Of a stretch of DNA of 64,000 bases, positions 1 to 64,000 are shown piece by piece. Source of the stretch: a bacterium (lineage in GTDB: Bacteria; Patescibacteriota; JABMPQ01; JAUVWW01). The notes beneath the pieces were generated by a model that saw nothing but the letters and a program-made list of their open reading frames with translations, was not told where the DNA came from and ran no database searches. Location: NCBI GenBank assembly GCA_030603885.1, contig JAUVWW010000001.1, forward strand, positions 2,680-66,679, given 5' to 3'. Positions within the stretch are counted from its first letter, which is position 1; every line of letters starts with the position of its first letter. Made by a program: the position numbers and the translations under genes.

Positions 1-1092
1 AAACAGAAATCAGCCAAGCCCAAAGCTTGGTTTTTAGATTTTCATCCGTTTAGAGGAATAACAACCATGGAGAAGATTCTTTTAACTAGAAACCTAGCTG
101 TCATGGTTAAAGCGGGAGTTTCTCTTTCTGAAGCAATTGATATTTTAGCTCAAGATACTAAAAATTCTATTCTTAAAGAGGTGTTATCTAAAACTAAATT
201 AGATCTAGATCAGGGTTTACCTTTGTCCCATGCTTTTGCATCCTATCCTAGATTTTTTTCTAAGGTGTTTTTGGGCTTTATTAAAACAGGAGAAGCTGGA
301 GGAACCCTAGATCGTTCGTTCATGTATCTGTCTAGGCAACTTAAAAAGGAATATAATTTGACCTCCAAGATTAAAGGAGCTCTAACCTATCCTGTAATAT
401 TACTTATTACGGCTTTGGCTGTAGTTATTTTTATTGTCAGTTTTGTTTTACCTAAACTAGCCTCAGTGTTTTTTAGAACTGGGGTGGAGATTCCTTGGTT
501 TACTAGGATAATTCTTAAGGTAAGTGCTATTTTAGGTGCTCATCCTCTCTTAAGCATTGTCTATTTAGGCATACTGGCAGCTTTGGTGACTTACTTTATT
601 CGAACAAGGAAAGGTAGGAATACCTTAAGAGTTATTGCTTCAAAAGTTCCAAGAATAGCTGATCTTCTTAAGAAAATTGACATTATGAGATTTTCTCGAA
701 CTTTTAGTTGGCTCCTAAAAAGCGGCATGCCTATTTTGGAAGCTTTGGATATTGCATCAAGTTCTGTAGAAAGCGTTGCTTACAAGAAAGCTATTTTAGG
801 TTTTAAAGAAAAGATAAAAAAGGGCATGACTTTGAGTATTGTCTTAGGAGACGAGCCTAAACTTTTTCCTGGGCTCATAGTCAGTATAATAAGGGTAGGA
901 GAGAAGACTGGCACTCATGAGCAAGCCCTTCTTCAGGTAGCTAAATTTTATGAAGAGGAAACAAGCGTCGTCTTAGAGAATCTACTAACCTTGATTGAGC
1001 CTATTCTTTTGATGTTGATGGGACTTTTTGTCGCTGGGATAGCTCTTTCTATTGTGGTACCTATTTATCAGCTAGTCACAATCATTGGGTAA
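1..1092 (+). CDS. pilC: Type IV pilus assembly protein PilC / GspF-family platform protein (5'-partial, runs off window start)
   Basis: Reading frame is open from nt 1 with no stop before the listed ATG at 67. Multi-TM protein with GspF/T2SSF-type repeat (LSEAIDILAQD ... MPILEALDIASSSVESV). Sits directly upstream of pilin genes. Confidence 0.8.
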   Translation, partial: KQKSAKPKAWFLDFHPFRGITTMEKILLTRNLAVMVKAGVSLSEAIDILAQDTKNSILKEVLSKTKLDLDQGLPLSHAFASYPRFFSKVFLGFIKTGEAGGTLDRSFMYLSRQLKKEYNLTSKIKGALTYPVILLITALAVVIFIVSFVLPKLASVFFRTGVEIPWFTRIILKVSAILGAHPLLSIVYLGILAALVTYFIRTRKGRNTLRVIASKVPRIADLLKKIDIMRFSRTFSWLLKSGMPILEALDIASSSVESVAYKKAILGFKEKIKKGMTLSIVLGDEPKLFPGLIVSIIRVGEKTGTHEQALLQVAKFYEEETSVVLENLLTLIEPILLMLMGLFVAGIALSIVVPIYQLVTIIG

Positions 1093-1140
1093 AATCATCT
1101 AAACATATAATACATAACATGTAACATATAATGCTGTTCC

Positions 1141-1617
1141 ATGAATTCAAAAGGTTTTACTCTCATTGAAACCCTCATTGTCATAACCATCATTGGTATT
1201 CTGGCTGTGGTTGGTTTTATTTCTTATACTTCTTTTCAACGTTCAATTGAGATAGAATCTGTGGCAAGGCAGACAGTAGATACTTTAAGAGAAGCTCAAA
1301 GCAAAACTATGGCTGGAGAGGAGCTATCTCAGTGGGGAGTCCATTTTGAAACAGATAAGTTTGTTTTGTTTTATGGATCAAGCTACGATCCTAACGAATT
1401 AAAGAATCAGGTAAATGGATTGTCTTCCGCGGTCAAGATAAGTAATATTACTTTGAGTGGGGGAGGGAGTGATGTTGTTTTTGATAAGCTAGAAGGAACT
1501 ACTTCAAACTTTGGTACAGGAGCTAATGATGCAGCTTTGCGAGTAGAATTGGCGACTCAATCTTCTACTTATAAAACAATCACTATTACCCAAGTAGGAA
1601 AGATAAATATAGAATAA
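1141..1617 (+). CDS. Type IV pilin (prepilin-type N-terminal cleavage/methylation domain)
   Basis: N-terminus MNSKGFTLIETLIVITIIGILAVVGF matches the class III signal G|FTLIE with Glu at +5, followed by a hydrophobic helix. Size 158 aa. Confidence 0.8.
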   Translation: MNSKGFTLIETLIVITIIGILAVVGFISYTSFQRSIEIESVARQTVDTLREAQSKTMAGEELSQWGVHFETDKFVLFYGSSYDPNELKNQVNGLSSAVKISNITLSGGGSDVVFDKLEGTTSNFGTGANDAALRVELATQSSTYKTITITQVGKINIE

Positions 1618-1653
1618 GGAAACGCTTTTTGCTTTTAGTTTTTATTTTTTACA

Positions 1654-3576
1654 ATGCCTAAACGCTTAAATGTTAAAACAAAGAAAGGGCAAATAACTAT
1701 AGAATTACTTATAGCCTTGATTGTGGGAGGCTTAATTTTGCTTACCGCAGGCCAGCTTATTTTTGTTTCTTTGCAATCGAGCAGAGCAGGCGATAAACAG
1801 AACATTGCTTTAGGTTTAGCTCAGGAAGGTCAAGCAGCAGTTCGAGCCATAAAAGATGAGGATTGGAATAATATTTATAACTTGACCAAAGGTAGTTCTT
1901 ATCATCCAACACACAACGGAGGAGGTTGGAGCTTATCTGCTGGCACAGACGAGCCGATTTCTGGATATACTCGTTCTATAGTAATAGATAATGTCCAGAG
2001 AGACGAGTCTGGAAACATAGTTGAGTCTGGAGGTACTGATGATCCCTCTACTCAGAAAGTGGCAGTAACTGTGACTGCCAATGATATGAGAGATATAGTC
2101 TTAGTTGAATATATCACCTTTTGGAGAAATGAGATCTGGACTCAGACTGATTGGTCAGGAGGGGATGGACAGACTATTTGGTTAGACGATACCAAATATG
2201 ATAGCGATGATAATAATGTAGAGGTCAATGATCCACCCGGTGATCTTAAATTGGCTCCTGGTGGAACTTGGGCTAATGCTTGTATTAGATCAGAAACTAA
2301 ATTTCCTTCAGCTGGGCTCTCTAATGATGTCTTTGTTGTTGGTAACTATGCTTATTTAACAGTGAATGTCAATGTGGCTGGACTGCAGATCTTTGATGTT
2401 TCTGATTCGCAAAATCCATTCCATGTAGGTAGTAAAAATCTGGGCAATTTTGGAACAGGTGTAGAAGTTTCAGGAAATTATGCCTTTTTAAGCGTTAACC
2501 AATATGACGAAGGATTCCAGGTGTTGGATGTCTCCGATCCTTATCATCCAGAAGTAAAAGCAAGAGTAGATATCGGCAGTAGAGGAAATGATATCTATGT
2601 TTCTGGGAATTATGCCTATTTAGCTGTAGATAGTACTACCAAAGGATTTCAAATTTGGAATGTTTCTAATCCTGAAAGTCCGATTTTAGAATCAGAAGTC
2701 GATTTAGATGGCTTTTCTGCAAATGGAGTTTTTGTCTTGGGTAGTTATGCTTATGTGGCTTGTAGTAAAGCAAATGAAGGACTAAAGATTTATGATGTTT
2801 CTAATCCTTCGAGTCCTGAGCTGAAATCCACTACTGATCTTGGAAAGTCTGCCAATTATGCCTTTGTGGCTGGGGATTATGCCTTTTTAGCTATAGACTC
2901 ACAAAGCGAAGGTTTAAAGATTTATGACTTCTTTATTCCTGAAAGTCCTGTACTTAAATACACTATTGGTGTTGATGGAAAGGGCAATGATACCTTTGTT
3001 GATGAACATTATCTGTTTGTAGCCATTGATAATAATCCTTACGGAGTAAAGATATTTGATATTTCTGGTCTGCCCGACTCGCCACCTGAAGAATTAGCCA
3101 CGGTTGATATTGGAGCTGCTGCCACAGGAGTTCATGTTCACAATAATATTCTTTATATCTCTTCTAAAGAGCCAACCAAATCATTTAAGATTGTCACTCA
3201 AGGTGGATGTGAGGAGGGGGAGCCAAATTATAAACTTTCTGGTTATCTAATTTCTTCTGCTTTTAACTCTGGATCTTTTAGTAGATTTAACTCCATTTCT
3301 TGGTTAGAGACTATACCTACTGAAGCAGAAAATATTAAATTCCAGATAAAAACTGCTTCTGATGTGGGAGGCTCACCAAGTGAGTGGTCTTTAACTTGGT
3401 CTGGACCAGAAGGAGAAGACGGTGATGAGACAGATTATTTTGAGGCAGCCTCAGGTGAGACCATTCATTTAGATCATTGGGGGGATCAGTGGATAAAATA
3501 TAAAGTTATTCTGACTGGTAATGGAAACAATACACCAATACTCCACGAGGTAGCTATTAATTTTACTATTTATTAA
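1654..3576 (+). CDS. Large pilin-like protein: prepilin-type N-terminus fused to a seven-blade LVIVD-repeat beta-propeller; candidate pilus-associated adhesin
   Basis: N-terminus KKGQITIELLIALIVGGLILL (G|QITIE, Glu at +5). Seven repeats of the form Y-A-[YF]-L-[AST]-V-x(5-7)-G-[LF]-[QK]-I-[FWY]-[DN]-V-S-[DN] (e.g. YAYLTVNVNVAGLQIFDVSD, YAFLSVNQYDEGFQVLDVSD, YAYLAVDSTTKGFQIWNVSN), characteristic of LVIVD repeats. Confidence 0.6.
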   Translation: MPKRLNVKTKKGQITIELLIALIVGGLILLTAGQLIFVSLQSSRAGDKQNIALGLAQEGQAAVRAIKDEDWNNIYNLTKGSSYHPTHNGGGWSLSAGTDEPISGYTRSIVIDNVQRDESGNIVESGGTDDPSTQKVAVTVTANDMRDIVLVEYITFWRNEIWTQTDWSGGDGQTIWLDDTKYDSDDNNVEVNDPPGDLKLAPGGTWANACIRSETKFPSAGLSNDVFVVGNYAYLTVNVNVAGLQIFDVSDSQNPFHVGSKNLGNFGTGVEVSGNYAFLSVNQYDEGFQVLDVSDPYHPEVKARVDIGSRGNDIYVSGNYAYLAVDSTTKGFQIWNVSNPESPILESEVDLDGFSANGVFVLGSYAYVACSKANEGLKIYDVSNPSSPELKSTTDLGKSANYAFVAGDYAFLAIDSQSEGLKIYDFFIPESPVLKYTIGVDGKGNDTFVDEHYLFVAIDNNPYGVKIFDISGLPDSPPEELATVDIGAAATGVHVHNNILYISSKEPTKSFKIVTQGGCEEGEPNYKLSGYLISSAFNSGSFSRFNSISWLETIPTEAENIKFQIKTASDVGGSPSEWSLTWSGPEGEDGDETDYFEAASGETIHLDHWGDQWIKYKVILTGNGNNTPILHEVAINFTIY

Positions 3577-4086
3577 ATGAAAAAATTAACTAAGACAAAG
3601 GGTTTTACCCTCATTGAGCTCCTCATTTATATTGCTATTCTCGTCTTTGTTTTAGTCCTTGTCTCTGGAATGATAGTAATCACTTTGCATACCCGGGATC
3701 GTATAAAAGTTACCACAGAAGTTCAGCAGAATTTGATATTCTCCATCGAGAAAATAGCTTATGCTACGAGAAAAGCTTTAGATGTAAATTTACCAGATGA
3801 TAATTCTTCTGGTTCTACTTTAAGTCTAGCCATGGCAGATGCGGATGTTAATCCTACGGTCTTTAGTGTCTCGGATGGGGTTCTCCAAATAAAAGAAGGA
3901 ACGAGTGATGTTCAAGATCTAACTACAGACAAAGTTACAGTTTCATCTATCATCTTTTATCAAGTCAACAACACAGGGGCAAAACCAACAGTTCAGATTA
4001 GCTTAGCCATTGACTACAATGCCGGAGGAAATCCTTATCTTCAAGCCTCGTCCTCCAGGCAGACAACAATATCATTGAGACAATGA
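3577..4086 (+). CDS. Prepilin-type pseudopilin / minor pilin
   Basis: N-terminus MKKLTKTKGFTLIELLIYIAILVFVLVLV (G|FTLIE motif plus TM helix). Confidence 0.7.
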   Translation: MKKLTKTKGFTLIELLIYIAILVFVLVLVSGMIVITLHTRDRIKVTTEVQQNLIFSIEKIAYATRKALDVNLPDDNSSGSTLSLAMADADVNPTVFSVSDGVLQIKEGTSDVQDLTTDKVTVSSIIFYQVNNTGAKPTVQISLAIDYNAGGNPYLQASSSRQTTISLRQ

Positions 4087-4517
4087 AAAGTTACAAGTTA
4101 CAAGTTACAAATTACAAATTACAGTGGGGTATCGCTGCTCTTCCTGCTATTTTAGCTATCTCAGCAATAATCTTAATTATTGGTCTGGCTATTGCTTTTT
4201 CTGGAAGAGTGGAAAGTAGTATTTCAGCCAGTCACAGAGATTCTGGTATGGCTTTTCATGTTGCTGAAGCAGGAATTCATGACGCTGAAATAAAAATTGT
4301 AAGAAACCCAGATTTTGAAGACCTGGTAGGCTATACATTGACTGTTGGTGATGGAACTACTACAATAACGGTGGATAAAGACGTACCCTCTTCAGGAAAA
4401 ACTACTATTATATCCCAAGGAGAAGTTAAAAACATAAAACGCAAGATAAGAGTAATTGTAGATGTAGATCCTCAAGGGAAGGTGACTTTGTATTCTTGGG
4501 AAGAAATGACTGATTAG
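4083..4517 (+). CDS. Minor pilin-like protein (PilX-like N-terminal domain)
   Basis: Hydrophobic N-terminal helix AALPAILAISAIILIIGLAIAF, then SxxxSxxHRDSGMAFHVAEAG resembling PilX_N. Overlaps the upstream stop (ATGA). Start region carries a heptanucleotide tandem repeat. Confidence 0.5.
   Translation: MKSYKLQVTNYKLQWGIAALPAILAISAIILIIGLAIAFSGRVESSISASHRDSGMAFHVAEAGIHDAEIKIVRNPDFEDLVGYTLTVGDGTTTITVDKDVPSSGKTTIISQGEVKNIKRKIRVIVDVDPQGKVTLYSWEEMTD
4089..4123 (+). repeat. Tandem heptanucleotide repeat (AGTTACA)x3 + (AATTACA)x2 inside the first 14 codons of the minor pilin gene
   Basis: Sequence agttaca agttaca agttaca aattaca aattaca read directly. The 7-nt unit is not a multiple of 3. Confidence 0.85.
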
Positions 4518-4586
4518 CTTATCGCCTATCGCACATCGCTTATCGCAGTTCGATTAGTGATAAGCAATTAGCCATAAGTAAGTATT

Positions 4587-6083
4587 ATGAGAGTATTCGA
4601 TCTACTAATTCCAAAAGAACGAATATTTGGTCTTGAAATCCAAGAAAGCAGGCTTAGAGCAGTACTTTTGCATTCTGTAAGACAGAAGGTAGTTTTGATC
4701 TCTTCAGGCGAAATAAGACTAAAAAAAGACACTATCATTAAGGGGAAAGTAAAAGATAAAAAAGCATTGATTTTAGCTTTAAGAAAATTGTTTAGGGCAG
4801 CAAAACCCTCTATAAAAACCCCTTATTGTATAGTCTCTCTTCCAGAATCTCTAGTCTTTACTCAAACTTTCCAGTTTCCACCTCTACCCCAAGAACAAAT
4901 CACACAGGCTATTAAATCTGACGTTTCTTTATTTCCCTATCCGCTAGATAAAGCTTACATGGATTGGCAAGAGGTAAAAGCACCAAATATTGAGGGTAAA
5001 ATAGAGTTGCTCATAGCCCAAGGCCCAAAAAATAAAATCGATCCTTATCTTGAAGCCCTAGATGAAGCTGGGTTAATACCCATAGCTTTTGAAATGCCTT
5101 CTATTAGTCTTTCTCGTATCGTGGACAAACCTCAAAAAGGAGCTTCTCTAGGTATTTATTTAACCCAAGATGGCATTGTTAGTTTGGTTTTTAAAGAAGG
5201 TGATCTGAGATTTGGTCGTTTTTTGAGCTTTAAAGAAGAAATACCTAAGGTAGAAAAAATAGATATCCAATCAGATGAGGTTAGAAAAACTTTAGTAAAT
5301 GAAATTAGAAGAGTTATCACTTTTTATCAATCCCAAAGGAAAGTCAAGGTCTCTTTCTCTTCTATTTTTATTTGTGGAGAGAAAGGCAAAATTTCTAAAC
5401 TAGCCAAGTATGTAACTGGTCAGCTTCAGATAAAAACATCTCAGGCCCAAGCTTTTATTAATATTAAAAAAATAGATTTTATTAAAGAGGATTCCTCTTG
5501 GCTGCCAGTCGTAGGATGTGCTCTTAGAGGTCTTGTTTCTCGCAAAGAGGATAATTTTATTAGTCTTTTGCCCGTAGGTACTGAAGAGGCTTACGAGACT
5601 AAGAAAAGGGTAGCCTTTGCTTCACTTTGGGGCAATATTATTACCACTCTGACAGTGGTTTTGGTAATCATCTTTGTTAGTATGTGGTTTTTACTTCATT
5701 ATCTCGTTCAGACTACAGACGAACAGTTGAATTTGCGTGCTCAAATTCCTATCCCTGAAGAAACATCAAGGCTAGAGACAGAGGCTTTAGAATTTAATGA
5801 AAGAATAGAGATAATGAAGGAAATACAAAAAGATATTTTACCTTTCTCGCCTATATTGGCTGAGATTAAAAATCTTATTCCAGAGGGTATAACTTTGAAT
5901 GGCCTTAATATTTTCTCTAAAGAGGCCGAGGTGATACTTCAAGGTAAGGCAGACACAAGAAAGCATCTTATTGCTTTAAAAGATAATCTTGAATCTTCTT
6001 TATTGTTTAAGAGTATAAACATGCCTCTGGCTAGCATAGAAAAGAAAGAAAACATTGAATTCAACATTTCTTTTAGTTTTTAA
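4587..6083 (+). CDS. pilMN: Type IV pilus assembly PilM-PilN fusion protein
   Basis: N-terminal ~330 aa is actin-like PilM (IFGLEIQESRLRAVLL...). An internal TM helix (IITTLTVVLVIIFVSMWFLLHYL) is followed by a PilN-like periplasmic region. Lies between pilin genes and pilO. Confidence 0.65.
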   Translation: MRVFDLLIPKERIFGLEIQESRLRAVLLHSVRQKVVLISSGEIRLKKDTIIKGKVKDKKALILALRKLFRAAKPSIKTPYCIVSLPESLVFTQTFQFPPLPQEQITQAIKSDVSLFPYPLDKAYMDWQEVKAPNIEGKIELLIAQGPKNKIDPYLEALDEAGLIPIAFEMPSISLSRIVDKPQKGASLGIYLTQDGIVSLVFKEGDLRFGRFLSFKEEIPKVEKIDIQSDEVRKTLVNEIRRVITFYQSQRKVKVSFSSIFICGEKGKISKLAKYVTGQLQIKTSQAQAFINIKKIDFIKEDSSWLPVVGCALRGLVSRKEDNFISLLPVGTEEAYETKKRVAFASLWGNIITTLTVVLVIIFVSMWFLLHYLVQTTDEQLNLRAQIPIPEETSRLETEALEFNERIEIMKEIQKDILPFSPILAEIKNLIPEGITLNGLNIFSKEAEVILQGKADTRKHLIALKDNLESSLLFKSINMPLASIEKKENIEFNISFSF

Positions 6084-6087
6084 AAAG

Positions 6088-6660
6088 ATGCCTCACACAA
6101 CAGGTGAAATAAAGGTTTTAGAATTTGAAAAAGGTCGAGGTCGAAAGAAAATAATAAGGACAGTTATAGGGACTGTGGCTGTGCTTATTTTAGGAATAGT
6201 AGCTATTTCTTTTACAGCAAGACAGATTGTTTTAGCCTCAAAAACTTTGCAGGAAAAAAGAAGCCTACTTTATGTCTGGGAAAAGAGAGATGAGACCTTA
6301 ACTTCTTTAAAAGAAGACTTTAAAAAGATAGAAGAAGATCTTCCCCAGGTTAAAAAAGCCCTACCTAAAGAAGAAGAAATAATAGATTTTATAGCTGCTT
6401 TAGAAAATGTGGCATTAAGTGCAGGAATTGAGCAGACCATCCATTTCGAACCAAAAACAAAAGATAAAGCTGGAGCTTATCCTATTATTGTTTGCAAAGT
6501 CGATCTTGGAGGAAATTTAGATTCAACCATTAGATATCTATCTGAGGTGGAAGGCTTGGTTTATTTTGTTAAATTTAATAATTTAGATATGATAGGAGAA
6601 GAAAATATACAGAAAAGCTCTGAGGCAAAACTTCTGTCAGAGATTTATATTAAAGAATAG
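6088..6660 (+). CDS. pilO: Type IV pilus assembly protein PilO-like (single-pass membrane, coiled-coil)
   Basis: Probable start at the second Met (ATG 6088), just after the pilMN stop at 6081-6083. Single TM (VIGTVAVLILGIVAISF), then coiled-coil and a C-terminal alpha/beta region. Operon context. Confidence 0.5.
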   Translation: MPHTTGEIKVLEFEKGRGRKKIIRTVIGTVAVLILGIVAISFTARQIVLASKTLQEKRSLLYVWEKRDETLTSLKEDFKKIEEDLPQVKKALPKEEEIIDFIAALENVALSAGIEQTIHFEPKTKDKAGAYPIIVCKVDLGGNLDSTIRYLSEVEGLVYFVKFNNLDMIGEENIQKSSEAKLLSEIYIKE

Positions 6661-6671
6661 CAAAGAAAACC

Positions 6672-6884
6672 ATGAGAATTCTTGGCTCTAAATATACTTA
6701 TACTATTATTAGTAGTCTGCTGATACTGATTTTAGTGATCATTTTAGTTATCTCAACAAGATTCTTATATCAGGCCACACAAAGTGCTTTTCAGATAGAT
6801 CCTAGTTTGATTGAAGCTAAGACAATTAAGTTTGATTTAGAAGGATATGAGCAAGTTTTACCAAAAATAAAATCTACTAATTAA
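6672..6884 (+). CDS. Small single-TM protein, hypothetical (possible pilus assembly accessory)
   Basis: 70-aa ORF with TM helix IISSLLILILVIILVI immediately after pilO. Confidence 0.3.
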   Translation: MRILGSKYTYTIISSLLILILVIILVISTRFLYQATQSAFQIDPSLIEAKTIKFDLEGYEQVLPKIKSTN

Positions 6885-6925
6885 GAGGGATATTAGGGGA
6901 ATCCTTAATATCCCTTAATAATTTC

Positions 6926-7087
6926 ATGGGAGAATTTATCCAAGAGGAAGCAAAAAAAAACAAGTTCCGGATTGGAAGGAAAATAGCTGGTTCCCTGGCT
7001 GGATTTATAGCTGGTTTTATTGCTGGGGCCATAGCAGCATCTCTCATTACCTATCTGGTAGTGATGAGATATTGCGTATTGGGATAG
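6926..7087 (+). CDS. Small membrane ORF (53 aa) not in the supplied ORF track
   Basis: ATG 6926 to TAG 7085-7087. MGEFIQEEAKKNKFRIGRKIAGSLAGFIAGFIAGAIAASLITYLVVMRYCVLG with a GxxxG-like small-residue TM helix. Confidence 0.3.
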   Translation: MGEFIQEEAKKNKFRIGRKIAGSLAGFIAGFIAGAIAASLITYLVVMRYCVLG

Positions 7088-7141
7088 AAGTTATTAGACG
7101 CAAGGTAGATTCCATTGATAAATAAGGAAGTCTATTTGGCG

Positions 7142-7170
7142 TTGTAAATATTTATTTAGTATGCTATAAT
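7142..7170 (+). promoter_or_regulatory. Sigma-70-type promoter (TTGTAA-N17-TATAAT) for the 7267 gene
   Basis: ttgtaa (7142-7147), 17-nt spacer, tataat (7165-7170), about 95 nt upstream of the start codon. Confidence 0.5.
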
Positions 7171-7266
7171 AAATAAGAAGAAAGCCTTTAATAAAGTCCG
7201 TAAATAATTTTCTGCTTCGAGTTAGTCGGAATAGAAAGGAATTTAAAGAGTCTACGGACAAAAATC

Positions 7267-8592
7267 ATGTCTAAACAGAAATACAAAAGAGCACTAATTT
7301 TTGCTCTTATCATCAGTATGGCTCTATTTTTGGGCTTGCCATCCAAAACCCAAGCTCTCTTTGATATGTGGGACACTTATTTTTTCAGAAATGACATTGT
7401 CATTCAGGGAGCCATCTATCCTGTAGGACCTATTATCCATGGAGTTCCTGGTGGAATGCCAATAGTTGTTGGAGACCATTTTGAAGTACATGGAGAAATT
7501 TCTCGTCCTTTTGGGCCAGTCATAATTAATGATAGCCTCCTAGTAAAAGATTGGTCTGTCTTTGAAGGAGATATCGATTTTAAAGAAGGGATAACAGTTG
7601 ATTTTACTAGGGTTAATGTTTTGGGACTGGCTCAAGGAGGTCTAGATACTAGTGCTAATTATGTTTGGACAGGAACCCATACCTTTAATCAACCTATTGC
7701 TGTCTCGGGTGTAGCTGGTGGTACTTGGCAGGGTAATGCTATTGCTGAAGCCTACGGAGGTACCGACCAGACAACGTATACCACAGGGGATCTACTTTAT
7801 GCCTCAGGGGTTAATACCTTAGCCAAATTAGGGATTGGCTTGGCAGGAGAAGTGTTACAGGTCTCTGGAGGTGTACCTACTTGGCAAACAATTGGTACAG
7901 TGCCTGCTCCAGGAACTCAGGGTGCAATCCTCTATGATAATGGTTCAAATTGGGTAGCTTTAGGCCCAGGAACCTCAGGTCAATTTCTTCAAACCCAAGG
8001 AGCTGGAGCTAATCCTGTTTGGGCAACCGCCGGAGGTGCAGGAGATATTACAGCGGTAGGTGATGTGGCCTCAGGAGATGCATTTACAGAAACTGCTGGT
8101 AATGACGGTAATTCCTTATGGTTTGAAGGATCAACCGCGGATGCCAATGAGATTAAATTAACCGCTCAAGATCCAGGAGCAGATTATACTATTACATTAC
8201 CAGCGCAATCGGGTACTGTTGCCTTAACTTCTGATATAACTGACTATCACTATTTAGGGGGAGGGGATACTAATTTTTCCTCTTGGGTAACTATTAATAG
8301 GACAGTTTATAATGCTGACGATTTTCCAAATAGGACCTTCTCCTATGCCGTAGTTTATACGTCGGCCAGTGCAGGTCTTGTTGCAGATGTAAGATTGTAT
8401 GATTTCACTAATAGTTCAGTAATTTCAGGATCTACTATTTCTGGTATGACAGGATCTGGACCAACCAAGTATAGCTCTGGAAGCCTTACCATGCCTAGTG
8501 GAGAGATAATAATGGAATTGCAGCTGCAACGAGCTGGTTCAGGTTCAGCAAAATCCTTTATACAAGGTGCGAGGATAAGGGCTGTTAGATAA
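7267..8592 (+). CDS. Secreted Gly/Thr/Ala-rich protein, hypothetical (surface or pilus-associated?)
   Basis: Sec signal peptide (ALIFALIISMALFLGLPSKTQA). Low-complexity G/T/S/A-rich mature region. Directly downstream of the pilus cluster. Confidence 0.5.
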   Translation: MSKQKYKRALIFALIISMALFLGLPSKTQALFDMWDTYFFRNDIVIQGAIYPVGPIIHGVPGGMPIVVGDHFEVHGEISRPFGPVIINDSLLVKDWSVFEGDIDFKEGITVDFTRVNVLGLAQGGLDTSANYVWTGTHTFNQPIAVSGVAGGTWQGNAIAEAYGGTDQTTYTTGDLLYASGVNTLAKLGIGLAGEVLQVSGGVPTWQTIGTVPAPGTQGAILYDNGSNWVALGPGTSGQFLQTQGAGANPVWATAGGAGDITAVGDVASGDAFTETAGNDGNSLWFEGSTADANEIKLTAQDPGADYTITLPAQSGTVALTSDITDYHYLGGGDTNFSSWVTINRTVYNADDFPNRTFSYAVVYTSASAGLVADVRLYDFTNSSVISGSTISGMTGSGPTKYSSGSLTMPSGEIIMELQLQRAGSGSAKSFIQGARIRAVR

Positions 8593-8687
8593 TCAGGGTT
8601 AGACAGTTAGATTAATAAGTGAGAGATTAAATTAGGAGTGGTGGAGCAACATTTGAGATTTTTATAACTGTTTATCGTTTAAAAGGC

Positions 8688-8715
8688 TTGACAGCCTTTT
8701 TTATTTTGCTAAAAT
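8688..8715 (+). promoter_or_regulatory. Promoter of the hrcA-grpE-dnaK operon (TTGACA-N16-TAAAAT)
   Basis: ttgaca 8688-8693, 16-nt spacer, taaaat 8710-8715. CIRCE follows immediately. Confidence 0.55.
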
Positions 8716-8719
8716 AAGA

Positions 8720-8746
8720 TTAGCACTCTCAAAGTCGGAGTGCTAA
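8720..8746 (+). promoter_or_regulatory. CIRCE operator (HrcA binding site), perfect consensus
   Basis: TTAGCACTC-tcaaagtcg-GAGTGCTAA, a 9-bp inverted repeat with 9-nt spacer, read directly. 16 nt upstream of the hrcA start. Confidence 0.9.
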
Positions 8747-8761
8747 TCTTAAACCATTATC

Positions 8762-9448
8762 ATGAATACTCGAAAAAAGGCTATTTTAAAGGCAATAATT
8801 AAAGAGTATGTGGATACTGCTGAGCCAGTAGGGTCTTCTATTCTGGTTAAAAAGTATAATTTTGGTATATCTCCAGCTACTATAAGAAATGAGATGGCAG
8901 AATTAGAAAAAAGAGGATATCTAGGCCATCTTTATACATCCTCAGGAAGGGTACCTACAGATAAAGGCTATAGATATTTTGTGGATGAATTAATAGAGAA
9001 AGAGGTTTTAGGTTTAAGAGAAAAGACAAGAATAGAAAGACTTCTAAATCTCAAGGTCGATCAGCTAGTTAGACAAACCACCAAAGTTTTAGCCTCCTTA
9101 GCTCATAATTTAGCCATCCTCGATTTAGAAGACGAATTTTGGGAAGTAGGCTTTGAAGAACTTTTTGCTCAGCCGGAGTTCGAAGATATAGGAGAAATCA
9201 AATGTATTTCCAAAATTTTAGACAACCTAGAGGATGATTTTGAAAAACTATTTCAAGAGACAAAAGGAGAACTGAATATTTATATAGGAGAAGAAAACCC
9301 CTTAAGAGGAATGGAAAATTGTAGTATAATAATAACCAAGTTGAGAAAAGGAAAGTTAGGAATTTTAGGTCCCAAAAGAATGAGATACGCTCGGAATAAG
9401 TCATTGCTAGATTTTACCAGTAAGTTGTTGGATAAAGTAATTAAGTAA
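8762..9448 (+). CDS. hrcA: Heat-inducible transcription repressor HrcA (short form, 228 aa)
   Basis: N-terminal winged helix ILKAIIKEYVDTAEPVGSSILVKKYNFGISPATIRNEMAELEKRGYL is typical of HrcA. CIRCE upstream, grpE/dnaK downstream. Confidence 0.85.
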   Translation: MNTRKKAILKAIIKEYVDTAEPVGSSILVKKYNFGISPATIRNEMAELEKRGYLGHLYTSSGRVPTDKGYRYFVDELIEKEVLGLREKTRIERLLNLKVDQLVRQTTKVLASLAHNLAILDLEDEFWEVGFEELFAQPEFEDIGEIKCISKILDNLEDDFEKLFQETKGELNIYIGEENPLRGMENCSIIITKLRKGKLGILGPKRMRYARNKSLLDFTSKLLDKVIK

Positions 9449-9450
9449 TT

Positions 9451-9927
9451 ATGATAAGGAAGACCAAAGAAATTGACAAACTCCAAAAACAGCTTAAACA
9501 AGCCAAAAAACAAGCTCAAAAACATCTAGAGGGCTGGAAGCGAGCTCAAGCAGATTTTATAAATTATAAAAAACAACAAGAGAAAAGACTAAGAGAGCTT
9601 ATAGAATATGCTAATGAAGGTTTGATTTTAGAGATTTTACCTATTGTGGAAGGATTTGAGCGAGCTATTCAAGAAGCCCCGGAGCAAGAAGATTCAGTTT
9701 GGCTTGAAGGGGTGAAGAAAATTAAACAAAGCCTGGATGGACTTCTTAGAGAAAAAGGCCTGGAGAGAATAGAGACTAAAGGTATATTCAATCACGAACT
9801 ACACGAAGCAGTAGAACGCGAAGCAATAAAGAAGCTTAAGCCAGGAACAATTATTAAAGAATTAGCTCCAGGATATAAACTGGGTAGAAGAGTGATTCGG
9901 CCGGCCAAGGTGAAGGTAGCTAAATAA
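9451..9927 (+). CDS. grpE: Nucleotide exchange factor GrpE
   Basis: Coiled-coil N-terminus plus C-terminal GrpE beta domain. Position between hrcA and dnaK. Confidence 0.9.
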   Translation: MIRKTKEIDKLQKQLKQAKKQAQKHLEGWKRAQADFINYKKQQEKRLRELIEYANEGLILEILPIVEGFERAIQEAPEQEDSVWLEGVKKIKQSLDGLLREKGLERIETKGIFNHELHEAVEREAIKKLKPGTIIKELAPGYKLGRRVIRPAKVKVAK

Positions 9928-10017
9928 GGAAGGTTTCGGCATACCACTCGGCCTTAAATATACGAGATAAATAGTCTTAAGACTTAGGTCGGCAAAACAA
10001 TTTAACAATATAACAAT

Positions 10018-11889
10018 ATGCCAAAAATATTAGGAATTGATCTTGGAACATCAAATTCTGCTTGTTCTGTTATGGAGGCAGGAAAGCCGGTTATCATTCC
10101 TTCTGCAGAAGGAACTACTGTGGGAGGAAAGGCTTTTCCATCTTATGTAGCCTTCACTAAAGAAGGTGAACTTTTAGTTGGAGAACCTGCCAGAAGGCAA
10201 GCTGTCACTAATCCTGAAGGGACTGTCACTGCTTTTAAAAGAAAAATGGGAACTGACTGGAAGGTAACTCTTCATAGCAAAGAATATACCCCTCAACAGC
10301 TTTCTGCTTTTGTATTACAGAAGATTAAAAAAGACGCTGAGGCTTATCTTGGAGAAAGAATAGAGCAAGTAGTCATCACTTGTCCGGCTTACTTTAATGA
10401 TGCTCAAAGACAGGCAACAAAAGATGCTGGCGCTATTGCTGGTCTAAAAGTAGCCCGAATTATTAATGAGCCAACGGCAGCTGCTTTTGCTTATGGAATA
10501 GATAAAGAAGAAAAAGCTCAGAAGATTTTGGTTTTTGATTTTGGAGCAGGAACTTTGGATGTAACCATAATGGATTTTGGGACCGAGAAAGGCCAAGCTA
10601 CTTTTGAGGTTATTTCAACTTCAGGAGATACTGAGCTTGGTGGAAATGATATGGATGAAGCTTTAATTAATTATATCGCTGAAGAATTCAAAAAAGAGTA
10701 TAGAATTGATCTAAGGAAAGATAAAATGGCCCTACAAAGGCTAAAAGAGGCCGCAGAAAAAGCAAAGATCGAGCTTTCCTCAGGTCTTGAGACAGAGATT
10801 AATCAACCCTTTATTACCGCAGACAAGACCGGTCCAAAGCATCTGACCATGAAGATAACCCGGGCTAAGCTTGAGGAGTTAGTTAAACCCATTATTGAGA
10901 AATGTAGAGGACCTTTAGAGAAGGCTATCGAGGATGCTAAACTTTCACCACAGAACATTGATAAGATTATCTTAGTTGGTGGTCCAACTAGGATGCCCTC
11001 GGTTCAAAAATTCATAGAAGATTATCTGGGTAAAAAAGTAGAGCGTGGTGTTGATCCTATGGAATGTGTTGCTTCAGGCGCTGCTATTCAAGGAGCCATC
11101 CTTGGTGGTGAGATAAAGAAAGAGATTTTACTTTTAGATGTGACTCCTTTAACTTTAGGAGTAGAAACTCTTGGCCAAGTAATGACTTCTTTGATTTCTC
11201 GTAACACTACTATTCCTACTTCAAAAACTCAGATTTTCTCTACAGCAGCTGATAATCAGCCTCAGGTAGAGATTCATGTGTTGCAAGGTGAACGTCCTAT
11301 GGCTCCTGATAATAGGACGCTAGGTAGATTTGTTCTGGATGGCCTCCCTCCAGCACCTCGTGGAGTTCCTCAAATTGAAGTAACTTTTGATATTGATGCC
11401 AATGGAATTTTAAAGGTGACTGCCAAAGATAAAGCTACAAATAAATCTCAACACATTACCATTAAAGATTCTTCTGCTTTACCCAAAGAAGAGATTGAAA
11501 AGATGAAAAAAGAGGCAGAGCAGTATGCTGAAGCTGATAGAAAGAAGAAAGATCTGATTGATGAAAGAAACAAAACAGATGCCTTGATTTATACTACAGA
11601 GAAGACTCTGAAAGAGGCTAAAGATAAAGTAAAGCCCGAGGACAAGAAAGACATTGAGGCAAAAGTAGAAGCCTTGAGGAAAGTAAAAGATAAAGATGAT
11701 CTTGAGGCTATCAAAAAAGCAATGTCTGAGCTTTCTGATTCTATTCAGAAAGTGGGAGCAGCTATGTATGGGAGACCAGGACCACAACCAGGTGTTCAGC
11801 CAGGACAACCAGGTCCTCAACCTCCTAAAGGCACAGTAGAAGGCCAAGCAGAGGAGGTAAAGGATGAGGAAAAGAAAGAAGACAAATAA
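10018..11889 (+). CDS. dnaK: Chaperone DnaK (Hsp70)
   Basis: [12 protein letters not shown]..., DLGGGTFD-equivalent ([10 protein letters not shown]), full Hsp70 architecture. Confidence 0.97.
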
Positions 11890-11967
11890 TAATTAAACAT
11901 ACTAATATTCAAACATGCTAACATACTAACAAATGTTAGAATGTTGAATTGTTAGAATGAAAAATCT

Positions 11968-13014
11968 ATGTCTCCAAAAACCATCAAATCCATCATCTTT
12001 GGCGTCTTGACTTTGGGCGCTTGTTTGCTCTTTTGGTACTTTCTCCATGCTCTTTTTTATGCCGAATCTTCTATCCTTAATAATCTAATCTGGACGCTTC
12101 TGTTCTTTTTTATCTTTGTTGTGTTATCTGGTTTAACTTGTTTTTTAATAGATTCGAAAGCTATTGCCTTTCCACTTCTTACACTTTGTACTTTGTCTTT
12201 TTTCCTATTCTTTGGTTTCAAGATAGGCTATCTTATTGGTATTATTCTTTTCCTCATTGCTCTCTTTGCTGGTTATCTTAGTATTAATAGTGAAAAGAGA
12301 GTAAGAATACGTGTTTCTTTAAGGAAAAGTCTTGGCTATGGTCTTCCTCTTGTTTTGACCTTCTCTATCATCATGATCTGTATAGCCTATTATTTTGCTC
12401 CAGCCATTCAGGCTCAGGCAAGAGAAATAACTATTCCTAAACAGATGTTTGATGCTGCTGTGGCTCCGGCAGAAGGTGTGATCTCTGGTCTTGTTCCTGG
12501 ATTTAAAAAAAGTATGACAGTGGACGAGTTTACCTTTTTAATGACACTCTCTACTTTAGAGAAACAGGAAGAATTTGAACTTCCTCCTGAAGCTATAGAA
12601 TTCTTAAAAGAAGAAGGTGTAGATATAGCCTCTAAACAAGAAGTGTTTGAAGCCATCAGAGAAAATCCAAAAGTGAAAGAGAAATTTATGGAAATATTCA
12701 AAGAACAAGAAGGAAAAGAAGAAGGTGGTCAGGGATTGTTTGAGGGATTGGGGATAGAAGTTAAAGGAGACGAGCCATTCTTAGATGCCATATACAAAGC
12801 AGCTAATCAAAAACTAAACGAAGTTCTAGGCCCTTATAGAAAATATATTCCTCTAGCCGCTAGCGTTAGTCTATTTTTTATCTTAAGAATTCTAATGATT
12901 CCTTTTGATTGGTTGGTGATGTCATTTGCTTGGCTATTGTTTGCTTTATTGAAAGCAGTTAAAGTAGTGAGGATTGAGAAAGTGCAGAAGGAAGTGGAAA
13001 CCATTGCCATGTAA
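11968..13014 (+). CDS. Multi-pass membrane protein, hypothetical, inserted between dnaK and dnaJ
   Basis: 348 aa. 4-5 N-terminal TM helices, an acidic coiled region and a C-terminal TM. No recognisable family. Confidence 0.5.
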   Translation: MSPKTIKSIIFGVLTLGACLLFWYFLHALFYAESSILNNLIWTLLFFFIFVVLSGLTCFLIDSKAIAFPLLTLCTLSFFLFFGFKIGYLIGIILFLIALFAGYLSINSEKRVRIRVSLRKSLGYGLPLVLTFSIIMICIAYYFAPAIQAQAREITIPKQMFDAAVAPAEGVISGLVPGFKKSMTVDEFTFLMTLSTLEKQEEFELPPEAIEFLKEEGVDIASKQEVFEAIRENPKVKEKFMEIFKEQEGKEEGGQGLFEGLGIEVKGDEPFLDAIYKAANQKLNEVLGPYRKYIPLAASVSLFFILRILMIPFDWLVMSFAWLLFALLKAVKVVRIEKVQKEVETIAM

Positions 13015-13082
13015 AATAGTCCTTGTGATAAGCTTAGAGTAAATATAAAAATAAAATAATTTGATCAATATTTTTATTTTAT

Positions 13083-14261
13083 ATGAAAGATTACTACCAA
13101 ATTCTTGGTCTCTCTCGTGATACCTCAGATGCTGAAATCAAAAGAGCCTTTAGAAAGCTAGCTCACAAATATCATCCAGACACCAAAGGTGGAGGAGATG
13201 AAGCCAAGTTTAAAGAAGTAAATGAGGCCTATCAGGTTCTTTCTGATTCAGAAAAAAAAGCCAAGTATGATCAGTTTGGAACTACTTTTGAGCAAGGTGG
13301 ATATCAACCCTGGGGCTGGGAGGATTTTTCTCAAGCTTACGGATCAAGACAAGCCAGAGTTGATTTTTCAGACTTTCTCAGAGGATTTTCCGCCCAAGGC
13401 GGACCAGCCGCAGGCTGGGGGGGATTTGAGGATATTTTTTCTGAGATATTTGGTACAAGGCCACGCAGGGCTAGATATGGTCCTACACCCGGTGAGGACA
13501 TTAACATAAATATTGATATTCCTTTTGAGGAGGCTGTTTTTGGTACCAAAAGAGAAATAGAGTTTTATAAAAGAGTAAGATGTCCAAAGTGTAATGGAAA
13601 AGGGTATGAGTCTGGCACAAAAATTATTAACTGTTCTACCTGTGGAGGATCTGGGCAGATAACTTCTACTAAACAATCTATGCTTGGCTCATTTACTCAG
13701 ATTACTGTTTGTCCTAGTTGTAAAGGAGAAGGAAAAAGGTCAGAGAAGCCATGTCCTCAGTGCGGAGGAGATGGGAGAGTGAAAGAATACAAAAAAGTCA
13801 GGATAACCATTCCAGCTGGTATAGATTCAGGACAAACTATTAGGATCTTGGGTCAGGGAGAAGCAGGCCTAAAAGGAGGCCCCTTTGGTGATTTGTATAT
13901 CCAAGTTAGAGTTGGCCCTCATAAGTACTTTAAGCGAGAAGGATATAATCTGAAAGTTAACCTACCCATCAGCTTTACCCAGGCAGCTTTAGGCGATAAG
14001 GTAGAAATTGAGACTTTGGATGGAAAAAGAGTACAGCTTGACCTTCTTCCCGGAACACAGTCGGGGAAAGTATTTAAAATAAAAGGCAAAGGAGTTCCTC
14101 ACCTACAAGGATCTGGCAAGGGGGATTTGCTAGTCAAAATAAAAGTAGTTACTCCTGAAAGGCTTTTGAGAGGAGAAAGGCAGCTCTTTCAGGAATTATC
14201 TGAAATAAAAGGTCAATCTGCCCAGATTAGAAAAGGGTTATTAGGGAAGATTCTTAGATGA
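13083..14261 (+). CDS. dnaJ: Chaperone DnaJ (Hsp40) with Cys-rich zinc-finger domain
   Basis: J-domain DYYQILGLSRDTSDAEIKRAFRKLAHKYHPD. Four CxxCxGxG repeats (CPKCNGKG, CSTCGGSG, CPSCKGEG, CPQCGGDG). Confidence 0.95.
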   Translation: MKDYYQILGLSRDTSDAEIKRAFRKLAHKYHPDTKGGGDEAKFKEVNEAYQVLSDSEKKAKYDQFGTTFEQGGYQPWGWEDFSQAYGSRQARVDFSDFLRGFSAQGGPAAGWGGFEDIFSEIFGTRPRRARYGPTPGEDININIDIPFEEAVFGTKREIEFYKRVRCPKCNGKGYESGTKIINCSTCGGSGQITSTKQSMLGSFTQITVCPSCKGEGKRSEKPCPQCGGDGRVKEYKKVRITIPAGIDSGQTIRILGQGEAGLKGGPFGDLYIQVRVGPHKYFKREGYNLKVNLPISFTQAALGDKVEIETLDGKRVQLDLLPGTQSGKVFKIKGKGVPHLQGSGKGDLLVKIKVVTPERLLRGERQLFQELSEIKGQSAQIRKGLLGKILR

Positions 14262-14427
14262 AAATAGACTTATCCACACCTTGCCTTGAATTTGATTAAT
14301 AAATTTGCTATTATGAGTGTAGCGAATAACAAGGTTCTGAGGAGCGAAGCGACGAATGGTTCTTATAATATAAAAGACAAAAGCACATAATATATTCGCG
14401 AAAAACTCGCGAAATAAAACAAAATTT

Positions 14428-14955
14428 ATGGAAACACCACTATTAAGCCAAGTTAGTTGGTCAGTTCCCACTTGGGATCTTTTCATTCTTATTTTCTTTG
14501 TTGTCTTTGTGGTTTTATTTGGCTTGACTTTGGGAAGATCTAGGATTTTGACTGCATTACTTTCTACTTATATTGGCTGGGCAGTAGTCTCTAATTTACC
14601 TTATCTTACTGAGGAAACATCCCAGAAATTTAATCTAGGACCAGTTTTTGTGCTAAAACTAGTAGTATTTGGAGCAGTCCTTGTGATTTCATTTTTCTTT
14701 CTTATAAGAGCTGGGATTTTGCCGGAAGGAGGAGAAGGAGTAAGTCATCTTCCTCATATATTTCTCTTCAGTGTTTTTCAGGCAGGACTTTTGATTAGCA
14801 TAGTTCTTTCTTTTTTACCTCCTTCTACAGCAAATTCTTTAGCCGGTATCACTCGAACTTTCTTTGTCTCTGACATAGCTAGATTTCTTTGGATTCTAGC
14901 TCCAATAGTGGGTATGTTTTTGGTAAAAAAAGAAAGCGAATCAAATAAAAGGTAA
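14428..14955 (+). CDS. Membrane protein, hypothetical
   Basis: 175 aa with several TM helices. Promoter-like TTGAAT-N17-TATTAT upstream at about 14288-14316. Confidence 0.45.
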   Translation: METPLLSQVSWSVPTWDLFILIFFVVFVVLFGLTLGRSRILTALLSTYIGWAVVSNLPYLTEETSQKFNLGPVFVLKLVVFGAVLVISFFFLIRAGILPEGGEGVSHLPHIFLFSVFQAGLLISIVLSFLPPSTANSLAGITRTFFVSDIARFLWILAPIVGMFLVKKESESNKR

Positions 14956-14998
14956 GATTGTGGGATAGTTTTCGCTGGCTAACCATAAACTATAGACT

Positions 14999-15028
14999 AA
15001 AATATGGCTGAAAAAAGCCATATTTTTT
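14999..15028. terminator. A/T-flanked hairpin, candidate bidirectional Rho-independent terminator
   Basis: aaaatatggc-tgaaaaaa-gccatatttt gives a 10-bp perfect stem with T-run on + and A-run (T-run on -). Sits between the + strand ORF and the 3' end of the - strand tRNA. Confidence 0.5.
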
Positions 15029-15037
15029 AATAAAAAA

Positions 15038-15108
15038 TGGGTCCATAGGGAATCGAACCCTAGTAGCTAGCTTAAAAGGCTAGTGTTCTACCATTGAACT
15101 ATAGACCC
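15038..15108 (-). tRNA. tRNA-Lys (anticodon UUU)
   Basis: Reverse complement GGGTCTATAGTTCAATGGTAGAACACTAGCCTTTTAAGCTAGCTACTAGGGTTCGATTCCCTATGGACCCA folds as a cloverleaf: 7-bp acceptor, D-arm GTTC/GAAC, anticodon stem CTAGC/GCTAG with loop CTTTTAA, and T-arm TAGGG-TTCGATT-CCCTA. No encoded CCA. Confidence 0.85.
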
Positions 15109-15194
15109 AAATAATCTTTATTCTTTATCTATAATATAATATTTTTTAAAAATAAACAAGGACAGTCCTTTAAATTTGTGATAAAATAAAATAT

Positions 15195-15494
15195 ATGCGT
15201 ATATACTTTAAAAAAAGATTTAAACAGATTCCGAGGGTACTACTTAGAGAGTGCGGCTATAAACCTTGGCGCGATCAAAAGGGTAGAGAGACTTATATTA
15301 AGAGATTGACCAAAGATTTCTATCCTAGATTTCATATTATCTATGCTAAAGATAACCAAGGCAGACCTATTTTAGATTTACATTTAGATTATAAAAGGCC
15401 AATTCATGCTCGAGTAGCTAGAACATATGAAACCGAGAGTGAAGTAGTGAAAAGGGAAGCAGAAAGAATAAAACAGATTTTGGGAATGTATTAG
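15195..15494 (+). CDS. Hypothetical basic protein (99 aa)
   Basis: ORF with upstream AT-rich promoter region. No family recognised. Confidence 0.4.
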   Translation: MRIYFKKRFKQIPRVLLRECGYKPWRDQKGRETYIKRLTKDFYPRFHIIYAKDNQGRPILDLHLDYKRPIHARVARTYETESEVVKREAERIKQILGMY

Positions 15495-15560
15495 GAAAAG
15501 TCTTGTGAAAAAAGCAAAAATAGGCTATAGTAGAGGAGTAATATTCACATTTTAATTCAC

Positions 15561-17357
15561 ATGACTCATCTCTATCGAACTCACACCTGTGGTGAGCTAA
15601 CTACAAAACAAACAGGGAAAAGAGTAAAACTTTCTGGCTGGGTACATTCAAGAAGAGATCATGGCGGGCTTATTTTTTTAGATTTGAGAGATAGATACGG
15701 AATTACCCAGGTTACTTTTAATCCCAAAATTTCAAAAGAAGCCTGGAAAACAGCCGATCAAGTACGCTCTGAATATGTAGTAACTGTTGAAGGTAAAGTT
15801 ACAAGACGTCCTAAGGATATGATTAATCCTAAGCTAGCTACTGGGGAAATAGAAGTGATGGCAGATAGAATAGAAATATTAAGTAAAGCAAAAACTCCTC
15901 CCTTTGAGATTACCTGTCCTTCTAAAGGAGATAAAGAAAAAGAAATTTCTGAAGATGTCCGGCTAAAGTGGAGATATTTGGATCTACGCCAGGAGCGGAT
16001 AAAAGACAATATCCTCTTGAGAGATAAGATAATAAAGTTCATTCGAGATTTCTTGACTCAACGAGATTTTGTTGAGATTGAGACTCCTATTTTAGGAAAA
16101 TCTACTCCTGAAGGAGCTAGAGATTACTTAGTACCATCAAGACTATATTGGGGTAAATTTTATTCCTTGCCCCAGTCTCCTCAACAGTATAAGCAGCTTC
16201 TTATGGTAGCTGGATTTGATAAATATTTTCAGATTGCAAGATGTTTTAGGGATGAAGATACTCGTGCTGATCGTCAGCCAGAGTTTACCCAGCTTGATTT
16301 AGAGATGTCTTTTGTCACTCAAAAAGAAATTTTAGATTTGTGTGAGGAATTGTTTACTCAAGCAATAGAGAAACTGACTGATAAAAAAATATTAAAAAAG
16401 CCATGGCCCAGATTGAAGTATAAAGAATGTATAGAAAAGTATGGAATAGATAAGCCAGACTTAAGGTTTGGCATGGAACTGGTTGATGTCACAGAAATTG
16501 TAAAAGGTTCGAAATTTAAGGTTTTTCAAGACGCTATCAAAAATAAAGGAGTAATAAAAGGCTTAGTAGCTCCAGGTTGTGCTGAGTATAGTCGTAAACA
16601 ATTAGATGAACTGGTAGAGTATACCAAGCAGTCTGGAGCTAAAGGATTAGCCTGGTTAGCCTTGAAGCATAAAAAAGTCGAATCTCCTATAGCAAAATTC
16701 TTTTCTGAGCACGAGATTAATGAGCTGGTTTCAGAAACGAGAGCAAAAGAGGGAGACTTATTACTCTTTGTAGCAGATAAACCAAAAATAGTCGCCCAGG
16801 CTCTAGGCGAGTTAAGGTCTTATTTAGGAGACAAGCTCAAACTTAAAGATCCTAATGTACTTGCCTGCTGTTTCATAATAGAATGGCCCTTATTTGAATG
16901 GAACGAAGAAGAAAAACGCTTAGATCCTTGCCATCACATCTTTACTGCTCCTAAAGAAGAAGATGTTCCTTTGTTAGATAAAGAGCCTTTGAAAGTTGGC
17001 TCTTGGCAACATGATTTGGTAATTAATGGCTGGGAGATTGGTGGTGGAAGCATCAGAATTCACGAAAGAAAACTACAAGAGAAGATTTTTGAACTTTTAG
17101 AATATTCTAAAAAAGAGATAGAAGCCAGATTTGGACATCTGCTTCGAGCTTTTGAACATGGCGCTCCACCTCATGGAGGCATTGCTCCAGGGATTGATCG
17201 GTTTTTAATGGTCTTACAAGGTGAGTTAAACATCAGAGAAGTAATAGCTTTTCCCAAAAACCAAGCAGCCCAGGATCTAATGATGGGTGCTCCGGCTGAA
17301 GTAGAGGAGAAACAGCTTAAGGAATTGGGAATAGAAGTAAAGGAGAAGGGAAAATAA
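15561..17357 (+). CDS. aspS: Aspartate--tRNA ligase (bacterial type)
   Basis: N-terminal OB fold (RTHTCGELT...GWVHSRRDHGGLIFLDLRDRYG), class II core with FRDE and GGGSIRIH, GAD insertion. 598 aa. Confidence 0.95.
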   Translation: MTHLYRTHTCGELTTKQTGKRVKLSGWVHSRRDHGGLIFLDLRDRYGITQVTFNPKISKEAWKTADQVRSEYVVTVEGKVTRRPKDMINPKLATGEIEVMADRIEILSKAKTPPFEITCPSKGDKEKEISEDVRLKWRYLDLRQERIKDNILLRDKIIKFIRDFLTQRDFVEIETPILGKSTPEGARDYLVPSRLYWGKFYSLPQSPQQYKQLLMVAGFDKYFQIARCFRDEDTRADRQPEFTQLDLEMSFVTQKEILDLCEELFTQAIEKLTDKKILKKPWPRLKYKECIEKYGIDKPDLRFGMELVDVTEIVKGSKFKVFQDAIKNKGVIKGLVAPGCAEYSRKQLDELVEYTKQSGAKGLAWLALKHKKVESPIAKFFSEHEINELVSETRAKEGDLLLFVADKPKIVAQALGELRSYLGDKLKLKDPNVLACCFIIEWPLFEWNEEEKRLDPCHHIFTAPKEEDVPLLDKEPLKVGSWQHDLVINGWEIGGGSIRIHERKLQEKIFELLEYSKKEIEARFGHLLRAFEHGAPPHGGIAPGIDRFLMVLQGELNIREVIAFPKNQAAQDLMMGAPAEVEEKQLKELGIEVKEKGK

Positions 17358-17375
17358 ATTTTAATTACCTAACAA

Positions 17376-18098
17376 ATGGCTGAGGTTTATCAAGTAAAAC
17401 TTGAAAAATTTGAAGGTCCTTTGGACTTGCTTTTGCAATTGATCGAAAAAGAAAAGTTAGACATTACAGAGGTGTCTTTAACTAAAGTTTGTGATCAGTA
17501 TGTGAAATATTTAAAGCAAGTACAGGAGATTGATCCAGGAAGTTTAGCTGATTTTTTAGTCATAGCAGCAAGACTACTTTTGATTAAGTCTCGGGCTCTA
17601 CTTCCTGAGATAGAGATTTCAGATGAAGAAGAACTGTCTATAGAAGAGCTGCAGGAAAGACTAAGGGAATACAAGAGATTTAAGGATGTGGCTAAAAAAT
17701 TAAAAGTTTTGTATTTTAATCCCAATACTTCTTTTGAACAGAGATTCTTTTTAGAGGAAAAAAGAGCTTTCTTTCCTTCTGAGAACTTAACTTTAGAAAA
17801 TTTACTTACAGCCTACAAAGCTTTACTACAAATTCTAGAGCACCAAAAGCTAGCTACAGAATACATTCCAGAGACTATTTCTATCGAAGAAAAAATAGCT
17901 CAACTTGAGAACTTAATTTTAAAAAAAGTCAATCTGAGATTTCAAGAACTGATAAAACATTCTCAAACAAAACTGGAGGCTATTGTTACCTTTTTGGCTC
18001 TTTTGGAATTGGTTAAACAAAGAATAGTAAAAGTGAGGCAGAAGAAATTATTTGAGGATATTGTTTTAGAAAGAAACAAGATAGTTAATTATGACTAA
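17376..18098 (+). CDS. scpA: Segregation and condensation protein A
   Basis: LDLLLQLIEKEKLDITEVSL motif typical of ScpA. Followed by scpB. Confidence 0.85.
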   Translation: MAEVYQVKLEKFEGPLDLLLQLIEKEKLDITEVSLTKVCDQYVKYLKQVQEIDPGSLADFLVIAARLLLIKSRALLPEIEISDEEELSIEELQERLREYKRFKDVAKKLKVLYFNPNTSFEQRFFLEEKRAFFPSENLTLENLLTAYKALLQILEHQKLATEYIPETISIEEKIAQLENLILKKVNLRFQELIKHSQTKLEAIVTFLALLELVKQRIVKVRQKKLFEDIVLERNKIVNYD

Positions 18099-18657
18099 AG
18101 ATATAAAGTCCATTCTTGAAAGCCTTATTTTTGTAGTTGGAAAGCCAATTAGCATTAAAAGATTGGCTAAAATTGCTAGTATTAGAGAGTCTGAGGTTGC
18201 CAATGTTTTAGATGAGCTTAGACAAGATTATCAGGGTCGAGGAATTAAAATTTTGGCTCGAGGTAATGCTGTTCAGTTGATTAGTATCCCAGAAAATAGT
18301 CAGTACGTTAAGAAATTACTAACTGAGGAACTTCAGGAAAATCTAACTCGGGCAGCCCTGGAAACTCTGGCTATCATTGCCTACAGGGGTCCAGTAACTC
18401 GTTCTCAGATAGAGCAAATCAGAGGAGTAAATAGTGTCTATATTTTGAGAAATCTCTTGATGCGAGGCCTAATTGATCGCGAGAGAAGTAAGAGAGATGC
18501 CAGGTTTTGGGAATACCAGCCCTCCTTTGATTTTTTAAGACATCTAGGTATAAAAGATATAAAGGAATTACCTGATTTTGAAGAATTACACAAAGAGGAG
18601 ATGCCAATTGAAAAGGCAGAAAAATTAACAGAAGAAAAGAAAGAGGAGTCTAGATAA
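18091..18657 (+). CDS. scpB: Segregation and condensation protein B
   Basis: Tandem winged helices (ILESLIFVVGKPISIKRLAKI ... LETLAIIAYRGPVTRSQIEQIRGV). Confidence 0.85.
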   Translation: MTKDIKSILESLIFVVGKPISIKRLAKIASIRESEVANVLDELRQDYQGRGIKILARGNAVQLISIPENSQYVKKLLTEELQENLTRAALETLAIIAYRGPVTRSQIEQIRGVNSVYILRNLLMRGLIDRERSKRDARFWEYQPSFDFLRHLGIKDIKELPDFEELHKEEMPIEKAEKLTEEKKEESR

Positions 18658-19581
18658 ATGGAAAACCTTAATATAACAACTAAAATATGTGGCGTAAAAT
18701 TAAATAATCCAACTGTCTTAGCTTCTGGAATTTTAGGAGTCACAGCTAGCTCATTAATCAAAGTAGCAAAAAAGGGAGCAGGGGCAGTGACTACTAAATC
18801 TATTGGTTTAAAGGAAAGAAAGGGCTCAAGAGGCCCTATTCTTTTAGAATTTAGAGGTGGTTTGATTAATGCTGTTGGATTATCTAATCCAGGCATAGAA
18901 GAATCCTTAAAAGAAATTAATTTATTTAAATCGAAGAGTAAAATCCCAATCATTGCTAGTATTTTTGCTCCCACAAAAAAAGAATTTGGTCAAGTGGCAA
19001 AAAAAGTTTCTGAGGCCGGGCCAGATTTTATTGAAGTTAATATTTCTTGTCCTAATGTGGAGTCAGAATTTGGAAAACCTTTTGCCAAGGATATTAAACT
19101 AGCAGCCAAGGTGACAGAGGAAGTTAAGAAGAATACAAAGATTCCTGTTATTGTGAAATTGTCTCCCAATGTAGATGATATTAAATCTTTAGCTTTGGCA
19201 GTCGAGTCAGCTGGTGCTGATTGCATCTCGGCTATTAATACCGTTGGCCCAGGCATGATTATTGATATAAAAACAGCTAAGCCAGTCTTGTCTAATAAAG
19301 TAGGGGGAGTTTCTGGACCAGCCATAAAGCCGATAGCTGTTAGATGTATCTTTGATATCTACGAAGCAGTAAAAATTCCCATAATTGGTATAGGTGGAAT
19401 TTTAACAGGTCAGGATGCCATAGAAATGATAATGGCTGGCGCTTCAGCAATTGGAATAGGTTCGGCTGTTTATTATCGAGGGATTGATGTATTTAAAAAG
19501 ATTTGTCAGGAAATAAGGAAGTTTATGAAAGAAAATAATTATGAGAATCTGGAACAGATGATTGGTAAAGCCCATGGATAA
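18658..19581 (+). CDS. pyrD: Dihydroorotate dehydrogenase catalytic subunit (class 1B)
   Basis: ICGVKLNNPTVLASG, NAVGLSNPG, NISCPN motifs. Confidence 0.9.
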   Translation: MENLNITTKICGVKLNNPTVLASGILGVTASSLIKVAKKGAGAVTTKSIGLKERKGSRGPILLEFRGGLINAVGLSNPGIEESLKEINLFKSKSKIPIIASIFAPTKKEFGQVAKKVSEAGPDFIEVNISCPNVESEFGKPFAKDIKLAAKVTEEVKKNTKIPVIVKLSPNVDDIKSLALAVESAGADCISAINTVGPGMIIDIKTAKPVLSNKVGGVSGPAIKPIAVRCIFDIYEAVKIPIIGIGGILTGQDAIEMIMAGASAIGIGSAVYYRGIDVFKKICQEIRKFMKENNYENLEQMIGKAHG

Positions 19582-20383
19582 ACTTATGAATAAACTAGAT
19601 AGGCCAATTACATTACCGATAGAGGATATTATCGAAGAAGCTCAAGATATCAAAAGTTTTGTCTTTAGACATAAATTTAATGCCAAACCAGGACAGTTTA
19701 TTTTACTTTGGATCCCTAATGTAAATGAAAAACCTTTTGGGGTTTCCTATCAAGACAAAGAAAAATTTATGATTACAGTTTGTAAGGTAGGAAAAGCAAC
19801 TGAAGTTTTACATAAAATGAAAAAAGGAGATTTAGTGGGAATTAGAGGACCATATGGAACTAATTTTGAACTCGAGGGTAAAAATATTGTTTTAGTAGGT
19901 GGGGGTTATGGTACAGCCCCGCTTTTCTTTTTAGCCAATCAAACCAAGAAAAGAAATGTAAATGTTGATTTCATTATTGGGGCTAAATCAGAAAAGTTTC
20001 TTATATTCAGAGACAAAATCAGAAAACTCAAAATTAAATTACATATTACCACAGACGATGGTACCTGCGGTGAAAAGTGTTTTACAACAGATGTACTAGA
20101 AAAATTACTCAATCAAAAGAAAATAGACATAGTTTATGGTTGTGGACCAGAATTGATGCTCAAAAAATTAGTGGATATTTGTAAAGTAAAAAATATCCCA
20201 TCTCAGATTAGCCTAGAGCGTTACATCAAATGTGGAATGGGTATTTGTGGTCAATGTTGCGTTGATCCTTTAGGCCTTCGAATGTGTAAAGAAGGACCAG
20301 TAATTTCAGGAAAAGTTGCTTGTAAGATTTTTGAATTTGGAAAATATAAAAGAGATGCCTCTGGTAAGAAGATAAATATATGA
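19562..20383 (+). CDS. pyrK: Dihydroorotate dehydrogenase electron-transfer subunit
   Basis: FAD/NAD-binding fold plus C-terminal 2Fe-2S cysteine cluster CGMGICGQCCVD. Overlaps pyrD. Confidence 0.85.
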   Translation: MVKPMDKLMNKLDRPITLPIEDIIEEAQDIKSFVFRHKFNAKPGQFILLWIPNVNEKPFGVSYQDKEKFMITVCKVGKATEVLHKMKKGDLVGIRGPYGTNFELEGKNIVLVGGGYGTAPLFFLANQTKKRNVNVDFIIGAKSEKFLIFRDKIRKLKIKLHITTDDGTCGEKCFTTDVLEKLLNQKKIDIVYGCGPELMLKKLVDICKVKNIPSQISLERYIKCGMGICGQCCVDPLGLRMCKEGPVISGKVACKIFEFGKYKRDASGKKINI

Positions 20384-21684
20384 GTTTGATTTTAAAAAAC
20401 TGTAAAATCTTAGATCAAAAAGATCTGGTTGATATTTTTGTAGAGGATGGAAAGATAAAGAAAATAGGCGAATATGTTAAGGCTGATCAAGAAATAGATG
20501 TTCAAGGCAAATGGGTTATTCCAGGAATGATTGATTGCCATGTTCATTTTCGAGAACCAGGTATGGAATATAAAGAAGATTGGCTAACTGGATCTAAAGC
20601 ATCGGTCCATGGTGGCATTACTACAGTTTTAGACATGCCTAATGTCAAACCACCAACCATAACTTTAAAAAACTTGGAAGGAAAAAGAAATCTGGCTAAA
20701 AAATCTTTAGTAAATTATGGATTCCATTTTGGAGCTACAAATGATAATTTAGAAGAAATAAGGAGAGCCAAGAATAAGATAGCTTCTATAAAAGTTTTTA
20801 TGGGAGCCTCAACGGGAAATCTTTTAGTTACTGATGAGGAAAAACTGCGCCAAATTTTCCAAATAGCCAAAGAAATTAACAAACCAGTTTGTGTTCATGC
20901 AGAAGATGAAGAATGCATTCAGGAAAATATAGAAAAATATAAGGACAAAAAGGATCCTTTTATTCATAGCAAGATTAGACCTAGAGAATGTGCTATAAAA
21001 GCTGTCAAAAAAGCCTTAGATTTAACTAGAAAAATCAAAAATAGACTTTATATTTTACACGTATCCACCAAAGAGGAAATGGAGTTGATCAAAGAAGCAA
21101 AAGATGAAGGATTGGAGGTTTATTGTGAAACAACTCCCCATCATTTGTTTTTAGATGAGGAAGAATTAAAAAAACAAGGTAATTTTGTCAAAATGAATCC
21201 ACCTCTGCGTACCAAAGAAGATATTCACACCTTGTGGCAGGCAATAAAAGATGGTATTGTAGATACAATAGGCACTGATCATGCCCCTCACTTAAAAGAA
21301 GAAAAAGAAACGGATTATTGGAATGCTCCAGCTGGTGTGTCTGAAGAAGAAACAGTTCTTCCTCTATTTTTAGATAAGATCAATAAAAATGAAATAGACC
21401 TTAAGAGGTTAGTTGAGTTGACTTCAGAAAATCCAGCTCGAATATTTAAAATTAGAAATAAAGGGTTCATAAAAGAAGGATTTGATGCTGATTTAACGGT
21501 TTTGGATCTTGATTTAGAAAAAGAGGTTAAAAATAAAGATTTATACACTAAATGTGGCTGGAGTCCGTTTGATGGATGGAGATTATGCGGCTGGCCTTGC
21601 ATGACCATTATTGGTGGAAATATTGTTTGGGATGGAAAAAAGATTTCAGAAAACATTAAAGGAAAGGAAGCTATTTATGGATAA
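20380..21684 (+). CDS. pyrC: Dihydroorotase
   Basis: PGMIDCHVHFREPG metal-binding motif, ...GTDHAPH. Confidence 0.9.
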   Translation: MSLILKNCKILDQKDLVDIFVEDGKIKKIGEYVKADQEIDVQGKWVIPGMIDCHVHFREPGMEYKEDWLTGSKASVHGGITTVLDMPNVKPPTITLKNLEGKRNLAKKSLVNYGFHFGATNDNLEEIRRAKNKIASIKVFMGASTGNLLVTDEEKLRQIFQIAKEINKPVCVHAEDEECIQENIEKYKDKKDPFIHSKIRPRECAIKAVKKALDLTRKIKNRLYILHVSTKEEMELIKEAKDEGLEVYCETTPHHLFLDEEELKKQGNFVKMNPPLRTKEDIHTLWQAIKDGIVDTIGTDHAPHLKEEKETDYWNAPAGVSEEETVLPLFLDKINKNEIDLKRLVELTSENPARIFKIRNKGFIKEGFDADLTVLDLDLEKEVKNKDLYTKCGWSPFDGWRLCGWPCMTIIGGNIVWDGKKISENIKGKEAIYG

Positions 21685-22276
21685 AAAACAACTTATTTTA
21701 GATCTTCATCGTATTGGTGCAGTTAAGTTTGGCCAATTTATTTTAAAATCAGGTATGTCTTCTCCTATTTATATTGATCTAAGGGTAACTGTTTCCTACC
21801 CAGAGGTTTTAGAAAAAATTGCTTTAACCATGATGGAAAAGATGAAAGATCTAAAATGTGACATTATTGCTGGCATTCCCTATACTGCTTTGCCTATTGC
21901 TACTGTTATTTCCATAAAAACAAAAACTCCTATGATTTATGCTAGAAAAGAAACAAAAGAATATGGAACAAAAAAGCAAATCGAGGGAGTCTTTAAAAAA
22001 GGAGATAAATGTTTAATTGTTGATGATTTAATAACCACTGGTGAAAGCAAGTTCGAGACAGCCAAACCTTTTCAAAAAATAGGTCTTATAATCAAAGATT
22101 TTATTGTTTTAGTTGACAGAGAGCAGGGTGGAAAAGAACAATTACAAACTAAAGGATATAACTTATACAGTATTATCACTATCTCAGAACTTTTAGATGT
22201 CCTAAAAAAAGAAGGGAAAATTACTCAAGAGCAGTTTTTAAAGACTAAAAAGTTTATTGAGGAGAATAAAATATGA
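21677..22276 (+). CDS. pyrE: Orotate phosphoribosyltransferase
   Basis: PRTase motif LIVDDLITTGES. Start placed at ATG 21677, overlapping the pyrC stop by 8 nt, rather than the listed 21611. Confidence 0.85.
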   Translation: MDKKQLILDLHRIGAVKFGQFILKSGMSSPIYIDLRVTVSYPEVLEKIALTMMEKMKDLKCDIIAGIPYTALPIATVISIKTKTPMIYARKETKEYGTKKQIEGVFKKGDKCLIVDDLITTGESKFETAKPFQKIGLIIKDFIVLVDREQGGKEQLQTKGYNLYSIITISELLDVLKKEGKITQEQFLKTKKFIEENKI

Positions 22277-23100
22277 CTATTTTTGAGCAAAGAAAACAAT
22301 CTTATAAAAAACGAGCAGATCTTGCCCAAAATCTAGCTGCCCAGAAATTATTCCAATTGATGGAAGAAAAAGAAACTAATTTAACTTCAGCCGATGATCT
22401 AACAGATCCTGAACAATTTTTAGAGATAGCTGATAAAGTTGGTCCGGAAATTTGTGTTTTAAAGACCCATATTGATATTTTAGAAAATTTTACTCCAAGA
22501 ATCATCGACGAATTAGTCAGACTTTCAGAAAAACATAATTTTTTAATCTTTGAAGACAGGAAATTTGCTGACATTGGCAATACTGTCAAAATGCAGTATG
22601 AAAAAGGAGTTTATAGAATAGTTGAATGGGCTCATCTAACCAATGCTCATGCCGTTCCTGGCCCAGGAGTTATTGAAGGATTGTTTGAGGTAGCTAAAGA
22701 AAAAATAGACAAAGGCATCCCCCGTGGATGTCTTTTATTGGCTCAAATGTCCTCAAGTGGAACTTTAGCTACTGAAGATTATACTAAAAAAACGGTGGAA
22801 ATGGCTAAAGAATATACCAATTTTGTCTGTGGTTTTATTGGGGTGGGAAGCAATCCTCAAGAATTAAAAAAATTAGCAGGAATTTCAGGACCCGAGTTTA
22901 TTTTAATGACCCCAGGAGTGAAACTTGAGGCGGGTGGAGATAGCCTAAAACAAACTTATGCCACTCCCAAAGATGCCATGGAAGCAGGATCAGATAGTAT
23001 TATTGTTGGACGTGGAATTTACCAAGCAGATGATCCTCAAAAGGCTGCTCAGGAATATAGAAAATTGGCTTGGGAGGCCTATTTAGAAAGAATAAAATAA
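22273..23100 (+). CDS. pyrF: Orotidine 5'-phosphate decarboxylase (long, ~275 aa type)
   Basis: OMPdecase fold residues (DRKFADIGNTV). Operon position. Confidence 0.8.
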   Translation: MTIFEQRKQSYKKRADLAQNLAAQKLFQLMEEKETNLTSADDLTDPEQFLEIADKVGPEICVLKTHIDILENFTPRIIDELVRLSEKHNFLIFEDRKFADIGNTVKMQYEKGVYRIVEWAHLTNAHAVPGPGVIEGLFEVAKEKIDKGIPRGCLLLAQMSSSGTLATEDYTKKTVEMAKEYTNFVCGFIGVGSNPQELKKLAGISGPEFILMTPGVKLEAGGDSLKQTYATPKDAMEAGSDSIIVGRGIYQADDPQKAAQEYRKLAWEAYLERIK

Positions 23101-23106
23101 AAATCT

Positions 23107-24030
23107 ATGCAAAAAGATTTAATTTCTATTTATGATTTAACAAAAGAAGATATTGAAAAGATCTTTGATTTAACCAAAGAAATTAAAGAGAGGCTTAAGA
23201 AAGGTGAAGAAGATCATCCTTTAAAAGGAAAAACCTTAGGAATGATTTTTGCTAAACCTTCAACAAGAACAAGAATTTCATTTGAGGTGGGTATCTTTCA
23301 GCTTGGAGGAATTGGACTTTATTTTTCAGCCCAAGATTTACAGCTTAAAAGAGGGGAAACCATTGCTGATACGGCCAAGGTTTTATCAAGATATCTAGAT
23401 GGAATAATGATTAGAACTTTTGATCACAATGATGTAGTTGAACTTGGAAAATATGCTTCTATTCCAGTAATTAACGGTTTAACTGATCTTTTACATCCTT
23501 GCCAAATTCTGACAGATATGTATACTATTTATGAAAAGAAGGGGAAATACCAAGGTTTGAAAGTAGTTTATCTAGGTGATGGTAACAATGTTTGCAATTC
23601 TTGGTTATATGGAGCAGCCAAGACAGGAATAAATTTTGTTGTTGCTTGTCCAAAAGGATATGAGCCAGACAAAAAAGTACAAAAGCAAGCAAAAAAAGAT
23701 GCAGAGGCTTCCGGTGGAAATATAACTATTCTGGAAGATCCAAATGAGGCAGTAAAAGAGGCCGATGTTATTTACACAGATGTTTGGGCCTCCATGGGAC
23801 AAGAAGAAGAGCACGAAAAGAGAGTAAAATTATTTCAACCCTATCAGATAAATCAAGAATTAGTTAGCCAAGCTAAGCCCGATGTATTAGTTATGCATTG
23901 TCTTCCAGCCCACCGAGGAGAAGAAATTACTGATGAAGTTATTGATGGCCCACATTCTATTGTTTTTGACGAGGCAGAAAATAGACTTCACCTACAAAAG
24001 GCAATTATGGTATTATTAATGGGGAAATAA
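23107..24030 (+). CDS. argF: Ornithine carbamoyltransferase (anabolic ArgF or catabolic ArcB type)
   Basis: STRTRISFE carbamoyl-phosphate motif. OTCase-specific HPCQ, DVWASMGQEEE (SMG) and HCLPAHRGEE motifs. Confidence 0.8.
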   Translation: MQKDLISIYDLTKEDIEKIFDLTKEIKERLKKGEEDHPLKGKTLGMIFAKPSTRTRISFEVGIFQLGGIGLYFSAQDLQLKRGETIADTAKVLSRYLDGIMIRTFDHNDVVELGKYASIPVINGLTDLLHPCQILTDMYTIYEKKGKYQGLKVVYLGDGNNVCNSWLYGAAKTGINFVVACPKGYEPDKKVQKQAKKDAEASGGNITILEDPNEAVKEADVIYTDVWASMGQEEEHEKRVKLFQPYQINQELVSQAKPDVLVMHCLPAHRGEEITDEVIDGPHSIVFDEAENRLHLQKAIMVLLMGK

Positions 24031-24032
24031 AT

Positions 24033-24944
24033 ATGAAATTTCAAGGCATCATCTCTATAAATGATTTAAGTAAGAAGGAGATTCTTTATATTCTAGATGT
24101 GGCTAAAAAGATCGAGACTGGCAAAACAAAACCTGATTTATCTGGAAAAGTTTTGTCTACTTTGTTTTTTGAGCCATCAACTAGAACTAGATTTTCCTTT
24201 GAATCAGCCATGAATCGATTAGGAGGAAGAGTTATTTCTATGGCTGAACCAAAAGCATCATCTCTAGCTAAAGGGGAATCTCTTCATGATACCGTAAAAG
24301 TAATTGAGAGATACGCTGATATTATTGTTATTCGTCATCCCCAAGAAGGTTCAGCTAGGTGGGCAGCCGATTCGACAAAAAAACCAGTGATCAATGCTGG
24401 AGATGGTGCCAACCAACATCCAACTCAGACTCTTTTAGATCTTTATACTATCAAGAAGGCTCAAGGTAAACTGAATAATCTTAAAGTGGCTATGATTGGC
24501 GACTTAAAATATGGTCGTACTGTCCATTCTCTAACTTCTGCTCTTTCTTTGTTTAATTGTCAATTATTTTTTGTCTCACCAGAATCATTAAAGATGCCCG
24601 AACATATTTTAGAAGATCTGAAAAAAAAGAAGATAAAATATTCTGAACACGAGGATCCAAGTAAAATTATAAATAAACTTGATATTTTATATGCCACTAG
24701 AATTCAAAAAGAAAGATTTCCTGATGAAGCAGAGTATGAAAAAGTAAAACATGCCTATGTGATTGATGTTTCTCTTCTAAAAAATGTTAAAAAGAATTTT
24801 AGGATAATGCATCCTTTGCCTCGAGTCAGTGAAATTAGTACCAATGTAGATGGAACTCCCTATGCCTTCTATTTTGAACAAGCAGGCTTTGGAATCCCCG
24901 TCAGACAAGCTTTATTAAGTTTGTTGTTAGGAAAAGTTAAATAA
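24033..24944 (+). CDS. pyrB: Aspartate carbamoyltransferase catalytic subunit
   Basis: STRTRFSFE, ATCase-specific HPTQ and HPLPRV motifs. Confidence 0.9.
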   Translation: MKFQGIISINDLSKKEILYILDVAKKIETGKTKPDLSGKVLSTLFFEPSTRTRFSFESAMNRLGGRVISMAEPKASSLAKGESLHDTVKVIERYADIIVIRHPQEGSARWAADSTKKPVINAGDGANQHPTQTLLDLYTIKKAQGKLNNLKVAMIGDLKYGRTVHSLTSALSLFNCQLFFVSPESLKMPEHILEDLKKKKIKYSEHEDPSKIINKLDILYATRIQKERFPDEAEYEKVKHAYVIDVSLLKNVKKNFRIMHPLPRVSEISTNVDGTPYAFYFEQAGFGIPVRQALLSLLLGKVK

Positions 24945-24955
24945 TTACTAACTAT

Positions 24956-25405
24956 ATGAGAGCTTATAAAGTTTATGCTATTAAAAATGGAACAGTAATT
25001 GATCACATTCCCCAGGGTAGGGCTTTTAAAGTGATAGATGTTTTGGATTTAGAAGAAGAAAAAGGGATTGTTACTTGTGGGATGAATTTTGAAAGTAAAA
25101 GGCTAGGTAAAAAAGATGTTGTTAAAATAGAAAATAAAGAACTGGAACCAAAAGAGGTTAATGCTATCACTATTGTTGCTCCTACAGCTACTTTAAACAT
25201 TATTCGGAATTTTAAGGTAGCTAAGAAAATAAAGGTGAAAGTACCAAAGGTTATTGAGGAGATTGTTGAGTGCAATAATCCAAATTGTATTACTAGAAAC
25301 GAAAAGGTGCCTACTAAATTTTATCCTATATCTGGCCATCCTCTAGAAATAAAGTGTCATTATTGTGAAAGAACCATTTCCTATGAAGAAATAACATTAC
25401 TTTAA
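24956..25405 (+). CDS. pyrI: Aspartate carbamoyltransferase regulatory subunit
   Basis: C-terminal zinc domain CNNPNC...CHYCER. Follows pyrB. Confidence 0.85.
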   Translation: MRAYKVYAIKNGTVIDHIPQGRAFKVIDVLDLEEEKGIVTCGMNFESKRLGKKDVVKIENKELEPKEVNAITIVAPTATLNIIRNFKVAKKIKVKVPKVIEEIVECNNPNCITRNEKVPTKFYPISGHPLEIKCHYCERTISYEEITLL

Positions 25406-26334
25406 TGCTCATTAAATTACTATTAATTCCGATATTGATTTTTTTCCAAGCTTCTTTTTTTAACAATGCCAATTTAGATTCCTCATTAGGCAAAGAACAG
25501 GTTTTGGGAAACTCAGAAGTTGATTTTGAGACTTTAAGTACAGATGAATCATCTTCTCCTAAAAAAACTACAGATAGTCTAGGTATAAAAACAACTGCCG
25601 AATCAGTTATAATTTTAGACAGGACATCAAAAAGCATACTCTTTGAAAAGAATGCTCAAGAGAGAAGACCAATAGCTAGTCTAACTAAAATTATGACAGG
25701 GCTAGTTGTTTTAGAAAGTGGAGTAAATTTAGATGATCTAGTAAATGTAAGTTTGAAAGCAGCTCAGGTTGAGCCCAAGGAAATAAAGTTGCAGACAGGA
25801 GAACAAATAAAAGCAAGAGATTTACTTTATGCTAGCTTGATAGTCTCTGCCAATGATGCAGCTTTGGCATTAGCAGAACATGTGGGTTCAGGTATAGATA
25901 AATTTATAGAGGAGATGAATAAAAAAGCAGAAGATTTAAAGTTACAAAATACTCATTTTGCCAATCCTACAGGCCTAGATGAAGAGGGGAATTATTCTAC
26001 AGCTTTTGATTTAGCTAGGCTTTTTGATTATGCTCTAAAAAATGAAACTTTTCGTGATATTATCTTGGCCAAAGAGTATACAGCGATATCAACCAATACT
26101 CAAGATACCCACTTTTTTAGAAACACTAATGATCTCCTGGATAGTTTTCTTAATATCAAAGGAGGAAAAACTGGATTTACTGATGAGGCAGGCTGGTGTC
26201 TGGTAGAAATAGCAGAGAATGGTCAGGGGAATCAAGTCATTGCTGTGATCTTAGGATCAGAATCAGGCGAGATGAGATTTCAAGAAACAAAAGCCCTTCT
26301 TGATTGGACATTTAGGAATTATGAGTGGAAGTAA
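25405..26334 (+). CDS. dacA: Serine-type D-Ala-D-Ala carboxypeptidase (PBP5/S11 family)
   Basis: Signal peptide. SxxK (SLTKIMT), SxN (SANDAA), KTG (KTGFT) motifs. Confidence 0.8.
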   Translation: MLIKLLLIPILIFFQASFFNNANLDSSLGKEQVLGNSEVDFETLSTDESSSPKKTTDSLGIKTTAESVIILDRTSKSILFEKNAQERRPIASLTKIMTGLVVLESGVNLDDLVNVSLKAAQVEPKEIKLQTGEQIKARDLLYASLIVSANDAALALAEHVGSGIDKFIEEMNKKAEDLKLQNTHFANPTGLDEEGNYSTAFDLARLFDYALKNETFRDIILAKEYTAISTNTQDTHFFRNTNDLLDSFLNIKGGKTGFTDEAGWCLVEIAENGQGNQVIAVILGSESGEMRFQETKALLDWTFRNYEWK

Positions 26335-26354
26335 CCTGGTGATTTAGTAATCTT

Positions 26355-27419
26355 ATGAATCAATTTCAAGATCCAATCTTATTATTGAATATAGTCAAAG
26401 TCTTAATTTTGACAGCTTGTGCATTTATTATCACTTTTGTTTGGACTCCTCTTTTGACCCACTTTCTGTATAAATACAAATTATCCAAAAAAATTAGAAA
26501 TACAGGTCTGACCCCTATCTATACCAAGATGCATAAGGAGAAGGAGGGTACTCCTACTATGGGAGGACTTTTGATCTGGGTAACTACTTTAGCCTTGGCT
26601 TACATTTTTTTTGGCTTATCTAAAATTATAGCTATTCCCTTTTTAGAAAAATTAAACTTTCTCTCTCGAGGACAAACCTGGCTTCCTTTGGGAGCCTTGG
26701 TGGCCTGTGGCCTGGTAGGACTTCTAGATGATATTTTGAATGTAAGAGGCCTAGGATCTAAGGCTGGGGGAATAAGAGTAAGACACAAGCTTTTAATCTA
26801 TACTGCCATTGCTGCTTTTGGTGCTTGGTGGTTTTTTTATAAACTAGAGTGGGATGTAATCCATGTTCCCGCCGTTGGGGATTTTAATATTGGCTGGTGG
26901 TATATCCCACTTTTTATGTTTATCATGGTGGCTACTTCTTTTTCTGTTAATGAAGCAGATGGCCTGGATGGTTTAGCTGGGGGAATTCTGATGTTCTGTT
27001 TTGGAGCCTATGCTGTGATTGCCTTTTTTCAAGGAAAAATCGAACTAGCAGCCTTTTGTGGCGTTATTATTGGTGCTTTATTAGCCTTTCTTTGGTTTAA
27101 TATCTATCCGGCTCGGTTTTTTATGGGAGATACAGGATCTATGGCTTTAGGAACTACCCTGGCTATTGTAGCCATGCTCACAAATTCTGTTCTGGTTTTG
27201 CCTATCATTGCCTTTCCCTTGGTTCTAGAATCAGGCTCGGTTATTATTCAATTAATTTCCAAAAAACTTTTTAAGAAGAAAGTATTTTTATCAACTCCTC
27301 TTCATCATCATTTCGAAGCCAAAGGCTGGCCCGAGCCAAAAGTAGTCATGAGATTTTGGGTCATTTCAGCCATTTGTATGGCTATCGGACTGGTTATAGG
27401 GCTGTTGGGAAGAGGGTAA
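26355..27419 (+). CDS. mraY: Phospho-N-acetylmuramoyl-pentapeptide transferase
   Basis: Polytopic membrane protein with DDxxN and NEADGLDGLAGG signature motifs. Confidence 0.9.
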   Translation: MNQFQDPILLLNIVKVLILTACAFIITFVWTPLLTHFLYKYKLSKKIRNTGLTPIYTKMHKEKEGTPTMGGLLIWVTTLALAYIFFGLSKIIAIPFLEKLNFLSRGQTWLPLGALVACGLVGLLDDILNVRGLGSKAGGIRVRHKLLIYTAIAAFGAWWFFYKLEWDVIHVPAVGDFNIGWWYIPLFMFIMVATSFSVNEADGLDGLAGGILMFCFGAYAVIAFFQGKIELAAFCGVIIGALLAFLWFNIYPARFFMGDTGSMALGTTLAIVAMLTNSVLVLPIIAFPLVLESGSVIIQLISKKLFKKKVFLSTPLHHHFEAKGWPEPKVVMRFWVISAICMAIGLVIGLLGRG

Positions 27420-27437
27420 ACCAGCTGTAACCTATAA

Positions 27438-28175
27438 ATGCAAAATAAGGTTTCAAAAGATAAAATTGTTCTTAATACATATTTTATAAGTCGATGGTTT
27501 GATGATTTTAAAACTGGCCATTTTGATGTGAACAAAGCTTTAGATATTGCTAGGCAAGTTAAAAGGATCGATGGTGTAGAAGTCTTTGTTCCTGAAGGTC
27601 ATGATTTTAATATTTCAGAAACAAACAGAAAGTTCTTGGAAAGTTTAAATTGTAATAGTGTCCACTCTAATCATTACCAGAAGTATAAAGATAACCAACA
27701 GACGAAGAAAATTCTAGAAGCGCTTGATAGTTTCGCTAGGACTATAAAGGCTAATTATATCTTGTTTCATCCAAACGCCATCATCGATTTTGATTTTGTT
27801 TTTAGAAAGAGAAACAAAGGTTATGCTATTGAGAATCTTTATTATGAACCATTCGATACGGTTGAAAGTCTAAGAAAACTACTAAAAAGGTATGAAGGGC
27901 TTAAATTTGTTTTAGATGTAAATCATGCCAAGCAAGGATCGGAAAAAGATATAAGAAAGTTTATTGATGTACTAAAAAATTATATTATTAGTTTTCATAT
28001 AAGTTATGGAGCCAAGGAAGTAAGTCATAGCTCTTTAATGAAAGCAGATAGTGAGTTCTTAGAAGAATTGGTTAAGGTGAAACAGCTAAATTTACCCTTG
28101 ATTTTAGAAGTAGCTTATGATCCCGAAAATATCCATTCAATTCAAAAAGAAGTCAATTTTGTAAGGAGTTTATAA
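27438..28175 (+). CDS. Hypothetical protein (possibly sugar-phosphate isomerase/epimerase-like TIM barrel)
   Basis: 245-aa soluble ORF. Weak resemblance only. Confidence 0.35.
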   Translation: MQNKVSKDKIVLNTYFISRWFDDFKTGHFDVNKALDIARQVKRIDGVEVFVPEGHDFNISETNRKFLESLNCNSVHSNHYQKYKDNQQTKKILEALDSFARTIKANYILFHPNAIIDFDFVFRKRNKGYAIENLYYEPFDTVESLRKLLKRYEGLKFVLDVNHAKQGSEKDIRKFIDVLKNYIISFHISYGAKEVSHSSLMKADSEFLEELVKVKQLNLPLILEVAYDPENIHSIQKEVNFVRSL

Positions 28176-28934
28176 ATGCAGAAGAAAGTTTGGTTTAAAA
28201 ATAAAAAAGGAGAACGTTTAGTAGGAACAGCTCATATTCCTAAAGCTAAAGAAAAATTGCCAGCCGTAATTTTAGCTCATGGTTTTGGAGGTATAAGATC
28301 GGAACAAGGTATGTTTATTGATATAGCTAGAGCCTTATCTAAAGCTGGTTTTTGTGTTTGGCGATTTGATTTTGTTGGTTGTGGAGAAAGCAGTGGTAGT
28401 TTTGTAGAAATGACTTTAAGTAAGGAAGGTAGAGAATTGAGAGATATTATTAGATTTGTTAAGAAACAACCAAATGTGGATAGAAATAGAATCGGGCTAT
28501 TAGGTATGTCATTTGGAAGTTGTTCGACTGTTGCTTTAAATCCAAAAGTTAAAGCGATTGTCTTATTAAGTTCTGTAGCAAAACCATACCAATCTTTAAA
28601 GGAATTGTTTGGTGACCAATTTAACCTTAAGGGAATATCTGTCCATGCCTCGAGGTATGGCAAAGGAAAGAAAAGAATTGGACCCAAAATTTGGAAAGAT
28701 TTAAAGAAGTATAATTTGCCTAAATTGATTAGGAGAATCAAGGCCCCAGTTCTTATTGTACACGGACAAAAAGATAGCCTTGTTGGTTTAGATAGTCCAA
28801 AATTATTTTATAAGAATGCAAATAAGCCAAAGAGATTGATAATTATTAAAAAAGCAGACCACATGTATCGTGGTCAGCCAATGAGAAGGCAAATGATTGA
28901 AGAAGTTACCGATTGGTTTAAAAAATATTTATGA
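28176..28934 (+). CDS. Alpha/beta hydrolase
   Basis: HGFGG oxyanion motif and nucleophile elbow GMSFGS. C-terminal D and H (DSLVG, DHMY). Confidence 0.6.
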   Translation: MQKKVWFKNKKGERLVGTAHIPKAKEKLPAVILAHGFGGIRSEQGMFIDIARALSKAGFCVWRFDFVGCGESSGSFVEMTLSKEGRELRDIIRFVKKQPNVDRNRIGLLGMSFGSCSTVALNPKVKAIVLLSSVAKPYQSLKELFGDQFNLKGISVHASRYGKGKKRIGPKIWKDLKKYNLPKLIRRIKAPVLIVHGQKDSLVGLDSPKLFYKNANKPKRLIIIKKADHMYRGQPMRRQMIEEVTDWFKKYL

Positions 28935-29584
28935 AGATAACTAAATACGGACAATCAGCCATTTTGGTTGAATTAAAAGGCAAAAAGATTCTAATTGATC
29001 CAGGTAAATATTGTTATGGGGAAGGTAGAATGAAACCAGAAGATTTTAAGAATATTGATGTTATTCTACTAACACATACACACGGAGACCATTGTATGCC
29101 TGAGGCATTGAAAGTAATCAAAGAAAGTAATAATTGTCCTATTTTAACTAACAAGGAAGTTAAAGAATTGCTGGATCAAGAGGGTATAGATTCTGAGGTT
29201 CTAGAGGTGGGACAGACAAGGCAGTTTGGTAATGTTGTTGTTAAAGCAGTTAAAGCCGTCCATGGAGAATTGCCTTCAGGGAAACCAAAACCCGAAACAA
29301 TCGGATTTTTGATTGATGATAAAGTATATCATTGTGGGGACACCATTTAGTTAGAAGAAAAACCATATGCCGATGTTGTTCTTGTTCCCATCAGTGGCTT
29401 AGTCACCATGGATCCCAAAGAGGCTACTCGATTTGTAAAAGAGATTAAGCCAAAATTGGCTATTCCAATTCATTATGATAACCCGAACCTTCCTTTTACA
29501 GATCCTGAAGATTTTGAAAAAGAAATGGAAGGGAGTGGGATCAATGTAAAGATTTTGAATTTTGGGGAGTCGATAGAGATTTAA
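28931..29584 (+). pseudogene. MBL-fold metallo-hydrolase interrupted by an in-frame TAG (29348-29350)
   Basis: The listed ORF 28931-29350 carries HTHGDH and HCGDT. The same frame continues 29351-29584 (LEEKPYADVVLVPISG...PIHYD...) with the remaining conserved MBL residues. Total 217 codons, matching intact homolog length. Confidence 0.6.
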
Positions 29585-29605
29585 TTTTTTATTTGTGATT
29601 TTTTT

Positions 29606-30397
29606 ATGATTGGAATTTTTGACTCTGGCGTTGGCGGACTAACCGTAGTCAGAGAAATATTTAAAATTTTACCCCAGTATCAGATTGTCTATTTTGGGGA
29701 TACGGCTCATTTGCCTTATGGTACCAAAAGCAAAGAGGCCGTTTGTAGATATAGCTTGGCTAATGTTCAGTTTTTATTAAATCAAGGAGCTAAGATTATT
29801 GTTATTGCCTGTCATACTGCATCAAGTTTAGCTGTAGATACTCTAAGAAAAAAATTTCCTAAAATTCCTATTTTTGATGTAGTTAAGCCAGGCATAAAAC
29901 AAGCTCTTGAGGTTACAAAAAATAAAAAAATTGGTATAATAGGAACATTAAGCACTATTAGAAGTGAGGCCCATAAAAAGGCTTTATTGAGCCTAAATCA
30001 AGGGGTTGAAGTTTTTTCCCAAGCTTGTCCCTTGCTTGTTCCCTTAGTTGAAGAAGGATGGATAAATAGGTCTGAGACTCGGAGGATTGTGAAATATTAT
30101 CTAAGGCATCTAAAACAAAAACAGATCGATACTTTGATTTTAGCTTGTACACATTATCCTTTATTAGAGAATTTAATTTCCAGTATAGCTGGAAGAAGGG
30201 TAACTTTGGTTGATCCTGCCCGAGAGGTAGCCAAAGAACTAAAAGAATTTTTAGAGAAAAATAAAGATATCGCTCAAACTTTAAAGAAAGGAAAAGATCA
30301 TAAATTCTTTGTTTCCGATGTACCTTATAAGTTTGGGGAACTATCTAGGAGATGTTTGGGTAGAGTAGTAAAAGTAGAGCAGGTGAGGATAGAATAG
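29606..30397 (+). CDS. murI: Glutamate racemase
   Basis: IGIFDSGVGGLTV, catalytic Cys motifs (IACHTAS, LACTHYP). Confidence 0.9.
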   Translation: MIGIFDSGVGGLTVVREIFKILPQYQIVYFGDTAHLPYGTKSKEAVCRYSLANVQFLLNQGAKIIVIACHTASSLAVDTLRKKFPKIPIFDVVKPGIKQALEVTKNKKIGIIGTLSTIRSEAHKKALLSLNQGVEVFSQACPLLVPLVEEGWINRSETRRIVKYYLRHLKQKQIDTLILACTHYPLLENLISSIAGRRVTLVDPAREVAKELKEFLEKNKDIAQTLKKGKDHKFFVSDVPYKFGELSRRCLGRVVKVEQVRIE

Positions 30398-30429
30398 ATT
30401 CACTATTCATGTAACACGAAACATAACTT

Positions 30430-30657
30430 ATGGCTAAATATTTCACAATCAGAGAAGCAAGACTGGCTTTAATGAGAATGGGTTTGTCTTCCTCTGTTCG
30501 TCGAAAAGTTTTAACTGAGTTAAGAAGAAAAGGCGGAGCTGCTATTTCTCCAGCTGAACTTAGAAATATTACTCGAAGAATGATGTGGGACACCAAAGAT
30601 GGTATATCTCGCCAGAGAGCTTGGAGAGTAAGAAGAAGACTAAAGAGAAAATTCTAA
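30430..30657 (+). CDS. Small highly basic protein, hypothetical
   Basis: 75-aa Arg/Lys-rich ORF. No family recognised. Confidence 0.3.
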   Translation: MAKYFTIREARLALMRMGLSSSVRRKVLTELRRKGGAAISPAELRNITRRMMWDTKDGISRQRAWRVRRRLKRKF

Positions 30658-30679
30658 ATTACTAAGTTATTTATATATC

Positions 30680-31666
30680 ATGACTTTATTTCTCTGGATC
30701 GTCATCTTTTGTGTCAGTGTGGCTGTTTTGGTAAAAGGAGCTGACTGGTTTACTGAATCAGCAGAGAAAATTGGCTTGGCTTTTAAAGTTTCCCCTTTTA
30801 TTATCGGTGTTACTATAGTAGCTTTAGGTACCTCTCTTCCAGAGTTAGCTTCTTCAATAGCTGCTGTTCTAAAACAAAGCACTGAAATTGTTTCTGCCAA
30901 TGCCATTGGCTCAAATCTGGCTAATATTCTTTTAGTTATTGGACTAGCCAGTCTATTTGGTGGAACTTTGATAGTAAGACGAAGCCTGATTAATCTAGAT
31001 CTCCCTCTTTTGGCCTCAACTACTGTTTTGTGTCTCTTTTGTGTCATAGATAGACAGATTACAAGGTTTGAGGCTATAATCTTAATTTTAGCTTATCTTA
31101 TTTATTTAGCTTATACTATAGTTCAGCGAAAAGGTACTAAAGAGGAGACTAAAGAGGTTATGGAAGTTCTACCTTCTCGAGAAGAAAGAAGAGAAAAAGA
31201 AAGAAAAAGAATGGGAGGGCTAGGTTGGAAGATATTTTTCTTTTTAATTTTGGGAGCAGTACTACTTTATATTGGTGCTAATTACACTATTGAGTCAGTA
31301 ATGAAACTGTCGACTTTACTTGCTATTCCTACCGGCATCATTGCCATTTTAGCTCTGGCTATTGGTACTTCCTTGCCAGAACTGGTAGTTTCTGTTCGAG
31401 CTGCCATGCATAAAAAATATGAAATTGGATTGGGTAATATCCTTGGTTCTAATATTTTCAATATTTTATTAGTTATTGGAATACCTGGACTGATTAGTAC
31501 TCTTTCTTTAGATGAGACAACCTTTAAAATAGGAATTCCATTTTTGGTTGTAGCCACAATCTTGTTTGTTATCTCTGGGATTTCTAGAAGGATCCATGCT
31601 TGGGAAGGAGCCATGTATTTACTTATTTATGTTTTGTTCATTGGGATGTTGTTTGGATTTGTTTAG
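30680..31666 (+). CDS. Ca2+/cation antiporter (CaCA, YrbG-like)
   Basis: Two alpha-repeats GTSLPEL (ALGTSLPELASS and AIGTSLPELVVS). About 10 TM helices. Confidence 0.8.
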   Translation: MTLFLWIVIFCVSVAVLVKGADWFTESAEKIGLAFKVSPFIIGVTIVALGTSLPELASSIAAVLKQSTEIVSANAIGSNLANILLVIGLASLFGGTLIVRRSLINLDLPLLASTTVLCLFCVIDRQITRFEAIILILAYLIYLAYTIVQRKGTKEETKEVMEVLPSREERREKERKRMGGLGWKIFFFLILGAVLLYIGANYTIESVMKLSTLLAIPTGIIAILALAIGTSLPELVVSVRAAMHKKYEIGLGNILGSNIFNILLVIGIPGLISTLSLDETTFKIGIPFLVVATILFVISGISRRIHAWEGAMYLLIYVLFIGMLFGFV

Positions 31667-31683
31667 AGTCATCTAAATAATTT

Positions 31684-33351
31684 ATGCTCGACATCATTAT
31701 CAAAAACGGCACTGTCATTGATGGTGCAGGTAAAAAAATTTATAAGGCTGATTTAGGGGTAATCAATGGCAAGATTGTCACCATTGGAGATTTATCCAAG
31801 GCCAGGGCTGATGAAGTAATAGATGCTAAAGGTAAGTTTGTTACCCCTGGTTTTATTGATATCCATAATCTCTCGGATGGTTACCTGACTTTGTTTACCA
31901 TCCCCACTCAGGATAGTCTAGTCAGACAGGGCTGTACTACTGCCATTGGAGGAAATTGTGGTTCGTCTTTGGCACCTCTGGCTACCCCTCCTACTAATAG
32001 ATTACTAAGAAAAATTTGGGTATCCCGAAGACTTCCAGATATTATTTTAGCTCCCACTACAACTCTAGCCATGATCAAGTCTGTAAGACGTTGGGCTGAG
32101 ATATTTGGATTTAATATTAATTGGCTTACTTTTAGAGAATACTTGCGGGAAATTCAAAAAAGAGGTATAAGCATAAACTTTGGTTCATTAATTGGACATA
32201 CTACTCTAAGACGAGGGCTAATTAGGGACGAAGTTCGAGATTTGACCAAAGAAGAAATGAAGATGATGGAGGGTCTCATTACTCATGCCTTAGAAGAAGG
32301 AAGTTTTGGTTTATCTTTTGGACTTGCTTATTCACATGCCAATTTTGTAAAGACAGAAGAACTTGTAGATTTAGCTAGGTCAGTATCTAAAAGAAAGGGG
32401 ATTATAACCATTCATCTAAGAAACGAGGGAAAGAGACTAGTGGAAGCAGTAAAAGAAGCTATTGCGGTTGGAAAAGAGACGAAAGCTAGGATACAAATAG
32501 CTCATCTTAAGGCACAAGGGGAAGGGAGTTGGGGAAATTTTGCTAAAGCATTAGAAAGAATAGATGGTGCATCCCGAACCCAAGATATTCATTTTGATGT
32601 ATATCCTTATACTGCTACTGCTTCTGTGCTTTATATGTATCTTCCGGATTGGATCTCAAGAGGTGGTAGAGAGAAGACGTTGAAAAGATTACATGATCTA
32701 AAACTGAGAAAGAAAATTATTCAAGATACTAAAGAGCAAAGCATCGATTATGGAAAACTTAGAATAGCTCAATCTCCTTTTAATAAAACCTATGTGGGAC
32801 GGACTATTGGTGAGATTGCCGAAGGAAGAGCTATAGGAGTTGAGGAGGCTGTGTGTGAAGTATTGATTGCTGGAAGAGGCCATGTTATTGTATTTGACTC
32901 TTCGTTATCCGAGGAAAATCTAGAGAAAGCTATAAAAAATCCTTTATGTATGATTACTACCAATGGAGCCGGCTATAACTTAGAACATTATAGAAGCTTA
33001 AAGCAATTTAAGGGAGGCCAGCAGTTGGTTCATCCCCGATGTTTTGGAGCTTTTCCCAGATTTCTAGGTAGATATGTGAGAGAAAAGAAACTGATTTTTT
33101 GGGAAGAAGCTATCCGAAGAATTACGGGACTGCCAGCTAAAAAACTTGGCTTGACCAGACGAGGGATCATCAAGCAAGGCTATTTAGCTGACATTACAAT
33201 CTTTGATCCTAAAACAATAATTGATCGAGCTACTTATGATAATCCTTATCAGTATCCAAAAGGGATAGAATGGGTCTTGGTGAATGGGGAAGTGGTGGTA
33301 AGGAAGAGTAAGCATACTGGAAAGTTGGCAGGAAGGGTTCTTAGACATTAA
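31684..33351 (+). CDS. Amidohydrolase-family protein, D-aminoacylase (N-acyl-D-amino-acid deacylase)-like
   Basis: N-terminus LDIIIKNGTVIDGAG...GFIDIHN and overall D-aminoacylase-like length and layout. The canonical HxH appears reduced to a single His. Confidence 0.7.
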   Translation: MLDIIIKNGTVIDGAGKKIYKADLGVINGKIVTIGDLSKARADEVIDAKGKFVTPGFIDIHNLSDGYLTLFTIPTQDSLVRQGCTTAIGGNCGSSLAPLATPPTNRLLRKIWVSRRLPDIILAPTTTLAMIKSVRRWAEIFGFNINWLTFREYLREIQKRGISINFGSLIGHTTLRRGLIRDEVRDLTKEEMKMMEGLITHALEEGSFGLSFGLAYSHANFVKTEELVDLARSVSKRKGIITIHLRNEGKRLVEAVKEAIAVGKETKARIQIAHLKAQGEGSWGNFAKALERIDGASRTQDIHFDVYPYTATASVLYMYLPDWISRGGREKTLKRLHDLKLRKKIIQDTKEQSIDYGKLRIAQSPFNKTYVGRTIGEIAEGRAIGVEEAVCEVLIAGRGHVIVFDSSLSEENLEKAIKNPLCMITTNGAGYNLEHYRSLKQFKGGQQLVHPRCFGAFPRFLGRYVREKKLIFWEEAIRRITGLPAKKLGLTRRGIIKQGYLADITIFDPKTIIDRATYDNPYQYPKGIEWVLVNGEVVVRKSKHTGKLAGRVLRH

Positions 33352-33359
33352 TAAAGCTA

Positions 33360-34112
33360 ATGGCAAAAGAAATTATTTCATCTTCAAAGAAACTTTCCAA
33401 ATTCCCTGATATTATCCAGGGAATTTTAGTTGGGAGGCTAATGTTTTATAATAACGATCCTAGAGAAGTAGTAGCAAATAGAAAAAGAGCATTTGCTAGT
33501 TTGGGAATTGATTTAAAGAAGGTGGTTATCCAAAGGCAAGAGCATGGAAATAAGACTAGAGTAATTTCAGGGAAAGATCAAGGAGCTGGGGTTTTTGATC
33601 CCAAAGCTTACTTAAAGGGTACCGACGGAATGATTACCAAAGACAAAGGAGTATTTTTAGTCGTCCACACTGCAGATTGTGTTCCCATAAGTTTTTATGA
33701 TCCGAAAAAGAAAATAGTGGCTATAGCCCATGCTGGTTGGAAGGGAACAGCAGACAAGGTAGGGAAGAAAAGCGTATTAAAGATGAAAGAAGTATTCAAC
33801 TGTGATCTAAAGAATATTATTGCTTATATTGGACCATCTATCGGGCCATGCTGTTACAAAATAGAAAATCGAGATAAAAAGATAACCAAGTTTAAAAAAG
33901 CCTTCCCTGATTGTGTACATGAGAAGGCCAAGGGGATTTACCTCGACCTATGGAAAGCAAACAAAAAACAGCTTCTAGAAGCTGGAGTTTTAGAGAGAAA
34001 TATCGAGGAATCTAAGATTTGTACTTGTTGTAGTAAATTAGATTTACCTTCGCACTATCGAGAAGGAAAAAAGAGAAATAGATCGATTTTGTCGGTGATT
34101 GGGAGGAGATAG
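33360..34112 (+). CDS. pgeF: YfiH/PgeF-family (laccase-domain) protein, peptidoglycan editing factor / purine nucleoside enzyme
   Basis: Conserved HAGWKG motif (IAHAGWKGTADKV). C...H...C metal-ligand spacing. Confidence 0.8.
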   Translation: MAKEIISSSKKLSKFPDIIQGILVGRLMFYNNDPREVVANRKRAFASLGIDLKKVVIQRQEHGNKTRVISGKDQGAGVFDPKAYLKGTDGMITKDKGVFLVVHTADCVPISFYDPKKKIVAIAHAGWKGTADKVGKKSVLKMKEVFNCDLKNIIAYIGPSIGPCCYKIENRDKKITKFKKAFPDCVHEKAKGIYLDLWKANKKQLLEAGVLERNIEESKICTCCSKLDLPSHYREGKKRNRSILSVIGRR

Positions 34113-34174
34113 TGATTAAGAAATCTTGTCAAATTTTATTTTTTATGGTAGGATAGTTTGAGGTTAAATGAAAT

Positions 34175-35641
34175 ATGGAATTAAAAGATCTAAAAAATAA
34201 GAATATTCATATTGTAGGCATCTCTGGTGCAGAAGGGTCAGCTATTGCCGATTTTTTGGTTAGTCAAGGGGCAAAGCATATTACTGGCCATGATTTTTGT
34301 GAGAACAAGGATTTTAAGAGGAGTTTTAATTTGTATCATGATTGGATGACATCAAGAGAGAAGAAAAAGGTCTTTTCAAGACTAAAAAAGCTACCAATTA
34401 AATTTAGATTTAAAGATTATTATCTAATTGATGTTCACAAAGCAGATCTTATCTTTGTTCCCCAATCTTGGTTTAGATACAAGATTAACGAAAAACTTAG
34501 GCGTCTTGAAGGAAAGATTCCCTTTTCTTCCATTGCTAAATTATATTTTCAACTTTGTCCCTGTCCTATCATTGGCATTACTGGTACCTCAGGAAAATCT
34601 ACTACAACTAGGTTAATTTATGAAGTTTTAGAAAAAGGCCATACTAAAGGTAAAGTTTATTTCTCGGGCAATGACCGCCAAAATGTCCAAGTGCTGAATC
34701 AAGTTTCTAATATGAAATTAGAAGATGTATTAGTTTTAGAAATCTCCAATAGACAGCTGAAGATTGATTTAGGAAGAAGTCCCTATATTTCTGTAATTAC
34801 TAATATCTCGCCAAACCATCTTGATGATCATAAAGGAGATTACAAAAATTATATCAATACCAAGAAAAAGATTTTAAAATATCAGACAGGAAAAGATTTT
34901 GCTGTATTGAATAATGATAATAGTATAACTAGAAAATTTTCAAAAGAATGTAAGTCTCAAGCATTTTTATTTTCCAGAAAAAAGAAGCTAGAAGAAGGTG
35001 CCTATGTAAAAGAAGGCAGACTCTTTCTTAGAAAAAATAATAGAGAATATATAATCTGCTTTAGAAAAGATCTAAAAATTCCTGGTCCTCACAATATAGA
35101 GAATGCTTTGGCTGCTTCATTAACCTGCTTTCTCTTTGGGATTAATACTAAAATAATACGTGAGACCTTACCTCAGTTTTCTGGCTTAAAGCACAGACTA
35201 GAATTTGTCCGAGAACTTCAAGGCGTAAAATACTACGAAGATTCCTCTGCTTGCAATCCAGATGGGCCAAGAGTAGCGGTACAGACTTTCCATCAACCTA
35301 AGATTTTAATTGCTGGCGGATCAAGAAAAAGACCTATACCTGGCGAATTTGATGCCATGGCTAAATCTATCCTAAAACATAATGTTAAAGCTTTGCTTTT
35401 GATAGGCGAGATGAGCTCTACTATTGAACGGGCAGTCCGCAAAAAAATAAAAGAACTGAATTCCAAAGGATTATTAATAAAACCATATTCTGATTTAAAA
35501 AAAGCGGTTTTAGATGCTCATAAAATAGCTTGCCCAAGCGAAGTGATAATTTTGTCTCCTGGATGTGAAAGTTTTGGCATGTTCCAGGATTATAGAGATA
35601 GGGGAAGGCAATTCAAAAAAATAGTTAGGAACCTAACTTAG
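34175..35641 (+). CDS. murD: Mur ligase, most likely UDP-N-acetylmuramoylalanine--D-glutamate ligase
   Basis: N-terminal Rossmann-like domain, P-loop GITGTSGKSTTT (MurD-type GxNGKST). dcw-like order murD-ftsW-murG-murC-murB. Confidence 0.65.
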   Translation: MELKDLKNKNIHIVGISGAEGSAIADFLVSQGAKHITGHDFCENKDFKRSFNLYHDWMTSREKKKVFSRLKKLPIKFRFKDYYLIDVHKADLIFVPQSWFRYKINEKLRRLEGKIPFSSIAKLYFQLCPCPIIGITGTSGKSTTTRLIYEVLEKGHTKGKVYFSGNDRQNVQVLNQVSNMKLEDVLVLEISNRQLKIDLGRSPYISVITNISPNHLDDHKGDYKNYINTKKKILKYQTGKDFAVLNNDNSITRKFSKECKSQAFLFSRKKKLEEGAYVKEGRLFLRKNNREYIICFRKDLKIPGPHNIENALAASLTCFLFGINTKIIRETLPQFSGLKHRLEFVRELQGVKYYEDSSACNPDGPRVAVQTFHQPKILIAGGSRKRPIPGEFDAMAKSILKHNVKALLLIGEMSSTIERAVRKKIKELNSKGLLIKPYSDLKKAVLDAHKIACPSEVIILSPGCESFGMFQDYRDRGRQFKKIVRNLT

Positions 35642-35646
35642 AATTA

Positions 35647-36771
35647 ATGTCTAAGCCTCACAAACCAGATTATATCCTAGTCCTTGTTGTCTTTGCTTTG
35701 GTTATTTTTGGTCTTATTATGATGGCTTCGGCCTCATCAGTTATTTCCTATGAGAAATTTGGGGAGAATTATTATTACTTTAGACACCAGCTAATATTTG
35801 GAGTTCTTTTAGGCCTTATTGCTTTTACTATCACTTCCCGAGTTGATTACCGTTTTTGGCAAAAATTAGCAGTACCAGCACTTTTGATAACCTTGGCTTT
35901 ATTAGTTCTAGTTTTTATTCCTCGTCTTGGTCTTGAATATGGCGGAGCCAAGAGATGGATACATATAGGACCCTATACTATACAGCCTACAGAAATTGCT
36001 AAGCTAACCTTTTTGCTTTATCTTGCCACTTGGCTTGAAAAAAGAGGAAAGGGTATCAAAGATTGGAAATATGGATTTTTACCATTTATTGCCATTTTGG
36101 GGGTAATTGGTCTTTTGATTATGCTTCAACCCGATCTAGGTACTTTTTGTGTCGTTGCCCTAATAGCTGTGATAGTATATTTTGTGGCTGGAGCAAGTTG
36201 GCCCCATCTTGTTGCCATAGGAGCAGGAGGAGTAGCTTTATTTTGGCTCTTAGTAAAAGTAGCGCCCTATAGAATGGCTAGATTTACTGTATTTTTAAAT
36301 CCTGAACTTGATCCTGAAGGGATTGGCTATCAAATCAATCAGGCACTTTTAGCCATTGGTTCTGGAGGACTTTTTGGTCGAGGACTAGGAAAGAGCATTC
36401 AAAAATTTCAATATCTACCTGAGGCCGCTGGAGACTCTATATTTGCTATTATTGCCGAAGAGTTAGGTTTTCTTCGTATTTTACTACTTATTGGTCTGTT
36501 TGCAGTTTTTGCGGCACTAGGATTTAGGATTGCTCGCAATGCTCCAGATAATTTTGGAAAATTAGTAGCAGTTGGGGTAACTGCCTGGCTTGGTTTTCAG
36601 TCTTTCATTAATATAGCTGCTATGGTTAATTTAATTCCTTTAACTGGAATTCCTTTACCTTTTATAAGTTATGGAGGTACAGCCTTAATGGTTTCCTTGG
36701 CAGCAGTAGGAATATTGGTGAATATATCGCGGTATACTACTGAAGAGGCGAAGAGAAGAAGAAGATATTAG
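35647..36771 (+). CDS. ftsW: SEDS-family peptidoglycan glycosyltransferase (FtsW/RodA)
   Basis: 10-TM SEDS topology. Position between murD and murG. Confidence 0.75.
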   Translation: MSKPHKPDYILVLVVFALVIFGLIMMASASSVISYEKFGENYYYFRHQLIFGVLLGLIAFTITSRVDYRFWQKLAVPALLITLALLVLVFIPRLGLEYGGAKRWIHIGPYTIQPTEIAKLTFLLYLATWLEKRGKGIKDWKYGFLPFIAILGVIGLLIMLQPDLGTFCVVALIAVIVYFVAGASWPHLVAIGAGGVALFWLLVKVAPYRMARFTVFLNPELDPEGIGYQINQALLAIGSGGLFGRGLGKSIQKFQYLPEAAGDSIFAIIAEELGFLRILLLIGLFAVFAALGFRIARNAPDNFGKLVAVGVTAWLGFQSFINIAAMVNLIPLTGIPLPFISYGGTALMVSLAAVGILVNISRYTTEEAKRRRRY

Positions 36772-36798
36772 ATGATTTTTAATTTAGAGTTTTAAAGT

Positions 36799-37896
36799 AT
36801 GCGTATTCTACTAACCGGTGGAGGAACTGGTGGCCATGTCTTTCCTATCTTAGCTGTAGTTAATGAATTGAAAAGACTCTCCGAAGAAAAAGTCGATTTT
36901 TTATGGATAGGATCTCGGAAAGGACCAGAACGAGATTCTGCCAAAAAACGTGGTATTCCTTATAGATCCATTTGTACTGGAAAATTTAGACGTTATTTTT
37001 CTTGGCTTAATTTTCTAGACATATTTAGAATACCCATAGGCAAAGCTCAAGCTTTTTTTATAATTAGATCTTTTAGACCAGATGCAATTTTCTCCAAAGG
37101 TGGATATGTGAGTCTCCCTGCAGTTTTGGCTGGATGGTCCTTGAGAGTCCCCAGTTTGATTCATGAATCAGATACTGTACCTGGACTGGCTAATCGTTTT
37201 TTGAGTAAATTTGTATTAAAGATTGCTATTTCGTTCAAGGAGACCGAGAAATATTTTCCAACTCCAAAATGCATCCTAACAGGAAATCCTATAAGACCCG
37301 GGATTCTAGAAGGATCAAAAGAAAGAGGATTTAGATATTTTGGTCTGGAATATGGACGGCCGATCATTTTAGTGACTGGAGGAAGCCAGGGATCAAGGAA
37401 AATTAATGAAATAACAGTAAAAGCTTTACCAAAATTATTAGAAAAGTATCAGCTAATACATTTGTGTGGGAAAAGAAACTTATCAGCTGTCAGCCGCAAG
37501 CTACCATCTATTAGTCTAAAGAATTATAAACTCTATCCATTCTTGCCTGTTCTCAAGATGGCTGATGCTTTGGCTGTTGCTGACTTAGTTGTCTCTAGAG
37601 CTGGAGCTAATCTTTTAGCAGAACTGGCTGTTTTAGGAAAACCTTCTATTTTAATCCCTCTGCCAACTGCAGCTTCAGATCATCAAAGAAAAAATGCTCG
37701 GGTTTTTGAGAAGGAAAACGCAACTTTTGTTATAGAAGAGAAAGATTTAGCTCACGATACCTTATTTAAAGAAATAAACTGGTTGTTTGAACATAGAGAA
37801 AGATTAGATAAAATGAGCGGAAATGTGCTAAAATTAGCCAGACCAAATGCAGCAAGAAGGATAGTTGAAGAGATTTTAAACTTGATTAAAAAATGA
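36799..37896 (+). CDS. murG: Undecaprenyldiphospho-muramoylpentapeptide beta-N-acetylglucosaminyltransferase
   Basis: ILLTGGGTGGHVFP N-terminal signature. GT28 architecture. Confidence 0.9.
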   Translation: MRILLTGGGTGGHVFPILAVVNELKRLSEEKVDFLWIGSRKGPERDSAKKRGIPYRSICTGKFRRYFSWLNFLDIFRIPIGKAQAFFIIRSFRPDAIFSKGGYVSLPAVLAGWSLRVPSLIHESDTVPGLANRFLSKFVLKIAISFKETEKYFPTPKCILTGNPIRPGILEGSKERGFRYFGLEYGRPIILVTGGSQGSRKINEITVKALPKLLEKYQLIHLCGKRNLSAVSRKLPSISLKNYKLYPFLPVLKMADALAVADLVVSRAGANLLAELAVLGKPSILIPLPTAASDHQRKNARVFEKENATFVIEEKDLAHDTLFKEINWLFEHRERLDKMSGNVLKLARPNAARRIVEEILNLIKK

Positions 37897-39326
37897 AAAT
37901 AAATTTAGAAAAAATTAAAAGAGCCCATCTTATTGGCATTGGTGGAATTGGAGTCTCTGCTATTGCTAGGATTTTACTAAAGAAGGGTATTCAGGTTTCT
38001 GGGTCTGACCTAGAGAGATCTAAAGTTACTAATAATCTTAAAAAACTAGGCATTAAAGTATTTTGCGGCCAGCATAGACCTGAAAATATTGAAAGAGATA
38101 TTAATCTAGTAGTTCATACGGTGGCTGCTTCTAAAGATAATCCAGAGCTTATCCAAGCTAAAGAGTTTAAAATCCCTACTCTAACTTTTCCTCAAATTTT
38201 AGGTGAATTGACCAAAGATAAATTTACTATTGCAGTCTCGGGCACTCATGGAAAAACAACCACTACCTCCTTAGCCTCTTTAGTTTTAGAAAAAGGTGGT
38301 TTTGATCCGACCGTAGTTATTGGCTCAAATTTAGAAGCCTTCAAAGGAAATGCCAGGGTAGGGAAAAGTAAATACTTTGTTATTGAAGCAGATGAATATA
38401 GAAAAGCCTTTTTAAATTACTCTCCTAATATTGTGGTATTGACCAGTCTTGAATATGAGCACCCTGATTGTTACAAAAATTTAAAAGCAGTCAAGAAAGC
38501 CTTTAGTGATTTTCTAAAAAAATTGCCAGCTAAGGGTATGGTTATTGCCTGCTTTGATGATGCCAATGTGCGAGATCTTATAGAAAAGTCAAAAGCCTAC
38601 CCTGAGCGAAGTCGAGGGGTTATAAGTTATGGGTTTAGTGAAGATGTAACTTTTAGAATAGGAAATGTAATTCAGAAAAGAAGAGGAACAACTTTTCAGA
38701 TTACAAAAAACAACGAGCTTATTGGTGAATTTAAGCTCGTTATTCCAGGAATACATAATGTTCTAAATGCCACAGCGGCCATAGCTTTAGCCCTTGAGCT
38801 TGGAATTAGTATCGGAGCCATCAAGCGAACTTTAACTGGATTTAAGGGAGCTTGGCGAAGATTTGAGAAAAAAGGAGAAGTCAAAGGAGTAACTATTATC
38901 GATGATTATGCTCATCATCCAACAGAAGTTCAAGCAACTTTAGCTGCTGCTCGGAAACTATTTGGAGATAAAAAGATCATTTGTGTCTTTCAGCCCCATC
39001 ATTATCAAAGAATAAAAGCCTTGATTTGGGATTTTGTAAAAAGCTTTTCAAATGCAGACGAGATTGTTATTTGTGATATCTATTCTGTGGCTGGTCGAGA
39101 AGATAAACTAACACAAAGAGAAGTAAGCTCAAAAATGCTAGTAGAAGAGATAGCCAAGTTAGGTAAAGATGTGAAATATATAGGGGAGCTTGATGAAGTA
39201 GTAAAGTATTTAGCAAAGCATACTAAAAAAGAAGATGTGGTCATTACTATGGGAGCAGGGGATGTGACTGAGGTAGGGGATAAGCTGGTAAGAAGTTTAA
39301 AACGCAAAAGGAAAAGTGTAAGATAA
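37893..39326 (+). CDS. murC: UDP-N-acetylmuramate--L-alanine ligase
   Basis: HLIGIGGIGVSAIA and GTHGKTTTTS motifs. Confidence 0.9.
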   Translation: MKINLEKIKRAHLIGIGGIGVSAIARILLKKGIQVSGSDLERSKVTNNLKKLGIKVFCGQHRPENIERDINLVVHTVAASKDNPELIQAKEFKIPTLTFPQILGELTKDKFTIAVSGTHGKTTTTSLASLVLEKGGFDPTVVIGSNLEAFKGNARVGKSKYFVIEADEYRKAFLNYSPNIVVLTSLEYEHPDCYKNLKAVKKAFSDFLKKLPAKGMVIACFDDANVRDLIEKSKAYPERSRGVISYGFSEDVTFRIGNVIQKRRGTTFQITKNNELIGEFKLVIPGIHNVLNATAAIALALELGISIGAIKRTLTGFKGAWRRFEKKGEVKGVTIIDDYAHHPTEVQATLAAARKLFGDKKIICVFQPHHYQRIKALIWDFVKSFSNADEIVICDIYSVAGREDKLTQREVSSKMLVEEIAKLGKDVKYIGELDEVVKYLAKHTKKEDVVITMGAGDVTEVGDKLVRSLKRKRKSVR

Positions 39327-39381
39327 GAGTGCAAAATTTAAAATGACTTTTTGATGTCAGTTATTATTTTTAGTTTTAACC

Positions 39382-40323
39382 ATGGATATCTATCAAACTC
39401 TACAAAAAGAATTAGACGGAAAAGTAATAGAAAATGAGCCTCTGGCCAATTACACCACTTTTAAAATTGGTGGTCCGGCTCAATATTTTTTTACAGCAGA
39501 GAATCTAACTGATTTGATAAAAGCAATCAAATCTGTAAAAAAATTAAATTTACCTTATTTTATTTTAGGAAGAGGAAGTAATCTCTTAGTTTCAGATAAA
39601 GGTTTTAAAGGCTTAATAATAAGAGTTATCAATGATAGATTAGAGATCAGGGATAATCGGATTAGATCAGAGACTGGGGTTGATTTGGGCAAACTTGTCC
39701 GTGAAGCAACCAATGTCAGTCTTTCTGGGTTAGAATTTTTAGCCGGGATTCCTGGAACTGTAGGAGCTGCTGTCTATGGAAATGCAGGAGCCTTTGGTAA
39801 ATCAACTGCCGATGTTCTAATTAGTGCTGAGATTTTGACTAAGGATAACAAAGTAAGAAAAGTAGAAAATAAATGGTTTAATTTTAGGTATCGAGATAGT
39901 AGATTGAAAGATTCAGGAGAAATAGTACTGAGAGCAGAATTTCAGTTAAAAAAAAGTAACAAAGAGGAAATTAAAAAGACCATTAATGAGATTCTTAAAA
40001 TACGTAAGGAAAAAATTCCTCCCTATGCTAGTGCAGGAAGTATTTTTAAGAATATAGAACTTAGAACATTAAACGAAAAACTTAAAACTTTATTCCAGGA
40101 GAAAGCTAAAGGAGGTAAAGTTGCCACTGGTTTTCTAATTGATCAATGTGGTTTAAAGGGTACTAAAATTGGAAGAGCAGAGATTTCAAAACAGCACGCC
40201 AATTTTATTATCAATAGAAATGGTGCTAAGGCTAAAGATGTATTAGAACTTATAAAATTGATTAAAAAGAAAGTTTATGATAAGTTTGGGATTAAGCTAA
40301 AAGAAGAGGTGAAGATTCTATGA
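39382..40323 (+). CDS. murB: UDP-N-acetylenolpyruvoylglucosamine reductase
   Basis: NYTTFKIGGPAQYF FAD-binding N-terminus, ~310 aa. Confidence 0.9.
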   Translation: MDIYQTLQKELDGKVIENEPLANYTTFKIGGPAQYFFTAENLTDLIKAIKSVKKLNLPYFILGRGSNLLVSDKGFKGLIIRVINDRLEIRDNRIRSETGVDLGKLVREATNVSLSGLEFLAGIPGTVGAAVYGNAGAFGKSTADVLISAEILTKDNKVRKVENKWFNFRYRDSRLKDSGEIVLRAEFQLKKSNKEEIKKTINEILKIRKEKIPPYASAGSIFKNIELRTLNEKLKTLFQEKAKGGKVATGFLIDQCGLKGTKIGRAEISKQHANFIINRNGAKAKDVLELIKLIKKKVYDKFGIKLKEEVKIL

Positions 40324-40697
40324 AAATCACTTTCTATGCTAAAAACATAAAATTGACTTCCGATCTTGAGGATTATGCCAGATCTAAGATTAATGCTTTA
40401 GAACATTACATTAAAAATGTTTTAGACTGTCGAGTTGAGCTAGATTATGCTTCTGGACAGCGTACAGGCCAGGTCTATCGAGTAGAGGTAAATATGAGAG
40501 TGCCTAAGCAATATCTCCTAAGAGCTGTTCATACAGCTCCTGATATCCATGAAGCTATTGATTTAGTTATTCCGAAGTTAAAAAAAGAGATTGGAAAATA
40601 TAAGGAAAAAATGGAGAGAAGGACAGAGAAAAAGCGCTCTTGGAGTTTTCGGAAAATGTTTGGGAAAAAAAGAAAAGGCAGGAGATTTAGATTTTAG
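40320..40697 (+). CDS. hpf: Ribosome hibernation promoting factor / RaiA family
   Basis: MKITFYAKNIKLTSDLEDYARSKINALEHY beta-alpha-beta-beta-beta-alpha fold signature. Basic C-terminal tail. Confidence 0.8.
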   Translation: MKITFYAKNIKLTSDLEDYARSKINALEHYIKNVLDCRVELDYASGQRTGQVYRVEVNMRVPKQYLLRAVHTAPDIHEAIDLVIPKLKKEIGKYKEKMERRTEKKRSWSFRKMFGKKRKGRRFRF

Positions 40698-40718
40698 CGT
40701 ATTATATTTTTAGCCCCC

Positions 40719-40747
40719 TTGACAGATTATTAAATATCTGTTATTCT
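40719..40747 (+). promoter_or_regulatory. Promoter TTGACA-N17-TATTCT
   Basis: ttgaca 40719-40724, tattct 40742-40747. Strong SD aaaggaggtg before ATG 40783. Confidence 0.45.
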
Positions 40748-40782
40748 TGAGAGAAACTTAAAATCAAAAAAGGAGGTGTTTT

Positions 40783-41376
40783 ATGAATACGAAGGAGCTG
40801 CTGCAGTATCTAAGCGGGCTTTATAAGATTCGTGAGCATTCACTCAGCAGAGAGAGACTTTACTGCATCCTTGTTGTGGGATCGTTTTTGATTCTCTTGG
40901 CAATTCGTTGCTATTTCAAAAATGATGCCCTCATAACAATATTGACACCCATGATGTCACCAGCCCTATTTTTCTTCATTGAGATATATTATTGGAAAGC
41001 CGAGACTTTAGTTTCCAATAAACAACAGCTTGAGAGAGAAATAAAACAGGTTGAGGAAGAGCTTGGAATAAAGTTCGTGAGCTCCCAGTACTACACTAAG
41101 GAATATCGATGGTTTTTTGATTGGATCCCTTTTGAGTCTTTTATTAAAGGGTGGGTTGTTTGGCCAATCGTGTCTCTTGCAGGTATATATTTCTATGCCT
41201 GGTCATTTAAAAAAGCGTGGTTTCACATTAGGTCTTTTGGAGGGGAATTTGGACGGTTGGATATGGTCTGTTTATGGGCCTCGCTTGCCGGGATGATTTT
41301 TATTTTTATAGACCACCTAGTGACCTGCGTAAGAGTTTACGGACGCAAACAAGAAAAAGTATCCGAACAAGAATAA
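40783..41376 (+). CDS. Membrane protein, hypothetical (GC-shifted relative to neighbours)
   Basis: 197 aa, 4 predicted TM helices. Visibly higher GC and use of CTG/GCC/GGG codons. Confidence 0.45.
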   Translation: MNTKELLQYLSGLYKIREHSLSRERLYCILVVGSFLILLAIRCYFKNDALITILTPMMSPALFFFIEIYYWKAETLVSNKQQLEREIKQVEEELGIKFVSSQYYTKEYRWFFDWIPFESFIKGWVVWPIVSLAGIYFYAWSFKKAWFHIRSFGGEFGRLDMVCLWASLAGMIFIFIDHLVTCVRVYGRKQEKVSEQE

Positions 41377-41383
41377 AAAAGTT

Positions 41384-41420
41384 AGGGTTGGATTTTCTTA
41401 AATCCAACCCTGTTTTTTTA
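41384..41420 (+). terminator. Rho-independent terminator
   Basis: agggttggatt-ttctta-aatccaaccct (11-bp perfect stem) followed by gttttttta. Confidence 0.6.
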
Positions 41421-41488
41421 TCAAGTTTTGCACTTGTTTTAAGGATATTTTTTTGCTAAAATAGGTTTGTTTAAAGGAATTAAATAAA

Positions 41489-44173
41489 ATGCCAATTTGG
41501 ACTAAAATCTTTGGAGATCCAAATTTAAAAGTGTTGCAAAAACTTCAGCCTAATTTAGATGAGGCAAATAAGCTTGAGCCTGTTTTTGAGAAATTAACTG
41601 ACGAGGAGCTGAAAGGCAAAACAGAAGAATTTAAGAACAGACTTAAAAAAAGAGAGACCTTGGATGGTCTTCTTCCTGAAGCTTTTGCAGTAATTCGAGA
41701 AGCATCAAAACGCACTACCAAGATGCGTCATTTTGATGTACAAGTTTTGGGAGCCATTATGCTTCATCAAGGAAAAATTACTGAGATGACTACTGGAGAA
41801 GGGAAAACCTTGGTAGCTACCATGCCTTTGTATTTGAATGCTCTAGAAGGAAAAGGAGCTCATTTAGTAACTGTTAATGATTATCTAGCTAGAAGAGATG
41901 TGGAATGGATGGGACCTATATATAATCTTTTGGGCCTTAAAGTTGGCGTTTTAAATCATGAAAAAGCCTATATTTATAATCCAAAAGAAGGTCCAAGAAA
42001 AACTAATTTAGGTTCAGGCGAAGAATTGAAAGAAGTACCAAGAAGAGAAGCATGTCAAGCAGACATCACCTATGGCACCAACAATGAATTTGGATTTGAT
42101 TATCTTCGAGATAATATGGTTATGGATTTAAGTCAGATGGTCCAACGGAAGTTTAATTATGCCATTGTCGATGAAGTAGATTCGATTTTAATTGACGAAG
42201 CCAGAACTCCTTTGATCATTTCTGCTCCAGCTGAAGAAGCTACTGAGAAGTACTCTCAATTTGCCAGGCTTGTTCCAAGATTAAAAGAAAATATAGACTA
42301 CAATGTGGACGAAAAAATGAGAGCCTGCACTTTGACTGAAAAGGGAATTGATTATGTAGAAAAAATGTTAGGGGTAGAGAATATCTATACTGAAGCCGGC
42401 ATAGATATAGTTCATCACTTAGAAAAAGCTCTACAGGCTTATACTTTATATCACCGGGACAAAGAGTATGTTATCAAAGATGGAGAAATAATTATTGTTG
42501 ATGAATTTACAGGAAGACTGATGTATGGCCGAAGATATTCAGAAGGCCTGCATCAAGCAATCGAAGCTAAAGAAGGTGTCCCAGTAAAACAGGAAAGTGT
42601 AACTTTAGCTACTGTTACTTTTCAGAACTATTTTAGAATGTATAAAAAACTGGCTGGTATGACTGGAACAGCAGTCACTTCGGCTGAGGAATTCCAGAAA
42701 GTTTATAACTTAGATGTGGTTGTTATTCCAACTAATAAACCCTTGATTCGAGATCAAAAACCAGATTCTATTTATAAAACAGAAGTAGGAAAATGGAAGG
42801 CAGTAACAAGAGAAGTGAGAAGACTTCATGAGCAGGGAAGACCAGTATTGATAGGTACTACTTCTGTAGAGAAGAACGAGATATTAAGCGATTTATTAGA
42901 TAAAGAAGGATTAGAACATAATACTCTTAATGCCAAACATCATGAAAAAGAAGCGGCCATCCTTACCGAGGCAGGAAGATTAGGGGCAGTAACCTGTTCT
43001 ACTAATATGGCCGGTCGAGGGGTGGATATAGTCTTAGGAGGAAATCCAGAAATGTTGGCCAGGGAAGGAGTATCAGAAGAAGAGTGGCAAAAAGAGCATG
43101 ACCAGGTGATTAAGTTAGGCGGTCTACATGTTATTGGTACAGAAAGACATGAAGCCCGAAGAATTGATAATCAGCTAAGAGGTCGAGCTGGAAGGCAAGG
43201 AGATCCAGGCTCAAGCCAGTTTTTTGTCTCTTTAGAGGATGATTTAATGAGAATTTTTGGAGGAGACAGAGTCAAGGCCATGATGGACCTATTGCGTTTG
43301 CCTGAGGATCAGCCCATAGAACACAGATTAATTTCTCGTTCCATTGAATCTGCTCAGTCCAAGGTGGAAGGAAATAATTTTGATTTAAGAAAGCATCTTT
43401 TAGAATATGATGATGTAATGAATAAACATAGGGAAGTGATTTATAGGAAAAGAAGAGAAATGTTAAAAGATCCTAAACAGATAAAGTCTAAAGTTCTAGA
43501 GATGGTTGACTCAGAGATCGAACAGATTGTCTCTAAGCACACCGCTACTGATGAAGAAAGCCAGTGGAATATCGAAGAAATAGTCGAGGTATTAAATACC
43601 ATTTTCCCTATAGATATAGATAGTGTTCATACTCACTTAGAAGACTTACGAAAAGAAGCTGGACTAAGAACTCAAGATATAGAGGTAAGGGAGAAGATTA
43701 TCCAATATTTAATGGATTTGGCTCACCAGGCTTATAATGAAAAAGAAAAACAGCTTCAGCCTGAAGTTATGAGACAAATTGAGCGAGCTATTTTACTTCG
43801 GACCATTGATAGATTATGGATTGATCATTTGGCTGCTATGATGAGATTGAGAGAGGGGATAGGATTACGCGGCTATGGCCAAATGGATCCATTAGTTGAG
43901 TATAAAAAAGAAGCCTATGGGATGTTTCAGAAATTACTCGATGCCATCCAAAATAATGTGGTTTATACTATTTATAAAGTGGGGGTAGTAGTCAAACAAA
44001 AATCTCCCATGGAAACAGCTAAAAAGCAATTCAGAGGAGCACCCAAGACTTCAGAAGAAAGAAAAGCCAGACCTTTACGCACAAAGAAAAAAATAGGTCG
44101 AAATGATCCTTGTCCGTGCGGTTCAGGTAAGAAATTTAAGAAATGTTGTATGGGGAAGGGGATATATGATTAG
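41489..44173 (+). CDS. secA: Preprotein translocase ATPase SecA
   Basis: MTTGEGKTLVATMP Walker A, DEVDSILIDEARTPLIIS, helicase-like domains. C-terminal zinc motif CPCGSGKKFKKCC. Confidence 0.97.
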   Translation: MPIWTKIFGDPNLKVLQKLQPNLDEANKLEPVFEKLTDEELKGKTEEFKNRLKKRETLDGLLPEAFAVIREASKRTTKMRHFDVQVLGAIMLHQGKITEMTTGEGKTLVATMPLYLNALEGKGAHLVTVNDYLARRDVEWMGPIYNLLGLKVGVLNHEKAYIYNPKEGPRKTNLGSGEELKEVPRREACQADITYGTNNEFGFDYLRDNMVMDLSQMVQRKFNYAIVDEVDSILIDEARTPLIISAPAEEATEKYSQFARLVPRLKENIDYNVDEKMRACTLTEKGIDYVEKMLGVENIYTEAGIDIVHHLEKALQAYTLYHRDKEYVIKDGEIIIVDEFTGRLMYGRRYSEGLHQAIEAKEGVPVKQESVTLATVTFQNYFRMYKKLAGMTGTAVTSAEEFQKVYNLDVVVIPTNKPLIRDQKPDSIYKTEVGKWKAVTREVRRLHEQGRPVLIGTTSVEKNEILSDLLDKEGLEHNTLNAKHHEKEAAILTEAGRLGAVTCSTNMAGRGVDIVLGGNPEMLAREGVSEEEWQKEHDQVIKLGGLHVIGTERHEARRIDNQLRGRAGRQGDPGSSQFFVSLEDDLMRIFGGDRVKAMMDLLRLPEDQPIEHRLISRSIESAQSKVEGNNFDLRKHLLEYDDVMNKHREVIYRKRREMLKDPKQIKSKVLEMVDSEIEQIVSKHTATDEESQWNIEEIVEVLNTIFPIDIDSVHTHLEDLRKEAGLRTQDIEVREKIIQYLMDLAHQAYNEKEKQLQPEVMRQIERAILLRTIDRLWIDHLAAMMRLREGIGLRGYGQMDPLVEYKKEAYGMFQKLLDAIQNNVVYTIYKVGVVVKQKSPMETAKKQFRGAPKTSEERKARPLRTKKKIGRNDPCPCGSGKKFKKCCMGKGIYD

Positions 44174-44413
44174 ATAAAAGGAACTGGCAAAATAAAAACC
44201 CAGTATTGCTACTAGGTCGGATGAAGACATTATTGTAAACCAATAAGAGACAGCTCAACTTTTAGGCATTCCTTCTATTACTGTAGAATTAGGTTATGGT
44301 ATGGATTGGGAAAGAAATTTAGAAGCCATGATAAGATCAATAAGATATTAACATTGATTTTTTACTATTTTTTTTATAAAATAAAATAGTAAATTATTTA
44401 TTAGATAATTGAT

Positions 44414-45838
44414 ATGAAAAATAAAGTTAAAATTTTATTAAGCATCAATATTATTCTTTGCTTCGTCTTTTTTTGCTTTAATTTAGCCAAAGCTTCCTAT
44501 AATACTATCCCACAAGTAAAGGTTTATAATCAAGATGCTACCCAGGTAAAGTCTACTTTTCTTGCTTATCAAGAAAGTTTTAGAGGAGGATTAAAGATTG
44601 CCGCAGGAGATATTGATGGAGATAGACGAGATGAAATTATCACTGGAGCAGGGCTAGATGGAGGACCCCATGTTCAGGTTTTTGATATGAATGGCAATTT
44701 TATGTGGCAGACTATGGCTTTTGATGAAGGGTTCAAAGGAGGCATTGATGTAGCAGCTGGTGATGTTAACGGAGATGGAAAGGATGAAATTATTGTTTCA
44801 CAACTTTCAGGTGGCCAAGCTTGGATCAAAATTTACAAAGCCAATAGACAGAGAACTATCCTAGCCAACTTTCTAGCTTTTGCTTCTAGTTTTGAAGGAG
44901 GATGTCACATAGCTTCAGGTGATGTTGATGGAGATGGAAAAGATGAGATAATAGCTGGAGCCGGATCTTCAGGAAAACCACACATACGAGTTTTTGATGA
45001 AAAAGGTAATTGGACTGGTTGGGATACTTTTGCTTTCCATGAAGATTTTAGAGGTGGAGTAGATCTAGCCTCAGAAGATATTGATAATGATGGTCGTGAT
45101 GAAATTATTGTGGCTCAAAATTCTTTTGGTCAAGCTTGGGTAAAAGTTTATCGAGCTAATAGAGAAAAAACTATTGTTTCTGAGTTTCTTGCTTATGCTC
45201 CAAATTTTGAAGGAGGAACAAATATTGGAGCAGGAGACATTGACCATGATGGTCGAGCAGAGATAATTGCAGGAGCCAATGCTGGTGGAGGACCACATGT
45301 AAAAGCATTCAAAGCTTCGGGTAAGCCTAAGAGTACAAGCTTCTTTCCTTATCCTCTAGATTTTCAGGGAGGAGTAAATGTGGCTGTAGGAAATTTACAA
45401 AGGGATTCAACTAATGAAATAATTACTTCTCCGGGGAAAAAATTACCTGAAGGAAGAGTAGATTTATACAAGTATATTGAAATAGATCTTTCATCTCAGA
45501 TTCTAAAATACTTTGAAAATGGACATAAAGTAGATGAGTATTATATTTCTTCTGGAGTATGGCGCCATCCAACTCCTAAAGGAGAATTTAGCGTTTATTC
45601 CAAACGTCTTTTTACTAGAATGACCTGGTATTATGGTCCTGATAATCCTGATAATTATGATTTAGCCAATGTACCTCATGTTCTATCCTTTCTTGGTCCT
45701 TATACTATTCACGGCGCTTATTGGCATAATAATTTTGGTTATAGAATGAGCCATGGCTGTGTCAATGAGCCGTTGGGTAAGGCAGCTCAGCTTTACAAAT
45801 GGGCTTCAATTGGGACACCGGTGATAATACACGATTAG
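44414..45838 (+). CDS. Secreted FG-GAP-repeat beta-propeller protein fused to a C-terminal L,D-transpeptidase (YkuD) domain
   Basis: Signal peptide. About 7 repeats of form D[IV][DN]GDG[KR]DEII. C-terminal HPTPKGEFSV...SHGCVN catalytic motif of L,D-transpeptidases. Confidence 0.7.
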   Translation: MKNKVKILLSINIILCFVFFCFNLAKASYNTIPQVKVYNQDATQVKSTFLAYQESFRGGLKIAAGDIDGDRRDEIITGAGLDGGPHVQVFDMNGNFMWQTMAFDEGFKGGIDVAAGDVNGDGKDEIIVSQLSGGQAWIKIYKANRQRTILANFLAFASSFEGGCHIASGDVDGDGKDEIIAGAGSSGKPHIRVFDEKGNWTGWDTFAFHEDFRGGVDLASEDIDNDGRDEIIVAQNSFGQAWVKVYRANREKTIVSEFLAYAPNFEGGTNIGAGDIDHDGRAEIIAGANAGGGPHVKAFKASGKPKSTSFFPYPLDFQGGVNVAVGNLQRDSTNEIITSPGKKLPEGRVDLYKYIEIDLSSQILKYFENGHKVDEYYISSGVWRHPTPKGEFSVYSKRLFTRMTWYYGPDNPDNYDLANVPHVLSFLGPYTIHGAYWHNNFGYRMSHGCVNEPLGKAAQLYKWASIGTPVIIHD

Positions 45839-45936
45839 CTGTAGCTCGCTCAAGAGCCTCGTTGCTCAGGAAGGAATCCTCCCGCCTTCGGTGGGCCCCT
45901 CCTAACTCAACCTCGGCAGGAATGGCTCGCTAGGAT
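45839..45936. other. About 100-bp GC-rich non-coding island (candidate structured RNA or element) upstream of secD
   Basis: Roughly 60% GC in an otherwise AT-rich genome. No start codon in any forward frame. Internal direct repeats (gctcgct x2; cctcg..caggaa x2). Possible cccgc-cuucg-gtggg hairpin. Confidence 0.3.
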
Positions 45937-45951
45937 AGTAAATTATTTATT

Positions 45952-47394
45952 ATGTCAATTCGCAAAAAAATCTGGTTAACTTTCGTAGGTATAATAATTT
46001 TAGTGGTCTTAGCAGGCTTAGTTGATTGGCCTAAGGGGCCAGATTTTAAAATTGGGCAGTTTTATAGAGAGCTTAAAGTGCACTTGGGTTTAGATCTTCA
46101 AGGGGGAACCCATCTTGTTTATGAGTGTGATTTATCCAAGATAAAACCAGAAGACTATGATGAGGCAGTAGCCGGGGTGAGGGATGTGATAGAGAGGAGA
46201 GTAAATGCTTTAGGGCTGGCAGAGCCAGTAGTTCAGACCGTAGCTGTTGAAGGACATTATAGATTGATTATTGAACTGGCCGGAATAAAAGATGTTGAAA
46301 AAGCACAAGCTGAAATTGGTCAGACGCCATCTTTAGATTTTAGAGAGCTAATTGGGATTCCTATGCCAGAAATGAAAGAAGGAGAAGGTGGGCTAGAGGA
46401 GACAAAAGAGGAGCCAAAAGAAGCAGAGGAGCCAGGAACAAGTTCCTTAAAACTATTTATTTCTCAAGCTTTAGCCCAAGAAGAATCTGAAGAGCCAGCT
46501 GAAGTAGAAGAAAAGACCGAGAAGATTGAAGAGCAACCTCAAGTTCAGACCATGTTTATCCCTACTAAATTAGCTGGCCATCATCTAAAAAGAGCTCAAT
46601 TGCAATTTGACAAGCAAACAAACCAGCCTCAGATTGGTCTTGAATTTGATGCCGAAGGAACAAAATTATTTGCTGAAATTACAGAAAGAAATGTAGGAAA
46701 ACCAGTAGCTATATTTTTGGATAATTATTTAATTTCTGCCCCCACTGTTCAAGAACCAATCAGAGAAGGAAAAGCAGTTGTCACTGGAGAGTTCACTTTA
46801 CAAGAGGCAAAAGACCTAGCCATGCGTCTTAATGCCGGAGCCTTGCCTGTTCCTATTAATTTAATTTCTCAGCAAAATGTGGGAGCCTCCTTAGGAAAGA
46901 TTTCCATAGAAAAAAGCCTTTTGGCTGGTGTTTTGGGTCTTTTATGTATAGCTTTGTTTATGATATTTTATTATAGATTTCTAGGTGCCCTGGCTACCTG
47001 TGCTTTGCTTATCTACGGTCTTATTGTTTTAGCTTTGTTTAAGTTAATTCCAGTCACTTTAACTTTGGCTGGGATGGCTGGATTTATCTTGTCTGTTGGC
47101 ATGGCTGTGGATGCTAATGTTCTGATTTTTGAACGAATGAAAGAAGAATTAAGATCTGGTAAGCCTCAAGGGGTTGCTGTGGATGAAGGATTTAAATATG
47201 CCTGGAGTGCTATTCGAGATTCTAATGTTTCTACCTTGATTACTTGTGTCATCCTAGCCTGGTTTGGAACTTCAATTATAAAAGGATTTGCTATTACTTT
47301 GGGTGTTGGAGTACTAGTTAGTATGTTTTCTGCTATAACCATTACTAGAACCTTTTTAAGACTGTTTTATGTTAAACATCATTCAAAAACGTAA
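45952..47394 (+). CDS. secD: Protein translocase subunit SecD
   Basis: N-terminal TM, periplasmic domain with acidic linker, C-terminal 5-6 TM SecD/F core. Confidence 0.9.
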   Translation: MSIRKKIWLTFVGIIILVVLAGLVDWPKGPDFKIGQFYRELKVHLGLDLQGGTHLVYECDLSKIKPEDYDEAVAGVRDVIERRVNALGLAEPVVQTVAVEGHYRLIIELAGIKDVEKAQAEIGQTPSLDFRELIGIPMPEMKEGEGGLEETKEEPKEAEEPGTSSLKLFISQALAQEESEEPAEVEEKTEKIEEQPQVQTMFIPTKLAGHHLKRAQLQFDKQTNQPQIGLEFDAEGTKLFAEITERNVGKPVAIFLDNYLISAPTVQEPIREGKAVVTGEFTLQEAKDLAMRLNAGALPVPINLISQQNVGASLGKISIEKSLLAGVLGLLCIALFMIFYYRFLGALATCALLIYGLIVLALFKLIPVTLTLAGMAGFILSVGMAVDANVLIFERMKEELRSGKPQGVAVDEGFKYAWSAIRDSNVSTLITCVILAWFGTSIIKGFAITLGVGVLVSMFSAITITRTFLRLFYVKHHSKT

Positions 47395-48262
47395 AATTTG
47401 GTTTATTCTTTCAGGAATAATTATTCTAGCTGGGATTGTCTCTCTGACGATGTGGGGCCTGAAATTGGGCATTGATTTTACTGGTGGGGCTCTAGTTGAA
47501 ATTGAATTCAAAGACAAAAGGCCTGATCTTTCTGAGATAGATAAAACCTTAGAGCCTCTTGAGCTTGAGCAGGCTCCTATTCAGCCTACAGGAGAGCGAG
47601 GAATTTTACTTCGGACAAAACCTCTTGATGAAGAAAAACATAAAGAGCTTCTTTCCACATTAGGAGATAAATTTGGTCAAATTGAAGAGATAAGATACGA
47701 AAGTATTGGACCTACCATAGGAAAAGAGTTGAGAAGAAAAGCTATTTATGCCATATCTGTAGCTTTAGTTTGTATTGTCTTATATATTGCTTATGCCTTC
47801 AGAAAAGTATCCAAAGAGATTTCTTCTTGGAAATTAGGTCTTTGTACCATTGGAGCTTTAGTTCATGATACCTTTATTGTTTTAGGAATCTTTTCTATTT
47901 TAGGACACTATTTTGGTATAGAAATAACAGCTTTGTTTATTGTGGCTCTTTTAACTATTTTAGGTTATTCAGTCAATGATACTATTGTAGTTTTTGATCG
48001 AATTAGAGAAAATCTACTTTCTGTTAAAGAAGAGACCTTTGATCGAACAGTAAACAAAAGTGTTAACCAGTGTTTGACTAGGTCTATTAATACTTCTACC
48101 ACTACTTTCTTAGTTCTTCTAGCCATCTTTTTATTTGGAGGAGAAACAATTCGATATTTCATTTTAGCTTTAATGATGGGAGTGATTGTGGGTACTTACT
48201 CATCAATTTTTATTGCTAGCCCACTTTTGGTGGCTTGGCAAAGGTTGACAAAAAGAACTTAG
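47369..48262 (+). CDS. secF: Protein translocase subunit SecF
   Basis: SecF architecture. Overlaps the secD 3' end. Confidence 0.9.
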   Translation: MLNIIQKRKIWFILSGIIILAGIVSLTMWGLKLGIDFTGGALVEIEFKDKRPDLSEIDKTLEPLELEQAPIQPTGERGILLRTKPLDEEKHKELLSTLGDKFGQIEEIRYESIGPTIGKELRRKAIYAISVALVCIVLYIAYAFRKVSKEISSWKLGLCTIGALVHDTFIVLGIFSILGHYFGIEITALFIVALLTILGYSVNDTIVVFDRIRENLLSVKEETFDRTVNKSVNQCLTRSINTSTTTFLVLLAIFLFGGETIRYFILALMMGVIVGTYSSIFIASPLLVAWQRLTKRT

Positions 48263-48271
48263 GATTATTTA

Positions 48272-48325
48272 GCAGCCACTAGCTATACAATTCTATAGCC
48301 GGTGGCTCTTTATTTTCCTTTATTT
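48272..48325 (+). terminator. Candidate Rho-independent terminator after secF
   Basis: Imperfect about 13-bp stem (cagccactagctata / tatagccggtggctc) followed by tttattttcctttattt. Confidence 0.4.
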
Positions 48326-48368
48326 AAGTCAAAAACTGTCAATTTTCTTAAAAATTACCCAAAACCCC

Positions 48369-48397
48369 TTGACAGGCTTTTTTAGTTATGTTAAGAT
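48369..48397 (+). promoter_or_regulatory. Promoter TTGACA-N17-TAAGAT, with a second TTGACA 44 nt downstream
   Basis: ttgaca 48369-48374, taagat 48392-48397. Second ttgaca at 48413-48418 followed by a tatcat-like -10. Confidence 0.5.
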
Positions 48398-48497
48398 GGT
48401 ATATCAGATGTTTGACAGCTTTTAATTTGTATGATATCATTAATTATAGGAGAGTGAGTAAATCCATATAGTAGCTTAAATAAAAAGGAAAAAAGCC

Positions 48498-49550
48498 ATG
48501 CAAGAAAAACGACTACAAACAATTCAAGGAACAGATCCAAAAGAGGCAGTTGTTAGGCTGCTTAATGGCCTTGAAAAAAGATCAAAGGATATTATTATCC
48601 GACGTTTTGGATTGGAAGAAAAACCTAAAGAAACCTTAGAGAAAATTGGCCAATCTTATGGAATTACTCGAGAAAGGGTACGTCAGATTGAAGACAGCGT
48701 CTTAGCTAGTCTGCAAAAACCAAACAAATTAAAATATGTAAAGTCTCTTGAGGAAACCTTAATATCTGTACTAGAAGATAAAGGTGACATCGCAGAAAGA
48801 AATACTTTGTTCTCTTCTATTCAAAGCAAACTTTCTTCAGATATTCACCCCAATGTATTAGAGTTTGTTTTGGAACTTTCCCCAAAATTTACTAAATTTG
48901 CCGAAACCAAAGAACTCAAGCAAGCTTGGGCTACATCAACCTCCAGTCTTATAAAAGTCAAGAAAGTTATTGGAGGTTTCATAGATTACTTAAAAGAGAA
49001 AAATAAAGTGCTTGATACTCGGACAATGATAAATGCAGTTCAGGAAAATGCAGATGTTTCTCGAGATGCAATTTTGTCTTACATTAATTTATCAAAGAAC
49101 ATTAAAAAGAATCCCTATCATGAATGGGGACTTAAAGATTGGGGAACTATTTCACCTCAAGGAGTAAAAGATAAAGCATATATTGTCCTTATTAAGAAGA
49201 AAAAACCTCTTCACTTTAGAGAAATTACAGAGGCAATAAATCAAATAGATTTTGATAAAAGAAAAGCCACCTCCCGTACGGTACACAATGCTCTAATTAA
49301 AGATCCAAGATTTGTTTTAGTAGGAAGAGGTACTTATGGATTGACTGAGGCTGGATATAAACCAGGAACAGTGGCTGATATAGTAGCCGACGTATTAGCT
49401 AAATGCTCCCTAACAAGAGAAGAAATTATCCACGAGGTTCTAAAGCAAAGGTTGGTAAGGAAAAATACAATTCTTTTAGCTTTACAAGATTCTTCTAAAT
49501 TTAAGAAAGTAGGGGAGAAGTACTACTTGAATACAAAAATAAAAAGTTAA
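48498..49550 (+). CDS. Putative transcription factor: N-terminal sigma-70 region-4-like HTH plus C-terminal HARE-HTH-like domain
   Basis: IIIRRFGLEEKPKETLEKIGQSYGITRERVRQIEDSVLASL matches the sigma-70 r4 consensus. C-terminus HFREITEAINQI...RTVHNALIKDPRFVLVGRGTYGLTE matches the HARE-HTH pattern (RpoE-delta N-domain). Confidence 0.6.
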   Translation: MQEKRLQTIQGTDPKEAVVRLLNGLEKRSKDIIIRRFGLEEKPKETLEKIGQSYGITRERVRQIEDSVLASLQKPNKLKYVKSLEETLISVLEDKGDIAERNTLFSSIQSKLSSDIHPNVLEFVLELSPKFTKFAETKELKQAWATSTSSLIKVKKVIGGFIDYLKEKNKVLDTRTMINAVQENADVSRDAILSYINLSKNIKKNPYHEWGLKDWGTISPQGVKDKAYIVLIKKKKPLHFREITEAINQIDFDKRKATSRTVHNALIKDPRFVLVGRGTYGLTEAGYKPGTVADIVADVLAKCSLTREEIIHEVLKQRLVRKNTILLALQDSSKFKKVGEKYYLNTKIKS

Positions 49551-49557
49551 TTCACGA

Positions 49558-49581
49558 AACTTGTAACTTGTAACTTGTAAC
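49558..49581. repeat. Tandem heptanucleotide repeat (ACTTGTA)x3, reverse complement of the AGTTACA repeat at 4089-4123
   Basis: aacttgtaacttgtaacttgtaac read directly, between the stop of the HTH gene and the next ORF. Extra degenerate copies (gttacacg, agttacaag) at 49611-49638. Confidence 0.85.
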
Positions 49582-49591
49582 CCAAGAAATT

Positions 49592-50932
49592 TTGGTAGAG
49601 GGCTTGAGCTACACGTTACACGATTCGAGTTACAAGATCATGGTCGAATATTATCAGCCAACCTATGAGACCCCAGAGGAGCTTTTTGCTTTCTGGCTTT
49701 ATATTTTACGTTATACCTGGTGGGTATTTATATTAGTTGTTATATTTATTATTTGGTATGTCTGGTTTCGAAGGAAAAGACTGCAATATTTAGATTCCAT
49801 AGACTATATACTTTTAGCTATTGATGTCCCTGAAGAAAATACAAAAAATCCAAAATGTTTTGAACAAATATTTGCTGGTCTTCATGGCATTAAAACTACT
49901 CCCAATTTTGTAGAAAAATATTTTCAAGGAAAGATGCAGGAACCCTTTTCTTTAGAGATTGTAGGCATTGCTGGAAGAATAAGATTTTTAATCAGAACGC
50001 CTGATTATTATAGAGATCTTGTTGAGGCCCAGGTCTATGCCCAATATCCAGAGGCAGAAATTACTGAAGTAGAAGACTATGTTCAATTTATACCTTCTGA
50101 TTATCCTAATGACAAATATGATCTTTATGGAACAGATTTTGTACTAACCAAAGAAGATGCCTATCCTATAAGAAGTTATGAAGCTTTTCAAGACGAATTG
50201 AATAAAGAGGGTTTTCTTGATCCTATGGCTGCCATAACAGAAGTGCTATCTAAGTTGACTGAAGGAGAGCAAATCTGGCTCCAGTTTATTATTAGACCAA
50301 CGGGAGATAAATGGAAGGCTAATGGGGAAAGACTGGTTAAAAAGCTAATCGGGGCAAGAGCTCCGGAACATGAAGGTATTTTTCAGAAAACGTTTGTTAG
50401 GGGAATTCAGACTGCCCAGTATGCTTTAGAAAAGGGATTTATGAGTGTTCCAGAAGCAGAAACTCACTATAAGCCAGAGCCTCCTCCTTCTCTGATGCAG
50501 TATTTATCCCCGGGAGAAAGGGAAGTGGTGGAAGCCATAGGGCGCAATATTTCAAAGATAGGATTTGATGTAAAATTTAGGTTTATTTATGTAGCTAAGA
50601 AAGATGTTTTTTCAAAAAAGCACGGAGTGAATCCAATCAAGGGAGCGATGAAACAATTTAGTACAATTAATTTAAACGGATTTAAAGAATGTCTTAGGGT
50701 AAGAACTAAGGCGGTGTATTGGTTTAAAAAGAGAAGGATAGCCCAGAGGCAGAGAAGGATAATTCAGGCTTATAAGTTAAGAAGAATGGAAGTAGGAGCT
50801 CATCCCTTTGTCTTTAATACAGAGGAGCTAGCCACTGTTTTCCATTTTCCTTATATTACAGTGGAAGCCCCAACTATTAAATGGACAGAGACGAAGAAAG
50901 GAGAGCCGCCAAGGGATTTACCTCTTAGATAA
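49592..50932 (+). CDS. Membrane-anchored protein of unknown function, partner of the downstream ATPase
   Basis: N-terminal TM hairpin (LFAFWLYILRYTWWVFILVVIFIIWYVWF), then a roughly 380-aa soluble domain. The true start may be the second Met at 49640. Confidence 0.45.
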   Translation: MVEGLSYTLHDSSYKIMVEYYQPTYETPEELFAFWLYILRYTWWVFILVVIFIIWYVWFRRKRLQYLDSIDYILLAIDVPEENTKNPKCFEQIFAGLHGIKTTPNFVEKYFQGKMQEPFSLEIVGIAGRIRFLIRTPDYYRDLVEAQVYAQYPEAEITEVEDYVQFIPSDYPNDKYDLYGTDFVLTKEDAYPIRSYEAFQDELNKEGFLDPMAAITEVLSKLTEGEQIWLQFIIRPTGDKWKANGERLVKKLIGARAPEHEGIFQKTFVRGIQTAQYALEKGFMSVPEAETHYKPEPPPSLMQYLSPGEREVVEAIGRNISKIGFDVKFRFIYVAKKDVFSKKHGVNPIKGAMKQFSTINLNGFKECLRVRTKAVYWFKKRRIAQRQRRIIQAYKLRRMEVGAHPFVFNTEELATVFHFPYITVEAPTIKWTETKKGEPPRDLPLR

Positions 50933-50963
50933 ATTAAAAGTCTAGAGTCCAAAATTAAAAGTT

Positions 50964-52529
50964 ATGCCTGATGGTAATCAACTAACAATATTCGCCGAAA
51001 CAAACTTCCGCAATGTCCGGACCAAATTTGGTATTAAGCCAGATGATCGTCGTCGGCATATGTATATTATTGGAAAGACAGGAATGGGAAAGACTACCAT
51101 GCTGGAAAATATGGCTATTACTGATATTCAGGCAGGTCGAGGAGTGGGTATTGTTGATCCTCATGGTGAATTTGCAGAAAAAATGCTAGATTTTGTTCCC
51201 CCAAGTAGAATTAATGATGTAGTTTATTTTAATCCAGCAGATGTTGACTATCCCATTGCCTTTAATGTTATGGAAAAAGTTGATCCTTTACATAAGCATT
51301 TAGTGGCCTCGGGCATGATTGGAGTATTTAAAAAAATCTGGGCTGATTCTTGGGGACCTCGTTTAGAATATGTACTTAGAAATGCTATTCTAGCCCTTCT
51401 TGATTACCCAGAATCAACTCTTTTGGGAATTATGAGAATTTTGGTGGACAAGGCTTTTAGAAAGAGGGTAATTAGACAAATTAAAGATCCAGTAGTAAAG
51501 AGTTTTTGGGTGGATGAGTTTTCTCGCTATCCAGATAGGTTTCAGGCAGAAGCCATTGCTCCTATACAAAATAAAGTAGGTCAGTTTTTATCTACTTCTT
51601 TAATAAGAAATGTGGTTGGTCAGACTAAGTCTACTATTGATATGTCAGATATTATCAATAATAGAAAGATATTAATTCTAAATTTGGCCAAAGGAAAAAT
51701 AGGAGAAGACTCATCTGCTCTTATGGGAGCTATGTTGATTACTAAAATACAGCTTGCAGCCATGGAGAGAGTAGCTATTCCAGAAGAAAAAAGAACAGAT
51801 TTTTATCTTTATGTGGATGAATTTCAAAATTTTGCTACTGAGGCTTTTGCTAATATTCTATCTGAGGCAAGAAAGTATCGATTAGATCTTATTCTAGCTC
51901 ATCAATACATTACTCAGATGGAAGAGACGGTTAGGGATGCTGTCTTTGGCAATGTAGGAACTTTAGTCTGTTTTAGGGTAGGAGCAGCTGATGCCGAATT
52001 TTTAGAAAATGAGTTTATGCCAACTTTTACTATGAATGATTTGGTGAATTTAACTAAATATAATGTCTATCTAAAGCTGATGATTGATGGAGTAGCTAGT
52101 CATGCCTTTTCTGCTATCACTTTACCTCCTTTATCGACTGCTGCTTTTAAAGGGCATAAAGATAAGATTATTAAAGTTTCTCGAGAAAGATATACTAAAT
52201 CCCGAGTTGAAATAGAAGAAAAGATTGCTCGATGGTCTGGAATGGAGGCTAGGCCAGAAGAAGAAGGTGAAACAGAGATGGAAGTTCCAAGCGTAAAGTA
52301 TAAAGAGAAACCATTTCCACCCACCAAAGCTCCTTTTCCCGAAAAGGGAACACATAAACCATTTAAGAAAGCTTTTAAGAGGGTTTTAGAAAAAAAGAAG
52401 GAAATACCAGAAAAAATAGAAGCACCTCCTAAACCCACTCAAGGCGAAGCACGGGGTATACCAGAGCCTCCTCCCATTAGAAAGTCTGAAAAACAGATAA
52501 AGCCAGGGGAAGTGGTGGAGTTTGAGTAG
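50964..52529 (+). CDS. P-loop NTPase of the TraD/VirD4/TrwB coupling-protein / HerA-FtsK superfamily (no TM anchor of its own)
   Basis: Walker A IIGKTGMGKTT. IVDPHGEF (DPxGE motif of T4SS ATPases). VVYFNPAD (coupling-protein-like vFdP.d). Walker B YLYVDEFQNF, then LILAHQYITQ...GNVGTLVCFRVG. Low-complexity Pro/Lys-rich C-terminal tail. Confidence 0.6.
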   Translation: MPDGNQLTIFAETNFRNVRTKFGIKPDDRRRHMYIIGKTGMGKTTMLENMAITDIQAGRGVGIVDPHGEFAEKMLDFVPPSRINDVVYFNPADVDYPIAFNVMEKVDPLHKHLVASGMIGVFKKIWADSWGPRLEYVLRNAILALLDYPESTLLGIMRILVDKAFRKRVIRQIKDPVVKSFWVDEFSRYPDRFQAEAIAPIQNKVGQFLSTSLIRNVVGQTKSTIDMSDIINNRKILILNLAKGKIGEDSSALMGAMLITKIQLAAMERVAIPEEKRTDFYLYVDEFQNFATEAFANILSEARKYRLDLILAHQYITQMEETVRDAVFGNVGTLVCFRVGAADAEFLENEFMPTFTMNDLVNLTKYNVYLKLMIDGVASHAFSAITLPPLSTAAFKGHKDKIIKVSRERYTKSRVEIEEKIARWSGMEARPEEEGETEMEVPSVKYKEKPFPPTKAPFPEKGTHKPFKKAFKRVLEKKKEIPEKIEAPPKPTQGEARGIPEPPPIRKSEKQIKPGEVVEFE

Positions 52530-52563
52530 TAATTAATAATTAACAATTAGACAACTTTTGTAG

Positions 52564-52588
52564 CCGAGGTTTTTATACCTCGGTTTTT
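52564..52588 (+). terminator. Rho-independent terminator
   Basis: ccgaggt-ttttat-acctcgg + ttttt. Confidence 0.55.
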
Positions 52589-52596
52589 GATAAGGC

Positions 52597-52624
52597 TTGA
52601 CAGGATTTAAAGGTATGATAATCT
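52597..52624 (+). promoter_or_regulatory. Promoter TTGACA-N16-TAATCT for guaB
   Basis: ttgaca 52597-52602, taatct 52619-52624. SD aaaggagg before ATG 52686. Confidence 0.5.
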
Positions 52625-52685
52625 AATATAATCTTTTGTTGGCAAATTAAACAATTAAAATCCCTATAAGGGGAAAGGAGGAAAA

Positions 52686-54155
52686 ATGGCTAAGATTATC
52701 GGAGAAGGCCTGACCTTTGATGATTTACTACTTGTACCTCAGTACTCAGAGGTCTTGCCAAGAGAGGTAGATGTTACCACCTGGCTTTCTCGTCATATCC
52801 GGCTAAATATTCCCATTCTCAGTGCTCCTATGGATACAGTAACAGAGGCAGAAATGGCTATTATTATTGCTTGCCTAGGAGGAATAGGCATTATCCATAA
52901 GAACCTGTCACCAGATAGGCAAGCTCAAGAAGTGAGCAAGGTAAAGCGCTGGATGAGCTGGATGATTGCAGATCCTTATACTTTAGGTCAGGATAATTCA
53001 CTTAAGGATGCCAAGGAGCTGATGGAAAAACATAACATTGCTGGTATACCCATTGTGGATGACCAAAGAAAGCTGATGGGAATTATTACTAAGAGGGATT
53101 TGCATTTTGAGACCAATCTTGATCTAAAGATTGGAGAAGTGATGACCAGAGAAGTTATCACTGCTCATCAGGGTATTACCCAGAAGGAAGCAGAAGATCG
53201 GCTACATGTGAACAGAATTGAGAAGTTACCAGTGATAGATGAAGATAAAGTTCTTCGTGGACTAATTACCATCAGGGATATTGAGAAAAGGCATCGTTAT
53301 CCCGAGGCTTGTAAGGATGAGAAAGATAGACTTAGAGTAGGAGCAACAGTTGGAGTAGCTAAGGATACCGAAGAAAGAGCACAAGCTTTAATAGAAGCGG
53401 GAGTCGATGTTTTGATTGTTGACACAGCTCATGGACATTCCAAAGGGGTCTTTGAGACAGTGAAAATGATCAGGAAGAAGTTTGGTAATGTAGAGCTTAT
53501 TGCTGGAAATGTGGCTACAGCAGAAGGGGCTAAATTTCTCATTGATGCTGGAGTAGATGCTATAAAGGTAGGTGTAGGTCCTGGTTCTATTTGTACTGCT
53601 CGGGTGATAGCTGGCGCTGGTGTTCCTCAGATAACCGCCATAATGGATGTAGCCAAAAAAGTAAGGATTCCAGTTATTGCAGATGGAGGAGTTCGATTTT
53701 CTGGGGATATTACCAAGGCTTTGGCAGCTGGAGCAGATACAGTCATGATTGGCAATCTTTTGGCTGGTTGTAAAGAGGGTCCTGGAGAAGAGATACTCTT
53801 AGGAGGAAGAAGATATAAAAGCTACAGAGGGATGGGTTCAATAGCCGCTATGGAAGCTGGAAGCAAAGATAGATACCACCAAGAACACCAAGAAGAAGCT
53901 AAAAAACTGGTTCCTGAAGGAGTAGAAGGAAGGGTACCCTTTAAAGGTCCAGGGGAGGATGTAGTTCATCAACTTGTTGGAGGTTTGAGATCTGGTATGG
54001 GATATTGTGGTGCTCGTAATATTCAGGAGCTTCAAGAGAAGGCAAAGTTTATCCGTATTACTCAGGCAGGTGGAATAGAGAGTCATCCTCACGATGTGAC
54101 TATTACCAAAGAATCCCCTAACTACGAAGTTTCAGGAAGGGGGTGGTCAAAATGA
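52686..54155 (+). CDS. guaB: Inosine-5'-monophosphate dehydrogenase
   Basis: TIM barrel with tandem CBS insert, catalytic loop GSICTARV, 489 aa. Confidence 0.95.
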
Positions 54156-55540
54156 TTAAATTGGTTGAGGGACTACAGTGGGGAGATGAAGGGAAAGGGA
54201 AGATTGTGGATTGGCTCGTTGGAAAGGAAGGCTATGATATTGTAGCTCGATGGCAAGGTGGAGCCAATGCTGGACATACCGTCTGGAAAAATGGTAAGAA
54301 GTTTGTCCTACACCTTATTCCTTCAGGAATCCTTCACAAAGATGTCAAATGTGTTTTGGGTAATGGTATGGTTGTTAACCCTGTTGCTCTATTTGATGAA
54401 ATAGAAGAACTAAAGAAGAAGGGGATCAAGGTAGAAGGCCGACTGTTCATCAGCGACCGATGCCATGTAACTTTTGACTTCCATCTTCGAGAAGAAAAGT
54501 ATTCTGAGGAAGTCAAAGGTAAAGACAAGATAGATTCGACTCTTAGGGGTATTGGACCTACCTATCATGACAAGTTTGGAAGGATAGGAATCAGAATGTG
54601 CGATTTTATTAATAAAAAAACTCTGGTTTCTAAGCTTGAGGCGAATCTTGAAAAGAAAAACTGGATGTTCCGTTTTGGATACGGGAAATTGAGAGGTCTG
54701 GAGGAAGAGATTAAAGCTTTACTTGCAAAGGATCTTCCACCTGAACAGGCAAAAGAGAAAGTACATGAGCTCTTTATGGGTTATGGAAAAGAGAGGTGTC
54801 TAGACAAAGAGAAGATTATTGCCAAGTATCTCGAACTTAGCGAAAAGATCAGACCTTTTGTCCATGATACTTCAGTCTTTCTCAATGATGCTATTAGGGA
54901 GGGTGAGAACATACTCTGTGAAGGAGCTCAAGGAACTCTCTTAGACGTTGATCATGGGACTTATCCATATGTGACTTCATCAAACCCTGTGGCTGGAGGA
55001 GCTTGTGTTGGCTTGGGAATAGGCCCTACCAAAATTGATCAAGTTATTGGGGTAGCCAAGGCTTATACAACTCGCGTGGGAGCTGGACCATTTCCTACTG
55101 AGCAGGATAACCAGATCGGTGAGAAAATGCGTGAGATAGGGGAAGAATACGGAGCTACTACTGGCCGGCCAAGAAGATGTGGATGGTTTGACGCTGTGGC
55201 TGTTCGGCATTCTGTGACGGTTAGTGGAGCTAATAGTTTAGTTATCACTAAGCTTGATGTTCTTGATGAATTTGAGACCCTCCGCATTTGTACTGGCTAT
55301 GTATACAAAGGCAAGTTTATTGATTTTCCAGCTCAAATAGAAATACTTGAGGAAGTCAAGCCTATCTACCTGGATTTGTCTGGCTGGGAGGAATCTACAC
55401 GAGGAATAAGGAGAATAGAAGATTTGCCTCCTCGAGCTTTGGACTATTTGGCTAAGATTTCTGTACTTACAGCTACTAAAATATCTTTTGTTTCTGTGGG
55501 TCCGAAAGAAAGTCAGATAGCCGTGAGATTCACGAGGTGA
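54143..55540 (+). CDS. purA: Adenylosuccinate synthetase
   Basis: GLQWGDEGKGK P-loop, GIGPTY, TTGRPRRCGW motifs. Confidence 0.95.
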   Translation: MVKMIKLVEGLQWGDEGKGKIVDWLVGKEGYDIVARWQGGANAGHTVWKNGKKFVLHLIPSGILHKDVKCVLGNGMVVNPVALFDEIEELKKKGIKVEGRLFISDRCHVTFDFHLREEKYSEEVKGKDKIDSTLRGIGPTYHDKFGRIGIRMCDFINKKTLVSKLEANLEKKNWMFRFGYGKLRGLEEEIKALLAKDLPPEQAKEKVHELFMGYGKERCLDKEKIIAKYLELSEKIRPFVHDTSVFLNDAIREGENILCEGAQGTLLDVDHGTYPYVTSSNPVAGGACVGLGIGPTKIDQVIGVAKAYTTRVGAGPFPTEQDNQIGEKMREIGEEYGATTGRPRRCGWFDAVAVRHSVTVSGANSLVITKLDVLDEFETLRICTGYVYKGKFIDFPAQIEILEEVKPIYLDLSGWEESTRGIRRIEDLPPRALDYLAKISVLTATKISFVSVGPKESQIAVRFTR

Positions 55541-55546
55541 ATTTTA

Positions 55547-55591
55547 GGAAGAGTTTGTCCTTTAGTTTTAGGACAAACTCTTCTTTTTTAT
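55547..55591 (+). terminator. Rho-independent terminator after purA
   Basis: ggaagagtttgtcc-tttagtttta-ggacaaactcttc + tttttta. Confidence 0.6.
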
Positions 55592-55611
55592 TCATTTAAA
55601 ATATGTGGAAT

Positions 55612-55640
55612 TTGACAAAGTTTTAAAGTACTGATAAACT
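55612..55640 (+). promoter_or_regulatory. Promoter TTGACA-N17-TAAACT for purH
   Basis: ttgaca 55612-55617, taaact 55635-55640. Confidence 0.5.
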
Positions 55641-55690
55641 GACATATCTTTTTGTAGGTAACTTAAACAATTAAAGAAAAGGAGGTTGTT

Positions 55691-57274
55691 ATGGCTAAAA
55701 AGAGAGCCCTGATTAGTGTTTGGAATAAGACCGGGATTGACAAATTTGCTCGAGATTTAGTCAAGCTTGGTTGGGAGATTGTTTCTTCAGGTGGTACGGC
55801 TAAAGTTCTTCGTCAAGCTGGTATTCCGGTTATTCCTATTAATCGAGTAACTGGCAATCCAGAAGCTTTTGATGGTCGGATGAAGACCATTAGTTTTGCT
55901 GTAGAATCTGCTTTGCTTTTTGATAGAAACAATTCTAAGCACGTAAGGCAGGCGAAGAAATTAGGAATTGTTCCTATTGATCTGGTGGTCTGTAATCTTT
56001 ACCCTTTTGAGGAGGTAATTGCTAAAAAAGGTTGTACACTCAAAGAGGCCATCGAGAACATCGACATTGGCGGACCAACCATGATCAGAGCAGCGGCAAA
56101 GAATTTTGCTGGTGGGGTAACAGTAGTCATCGACCCCAAAGACTATTCTATGGTCTTAGAGCATCTTAAAGAAGGAGAGGTTCCTTCAGAAGTTAGACGT
56201 GAACTGGCCATCAAAGTCTTTACCAGAATGGCTGGCTACGATGGAGCTATTGACGAGTATCTGGCTAAAGAGATTCGCAAAGAACCTGCTATGAGAATCC
56301 ATCTGACAAAAGGCAAGAAACTCCGCTACGGCGAAAATCCCCATCAGAAAGGTTGGTTTTACGAGGTACCAGCGTGGGCAAAGGGCGACTCTCTGGCTAT
56401 TCAGAAGTTTAAGCAGATCCAGGGAAAACAGCTTTCCTTTAATAACATTCTGGATATACATGGTGCTCTTTGTGCCATATCTCATTATGGTGGGAAATAC
56501 CCCGTATGTGTGGTGATTAAGCACAGTAATCCCTGTGGACTGGCTATTCGAGATAATACCCTCGATGCCTATATGGAAGCTTGGTATCTTGGTGATCCTC
56601 TGGCTGCTTTCGGAAGTATTATTGCTGTTAATCGTCCTGTCAATTACGATCTTGCTTGGCAGATGTTGGCCGATAGGAAGTTTTTTGAGGTTCTTCTTGC
56701 TCCGAGTGTTGAAGTCGATGCCTTAGAGCTATTCCAAACTAAGAAAAATCTGCGAGTCTTAATAAATCCCGCTCTAAAAACACCGTATTTACACAAAGGT
56801 TTAGATTTTAAAAAAGTAAGAGGAGGAATGCTGGTTCAAGAGATTGATACTCATGAGGTTAAGGCAAGAGACTTAAAAATAGTAACTAAGGTAAAACCCA
56901 CCAAAAAACAGATTGATGAGCTACTCTTTGCCTGGAAGATAACCAAGATCTCTAAGTCTAATGCAGTGGTGATTACTAAAGACCATACCCTGATTTCTTC
57001 TGGAGTGGGACAGCAAGACAGAAAAAGGTGTTGTGAATTATGTGTGGTAAAGGCTGGACCAAGAGCCAAAGGAGCCGTGGCAAGCTCAGATGCTTTTTTC
57101 CCTTTTCCTGATGGGACAGAAGTTCTCATAGACGCTGTGATTGGTGCTATTATTCAGCCTGGGGGTTCTATTCGTGATAAAAAGAGTATTGAGCTTTGTG
57201 ATAAAAGAGGTATTGCTATGGTTTTTACTTCAAAAGATCCGAAGAAGAACATGATTAGGTGTTTCAGACACTAA
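55691..57274 (+). CDS. purH: Bifunctional AICAR formyltransferase / IMP cyclohydrolase
   Basis: MGS-like N-terminus ALISVWNKTGI...SSGGTAK and C-terminal AICARFT domain, 527 aa. Confidence 0.95.
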   Translation: MAKKRALISVWNKTGIDKFARDLVKLGWEIVSSGGTAKVLRQAGIPVIPINRVTGNPEAFDGRMKTISFAVESALLFDRNNSKHVRQAKKLGIVPIDLVVCNLYPFEEVIAKKGCTLKEAIENIDIGGPTMIRAAAKNFAGGVTVVIDPKDYSMVLEHLKEGEVPSEVRRELAIKVFTRMAGYDGAIDEYLAKEIRKEPAMRIHLTKGKKLRYGENPHQKGWFYEVPAWAKGDSLAIQKFKQIQGKQLSFNNILDIHGALCAISHYGGKYPVCVVIKHSNPCGLAIRDNTLDAYMEAWYLGDPLAAFGSIIAVNRPVNYDLAWQMLADRKFFEVLLAPSVEVDALELFQTKKNLRVLINPALKTPYLHKGLDFKKVRGGMLVQEIDTHEVKARDLKIVTKVKPTKKQIDELLFAWKITKISKSNAVVITKDHTLISSGVGQQDRKRCCELCVVKAGPRAKGAVASSDAFFPFPDGTEVLIDAVIGAIIQPGGSIRDKKSIELCDKRGIAMVFTSKDPKKNMIRCFRH

Positions 57275-57282
57275 TCAGTATA

Positions 57283-57320
57283 CCGCTTTCGTCGAGGAAA
57301 CTCGGCGAAGCGGTTTTTTT
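57283..57320 (+). terminator. Rho-independent terminator after purH
   Basis: ccgctttcgtcgag-gaaa-ctcggcgaagcgg + ttttttt. Confidence 0.6.
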
Positions 57321-57424
57321 ATTCTAGTTGACACAAAAAATTCCTTATGATAGCTTAATATAACAGTTTTTAGTAGGCACTTTATAAACCATGAAAAGTC
57401 CGCTTGGCGGACAGGAGGTGTAAG

Positions 57425-58717
57425 ATGATAGAGAGATATAGTCTACCAGCAATGAAAGCTATTTGGAATTTAGAAAATAAATTCCAAAAATGGCTAGATG
57501 TGGAGATAGCAGTATTAGAGGCCGAGTTTGAACTGGATAAGATAGATAAGTCAGTTGCGGAATTAACGAAACAGAATGCAGCCTTCTCGGTAGAACGTAT
57601 TAAAGAAATTGATAAAATGATCGAACATGATGTTATGGCTTTTATCAGAAACGTGGTTGAGAACTTGCCTGATGTAGTAAAACAGTATTTCCACGCTGGT
57701 CTTACTTCATATGATATAGTGGATACTGCTTTAAGCTTGATGATGCAATGTTCTGTTAAGTTGATTCGTACCAAGCTTGTAGAAATACTGGATGATATTG
57801 ATAAACTAGCTAAGGATAATAAAGATAAACCTCAAATAGGAAGGACTCACGGAGTGCATGCTGAGCCTACAAGCTGCGGACTTAAATTCTTAAATTGGTA
57901 TGATGAGATGGAAAGGAACAAAGGGAGGCTAGATCGTATTGAGACGCTCTTAGCAGGCAAGATTTCTGGAGCAGTAGGTAATTATGCTAACATTGACCCA
58001 CGTATTGAGCCCATTGCCTGCAAAAAACTAGGCATAAAGCCAGCCAGGATTTCAACCCAGATTATAAGTCGTGACATCCATGCTGAGTATATATCTCAGT
58101 TAGCTATAATTGCTGGATCCTTGGCAAAGTTTACTACTGAGATCAGAAATCTCCAGAGAACTGAGATTCGTGAGATGCAAGAACCGTTTAAGAAAAAACA
58201 GAAAGGATCTTCAGCTATGCCGCACAAGAAGAACCCAGTTATCTGCGAAAGGATCACTGGTATAGCCAGAATGATTCGGGGAATGGTAGTTCCTGCACTT
58301 GAGAATCAAGACACCTGGCATGAGCGAGATTTGGCTAATTCTGCTCCAGAGCGAGGTATATTGGCCGAAGCCCCTACTTATCTATATTATATATTAGATA
58401 GATTTCAGTATGTTCTTAGAGGTTTGAAAATCTATCCAGAGAGAATGATGGAGAATATCTGGCAGACAAAAGGAGTCATCTTTTCTCAGAAGGTTATGTT
58501 GGCTTTAGCTGATAAAGGTATGGCACGAGAACAGGCTCACAATTTGGTCCAGGAGTTAGCCTTGAGATCGTGGGGAGAAGATCTGGATTTTAAGGAGCTG
58601 TTATTAGAAGATGAACGTATAACAAATCTTCTTAATAAAAAGGAAATTGAGGCTTGTTTTGATCTCAAGCCATATCTTAAGAACGTAGATTTAATCTTTA
58701 AACGTTTTGGAATGTAA
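57425..58717 (+). CDS. purB: Adenylosuccinate lyase
   Basis: Start placed at ATG 57425 (MIERYSLPAM..., canonical PurB N-terminus) preceded by SD ggaggtg, rather than the listed upstream ATG 57404. Fumarase/ASL signature GSSAMPHKKNP. Confidence 0.9.
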   Translation: MIERYSLPAMKAIWNLENKFQKWLDVEIAVLEAEFELDKIDKSVAELTKQNAAFSVERIKEIDKMIEHDVMAFIRNVVENLPDVVKQYFHAGLTSYDIVDTALSLMMQCSVKLIRTKLVEILDDIDKLAKDNKDKPQIGRTHGVHAEPTSCGLKFLNWYDEMERNKGRLDRIETLLAGKISGAVGNYANIDPRIEPIACKKLGIKPARISTQIISRDIHAEYISQLAIIAGSLAKFTTEIRNLQRTEIREMQEPFKKKQKGSSAMPHKKNPVICERITGIARMIRGMVVPALENQDTWHERDLANSAPERGILAEAPTYLYYILDRFQYVLRGLKIYPERMMENIWQTKGVIFSQKVMLALADKGMAREQAHNLVQELALRSWGEDLDFKELLLEDERITNLLNKKEIEACFDLKPYLKNVDLIFKRFGM

Positions 58718-58729
58718 AGGAGGTGTAAG

Positions 58730-59668
58730 ATGTTTGATGCAAAGGATTTTATTGAGAAGAAAGTAGAGGAGATACAGCGTAGGATAGGAAAGGAAGAAGC
58801 TGTTGTAGCTTTTTCTGGAGGAGTGGATTCGGCTGTTTGTACTGTGCTGGCTTTAAAGGCTTTAAAGAAAGGACAATTAAGAGTTTTTACCTTAGATGAT
58901 GGTCTGAGAAGAGAAGGAGAACCAGAATGGGTAGTTAGAGTTTTTGATGAAATTATCCCAGTGGAAATTATCTCTGTTCAAGACGATTGTTTTCGGGCTT
59001 TGAGAGGTAAAATCACTGGAGATGAAAAGAGGACTGTCTATTCTAACTGGTTTGGTCATATTTGTGGCAAAACAGCTTATGACTTTGGGGCCAAATATTC
59101 CTTTTTTGGAAGTAATGCTTTGGATAGTAAAGAAACTAAAAGAGGAACCCAGAAACAACACAATGCTTGGGCAGACATGGGAGTTGATACTGAAAAGCAA
59201 TTTGGTTTTCAAGTGGTTGAACCGGTAAAGGAACTATTTAAGGATGAGATTCGGGAAGTAGCCCGAGCTTTAGGCATACCTTCTGAGATATCTGAACGGA
59301 TGCCTTTTCCTGGGCCAGGATTGGCTATTCGGGTTAAAGGTGAAGTCACTCCGGAAAAAGTGGTTCTAATAAGAACAACCACTACCATTATTGAAAATGC
59401 TTTGTTGTCCTTTAGGCCATTTCAATGTTTGGGATGTCTTTTTCAGGACCAGGCTACTGGAATTCGGAATGATATTGGGGTCTTTGGCCACATTATTTCT
59501 ATAAGATGTGTGGATTCCAAAGATAGTGGCAAAACAGCTACCCCTACTAGAATCCCAAATGAACTTCAAGACAATATTGCTAAAAGAATACTTGCCGAGA
59601 TTCCTGAAGTTGTAAGGGTTGTTTTTGACCGGACACCCAAACCTCCAGGTCGAATCGAATACGAATGA
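58730..59668 (+). CDS. guaA: GMP synthase ATP-pyrophosphatase subunit (subunit B of a split, archaeal-type GuaA)
   Basis: PP-loop SGGVDSAV. QKQHNAW..., EPVKELFKDEIREVARALGIPSEISERMPFPGPGLAIRVKGEVT. C-terminal dimerisation tail KPPGRIEYE (compare KPPATIEWE). No GATase domain present. Confidence 0.8.
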   Translation: MFDAKDFIEKKVEEIQRRIGKEEAVVAFSGGVDSAVCTVLALKALKKGQLRVFTLDDGLRREGEPEWVVRVFDEIIPVEIISVQDDCFRALRGKITGDEKRTVYSNWFGHICGKTAYDFGAKYSFFGSNALDSKETKRGTQKQHNAWADMGVDTEKQFGFQVVEPVKELFKDEIREVARALGIPSEISERMPFPGPGLAIRVKGEVTPEKVVLIRTTTTIIENALLSFRPFQCLGCLFQDQATGIRNDIGVFGHIISIRCVDSKDSGKTATPTRIPNELQDNIAKRILAEIPEVVRVVFDRTPKPPGRIEYE

Positions 59669-59682
59669 GTATGATTAAAGAG

Positions 59683-59720
59683 CCGCCCAAAGGATTTTCC
59701 CTCTTTGGGCGGTATTTTTT
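59683..59720 (+). terminator. Rho-independent terminator
   Basis: ccgcccaaag-(10 nt)-ctttgggcgg + tatttttt. Confidence 0.6.
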
Positions 59721-59729
59721 CACAGAAAT

Positions 59730-59773
59730 ACTGAAAATCACTAAAGCGCTGAATCTAAGGATAAATTTTCAGT
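59730..59773. promoter_or_regulatory. Perfect 9-bp inverted repeat ACTGAAAAT-N26-ATTTTCAGT upstream of a TTGACT promoter; candidate operator
   Basis: Arms at 59730-59738 and 59765-59773 read directly. The -35-like ttgact is at 59792-59797. Confidence 0.35.
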
Positions 59774-59879
59774 GCCTCAGTATCATTAAATTTGACTTAG
59801 ATATTTTTATTGTGCTATCTTTTAACATCTAGCATAAAGCTAAAGTAAGGCACATTTTAACTTAAAAGGGAGGTACAAG

Positions 59880-60029
59880 ATGTTTAAAAAGAAAACTGTT
59901 ATTTGTCCCCATTGTAGATGGATTGGAGCAATAGAAATAGGAGACGGAAAATGGAGAACTTGTCCTCTTTGTGAGGGTACAGGAGAAATTGAAAGAGAGG
60001 AGCTTGAAAAAAGGAGGTTAGAATGGTAA
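59880..60029 (+). CDS. Small zinc-ribbon protein (49 aa, CxxC-x17-CxxC), not in the supplied ORF track
   Basis: MFKKKTVICPHCRWIGAIEIGDGKWRTCPLCEGTGEIEREELEKRRLEW. Strong SD aaagggaggt 8 nt upstream. Its 3' end overlaps the purC start by 7 nt. Confidence 0.4.
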   Translation: MFKKKTVICPHCRWIGAIEIGDGKWRTCPLCEGTGEIEREELEKRRLEW

Positions 60030-60919
60030 AACCCTTAATGGAAACCAATTTCCCTGATTTAAAGCTTTTTAAGAAAGGAAAGGTAAGGGATACGTATGAT
60101 TTGGGAAATGGACTATTACTTATGGTAGCTACAGATAGAATTTCTACCTATGATTGTGTCCACCCTACGGGAATTCCAGATAAAGGGAAGATCTTAACGC
60201 AACTATCTACTTTTTGGTTTAATTTTCTCAAGGATATCTGTTCAAATCACCTGATGACCTGGAATATTGATCGGTTTCCAGATTCTTCTCGGAAATATAG
60301 AGACATTCTTAGAGGAAGGAGTATGTTAATACAAAAGACGGAGGTTATTCCCATTGAATGTGTGGTCAGAGGCTATCTCTATGGATCCGGATGGAGAGAA
60401 TATCAAGAAAAAGGAACAGTTTGTGGCATCCAGTTACCTAAAGGACTAAAACAGGCAGACAAGCTCCCTGAACCAATTTTTACTCCAGCTACTAAAGCCA
60501 AAGCTGGTCATGATGAGAATATTACTGTTGAGGAAGCAAAAAGAATGGTAGGAAAAGAATCGATTGAACTACTTGAAAGTGCGAGTTTAACTTTTTATCG
60601 GAGAGCAGCTGATTATACCCTAAATAAAGGGATAATCATTGCAGATACTAAATTTGAATTTGGATGGTACGATGGAACTCTAATGGTTGTCGATGAACTT
60701 CTTACTCCTGATTCCTCAAGATTCTGGCCAGCTGATCAGTACAAGCCTGGTGGAAAACAGCCAAACTTTGATAAACAATTCGTTAGGGACTATGTATCGA
60801 GTATTGGCTGGAATAAAAAGCCCCCAGCTCCGGAATTGCCAGAAGGTATTGTTAAAGAAACGAGGAGAAAATACATCGAGGTCTTTGAACTATTGACTGG
60901 AAAATCCCCAGAATTATAA
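60023..60919 (+). CDS. purC: Phosphoribosylaminoimidazole-succinocarboxamide synthase (long, about 300-aa form)
   Basis: SAICAR synthetase motifs (GKVRDTYD, IADTKFEFG). SD aaaggagg upstream. Confidence 0.9.
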   Translation: MVKPLMETNFPDLKLFKKGKVRDTYDLGNGLLLMVATDRISTYDCVHPTGIPDKGKILTQLSTFWFNFLKDICSNHLMTWNIDRFPDSSRKYRDILRGRSMLIQKTEVIPIECVVRGYLYGSGWREYQEKGTVCGIQLPKGLKQADKLPEPIFTPATKAKAGHDENITVEEAKRMVGKESIELLESASLTFYRRAADYTLNKGIIIADTKFEFGWYDGTLMVVDELLTPDSSRFWPADQYKPGGKQPNFDKQFVRDYVSSIGWNKKPPAPELPEGIVKETRRKYIEVFELLTGKSPEL

Positions 60920-60940
60920 GGTGTTGGCCTAAGATTTGCT

Positions 60941-60981
60941 CCCGCCTGTTAGATATTTATCTTTCAGGCGGGTTTTTATTT
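60941..60981 (+). terminator. Rho-independent terminator after purC
   Basis: cccgcctg-(16 nt)-caggcggg + tttttattt. Confidence 0.6.
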
Positions 60982-61116
60982 GGGTTGACAATAAAGATAG
61001 CTTCTGCTAAGCTTATATGATTAAGTTTTTGTTAAGATGTAACTTAAAATTTAGCAAAGGAGGTGAAAGACGAAAGAACAGAAGACCTTAGAGATTTTTA
61101 GAAAGAAGGAGGTAAG

Positions 61117-62259
61117 ATGAAGTACTTTTTGGTAGTTTTGCTGGTGGTGTTGGTGTCTTCTTGTGTCTGGGCAAGCAATTTTAGCCTTTCAAATTCAATT
61201 CGGATTCCCACGGGCTATACTGATGGAAGATTTGAGACTGAGGCCACTTGGCCTTGGAAATCCAGATTTGGCTTGTACCCAAATATTTTTGATCGAATAG
61301 AGGCGGGTCTGGATATTAGGCAAGATCACAATGGGGTTTCTTCAAGAGGAGAGTTAAAGTATAAGATTATTGATGCTTATGGTGCTCACTGTTGCTTAGG
61401 TGTGAAAGATATTAGTCCTGAAGATTCCAAGTGGACTAATGTTGTTTATGTCACAGCTACTCGTAGAATCTGGAGTGGCACACCTCTCTGGATTACCTTA
61501 GGAGCTGGAAGCGGAGGATTCTTTCGCCGGGGTGGAGAAGATTACTCAGGAATTTTTATTGGAGCAAGATCTTTATGGTTTTGGTCGCAAGACTACGATT
61601 TTAGCTTCCTTGTTGAGTACGATGGCCTGGATTTAAATGCGGGACTGGAGTATGCAAGAGCAAATTGGTGGGCCCAGATTTATGCTACAGATGTTGAATT
61701 TAGAGGAAATGTTACCTTTGGAGTGAAAGGTGCTTGGCGTCCGAATTTTCTTAACTATCAGTCAGGAGAATCTGGTGGTAAATTGGCACTTTTGGATTTG
61801 ACTGGAGCGATTCTAGTTTTTGGAATTCCTACTCTTGTCAATGAAGGCAATCTTAAAGATTGTTTTGTGAATATATGGAATAATGGAGATGAATGGTTTC
61901 ATGAATCCAATAGAACAAGACATCTATTTGCTGGATCTGGAATATTCTTAGCCTCCTCAGCTCTATATGCTCAAATTCCTCTATTTTATTCTGGGTGTAC
62001 TACAGAGCAAGCTAAAATCAATGTAGTAAAGAGATGGGGAGTAGGTACAGCAGTGCTGGCAAGCGTAGGAAAAGAGATATACGATTGGAGGAAATACCAG
62101 ACTCAACCCGATGCTCTTGATATCTTTATGACCGGAGCTGGAGCTTGGCTTACTGCTAACTGGTCCGCTGATGAATGGATTGAGACTTTCCTGGGTGGGA
62201 CAGGAAAACTCTTGAAGATCTTATTTGCCAAACAAGAAGACAAGAAAGAAGTAGATTAA
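61117..62259 (+). CDS. Secreted/lipoprotein candidate, Trp/Gly-rich, hypothetical
   Basis: Signal peptide with lipobox-like VSSC. No family recognised. Two SD-like sites upstream. Confidence 0.45.
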   Translation: MKYFLVVLLVVLVSSCVWASNFSLSNSIRIPTGYTDGRFETEATWPWKSRFGLYPNIFDRIEAGLDIRQDHNGVSSRGELKYKIIDAYGAHCCLGVKDISPEDSKWTNVVYVTATRRIWSGTPLWITLGAGSGGFFRRGGEDYSGIFIGARSLWFWSQDYDFSFLVEYDGLDLNAGLEYARANWWAQIYATDVEFRGNVTFGVKGAWRPNFLNYQSGESGGKLALLDLTGAILVFGIPTLVNEGNLKDCFVNIWNNGDEWFHESNRTRHLFAGSGIFLASSALYAQIPLFYSGCTTEQAKINVVKRWGVGTAVLASVGKEIYDWRKYQTQPDALDIFMTGAGAWLTANWSADEWIETFLGGTGKLLKILFAKQEDKKEVD

Positions 62260-62276
62260 AGTAGATTAAAAAGTAT

Positions 62277-62314
62277 GCGGGAGATCCATCCTTAAGTTCT
62301 CCCGCTTTTGTTTT
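62277..62314 (+). terminator. Rho-independent terminator
   Basis: gcgggaga-(13 nt)-tctcccgc + ttttgtttt. Confidence 0.55.
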
Positions 62315-62450
62315 AGGAATTAATTTGTAGTAAAATAGATCTTTGGGGTCGGACCTTGGTTATTTAGAATATATAGAATTTAGAATTATGAACATTGTCA
62401 AGGCTTTTTTATTTTTGTATAATCAGAATATCTAATAATTCAATATTCCT

Positions 62451-62657
62451 ATGCAAGATATTTATAAGAAAAAATGGAAGCTACAGGAAGAAATTGAAGA
62501 CATAGAATTTGATATTAATCGATTAGAAAAAAAACGAAAGGAGCTGAAAAAACAACTTGAAGATTTGGAAAAAGATAGTCAGCTTTTAGAAGATGAGCTT
62601 GATGAGAAATATAAAGAAAAAGAGAGGCTCAAGAGGGAACTTTCGAGATTAGAATAA
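62451..62657 (+). CDS. Small coiled-coil protein, hypothetical
   Basis: 68 aa, charged heptad-like sequence (KELKKQLEDLEKDSQLLEDELDEKYKEKERLKRELSRLE). Confidence 0.3.
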   Translation: MQDIYKKKWKLQEEIEDIEFDINRLEKKRKELKKQLEDLEKDSQLLEDELDEKYKEKERLKRELSRLE

Positions 62658-62664
62658 TCATTTC

Positions 62665-64000
62665 ATGACTTCAAAAGAAATCCGCCAAAAATTTTTAGAT
62701 TTTTTTAAGAAAAAGGGGCATAAGGTTGTGCCCTCGTCCTCTTTAATTCCCGAAGATCCAACAGTTCTTTTGACTTCTGCGGGGATGCAGCAGTTTTCTA
62801 AATATCTCTTGGGAGAAGAGAAACCTCCATATATGAGAGCTACCTCAGTTCAGAAATGCTTTAGAACTTCAGATATTGATTTAGTAGGAGATCGAGATCA
62901 TTTGACCTTTTTTGAAATGTTAGGCAATTGGTCTTTTGGTGATTATTTCAAAAAAGAAGCTTTTGAGCTGGCTTGGGAGTTTTTGACCAAAGAGATGAGG
63001 ATGGATCCAAAAAGGCTTTGGATTACGGTTTTTAAAGGTGAACAAGCTATTCCTCAAGATGAAGAGGCTATTAAATTATGGCAAGAAATAGGCATTCCTA
63101 GAGAGAAGATCTCTGAATTTGGTATGGAAGATAATTTTTGGGGACCTGTTGGTGAGACTGGTCCTTGTGGTCCAACATCTGAAGTACACTATGACTTAAC
63201 TGGTAAGCCCTGCTCGAAGGGCAAAAATTGTAAGCCTAATTGTGAGTGTGGTCGATTTACTGAAATATGGAATCTGGTTTTGATGCAATATAACAAGAAT
63301 GAAAAAGGGGAGTATGAACCATTGCCAGCTAAAAACATTGATACGGGAATGGGATTAGAGCGAATGGCTTGTGCCTTGCAAGAAAAAGGCAGTGTTTTTG
63401 AGACAGATTTATTTTTGCCTTTGATGCAAAAACTGGCCTCTTTTTGTCCTCCTGGTTTAAAAAATAATATAAGACCTTTACGTATTGTGGCTGATCATCT
63501 TCGAGGGACTGTATTTTTGATTTCAGATGGGGTAGTGCCTGGCAGAGAAGAAAGAAATTATATCTTAAGACGTGTGTTACGTAGGGCTGTAAGATATGGA
63601 AGACTTCTAGGAATTGAAAAACCAGATTTTTTTGAAGAGCTAGCCAAGGTAGTCATAGAAAACCATGGTGATGTTTATCCAGATTTAGAGAAAAATAGAG
63701 ATAAAATTCTAACGGTTATCCATGACGAGGTAGAGAAATTTACCAAGGCTTTAAATAGAGGGCTAAAACTTTTTGAAGAAGTAGCAAAAAAAGTTATAAG
63801 TGAAAAGTTAAAAGTAATACCAGGACAAGACGTATTTCACTTATACGATACCTATGGTTTTCCCCCTGAGGATACAGAGGAGTTAGCTAAAGAAAAGGGT
63901 CTTGAAATAGATAAGAAGGGCTTTAAAGAAGCGTTTAAGAAACATAAAGAGATCTCTCGAGCTGGAGTAGAAAAGAAGTTTGGAGGGGTAGGCAGGTGGG
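62665..64000 (+). CDS. alaS: Alanine--tRNA ligase (3'-partial, runs off window end)
   Basis: MTSKEIRQKFLDFFKKKGHKVVPSSSLIP...DPTVLLTSAGMQQF is the canonical AlaRS N-terminus. The frame is open to nt 64000. Confidence 0.9.
   Translation, partial: MTSKEIRQKFLDFFKKKGHKVVPSSSLIPEDPTVLLTSAGMQQFSKYLLGEEKPPYMRATSVQKCFRTSDIDLVGDRDHLTFFEMLGNWSFGDYFKKEAFELAWEFLTKEMRMDPKRLWITVFKGEQAIPQDEEAIKLWQEIGIPREKISEFGMEDNFWGPVGETGPCGPTSEVHYDLTGKPCSKGKNCKPNCECGRFTEIWNLVLMQYNKNEKGEYEPLPAKNIDTGMGLERMACALQEKGSVFETDLFLPLMQKLASFCPPGLKNNIRPLRIVADHLRGTVFLISDGVVPGREERNYILRRVLRRAVRYGRLLGIEKPDFFEELAKVVIENHGDVYPDLEKNRDKILTVIHDEVEKFTKALNRGLKLFEEVAKKVISEKLKVIPGQDVFHLYDTYGFPPEDTEELAKEKGLEIDKKGFKEAFKKHKEISRAGVEKKFGGVGRW

Follow-up and report, generated by a model that had tools for sequence, protein, structure and literature searches.

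Most CPR/Patescibacteria are uncultivated and those in cultivation grow attached to other microbes; almost all of these bacteria have type IV pili, and host recognition is largely unexplained. Nanosynbacter lyticus TM7x (Saccharibacteria) is the sole genetically tractable case, and there a propeller-bearing minor pilin, PilX2 of the T4P-2 system, contributes to host binding: its deletion halves binding whilst filaments remain, and its authors proposed it as a tip adhesin (PMC11623550). In Pseudomonas and Neisseria, PilY1/PilC is a seven-bladed tip propeller that occurs with four core minor pilins, where it serves as an adhesin/sensor (PMC11623550, PMC8179133). Modular pilins also act as adhesins (PMC8179133); PilB (vWA) and PilC (lectin) of S. 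sanguinis carry an N-terminal pilin module with a non-pilus functional module, are encoded among minor pilins and are proposed to be tip-exposed and adhesive. Dataset S1 of Raynaud et al. (2021, PNAS) includes about 30 N_methyl-LVIVD proteins (IPR012902-IPR013211(n), where IPR013211 is the LVIVD repeat, PF08309), one of them from Candidatus Falkowbacteria; these were counted only, and their function was called unknown (PMC8179133).

The window analysed here, a stretch of DNA of 64 kb from an ultrasmall, uncultivated bacterium of the CPR/Patescibacteria, encodes a genuine protein of this kind (hereafter the LVIVD pilin), one of a large family with an architecture catalogued before. The sequence-only reading had called the architecture unusual, a view that we do not retain because the family is large and the N_methyl plus LVIVD combination was catalogued by Raynaud et al. 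(PMC8179133). No relevant paper emerged from a literature search that combined LVIVD with pilin. The LVIVD pilin has the features of a modular pilin sensu Raynaud et al. and its architecture appears in their Dataset S1, but whereas the vWA or lectin module of S. sanguinis PilB and PilC is joined end-on by a short linker, the propeller here appears to be inserted in a beta-sandwich. With PilX2 it shares the status of a CPR minor pilin, a seven-bladed beta-propeller and a non-canonical signal; compared by description, the two differ in propeller type (RCC1-repeat versus LVIVD) and possibly in operon slot. A seven-bladed propeller accompanied by four core minor pilins, and probably displayed at the tip, is shared with PilY1. 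PilY1, however, is a non-pilin without a class III signal that docks on minor pilins, whereas here propeller and minor pilin form a single polypeptide, and the PilY1 propeller is of another family (IPR008707), not LVIVD. Membership of either group was rejected, given that no RCC1 family matched at E<=0.1 and that, for PilY1, there was no IPR008707 match and the LVIVD protein has a class III signal and a pilin module of its own. PilY1 was also absent among the best 50 Foldseek PDB matches of the LVIVD propeller.

Pilus operon and genome context

The features assigned in the window, including the parts of the LVIVD pilin, were as follows.

1..1092, + strand: pilC, T2SSF platform protein (PF00482, E=8.8e-57), with its 5' end upstream of the window
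1141..1617, + strand: minor pilin of slot 1, 158 aa, GspH/FimU/ComGD-like (PF07963, E=9e-8)
1654..3576, + strand: LVIVD-pilin gene, 640 aa (ORF list)
1654..1689, + strand: predicted class III (prepilin) leader peptide MPKRLNVKTKKG, read from the sequence, with cleavage predicted after Gly12
1690..2127, + strand: pilin module, aa 13-158, PilV/GspI-like (AF2, family profile and weak PilV/GspI/ComGE matches)
2131..2268, + strand: N-terminal part of the putative split beta-sandwich / linker, aa ~160-205 (conserved W-x-Q-T...G-x-L-x-L motif)
2281..3213, + strand: predicted seven-bladed LVIVD beta-propeller, aa ~210-520 (PF08309, AF2, Foldseek and blade list)
3217..3576, + strand: C-terminal beta-sandwich, aa 522-640, plus stop codon (AF2 and family conservation)
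3577..4086, + strand: minor pilin of slot 3, 169 aa (PF07963, E=2e-6)
4083..4517, + strand: slot-4 protein, 144 aa, putative PilX/GspK-like minor pilin without Glu+5
4587..6083, + strand: PilM-PilN fusion, 498 aa (PF11104, E=4e-17; PF05137, E=1e-7)
6055..6660, + strand: PilO, 201 aa (PF04350, E=3.6e-8)
6672..6884, + strand: small single-pass membrane protein after pilO, 70 aa (ORF)

The LVIVD-pilin gene exists exactly as the sequence-only reading had delimited it, and the preceding stop at 1636-1638 is followed by a single possible start, ATG 1654. Its own stop is abutted by the start codon of the slot-3 gene, which the slot-4 gene in turn overlaps by 4 nt. A tblastn search with a CPR PilC gave an alignment that begins at residue 64 of the query and position 70 of the window. 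The slot-1 pilin gave sub-threshold NCBIfam matches to GspH and ComGD and, like the slot-3 pilin, has orthologues in the same slot of five related loci (L001-L005). The slot-4 protein had no family match in Pfam or NCBIfam and a homologue in the same slot of one locus (L001); we infer that it is a minor pilin from its position and hydrophobic N-terminus only. Of the cluster originally described, pilC, two N_methyl pilins, the PilM-PilN fusion and PilO were thus recovered by family searches, whilst the fourth pilin-like gene was not.

The order pilC - pilin - X - pilin - pilin - pilMN - pilO is kept in all five related loci, which include Curtissbacteria and other distant CPR contigs, and the slot after pilO is occupied in two of them (L002 and L005) by proteins of 61-94 aa. 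A Peptidase_A24 (prepilin peptidase) gene adjoins one orthologous operon (L002/L003); within the 64-kb window there was no PilD, PilB, PilT or major pilin. DnaK encoded in the window was 71-75 % identical to that of Patescibacteria MAGs, but loci anchored on DnaK in the nearest CPR genomes lacked the pilus operon, and a related-locus search of GTDB representatives with a single protein found no relative.

N-terminal prepilin signal

The LVIVD pilin begins MPKRLNVKTKKG/QITIELLIAL, that is, with a basic 12-aa leader ending in Gly at -1, followed by Glu at +5 and a hydrophobic stretch, so both elements of a class III signal (a basic leader with Gly -1; Glu+5 with a hydrophobic helix) are present. 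A regular expression for the prepilin motif, applied to all six frames of the 64 kb, matched three times only, in each case at the N-terminus of one of three neighbouring genes (starts 1141, 1654 and 3577). Gly-1 and Glu+5 were kept across 20 full-length homologues aligned at ~30 % identity, where position -1 was mostly Gly, with Ala in a few; Glu+5 (E17) was invariant in a 16-sequence alignment of the pilin module (A2), and its conservation reached 90 % or more in a further alignment (A1). The family profile also aligned in register with solved type IV pilins, including Geobacter PilA-N (9egp, E=5e-4) and PilA (9laa). The class III signal proposed at the outset is upheld by its presence in the sequence, its conservation in homologues and this register, and a prepilin reading of the N-terminus is supported at the level of sequence.

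The +1 residue is Gln, where Phe or Met is usual, and the window protein matched neither PF07963 nor TIGR02532 (N_methyl) at E<=0.1, apparently because that residue is Gln rather than Phe. The N_methyl family expected for this protein was found in 17 of 21 full-length family members and not in the window protein itself. Both peculiarities would suit a membrane-anchored surface protein, its helix uncleaved or unassembled and its propeller carried on the cell body, perhaps in the assembly platform. We consider such an anchor improbable: a charged Glu is not expected to be kept in a plain anchor, yet Gly-1 and Glu+5 are conserved; most homologues do match N_methyl; its slot is filled elsewhere by small, plain pilin orthologues; and the gene lies among minor-pilin genes whose frames abut or overlap.

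Pilin module and minor-pilin class

AF2 predicted a helix at residues 9-68 followed by strands forming an antiparallel beta-sheet at 85-154. The profile of this module retrieved 595 clusters at E<=1e-30 in an exhaustive search, which corrected the biased picture from word-indexed searches with sub-domain profiles, in which just short proteins or fragments were obtained. The module defines a large family in the PilV/GspI-type slot, which is new here, and stand-alone orthologues of 165-218 aa sit in the same operon slot of other genomes. Its best named similarities (PilV, GspI and ComGE) are weak: the PilV model scored E=0.019 and 15.5 bits against a cut-off of 52.2, orthologues reached at most about 20 bits, and the LVIVD pilin fell far below the curated cut-offs of TIGR02523 and TIGR01707 (PilV / GspI). 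Gene order followed the H-I-J-K type, with the LVIVD pilin second, after a GspH/ComGD-like pilin and before two minor-pilin-type genes, and this second-slot position was found in the window and the five related loci. PilV/GspI/ComGE core minor pilins likewise take the second slot after a GspH/FimU-like pilin and possess a small alpha-beta module with Glu+5, but the classical ones are 100-190 aa and lack cargo.

The GspI/PilV-type subunit is not apical in known tip complexes. We counted this against the reading proposed below, in which such a subunit would have to accommodate a head of 480 aa.

All four pilins resemble ComGD/GE/GF and GspH/I weakly; this, together with the DNA uptake proposed for the pili of reduced-genome CPR bacteria (PMC11623550), could point to a Com-like competence or secretion-type pseudopilus, with the head serving DNA capture or substrate handling rather than host adhesion. 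This is unlikely given that PilM/N/O are typical of T4aP-type machines, that LVIVD and WD40-like propellers are not known as DNA binders, that lectin-type domains are among the alternative heads of the family, and that TM7x mutants deleted in the propeller-bearing pilus system had normal competence (PMC11623550).

LVIVD propeller and split beta-sandwich

PF08309 matched the LVIVD pilin at E=4.1e-27 (93.7 bits against a gathering cut-off of 20.2), and LVIVD and Beta_propel were its only Pfam matches. Seven units of 43-46 aa were counted, six clear and the seventh degenerate (NNILYISSKEPTKSFKIVTQ), in agreement with the seven repeats first claimed. The AF2 model contained 28 strands across residues 210-515, equivalent to seven blades of four, with pLDDT of about 90-96, and the best Foldseek matches in the PDB were seven-bladed WD40 propellers (TM up to 0.84 on target, E about 1e-12). 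A seven-bladed beta-propeller fold for aa ~210-520 is thereby confirmed by structural modelling. To our knowledge, no LVIVD propeller has a demonstrated ligand and the LVIVD repeat has no known function. A catalytic role for the propeller in place of passive binding, such as that of a pilus-delivered enzyme which modifies glycans or cell walls, is very improbable: one Foldseek match was a propeller phosphotriesterase (5hrm) and modular pilins with predicted peptidase modules exist (PMC8179133), but searches of Pfam and NCBIfam matched no enzyme family, the best fold matches are non-catalytic WD40 scaffolds, and the invariant columns are mostly Gly, Pro, Tyr and Trp, with no catalytic-type residues standing out.

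The C-terminal domain noted in the sequence-only reading is real, although at ~120 aa (522-640) it is smaller than the ~150 aa proposed. Modelled alone it gave a pLDDT of 83 and a pTM of 0.76, and it is kept in 88 of 93 large family members. On the N-terminal side of the propeller, the linker has conserved columns at W162, T166, F170, G173 and L200. Relatives of ~300 aa that lack a propeller consist of the pilin module and the sandwich, with the linker segment running directly into the C-terminal domain. The propeller is therefore best described as an insertion into a split beta-sandwich, as judged from sequence comparison only since AF2 confidence was low for residues 158-196, and not as the middle part of a simple pilin-propeller-C-terminal order; this arrangement is new here.

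For the C-terminal sandwich there was no sequence relative in the PDB, no significant fold match in Foldseek against the PDB and no Pfam match, also when it was searched as a propeller-deleted fusion with the linker. Weak similarities were to jelly-roll, CBM-like and phage-tail / tip-attachment proteins, with a weak convergence on galactose-binding/CBM32-like folds (F5_F8_type_C at E=0.03 with one homologue fusion; 20-22 % identity to the CBM32 of AlyQ in a weak Foldseek match).

Variation of the inserted head

Across the family, the pilin module and sandwich are constant whilst the inserted head varies, an observation that is new here. At least 55 of the 93 large members carry an LVIVD head, of one propeller or two; other heads among the 93 comprised Laminin_G_3, Lectin_like, DUF4082, BNR or unannotated domains. 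A constant scaffold with a variable head constitutes a sequence-recognisable candidate host-specificity determinant in many CPR lineages. We tentatively raise the further possibility, which we would not favour at present, that the pilin module and split sandwich form a CPR-wide docking cassette for different receptor-binding heads, with head type setting the host bacterium to which an episymbiont can attach. If so, the pilus tip would function in the manner of phage receptor-binding proteins whose tips can be exchanged, and the weak structural resemblance of the sandwich to phage tail/tip-attachment proteins would fit a shared adaptor role.

Proposed function

The LVIVD gene probably encodes a modular type IV minor pilin that serves as a tip-displayed adhesin with an exchangeable head. 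A pilus-tip adhesin is the most likely role, although tip location and adhesion are both inferred. Cleavage after Gly12 would fall to a prepilin peptidase whose gene would lie outside the window, and the mature protein would join three other minor pilins via its hydrophobic alpha1 helix. The resulting four-minor-pilin complex would prime pilus assembly on the PilC/PilMNO platform and, as major pilin is added beneath, would remain at the distal tip, displaying there a sandwich and propeller head of ~480 aa. The head may then bind a ligand at a cell surface, the most plausible being a glycan or a protein of the bacterium that hosts this episymbiotic CPR cell, whereupon pilus retraction would draw the cells together; head swapping between lineages could retune binding specificity. 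The LVIVD repeat in turn gains a defined biological setting in which to search for a ligand.

Gene context of the LVIVD protein

The ORF at 1654-3576 (+) encodes 640 aa, with ATG 1654 as its sole start codon downstream of an in-frame stop (1636-1638). As the sequence-only reading had claimed, the N-terminus is of prepilin type: it reads MPKRLNVKTKKG/QITIELLIALIVGG (the slash marking the predicted cleavage point), with a basic leader of 12 residues, Gly at -1 and Glu at +5, then a hydrophobic stretch. A six-frame scan of the whole 64 kb returned three prepilin motif matches, all at the N-termini of adjacent genes (starting at 1141, 1654 and 3577). Genes here are tightly packed, the LVIVD stop codon lying directly against the ATG of the next gene (3577), which shares 4 nt with its successor (4083-4086). 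The surrounding pilus genes were also present as described, in the following order:

pilC (5' end beyond the window start)
158-aa pilin
LVIVD protein, 1654-3576 (+)
169-aa pilin
144-aa protein
pilM-pilN fusion, window 4587-6083, 498 aa, PilM_2 N-terminal and PilN C-terminal
pilO
70-aa membrane protein

A Candidatus Curtissbacteria contig (L001) shows the same gene order with pilB in front, as do two more long contigs (L002, L003), both of which have a prepilin peptidase gene nearby. The related loci have pilB immediately before pilC and a major-type pilin after pilO; the PilM-PilN slot is a 529-aa single gene in L003 and is called as two genes (218 + 309 aa) in the otherwise identical L002. 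Despite the complete minor-pilin/platform operon, PilD (prepilin peptidase), PilB, PilT and a major pilin were all absent from the 64-kb window, and must therefore be encoded elsewhere in the genome. Window DnaK is 71-75 % identical to that of Patescibacteria metagenome-assembled genomes (bins labelled Saccharibacteria, Portnoybacteria and Parcubacteria), an identity that places the source organism among CPR bacteria. Comparison of DnaK-anchored loci showed that the pilus operon does not adjoin dnaK in those relatives.

Pilin identity and family

The N_methyl check gave a divided result. The window protein itself did not reach PF07963 or TIGR02532, likely because its +1 residue is Gln, whereas 17 of 21 family members matched N_methyl. 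This Gln is the predicted first mature residue (residue 13, window 1690-1692) and is the commonest +1 residue among the best 150 family matches (74, with the canonical Phe in 18), which probably explains why N_methyl models miss many family members. Glu+5 was invariant in the pilin-module alignment (A2, 16 sequences), and the A2 profile ran in register with solved pilins, including Geobacter PilA-N (9egp, E=5e-4), PilA (9laa, 1.5e-3), MshA and others, its Gly-1, +1 and Glu+5 positions lining up with theirs. The family N_methyl matches, Glu+5, the in-register profile and the common Gln+1 all favour a pilin, and the N-terminus does not appear as an ordinary anchor when aligned to verified pilins. 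An uncleaved membrane anchor, a reading that the protein's own N_methyl miss would favour, is improbable. The +1 residue was compared across the window protein and family members P0248-P0391, and a Gln there might be methylated or might cyclise to pyroglutamate.

Searched exhaustively against representative proteins, the profile of the pilin module by itself (A2) had 19,520 matches at E<=1e-3, of which 5,033 passed E<=1e-10 and 595 passed E<=1e-30; in each of the matches listed, the N-terminus was the part aligned. The best 150 were distributed by length as follows:

<320 aa: 40
320-560 aa: 17
560-720 aa: 71
>720 aa: 22

Two homologues (P0135, 218 aa; P0136, 165 aa) are plain pilins in the same slot, the second pilin after pilB-pilC, and align with window residues 11-158 at 36-41 % identity. 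The closest named similarities of the module were PilV, GspI/XpsI and ComGE, all far below curated cut-offs. This resemblance fits the second place in an H-I-J-K-type order, because the first pilin gives sub-threshold matches to GspH and ComGD; the slot-2 carrier is PilV/GspI-like. Two related loci had a small slot-2 pilin: L004 with an enlarged 360-aa slot-3 protein (6654-7736), and L005 with a 294-aa slot-1 pilin (3500-4384) and a 583-aa slot-4 protein (5416-7167). These enlarged slots suggest that different minor pilins can carry cargo in different CPR lineages.

Propeller and predicted fold

Pfam identified LVIVD (PF08309) in the window protein at E=4.1e-27, with Beta_propel as a second, weaker match, and seven repeat units of 43-46 aa were present, the last degenerate. 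AlphaFold2, given an alignment of 20 full-length homologues (A1, ~30 % identity), produced a model of mean pLDDT 78.5 with the following elements:

residues 9-68: helix
residues 85-154: antiparallel sheet
residues 158-196: poorly defined stretch
residues 210-515: 28 strands, pLDDT about 90-96
residues 529-639: beta-sandwich

Foldseek matched the model to seven-bladed WD40 propellers in the PDB (beta-TrCP, E=1e-12; WDR61, TM 0.84 on target). Together with the strands, these matches confirm the seven-blade propeller of the sequence-only reading as a confident prediction, and we regard a type IV minor pilin carrying a seven-bladed LVIVD propeller as very probably the correct description of the protein.

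The C-terminal sandwich was modelled confidently alone (pLDDT 83, pTM 0.76). It had no sequence relative in the PDB and no significant PDB fold match by Foldseek, the best (E=0.06) being the PNGase C-terminal domain, furin P-domain, CBM32 and viral jelly-rolls. Against predicted viral structures, Foldseek matches of the sandwich (window 3217-3573) were weak, with E values starting at 5.5e-4 and TM reaching ~0.6 on query; most of the named ones came from phage tails, among them a tip attachment protein J, minor tail proteins and a 'galactose binding protein'. The domain may be a jelly-roll that serves as an adaptor or as an accessory binding module, and we claim no function for it.

An exchangeable head within a pilin-plus-sandwich protein

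Within the best 150 matches, 67 of the 71 members between 560 and 720 aa long have the C-terminal domain, as do 21 of the 22 that are longer. In five members of 295-309 aa, the pilin module is followed by the conserved linker motif (W-x-QTT..F..GT...GG-x-V-x-L), from which the C-terminal domain is only a few residues away. BLASTP of one of these short homologues, P0263, against the window protein gave two collinear segments (1-162 to window 1-165, E=1e-23; 173-293 to 508-637, E=5e-11), such that ~340 window-protein residues correspond to ~10 in P0263. Read most simply, the propeller would have been inserted into a loop of a protein that already combined pilin and sandwich, a reading drawn from sequence only, as AlphaFold2 confidence is low at 158-196. 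Such an insertion is geometrically easy because the two ends of a propeller meet.

Among the 93 large members within the best 150 matches, a crude blade HMM detected at least two LVIVD blades in 48, and a further 7 matched LVIVD in Pfam. The other 38 carried DUF4082 (3), Laminin_G_3, Lectin_like, a BNR-type propeller, GH115_C or no annotated domain. Members of ~940-1000 aa had 8-11 detectable blades and probably carry two propellers. The inserted head is exchangeable across the family.

Probable tip-adhesin role and comparison with known systems

Where the gene lies in the operon, the size of the head, its exchange within the family (lectin-type heads included) and the TM7x precedent make it likely that the window protein joins the priming/tip complex and that its head acts as an adhesin. 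The original observation is confirmed and its interpretation supported. A competence or secretion pseudopilus role, to which the weak GspI and ComGE similarities might point, is unlikely. A catalytic head is very improbable.

PilY1, the classical propeller at the T4P tip, has a propeller of another family and is itself no pilin. The window protein had no Pfam match to PilY1. It is a member neither of that family nor of the RCC1-type propeller pilins, RCC1 being the propeller type of TM7x PilX2, although in its working it would resemble modular pilins, PilX2 and PilY1 alike. In Saccharibacteria TM7x, the minor pilin PilX2 combines a non-canonical signal with a seven-bladed RCC1 propeller, and its deletion halves host binding whilst thin filaments remain; PilX1 has an unannotated jelly-roll domain (Grossman et al., PMC11623550). 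Modular pilins are an established concept, with 1,219 catalogued in 264 architectures and S. sanguinis PilB (vWA) shown to be an adhesin (Raynaud et al. 2021, PMC8179133). In Dataset S1 of that study, about 30 proteins have the IPR012902-IPR013211 architecture, the number of repeats running from 1 to 13, and a Candidatus Falkowbacteria example is named with a motif 'of unknown function' (PMC8179133). IPR013211 is the LVIVD repeat. The window protein is therefore a modular pilin by architecture and belongs to this already-listed N_methyl-LVIVD group, so the architecture, which had been called unusual, is neither rare nor new in kind. Added here are the family size, the slot-2 (PilV/GspI-like) carrier, the proposed split-sandwich insertion and the exchangeable head.

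Other features of the window

The + strand carries nearly all ORFs of >=120 aa, and those few that run along the - strand fall inside longer + ORFs; every 2-kb bin of the 64 kb has positive GC skew. The sole Rfam match is a tRNA (15038-15108, - strand). Directly downstream of the pilus operon, 7267-8592 encodes a 441-aa protein that has a Sec-type signal peptide, a high content of Gly, Thr and Ser, repeated G-x-x-G-x-V/F-L-Q...G...P-x-W motifs and no Pfam or NCBIfam match. Between dnaK and dnaJ, 11968-13014 encodes a 348-aa multi-pass membrane protein with homologues in the same position in several CPR relatives (loci L007-L009 and L014); this gene appears to have been inserted into the hrcA-grpE-dnaK-dnaJ operon as a conserved feature specific to CPR.

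Follow-up and report, generated by a model that had tools for sequence, protein, structure and literature searches.

The tandem heptanucleotide array found inside the 5' end of a PilX-like minor-pilin gene may best be regarded, on a modest balance of probability, as the orphan right arm of an intergenic hairpin element that was absorbed in frame into a length-tolerant pilin leader. Elements of this type, made of a direct heptamer array, a loop and an inverted array, are common in genomes of CPR/Patescibacteria. The array looks like a slippage-prone mutational liability and not like a demonstrated switch, and the comparisons of related sequences gathered here argue against an operating ON/OFF device. 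The whole stretch of DNA that was analysed (64,000 nucleotides) is referred to below as the window, and its features are collected in Table 1. The term 'CPR inverted heptamer-array hairpin element' was defined here as a direct array of ~7-nt units that folds into a stable hairpin with an inverted array of the same unit, at most some 80 nt away, and whose right arm, at a stop-to-start junction, abuts the start of the downstream gene.

Table 1. Position and description of the window features discussed in the text.
Feature	Position	Strand	Description
Degenerate array, AACATAT-like x4	1093..1140	+	pilC-to-pilin spacer; no inverted arm, z 0.0
Major-type pilin	1141..1617		Pilus operon
LVIVD-repeat pilin, 640 aa	1654..3576		Pilus operon
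Upstream prepilin gene	3577..4086	+	MKKLTKTKG/FTLIE; stop overlaps PilX-like start (ATGA)
PilX-like minor-pilin gene	4083..4517	+	144 aa; PilX_N matches in homologues, T4P operon
Leader-coding part, PilX-like gene	4083..4130	+	M1..G16, MKSYKLQVTNYKLQWG; precedes conserved hydrophobic IAALPAIL segment
Heptamer array	4089..4123	+	(AGTTACA)x3(AATTACA)x2, in the order AGTTACA AGTTACA AGTTACA AATTACA AATTACA; codons 3-14 of PilX-like gene
Element E3	4510..4586	+	PilX-like stop to PilMN start; TTATCGC-like x4 + inverted GTGATAAGC arm, hairpin
PilM-PilN fusion	4587..6083		Pilus operon; PilO next
8-nt-unit element	11890..11967	+	(CTAACATA-like)n then (TGTTAGAA-like)n; hairpin directly before ATG 11968
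Element E1	49551..49639	+	Between HARE-HTH/sigma-r4 stop and DUF8128 ATG 49640
21-nt core copy	49616..49636	+	TTACACGATTCGAGTTACAAG, 3 mismatches to TTACATGATTCGTGTTACATG; only window copy

The array consists of only three perfect consecutive units, followed by two units of the G>A variant AATTACA. TRF reported it at 4088-4123 with a period of 7, 5.1 copies, 96% matches and a score of 58, the top score in the 64-kb window. Its lag-7 self-match score was 25, compared with 8.5 +/- 1.1 (maximum 13) in 200 dinucleotide-preserving shuffles, and just two lag-7 arrays of the window scored at least 10, the other one being located at 49558-49581. The tandem 7-nt array described by the first-pass annotation was therefore borne out in every detail by the sequence, TRF and the shuffles. 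Its assignment to codons 3-14 agreed with the coordinates of the ORF, and its claimed recurrence in reverse complement at 49558-49581 was recovered by TRF as (AACTTGT)x3.4 with 100% matches. The array codons encode SYKLQVTNYKLQ, in the N-terminal context MK-SYKLQVTNYKLQ-WG/IAALP (IAALPAIL onward). The array starts 3 nt past the overlapping stop/start ATGA and thus occupies a stop-to-start junction, as do the CPR hairpin elements. On the array strand, (AGTTACA)n has no stop in any frame, whereas the opposite orientation, (TGTAACT)n, carries TAA in every frame and is the intergenic orientation at 49558-49581. The variant unit ATTCGTG, seen in orthologous loci (see below), was missing from the array, and the array unit, read as TTACAAG, is also the last unit of the core copy of element E1. 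No inverted partner was found within 300 nt of the array, the sole complementary array being 45 kb away, and the local RNA fold was unstructured (z +0.55); on these two grounds the array was classified as an 'orphan arm' and not as a full hairpin element. A promoter reading was rejected for want of any overlapping sigma-70-like site, and a local-hairpin reading was rejected given that neither partner nor structure was present.

The PilX-like gene belongs to a type IV pilus operon with the order PilB, PilC, pilins, PilX-like gene, PilMN and PilO. It starts at an ATG (4083-4085) that shares bases with the stop codon of the upstream pilin gene, TGA 4084-4086, and no SD precedes this start. Past the array, no in-frame ATG, GTG or TTG is found ahead of the conserved G16-IAALP, and translation must therefore run through the array. 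Among orthologues, the protein is conserved from Gly16 onward; this residue is nearly invariant (at least 90% of 34 aligned sequences) and the hydrophobic stretch A-A-L-P comes next in the consensus. A short charged leader, a Gly and a hydrophobic helix, as in type IV pilus minor pilins, were all found in the PilX-like gene. The 'PilX-like' label of the first-pass annotation is sustained at the family level by the operon context and by six of the 34 aligned homologues, which matched PilX_N (best E 1.3e-7), but not by the window protein itself: no Pfam or NCBIfam match was obtained for it, PilX_N (PF14341) giving none even at E 10, and the orthologue P0002 matched PilX_N with an E of 0.027, below the cut-off. 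PDB sequence searches returned nothing informative, and a search for orthologous loci through the PilX alignment returned nothing in GTDB genomes or JGI metagenomes.

The family of PilX-like proteins comprises more than 1000 representatives/homologues. Among 150 family representatives, the hydrophobic segment could be located in 119, and the stretch preceding it ranged from 0 to more than 50 residues, with a median of about 13; leader lengths as such were put at 4 to more than 50 aa. This wide variation in leader length before the conserved Gly suggests that an insertion at this place is tolerated. Heptamer-derived leader segments were also recognized elsewhere in the family, in P0191 (NSRFQIPDSRFQIG) and P0147 (SVISYWLSVKNY). 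The leaders of P0163 and P0165 (YTLHAS and YTLYAD, respectively) derive from the shared element core described below, and that of P0214 (ILHFAFCILHF) is visibly heptamer-derived. Such leaders of other members are mostly decayed (P0147, P0163, P0165), which fits passive absorption better than the maintenance of hypermutable tracts.

Regarding the window as a whole, 56 of its 58 called ORFs (minimum length 70 aa) lie on the + strand; the two exceptions are short (81 and 83 aa) and overlap + strand ORFs. Its G+C content is 37%. Homologues of its DUF8128 protein carry the names Patescibacteria or Parcubacteria and, judged from these names and from the genomes that bear the core motif, the host would be a CPR bacterium. 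The interval 21685-22272 is taken up by an ordinary pyrE-like ORF whose TTG start lies upstream.

The locus was present in further assemblies from five samples (Logan SRR34846495, SRR34846496 and SRR7716471; JGI 3300022538 and 3300022539; L001-L005), which diverged from the window by 0.8-1.8% over 1.2-7.5 kb. The number and order of units were identical in all six assemblies (the window and L001-L005), and no in-frame (+/-3 unit) variant occurred among them. A repeat number varying across related genomes, for which the first-pass annotation had proposed to compare orthologous loci, was thus not observed, the same 3+2 units being found throughout. The sole change adjoining the array was 4125 T>A (W15R). 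The array itself showed zero substitutions across the six strains, a figure that is not significant since ~0.5 changes per strain were expected. The contigs of the five samples pass unbroken through the array, which is weak evidence on length heterogeneity. Screening of 5.8 billion clustered proteins recovered just three clusters, of 144, 139 and 141 aa; all are full length, and neither a truncated nor an OFF allele was among them. The AGTTACA unit was missing from more distant orthologues, though their mature N-terminus is conserved. Together with the invariance among strains, this amounts to most of what the first-pass annotation had named as evidence against its proposed switch.

Slippage is nevertheless real in the element family, while no variation is visible at the coding copy. 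Sister arrays of 2-6 units do change in unit number. In the rplK-rplA spacer of Roizmanbacteria, L046 differs from L044/L047 by one heptamer and by nothing else over 1181 nt. Likewise, the orthologous loci L006 and L007, which are 0.3% divergent (9 substitutions over 2890 nt), are set apart by an indel of 21 nt, or three units, within one left arm. Of these nine substitutions, six lie in the two elements of these loci, a distribution which looks like the conversion of one element by the other.

The L006/L007 loci encode a PilX-like protein with 77% amino acid identity to that of the window, and their pilin and PilX-like genes do not overlap, unlike those of the window. Their spacer reads TAA ...TAT CATGTAA CATGTAA CATGTAG CAC AAGGGAT GTG TTACATG TTACATG ATTCGTG TTACATG AAA AAA GGT. 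It can be divided into a left arm, (CATGTAA)x3, a loop, AAGGGAT, and an inverted arm, TTACATG TTACATG ATTCGTG TTACATG, with AAAAAAGGT (KKG/IAALP) directly after it. The predicted fold of this hairpin reached -34.5 kcal/mol (z -6.2). In the MAFFT alignment, the window array was placed over the right arm of the L006/L007 element, with only about two thirds of the aligned bases agreeing between the array and the TTACATG units of L006. Relative to ATG AAA AAA GGT, the window holds 36 extra nt (35 + 1), i.e. 12 codons. According to the predicted folds, the start of the orthologue is buried in a strong hairpin, whereas the PilX-like start of the window is unstructured. A second and longer L006 element (111-216) lies upstream of the neighbouring pilin gene; its last ATG is the canonical start (MKKG/FTLIE), and its loop contains the SD-like AAGGATT.

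The other strong array of the window is the left arm of element E1, (CTTGTAA)x3 at 49560-49580 (TRF row 49558-49581), the reverse complement of the PilX-array unit. The E1 right arm reads GCTACAC GTTACAC GATTCGA GTTACAAG, followed by ATC ATG, and its closing unit is TTACAAG, i.e. the PilX-array unit. The fold of E1 was estimated at -24.3 kcal/mol (z -1.8). Relative to CATGTAA/TTACATG, the A>T change of the left arm and the T>A change in the closing unit of the right arm are compensatory. Additionally, E1 holds a copy, with 3 mismatches, of the 21-nt L006 core TTACATGATTCGTGTTACATG; it is the only such copy in the window, where 0 were expected by chance. E1 was missing from L055, a relative with 89% identity, which has a 9-nt spacer instead. 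Exact look-ups of the HARE-HTH protein, of PilMN and of the neighbouring pilin gave no record.

This 21-nt core is common to elements of several CPR phyla. The pattern TTACAYGATTCGWGTTACA, with flanking (CATGTAA)-like left arms, was retrieved from Saccharibacteria, 'Patescibacteria group', Paceibacterota, Roizmanbacteria and further metagenome contigs. The pattern and the core had 0 matches in viral contigs, and a mobile or phage origin of the core was rejected on that account. Chance matches to the 19-nt core pattern were estimated at ~17 for a database of that size. Matches in Pelagibacteraceae (27, judged to be one conserved unrelated locus) and in Acutalibacteraceae and Oceanococcus (judged to be chance) were set aside; none of the inspected matches in these three groups had flanking heptamer arrays.

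Hairpins with differing units occupy the stop-to-start spacers of genomes from several CPR phyla. The units encountered in other elements were ACTGACA/TCAGTTG (L035), GAATTTT/AATTCCA (L054), TGATAAT/TTATCAG (L055) and CCAAAAT/TTGGAAT (L043). Fold z-scores lay between -3.1 and -6.7 for L035, L055, the window element E3 and the 8-nt-unit element, those of L035 and L055 being -5.7 to -6.7, and the L054 element folded at -32.0 kcal/mol, a value without shuffle control. E3 combines a degenerate heptamer array with a fold of -24.9 kcal/mol (z -3.1); the 8-nt-unit element (-18.5 kcal/mol, z -4.5) has the same architecture as the heptamer elements. Turnover between relatives was evident at several junctions. 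E3 was missing from L006, where the spacer is 3 nt, the LVIVD-to-pilin junction measures 0 nt in the window versus 105 nt in L006, and both L006 elements are missing or altered in the window. Three differences between the window and strains L002/L003 fall in the degenerate array of the pilC-to-pilin spacer. In E3, the same strains carry 4558 T>C, which turns a G.U pair into G-C, and the left arms of L006/L007 show A/G variation opposite U; both observations point to a constraint acting on the + strand RNA. Period-7 arrays numbered 29 in 134 kb of CPR loci versus 1 in 208 kb of Pelagibacter control loci, a comparison that is biased because the CPR loci were ascertained through the heptamer motif. 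No Rfam family corresponded to the elements, the window matches being a tRNA and weak miRNA-hairpin noise only, and no published description of such inverted heptamer-array elements or of CPR heptamer repeats was found in the searchable literature.

For the PilX-like gene, these data suggest that a complete element may once have stood upstream, and that its left arm and loop would have been lost as the start shifted to the ATG that overlaps the stop. Five units (35 nt + 1 nt, 12 codons) would be left, read through within the N-terminal leader, which is presumably cleaved after Gly16. Selection would remove out-of-frame slippage products and hence keep the array in frame, and the translation start would be left unstructured, in contrast to the -34 kcal/mol hairpin of the orthologue. 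We infer that the array serves no dedicated function. Descent from such an arm is favored by the alignment with the L006/L007 right arm at the orthologous site, by the same unit and the core in E1, by elements of the same build elsewhere and their turnover between relatives, by the signs of constraint on the RNA, by the tolerance for leader length and the heptamer-derived leaders of other members, and by an orientation rule known from other heptamer repeats (see below). Against it, no intermediate genome with a complete TTACAAG-unit hairpin upstream of the PilX-like gene was found, and the make-up of the array, three perfect units and then two perfect copies of a variant, resembles a recent expansion in place more than an old remnant. 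The lack of array substitutions in six strains is compatible with constraint, though not significant, and the recurrence of heptamer-derived leaders in the family could mean selection for such tracts.

The first-pass annotation had proposed a contingency locus, in which slipped-strand gain or loss of units frameshifts the PilX-like gene and could turn the minor pilin ON or OFF. In such a model, the switching would concern a subpopulation and might extend to the function of the pilus. We consider this unlikely. Its frameshift logic is sound: a 7-nt unit does not make up whole codons, the array cannot escape translation, and the gain or loss of one or two units would shift the frame; as read from the sequence, a 4-unit allele would hit a stop after ~21 codons. 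In favor of the model, the gene belongs to a surface organelle, the tract far exceeds chance expectation, whole-unit changes separate the sister arrays of near-identical strains, and heptamer-derived leaders exist in other family members. The tract also exceeds the 3-unit threshold for heptanucleotide SSRs of H. influenzae, yet it has no more than three perfect units in a row before the G>A interruption, whereas described heptanucleotide switches have 13-38 units (PMC2651432). What fails in the proposal is the variation itself, since six assemblies, drawn from no fewer than five samples, share the same units in spite of their divergence, with no OFF allele in the protein database, and the decayed state of most other heptamer leaders is unexpected for maintained hypermutable tracts. 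Local slippage could also have produced the array in place, in the leader-coding region, as a neutral and functionless tract unrelated to the hairpin elements. Its perfect units, the simple 3+2 pattern and the lack of a nearby inverted partner would suit such an origin, as would the fact that, among the long SSRs of prokaryotes, heptamers are the commonest class (Mrazek 2007, cited in PMC4679880). However, out of about a thousand unit classes, the same heptamer makes the only other strong array of the window, inside an element of the family, and the orthologous position in L006/L007 has a heptamer right arm aligning with the array, which leaves a purely local origin quite unlikely.

Models in which the two arrays of the window act on RNA or DNA fare no better. 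At the RNA level, (AGUUACA)n might provide an unstructured A/U-rich landing pad for the ribosome or S1, or might pair in trans with the (CUUGUAA)3 of E1, masking codons 3-9. Fold prediction leaves the array region unpaired, the ATG at 4083 has no SD, and S1, Csp or CsrA-type binding was proposed by MacGregor for heptamers near SD-less starts (PMC4679880). The predicted duplex has 21 nt of perfect complementarity and -31.7 kcal/mol, the cofold reaching -49.8 versus -33.9 kcal/mol for separate folds, and the PilX array is a better match for the E1 left arm than is the degenerate right arm of E1. The two sequences would be carried on separate + strand transcripts, 45 kb apart. Against such a role, E1, which L055 lacks, appears lineage-specific, the complementarity is automatic if both arrays descend from one element family, and orthologues manage without the tract; the model is regarded as highly doubtful. 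Extremely improbable is a DNA inversion switch, in which recombination between the two inverted arrays (21-24 bp; 4089-4110 and 49558-49581) would turn a 45-kb segment around and separate the body of the PilX-like gene from its start. The 21-nt inverted repeats are perfect, but they are short for homologous recombination, the inversion would overturn a layout with nearly all long ORFs on one strand, the same junction was found in the contigs of five samples, and an unsystematic look noticed no recombinase beside either array. It is, finally, quite doubtful whether the elements form an undescribed and fast-evolving class of CPR stop-to-start hairpins, with TTACATGATTCGTGTTACATG as core, that gates translation initiation in pilus genes and others, with the PilX-like copy as a 'split' element whose lone translated arm either phase-varies or is trans-masked by the (CUUGUAA)3 of E1.

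Short repeats or palindromes located in intercistronic spacers and possibly forming mRNA hairpins include the cyanobacterial heptanucleotide STRR, the enterobacterial REP/BIME and the Rickettsia palindromic elements, the latter being tolerated in frame inside coding regions. To our knowledge, none of these has been described as inverted arrays of variable heptamers lying exactly between stop and start codons, and no link to a transposase or RAYT was noticed for the present elements. Phase-variation tracts in leader-coding DNA are those of Neisseria opa (CTCTT) and pilC (poly-G). In H. influenzae, where the switches have 13-38 heptamers, heptanucleotide SSRs occur in the hmw promoters, and an AATTTTG x14 tract is found inside hmw1A (PMC2651432). 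As in opa, pilC and the H. influenzae SSRs, the unit of the present array is not a triplet, the tract occupies the 5' end of a gene for a surface structure, and a change in unit number shifts the frame. Contingency loci of this kind, however, have long perfect tracts, strain-variable repeat numbers and OFF alleles, in contrast to 3+2 units that are invariant in six assemblies with no OFF allele.

By analogy, the array appears to work most like the TAACTGA-type repeats, more loosely like STRR, REP/BIME and the Rickettsia palindromic elements, and is a member of none of them: its unit differs, and they are not described as having an inverted-array build. TAACTGA heptamers occur as direct repeats beside the start codons of marine Beggiatoaceae, of cyanobacteria and of some Bacteroidetes; forward copies, which have stops in three frames, stay intergenic, and reverse copies can be absorbed at ORF ends (MacGregor 2015, PMC4679880). 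The resemblance includes short arrays (2-6 copies) of a 7-nt unit a few nt from start codons, in spacers mostly without SD, a forward orientation with stops in all three frames and a reverse one that is occasionally translated into a peptide with a 7-aa period. Their units also resemble each other (TAACTGA versus TAACTTG here), and the P0147 leader SVISYWLSV looks TCAGTTA-derived. The orientation rule applies as well, (TGTAACT)n being intergenic at 49558-49581 and (AGTTACA)n being inside an ORF. Nevertheless, the unit here is TAACTTG/CAAGTTA, the hosts are CPR, the CPR units differ by element and by genome and typically occur as inverted pairs forming long hairpins, and the PilX array follows the start codon instead of preceding it.

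The element family appears to be a more interesting lead than the PilX array itself. Host attachment and DNA uptake in CPR are believed to depend centrally on type IV pili. An ON/OFF switch of a minor pilin would, if true, be the first contingency locus proposed for CPR, but the evidence collected here does not support it. If trans masking by E1 were true, the expression of the minor pilin would be coupled to another operon. Inverted heptamer-array hairpins between stop and start codons would, if they control translation or mRNA processing, represent a new regulatory layer in small genomes. They also matter in practice when genomes are annotated: the ORF-compatible arm is often included by gene callers in an extended ORF, which generates spurious leaders such as MLHDSCY...

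The right arm of some heptamer-array hairpin elements, i.e. the half open to translation, contained a 21-nt core (TTACATGATTCGTGTTACATG) that was found identical or as a 1-base variant across CPR genomes of different phyla, with G+C contents from 39 to 50%. Its carriers were loci from Saccharibacteria (L010, L043), the Patescibacteria group (L021, L035), Paceibacterota (L032) and Roizmanbacteria (L040), as well as L045, L049/L054 and L053, and (CATGTAA)-like arrays were usually located 5' of it. This constancy may be due to a factor that binds the core, to its horizontal spread or to the start-codon-bearing unit.

L006 and L007, two strains of a related species whose PilX-like protein is 77% identical to that of the window, differed by 9 substitutions over 2890 nt, six of which fell inside the two heptamer-array hairpin elements bordering the 177-aa pilin gene, and by three units (21 nt) in the length of one left arm. 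Such a distribution resembles gene conversion in which one element has converted its partner. In the rplK-rplA spacer of Roizmanbacteria, the hairpin's left arm gained or lost one ACACGAA heptamer between L046 and L044/L047, which were otherwise identical over 1181 nt; it is a clean single-unit slippage polymorphism.

Coordinates of hairpin elements and other loci (window positions refer to the forward strand)
Feature	Locus	Coordinates	Remarks
Paired heptamer elements	L006	111-216; 724-785	either side of 177-aa pilin gene
Paired heptamer elements	L007	687-771; 1279-1340	either side of 177-aa pilin gene
rplK-rplA spacer hairpin	L046	about 560-644	Roizmanbacteria (MFZQ01000013)
rplK-rplA spacer hairpin	L044	8590-8678	as L046
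rplK-rplA spacer hairpin	L047	2650-2738	as L046
Right-arm over-extension	L006	172-216; 762-785	
Right-arm over-extension	L035	3298-3321	reverse-strand coordinates
Right-arm over-extension	window	49592-49639	
Inverted 8-nt-unit arrays (CTAACATA / TGTTAGAA)	window	11890-11967	directly 5' of ATG 11968; z -4.5
G+C-rich spacer 5' of secD	window	45839-45951	hairpin core 45881-45895; CCCGCCTTCGGTGGG, UUCG loop
Hairpin CCCGCCTTCGGCGGG	L035	160-200	in loop of heptamer element
CIRCE operator	window	8720-8746	upstream of hrcA (8762..9448)
tRNA gene	window	15038-15108	minus strand
Operon containing DUF8128 gene	window	48498-52529	

Since peptides with a 7-aa period or derived from the core (NSRFQIPDSRFQIG, SVISYWLSVKNY, YTLHAS, ILHFAFCILHF) occurred in the called N-termini of seven PilX-like family representatives (P0191, P0147, P0163, P0165, P0214, P0152 and P0250), heptamer arrays appear, from these protein sequences, to recur at the 5' ends of PilX-like genes in other CPR genomes. 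Gene callers and the longest-ORF rule read ORF-compatible right arms into genes, generating spurious N-termini (MLHDSCYM..., MLHDSCYMFHDSCYM..., MVEGLSYTLHDSSYKIM...). The relative L055 showed that the true start of the DUF8128 gene is ATG 49640.

Other spacers of the window also harbored hairpins. The one formed by 8-nt units had the architecture of the heptamer elements but a different period. The secD-spacer hairpin had a near-identical counterpart inside the L035 heptamer element, and the orthologous L055 spacer carried a TGATAAT/TTATCAG heptamer hairpin instead of the UUCG-loop hairpin.

Element E1 lay between genes for a Sigma70_r4 + HARE-HTH protein and the DUF8128 membrane protein, for which more than 1000 Patescibacteria homologues were found; a TrwB/TraD-like coupling ATPase completes this operon, and the trio is conserved in CPR. 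Elsewhere, a perfect CIRCE operator (TTAGCACTC-N9-GAGTGCTAA), preceded by a TTGACA-type promoter-like sequence, formed with hrcA an ordinary heat-shock regulon arrangement. The tRNA gene was the only minus-strand gene supported beyond ORF calling, because the two minus-strand ORFs were short and overlapped plus-strand ORFs.

Follow-up and report, generated by a model that had tools for sequence, protein, structure and literature searches.

The Patescibacteria, epibionts with very small genomes, make up a large part of the diversity of bacteria. The VirB4 ATPase of known type IV systems is docked onto the inner-membrane complex by its N-terminal domain, and on pGO1/pSK41 the gene for VirB4 (TrsE) is immediately preceded by one for a protein resembling the VirB4 N-terminus (TrsD). 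The T4SS of Patescibacteria belongs to the MPF-FATA-like type and lacks a cis-encoded coupling protein (PMC10633639; available passages of PMC12102498). According to the available passages of the latter report (Quinonero-Coronel et al. 2025), homologues of type IV coupling proteins (T4CPs), recognized as VirD4-profile matches and of unknown function, were present in 2,918 of 3,035 Patescibacteria genomes (96%), VirB4 was detected in 2,417 genomes, and 148 of 5,713 T4CP homologues were located near virB4. For S. epibionticum, the accessible part of the literature reports the T4CP homologue, only presumed to be an orthologue of the ATPase described below, as dispensable and the T4SS as essential.

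The window analysed here, a 64,000-nt stretch of contig JAUVWW010000001.1 from a Patescibacteriota genome, carries an ATPase gene (gene B) preceded by a gene for a membrane protein (gene A) and a gene for a helix-turn-helix (HTH) protein. Gene B is probably the same gene as the orphan T4CP homologues of PMC12102498, the available passages of which describe no DUF8128 partner, VirB4-like fold, split/fusion relation, HTH gene or secDF synteny. The features of the locus are collected in Table 1.

Table 1. Features of the HTH–A–B locus (window coordinates).
Feature	Coordinates	Strand	Remarks
Two sigma-70-type promoter-like sites	48369..48440	+	TTGACA, 17-nt spacer, TG-extended -10
HTH gene, 350-aa protein	48498..49550	+	sigma-70 region 4 at aa 21-74, HARE-HTH at aa 223-284
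Heptamer tandem repeat (AACTTGT)x3.4	49558..49581	.	HTH–A spacer
Gene A, 430-aa DUF8128 protein	49640..50932	+	probable start ATG 49640; extendable to TTG 49592
A, predicted transmembrane helix, aa 15-45	49682..49774	+	only stretch with hydropathy >1.6
A, predicted cytoplasmic domain, aa ~55-405	49802..50854	+	VirB4-N-terminal-domain-like fold; conserved EELATxxHFP end, then EPPxxLP tail
Gene B, 521-aa soluble P-loop ATPase	50964..52529	+	VirB4/VirD4 (TrwB) clade
B, Walker A GKTGMGKT, aa 37-44	51072..51095	+	G37, K38, T39, G40, G42, K43 invariant
B, Walker B LYVDE, aa 282-286	51807..51821	+	D285, E286 invariant
B, C-terminal tail, aa 431-521	52254..52526	+	disordered, E/P/K-rich; two conserved short motifs, HKPFKKAF and terminal KPGEVVEF
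Terminator-like hairpin CCGAGGT/ACCTCGG, then TTTTT	52564..52588	+	read by eye; not flagged by the terminator scan

Architecture of the A and B proteins

Both open reading frames of the pair proved real, as the initial annotation of this DNA had described them, and all of the motifs listed there for B (GKTGMGKTT, DPHGE, VVYFNPAD, VDEF and LILAHQY) were found in the protein. The invariance of the Walker A and Walker B residues was judged across 32 orthologues. The profile search suggested at that stage placed B above the curated Pfam cutoffs for TrwB_AAD_bind (49 bits, cutoff 20.5) and TraG-D_C (27.2, cutoff 22), and with the NCBIfam TraD/VirD4 equivalog models every score was far under cutoff. 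Hydropathy analysis revealed no hydrophobic segment in B, in agreement with the earlier view that the ATPase carries no membrane anchor of its own. The C-terminal tail was modelled with a pLDDT below 50 at aa 431–468 and 479–510 and with a short helix at aa 466–479. Both of its short motifs recur in B orthologues, many of which possess a CxxC-x17-CxxC zinc ribbon in this region instead. Among the best 120 database relatives, the identity to B was 60–76% and all those with a named source came from Patescibacteria. A homologue of B (40% identical) was also noticed on a Sulfitobacter plasmid, with transposases all round and thus in an uninformative context. Within the window, neither A nor B had paralogues.

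The A protein was previously taken to be 446 aa long, with a start at TTG 49592. Homology to the closest relative, an 89% identical protein, opens exactly at ATG 49640, so this codon is probably the conserved start, the longer form is probably wrong and A is read as a protein of 430 aa. It had also been described as belonging to no recognizable family. Searches of Pfam, NCBIfam and PDB sequences gave nothing significant for A, and only PHROGs, the precomputed Pfam annotation of its homologues and structure comparison were informative. In the precomputed annotation, PF26449 (DUF8128) was found on all of the best 120 of 1,139 homologues, the 89% identical one included. A search of cluster representatives returned 2,249 clusters related to A at E<=1e-3, and a pattern scan hit at least 593 stretches in which a relative is encoded. 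No paper on DUF8128 was found by a full-text literature search.

The N-terminal transmembrane hairpin assigned to A in the initial annotation was not supported, as the protein has one hydrophobic segment only and the AlphaFold2 model shows a single long helix over aa 12–53. The charges flanking the membrane helix are zero positive and four negative before it and RRKR after it; the N-terminus is predicted to lie outside and the C-terminus in the cytoplasm. In the structure comparison, the large domain following the helix had a fold like that of the VirB4 N-terminal domain, and the second-best match was EccE, a type VII secretion component. The likeness of A to VirB4 is one of structure, since the A profile matched neither TrsD of pSK41 at the sequence level nor a plasmid VirB4 (E 0.81).

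Operon structure and genomic neighbourhood

The sigma-r4/HARE-HTH gene noted earlier ahead of A was confirmed (Pfam Sigma70_r4 1.3e-11, HARE-HTH 4.6e-12) and is the first gene of a conserved HTH–A–B triad, forming the same unit with A and B. Matches of its product in the PDB were to sigma region 4 only. It has at least 7,975 homologues in the database, those with a named source being Patescibacteria and some being annotated as the RNA polymerase delta subunit. The two promoter-like sites 5' of the HTH gene start at 48369 and 48412, with 10/12 and 11/12 matches, respectively, and no site of comparable strength was found between the three genes in the promoter scan. These sites are likely the start of a three-gene transcription unit. 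The gap between A and B is 31 nt, not 32 nt as first counted, and only 2–15 nt in several relatives. A terminator had been proposed to close the pair, and a hairpin followed by a T-run was indeed discerned by eye after B, upstream of the guaB promoter. A similar hairpin with a T-run, also read by eye and unflagged in the terminator scan, follows secF at about 48273–48317.

The heptamer repeat reported ahead of A is real. It sits within roughly 80 nt which are missing from the closest relative (L092), where the HTH–A gap is only 10 nt. The repeat is an insertion specific to the lineage and probably plays no part in the mechanism. Due to its absence from this relative, the repeat was rejected as a regulatory element.

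Of the 77 species loci for which the flank was long enough, 62 had B directly after A, and in the 15 other species the downstream flank of A contained no B. Of 80 species loci, 48 had an HTH gene upstream of A, and SecD–SecF were the direct upstream neighbours in 52 of the 80 species. The complete triad was present in all seven related contigs examined, one of them away from secDF (L098). The A–B pairing pointed out in the initial annotation is conserved. The block secA, FG-GAP/YkuD, secD, secF, HTH, A, B was found again in distant lineages. When 34 ORFs of the window, comprising most of the large ones, were scanned with Pfam, no T4SS, relaxase or integrase genes were detected, in line with the lack of other T4SS components observed before; the scanned neighbours were housekeeping genes and the GC content was unremarkable. 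Partners of the VirB3, VirB6 or VirB8 type were absent from the scanned ORFs and from the related loci examined, and no linkage to a relaxase or T4SS was seen in these loci. The HTH–A–B unit is a core-chromosome operon widespread in Patescibacteria and no mobile element.

The nearest relatives outside Patescibacteria are carried by plasmids and phages, as would be expected if the pair were left over from an integrated conjugative element or prophage in decay. Such an origin is already contradicted by the conservation data and is hardly conceivable: both ORFs are intact, the catalytic residues are invariant in the 32 orthologues, GC is normal, neither repeats nor, among the scanned ORFs, integrase or relaxase genes border the module, 62 of the 77 species loci examined have kept the locus and the stretches encoding an A relative number at least 593. 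A role as the ATPase component of a defence system against phages, akin to DndH/DptH or MADS Mad8, is very improbable as well. The DndH/DptH C-terminal domain and Mad8 do belong to the clade of B, but the Dnd and MADS partner genes are absent here, and the scanned neighbours included neither a nuclease or methylase nor any other partner for defence. In PADLOC, the hits came from the ATPase B, A gave none and the HTH protein was hit only via sigma region 4. The 60–76% identity among the best 120 relatives of B and, according to the available passages of PMC12102498, the occurrence of T4CP homologues in 96% of the genomes of the phylum are the opposite of the patchy distribution and fast evolution of defence genes. 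The defence module put forward in the initial annotation thus does not agree with the core housekeeping context, the conserved synteny and the wide conservation of the operon. A connection with type IV pili, also put forward there, was rejected because pilC and pilMN are located 44 kb away and this neighbourhood is not conserved.

The association with secDF raises the question of whether A and B energize protein export or the handling of surface proteins together with the Sec machinery. Besides the frequency of SecD–SecF directly upstream (52/80 species) and the recurrence of the secA...B block in distant lineages, A is still next to secF in 10 of the 15 species without a downstream B, and EccE as the second-best structural match of A points in the same direction. 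Nevertheless, such a role appears unlikely. The triad is also found away from secDF, in the window secF is parted from the triad by a hairpin resembling a terminator and by promoter-like sites of the triad's own, and conserved gene order alone may be historical. To our knowledge, no VirD4-class ATPase works with Sec.

A membrane anchor, a motor of the FtsK/HerA superfamily and a winged-helix DNA-binding protein encoded in one operon, along with the very high conservation of B, typical of core functions, would also fit an FtsK-like translocase for chromosome segregation or division, with the HTH protein as a DNA reader of the FtsK gamma type. A replacement of FtsK is weakened by the annotated ftsK of TM7x, and a HAS-barrel, FtsK alpha/gamma domains and NurA or division partners, as known for HerA/FtsK, were not found for A and B. 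This assignment seems quite improbable.

Fused relatives in phages and plasmids

The pair had been read as a unit from the adjacency of its genes, and such a reading was strengthened by relatives in other lineages in which A and B are fused. The profile of PHROG 5156 matched A (1.6e-15) at positions 35–354 and B (4e-59) at positions 406–817 of its 824 positions, and gp156 of phage G aligned with both proteins. An 883-aa protein encoded on a Shouchella clausii plasmid matched the A profile with a probability of 97.5% over 267 columns and aligned to B over 80% of its length. Judged by these alignments, A and B correspond to the two halves of single fused proteins of Bacillus phages and of a Bacillota conjugative-type plasmid. 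The match to the fused form found on an Actinomycetota plasmid is weaker. The N-terminal parts of the fused proteins from an Embleya plasmid (E 0.0027) and from the haloarchaeon Haladaptatus (E 0.00067) gave weak, co-linear matches of low probability to A, which are suggestive.

The fused proteins, annotated as "DUF87 / AAA-like / T4SS DNA-transfer family", contain the same two modules in the same order, with significant matches in the case of Bacillus and Shouchella. They differ from the pair in being single polypeptides of 812–953 aa (in Bacillus phages, such as phage G gp156 and Tsamsa-like ones, and on plasmids), and an N-terminal membrane helix is not evident in phage G gp156 or the Shouchella protein. 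The fused proteins are also encoded on mobile elements beside genes for Replic_Relax, VirB4-like and cell-wall-hydrolase proteins. Next to the Shouchella gene are a Replic_Relax gene and a T4SS operon, which includes a VirB4 of its own (AAA_10), TcpC and a cell-wall hydrolase; no further coupling protein is annotated. On the Embleya plasmid, the order is VirB4-like, fused protein, Replic_Relax and NlpC/P60.

The location of fused relatives inside MPF-FATA-type conjugation clusters is relevant to the possibility that A and B constitute the coupling protein which the chromosomal T4SS of Patescibacteria is missing, encoded in trans and recruiting its substrates. The T4SS of the phylum is of the MPF-FATA-like type and lacks a coupling protein in cis (PMC10633639; available passages of PMC12102498), and the VirB4-N-terminal-like fold modelled for A could dock on VirB3/VirB8-type partners in the manner of VirB4. 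This is a narrower version of the explanation preferred below and it can be entertained only tentatively. No T4SS gene was present in any neighbourhood examined, the available passages of PMC12102498 give more genomes with a coupling-protein homologue (2,918) than with VirB4 (2,417) and only 148 of 5,713 homologues near virB4, and the S. epibionticum homologue, if orthologous to B as presumed, is reported in the accessible text as dispensable in the presence of an essential T4SS. The lack of a nearby relaxase or T4SS, the lower number of genomes with VirB4 and this dispensability argue against simple T4SS coupling.

Proposed function and comparison with known systems

In the preferred explanation, held with reasonable confidence, A and B form a two-part, membrane-tethered translocation ATPase of the coupling type (VirB4/VirD4 class) fixed in the core genome. 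The broader proposal of the initial annotation, an uncharacterised module for DNA or protein translocation, stands, with a putative function. The A protein brings one membrane helix along with a cytoplasmic domain resembling the VirB4 N-terminal domain in shape, and B brings a RecA-like motor with an all-helical insertion. Since A and B are fused elsewhere and their genes are adjacent, the two proteins presumably contact each other. By analogy with TrwB and VirB4, B may form a ring which is held by A and hydrolyses ATP at the membrane, handing or pushing the substrate into a conduit in the membrane. A candidate for the latter is the MPF-FATA-like type IV system, encoded at another place on the chromosome; a different channel could serve as well. 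A nucleic acid, probably DNA, would be the preferred substrate, and the HTH protein, presumably co-transcribed with A and B, may serve as a DNA-binding adaptor or regulator.

A further-reaching proposal, rather unlikely at present, is that the HTH–DUF8128–ATPase operon encodes an autonomous system for nucleic-acid translocation which occurs across Patescibacteria, derives from a monoderm conjugative coupling protein that kept the VirB4 N-terminal domain and is now independent of the T4SS. If true, it would represent an architectural intermediate between VirB4 and VirD4 and could move DNA or RNA across the membrane. Patescibacteria are dependent on their hosts for nucleotides.

The analysis provides a Pfam domain of unknown function, DUF8128, with a fold and a genomic context. 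The orphan ATPase gains an anatomy, in the form of an obligate-looking DUF8128 membrane partner with a VirB4-like putative docking domain, as well as a DNA-binding operon partner and a split/fusion link to conjugative coupling proteins of monoderm plasmids and phages. An unknown ATPase is thereby turned into a testable three-gene system, provided that a tractable strain possesses the triad; genetics is now available in this phylum for Saccharibacteria. The architecture of A and B may also bear on how VirD4 arose from VirB4.

In comparison with the type IV coupling proteins VirD4, TrwB and TraD (Pfam TrwB_AAD_bind, T4SS-DNA_transf), the membrane anchor is located here on a separate protein, A, and not on the ATPase, and a domain of about 350 aa resembling the VirB4 N-terminal domain is placed between anchor and motor. 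Unlike them, the pair has no relaxase or T4SS in cis, and B is a gene of the core chromosome, whereas the intact Walker A and Walker B motifs are common to both. The pair differs from VirB4 in giving no AAA_10 or CagE match and only 16 bits with VirB4_CagE (TIGR00929; cutoff 643), and in having no VirB3, VirB6 or VirB8 gene nearby. With VirB4/TrwK, A and B nonetheless share the two-domain architecture of an N-terminal domain followed by a C-terminal ATPase.

Conservation and organisation of the HTH–A–B unit

The two-gene module proposed in the initial annotation, A (DUF8128 membrane protein) and B (P-loop ATPase), was present as two open reading frames, preceded by a gene for a sigma-70 region 4/HARE-HTH protein (HTH gene). 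A pattern scan with one genome per species gave at least 593 stretches that code for an A relative. Many record titles gave Patescibacteria lineages, among them Kerfeld-, Uhr-, Magasanik-, Buchanan-, Kuenen-, Sung-, Terry- and Doudnabacteria, the remaining ones being different or generic names taken as placeholders. Among the 80 best loci, B was located immediately 3' of A in 62 and three others were cut off (62/77), so that the pairing held in the gene-neighbourhood check suggested earlier. The HTH gene was immediately 5' of A in 48 of the 80 and SecD–SecF lay ahead of the A unit in 52. B was best conserved in these loci (59–73% identity; A 37–51%, SecF 42–56%). As described for the window, the order Sigma70_r4/HARE-HTH, DUF8128, ATPase was found in all seven contigs looked up from A or B, with the third gene partial and unannotated in two truncated ones (L004 and L092, the closest relative). 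In several contigs, A and B were 2–15 nt apart; one triad was located away from secDF.

DUF8128 stood without an ATPase gene in the ~4 kb downstream in about 19% of species, several of them named Magasanikbacteria (loci L037, L046, L049, L054, L056, L061, L063, L065, L068, L070, L073, L081 and others); at L049, the following genes were on the opposite strand. A still followed secF in 10 of 15 species without downstream B. The block secA, FG-GAP/YkuD L,D-transpeptidase, secD and secF, directly 5' of the triad, recurred together with it in distant Patescibacteria (L003, L005, L006 and L092). This synteny with secDF, which may be functional or frozen, is the one argument for a possible role of A and B in Sec-linked export. 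HTH–A–B is a core gene set in many Patescibacteria lineages. The core-gene pattern contradicts the defence module considered earlier, and the conservation of A and B likewise contradicts a mobile-element remnant. Pfam scans of 34 window ORFs found no T4SS (as initially annotated), relaxase, integrase or defence genes, and the window contained no paralogue of A or B.

Two strong promoter-like sites preceded the HTH gene. Hairpins with T-runs were read by eye at secF and after B, the latter corresponding to the terminator proposed for the pair; neither was picked up by the terminator scan. Because the promoter-like sites precede the HTH gene and the hairpins bound the region, HTH–A–B appears to be one transcription unit. 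The heptamer repeat noted earlier was confirmed. The HTH–A spacer of ~80 nt containing it (about 49551–49639) was missing in the closest relative, where the gap was 10 nt, and is suggestive of a microsatellite or a recent insertion at this locus.

Features of the triad and its surroundings (window positions)
Feature	Position	Strand	Remarks
Type IV pilus genes	67-6083		pilC (T2SSF), 640-aa LVIVD-repeat protein, fused PilM-PilN (498 aa)
De novo nucleotide-synthesis genes	18658-24944 and 52686-60919		
secA to secF block	44414-48262		
SecD	45952-47394		480 aa
HTH gene	48498-49550	+	
Perfect heptamer repeat (AACTTGT)x3.4	49558-49581		inside HTH–A spacer
Gene A ORF	49592-50932		co-directional with B; as annotated, TTG start
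Gene B ORF	50964-52529		co-directional with A
Antisense ORF	52100-52438	-	112 aa
Disordered B tail	52254-52526	+	E/P/K-rich; conserved HKPFKKAF (consensus HQPFKKAF) and terminal KPGEVVEF (consensus KPGExVxF)
Hairpin with T-run	52564-52588		followed by guaB promoter

The triad was followed by guaB, purA, purH and purB, with mur/ftsW, pyr, dnaK/dnaJ and aspS farther off. All gene-like ORFs of at least 120 aa were on the + strand, GC content was even and GC skew was positive in every 2-kb window (1–64000), which fits one replichore with strong gene/replication co-orientation. The pyrimidine genes comprised pyrD, a dihydroorotase-like amidohydrolase gene, pyrF and two adjacent carbamoyltransferase genes; the purine set further included a GMP-synthase C-terminal gene and purC. 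The window thus held many genes of de novo nucleotide synthesis, pathways usually described as missing from Patescibacteria. SecD carried an acidic low-complexity insert (EEPKEAEEPGTSS...EESEEPAEVEEKTEKIEEQ), in place of which the SecD proteins of several relatives (559–561 aa) had a rotamase (PpiC) domain. The pilC and pilM-pilN genes were 44 kb from the triad and positionally unrelated, which speaks against the suggested pilus link.

The ATPase B

All motifs quoted initially for B were found, and 32 aligned orthologues showed no variation in the residues of Walker A (G37, K38, T39, G40, G42, K43) or Walker B (D285, E286). B scored above the Pfam gathering cutoffs for TrwB_AAD_bind (49 bits), TraG-D_C and DUF87, a PDB sequence search returned TrwB and DotL, and comparison figures were ~16 with HerA and 12.5 with FtsK. 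Based on these matches, B is a member of the VirB4/VirD4 clade of the FtsK-HerA superfamily, as the initial family call had it. Coupling protein and VirB4 could not be told apart by the fold or by pairwise profile comparison with pSK41 proteins (TrsE, E 5.6e-6; TrsK, E 2e-4). An FtsK-like role of A and B is weakened by the annotation of ftsK in TM7x. A hydropathy scan of the whole protein revealed no hydrophobic segment, in agreement with the anchor-less form described.

The 120 closest relatives among the matches listed were 60–76% identical at 80–100% query coverage. At the C-terminus, many orthologues had a zinc ribbon (CxxC-x17-CxxC; PF23477); the window copy had no such ribbon but the E/P/K-rich tail in its place. 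The antisense ORF within this low-complexity tail is most likely a compositional artefact and not a gene. A stand-alone 395-aa homologue (L089; 40% identical) was encoded on an alphaproteobacterial plasmid of Sulfitobacter mediterraneus (NZ_CP081110, 99994–101181), in a neighbourhood of transposases plus a recombinase and without an annotated DUF8128 partner. Such closeness is unusual for a non-Patescibacteria relative.

The membrane protein A

A had a single hydrophobic segment (aa 15–45), confirming the N-terminal membrane segment, but the AlphaFold2 model showed one long helix and not the hairpin initially described. Acidic residues before the segment and RRKR after it predict an outside N-terminus and a cytoplasmic C-terminus. 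The annotated TTG start is probably wrong, as homology to the closest relative (89% identical protein) begins at the ATG equivalent to 49640.

Local Pfam, NCBIfam and PDB sequence searches gave no significant match for A. However, A, initially placed in no recognisable family, had 1,139 homologues with DUF8128 (PF26449) pre-annotated in 120/120 among the matches listed; a cluster-representative search returned 2,249 clusters at E<=1e-3. Since A and B did not match each other and B matched structure 4ag5, which comprises the VirB4 C-terminal domain only, we infer that A is the counterpart of the VirB4 N-terminal domain. C-terminal of the fold, the otherwise disordered tail contained a conserved EPPxxLP motif, and longer orthologues had a second motif, PPxNLPF, at the extreme C-terminus beyond a disordered linker. 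The tail motifs of A and B were seen in alignments A1 and A2 and in P0311, P0357 and P0385. DUF8128 was not mentioned in the searchable literature.

A proposed two-part ATPase and its fused relatives

A and B corresponded to successive parts of single proteins. In PHROG 5156 (824 positions, function unknown), A aligned at 35–354 and B at 406–817; in Bacillus phage G gp156 (825 aa), the first ~170 residues aligned to A and 381–753 to B. An 883-aa "DUF87 domain-containing protein" of a 31.5-kb Shouchella clausii plasmid matched the A profile (97.5% probability, 267 columns, including the EELATxxHFP motif) and aligned across 80% of B.

Our conclusion is that the two proteins make up one membrane-tethered ATPase belonging to the coupling-protein/VirB4 class; A would be the anchor with a VirB4-type docking domain and B the motor. 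B would form a ring contacting A and passing a substrate to a conduit, which could be a T4SS encoded elsewhere or another channel. A nucleic-acid substrate is weakly preferred because of the relaxase linkage of the fused relatives, the zinc ribbon in many B orthologues and the DNA-binding protein encoded in the operon. The VirB4-like fold of A, the split/fusion relationship, the three-gene operon and the core-gene status are new here.

According to Quinonero-Coronel et al. 2025 (PMC12102498), 2,918 of 3,035 Patescibacteria genomes encode 5,713 VirD4-type homologues, which may not be B orthologues; 148 of these are near virB4, and VirB4 is present in 2,417 genomes. In S. epibionticum, the VirD4-type homologue, again possibly not a B orthologue, is reported there as non-essential and the T4SS as essential, and the authors leave room for exaptation of the Patescibacteria homologues. 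The S. epibionticum T4SS was described as having no recognisable coupling or relaxase proteins (Wang et al. 2023, PMC10633639).

The fused genes were found in conjugation-type contexts. On the Shouchella plasmid, the fused gene is immediately followed by Replic_Relax and a T4SS-type cluster (TcpC, AAA_10 VirB4, lytic transglycosylase/C40 peptidase), and no second coupling protein is annotated on this plasmid. In phage vB_BcoS-136, it adjoins genes for a LytM peptidase, Replic_Relax and a tyrosine recombinase, and in phage G, a VirB4/TraG-like ATPase gene. An Embleya plasmid has the order PrgI family, XF1762 family, ATP-binding protein, 812-aa fused protein (N-terminal match to A weak, E 0.0027), Replic_Relax and NlpC/P60. 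Going by where it is encoded, the fused form serves as coupling protein in these plasmids and phages.
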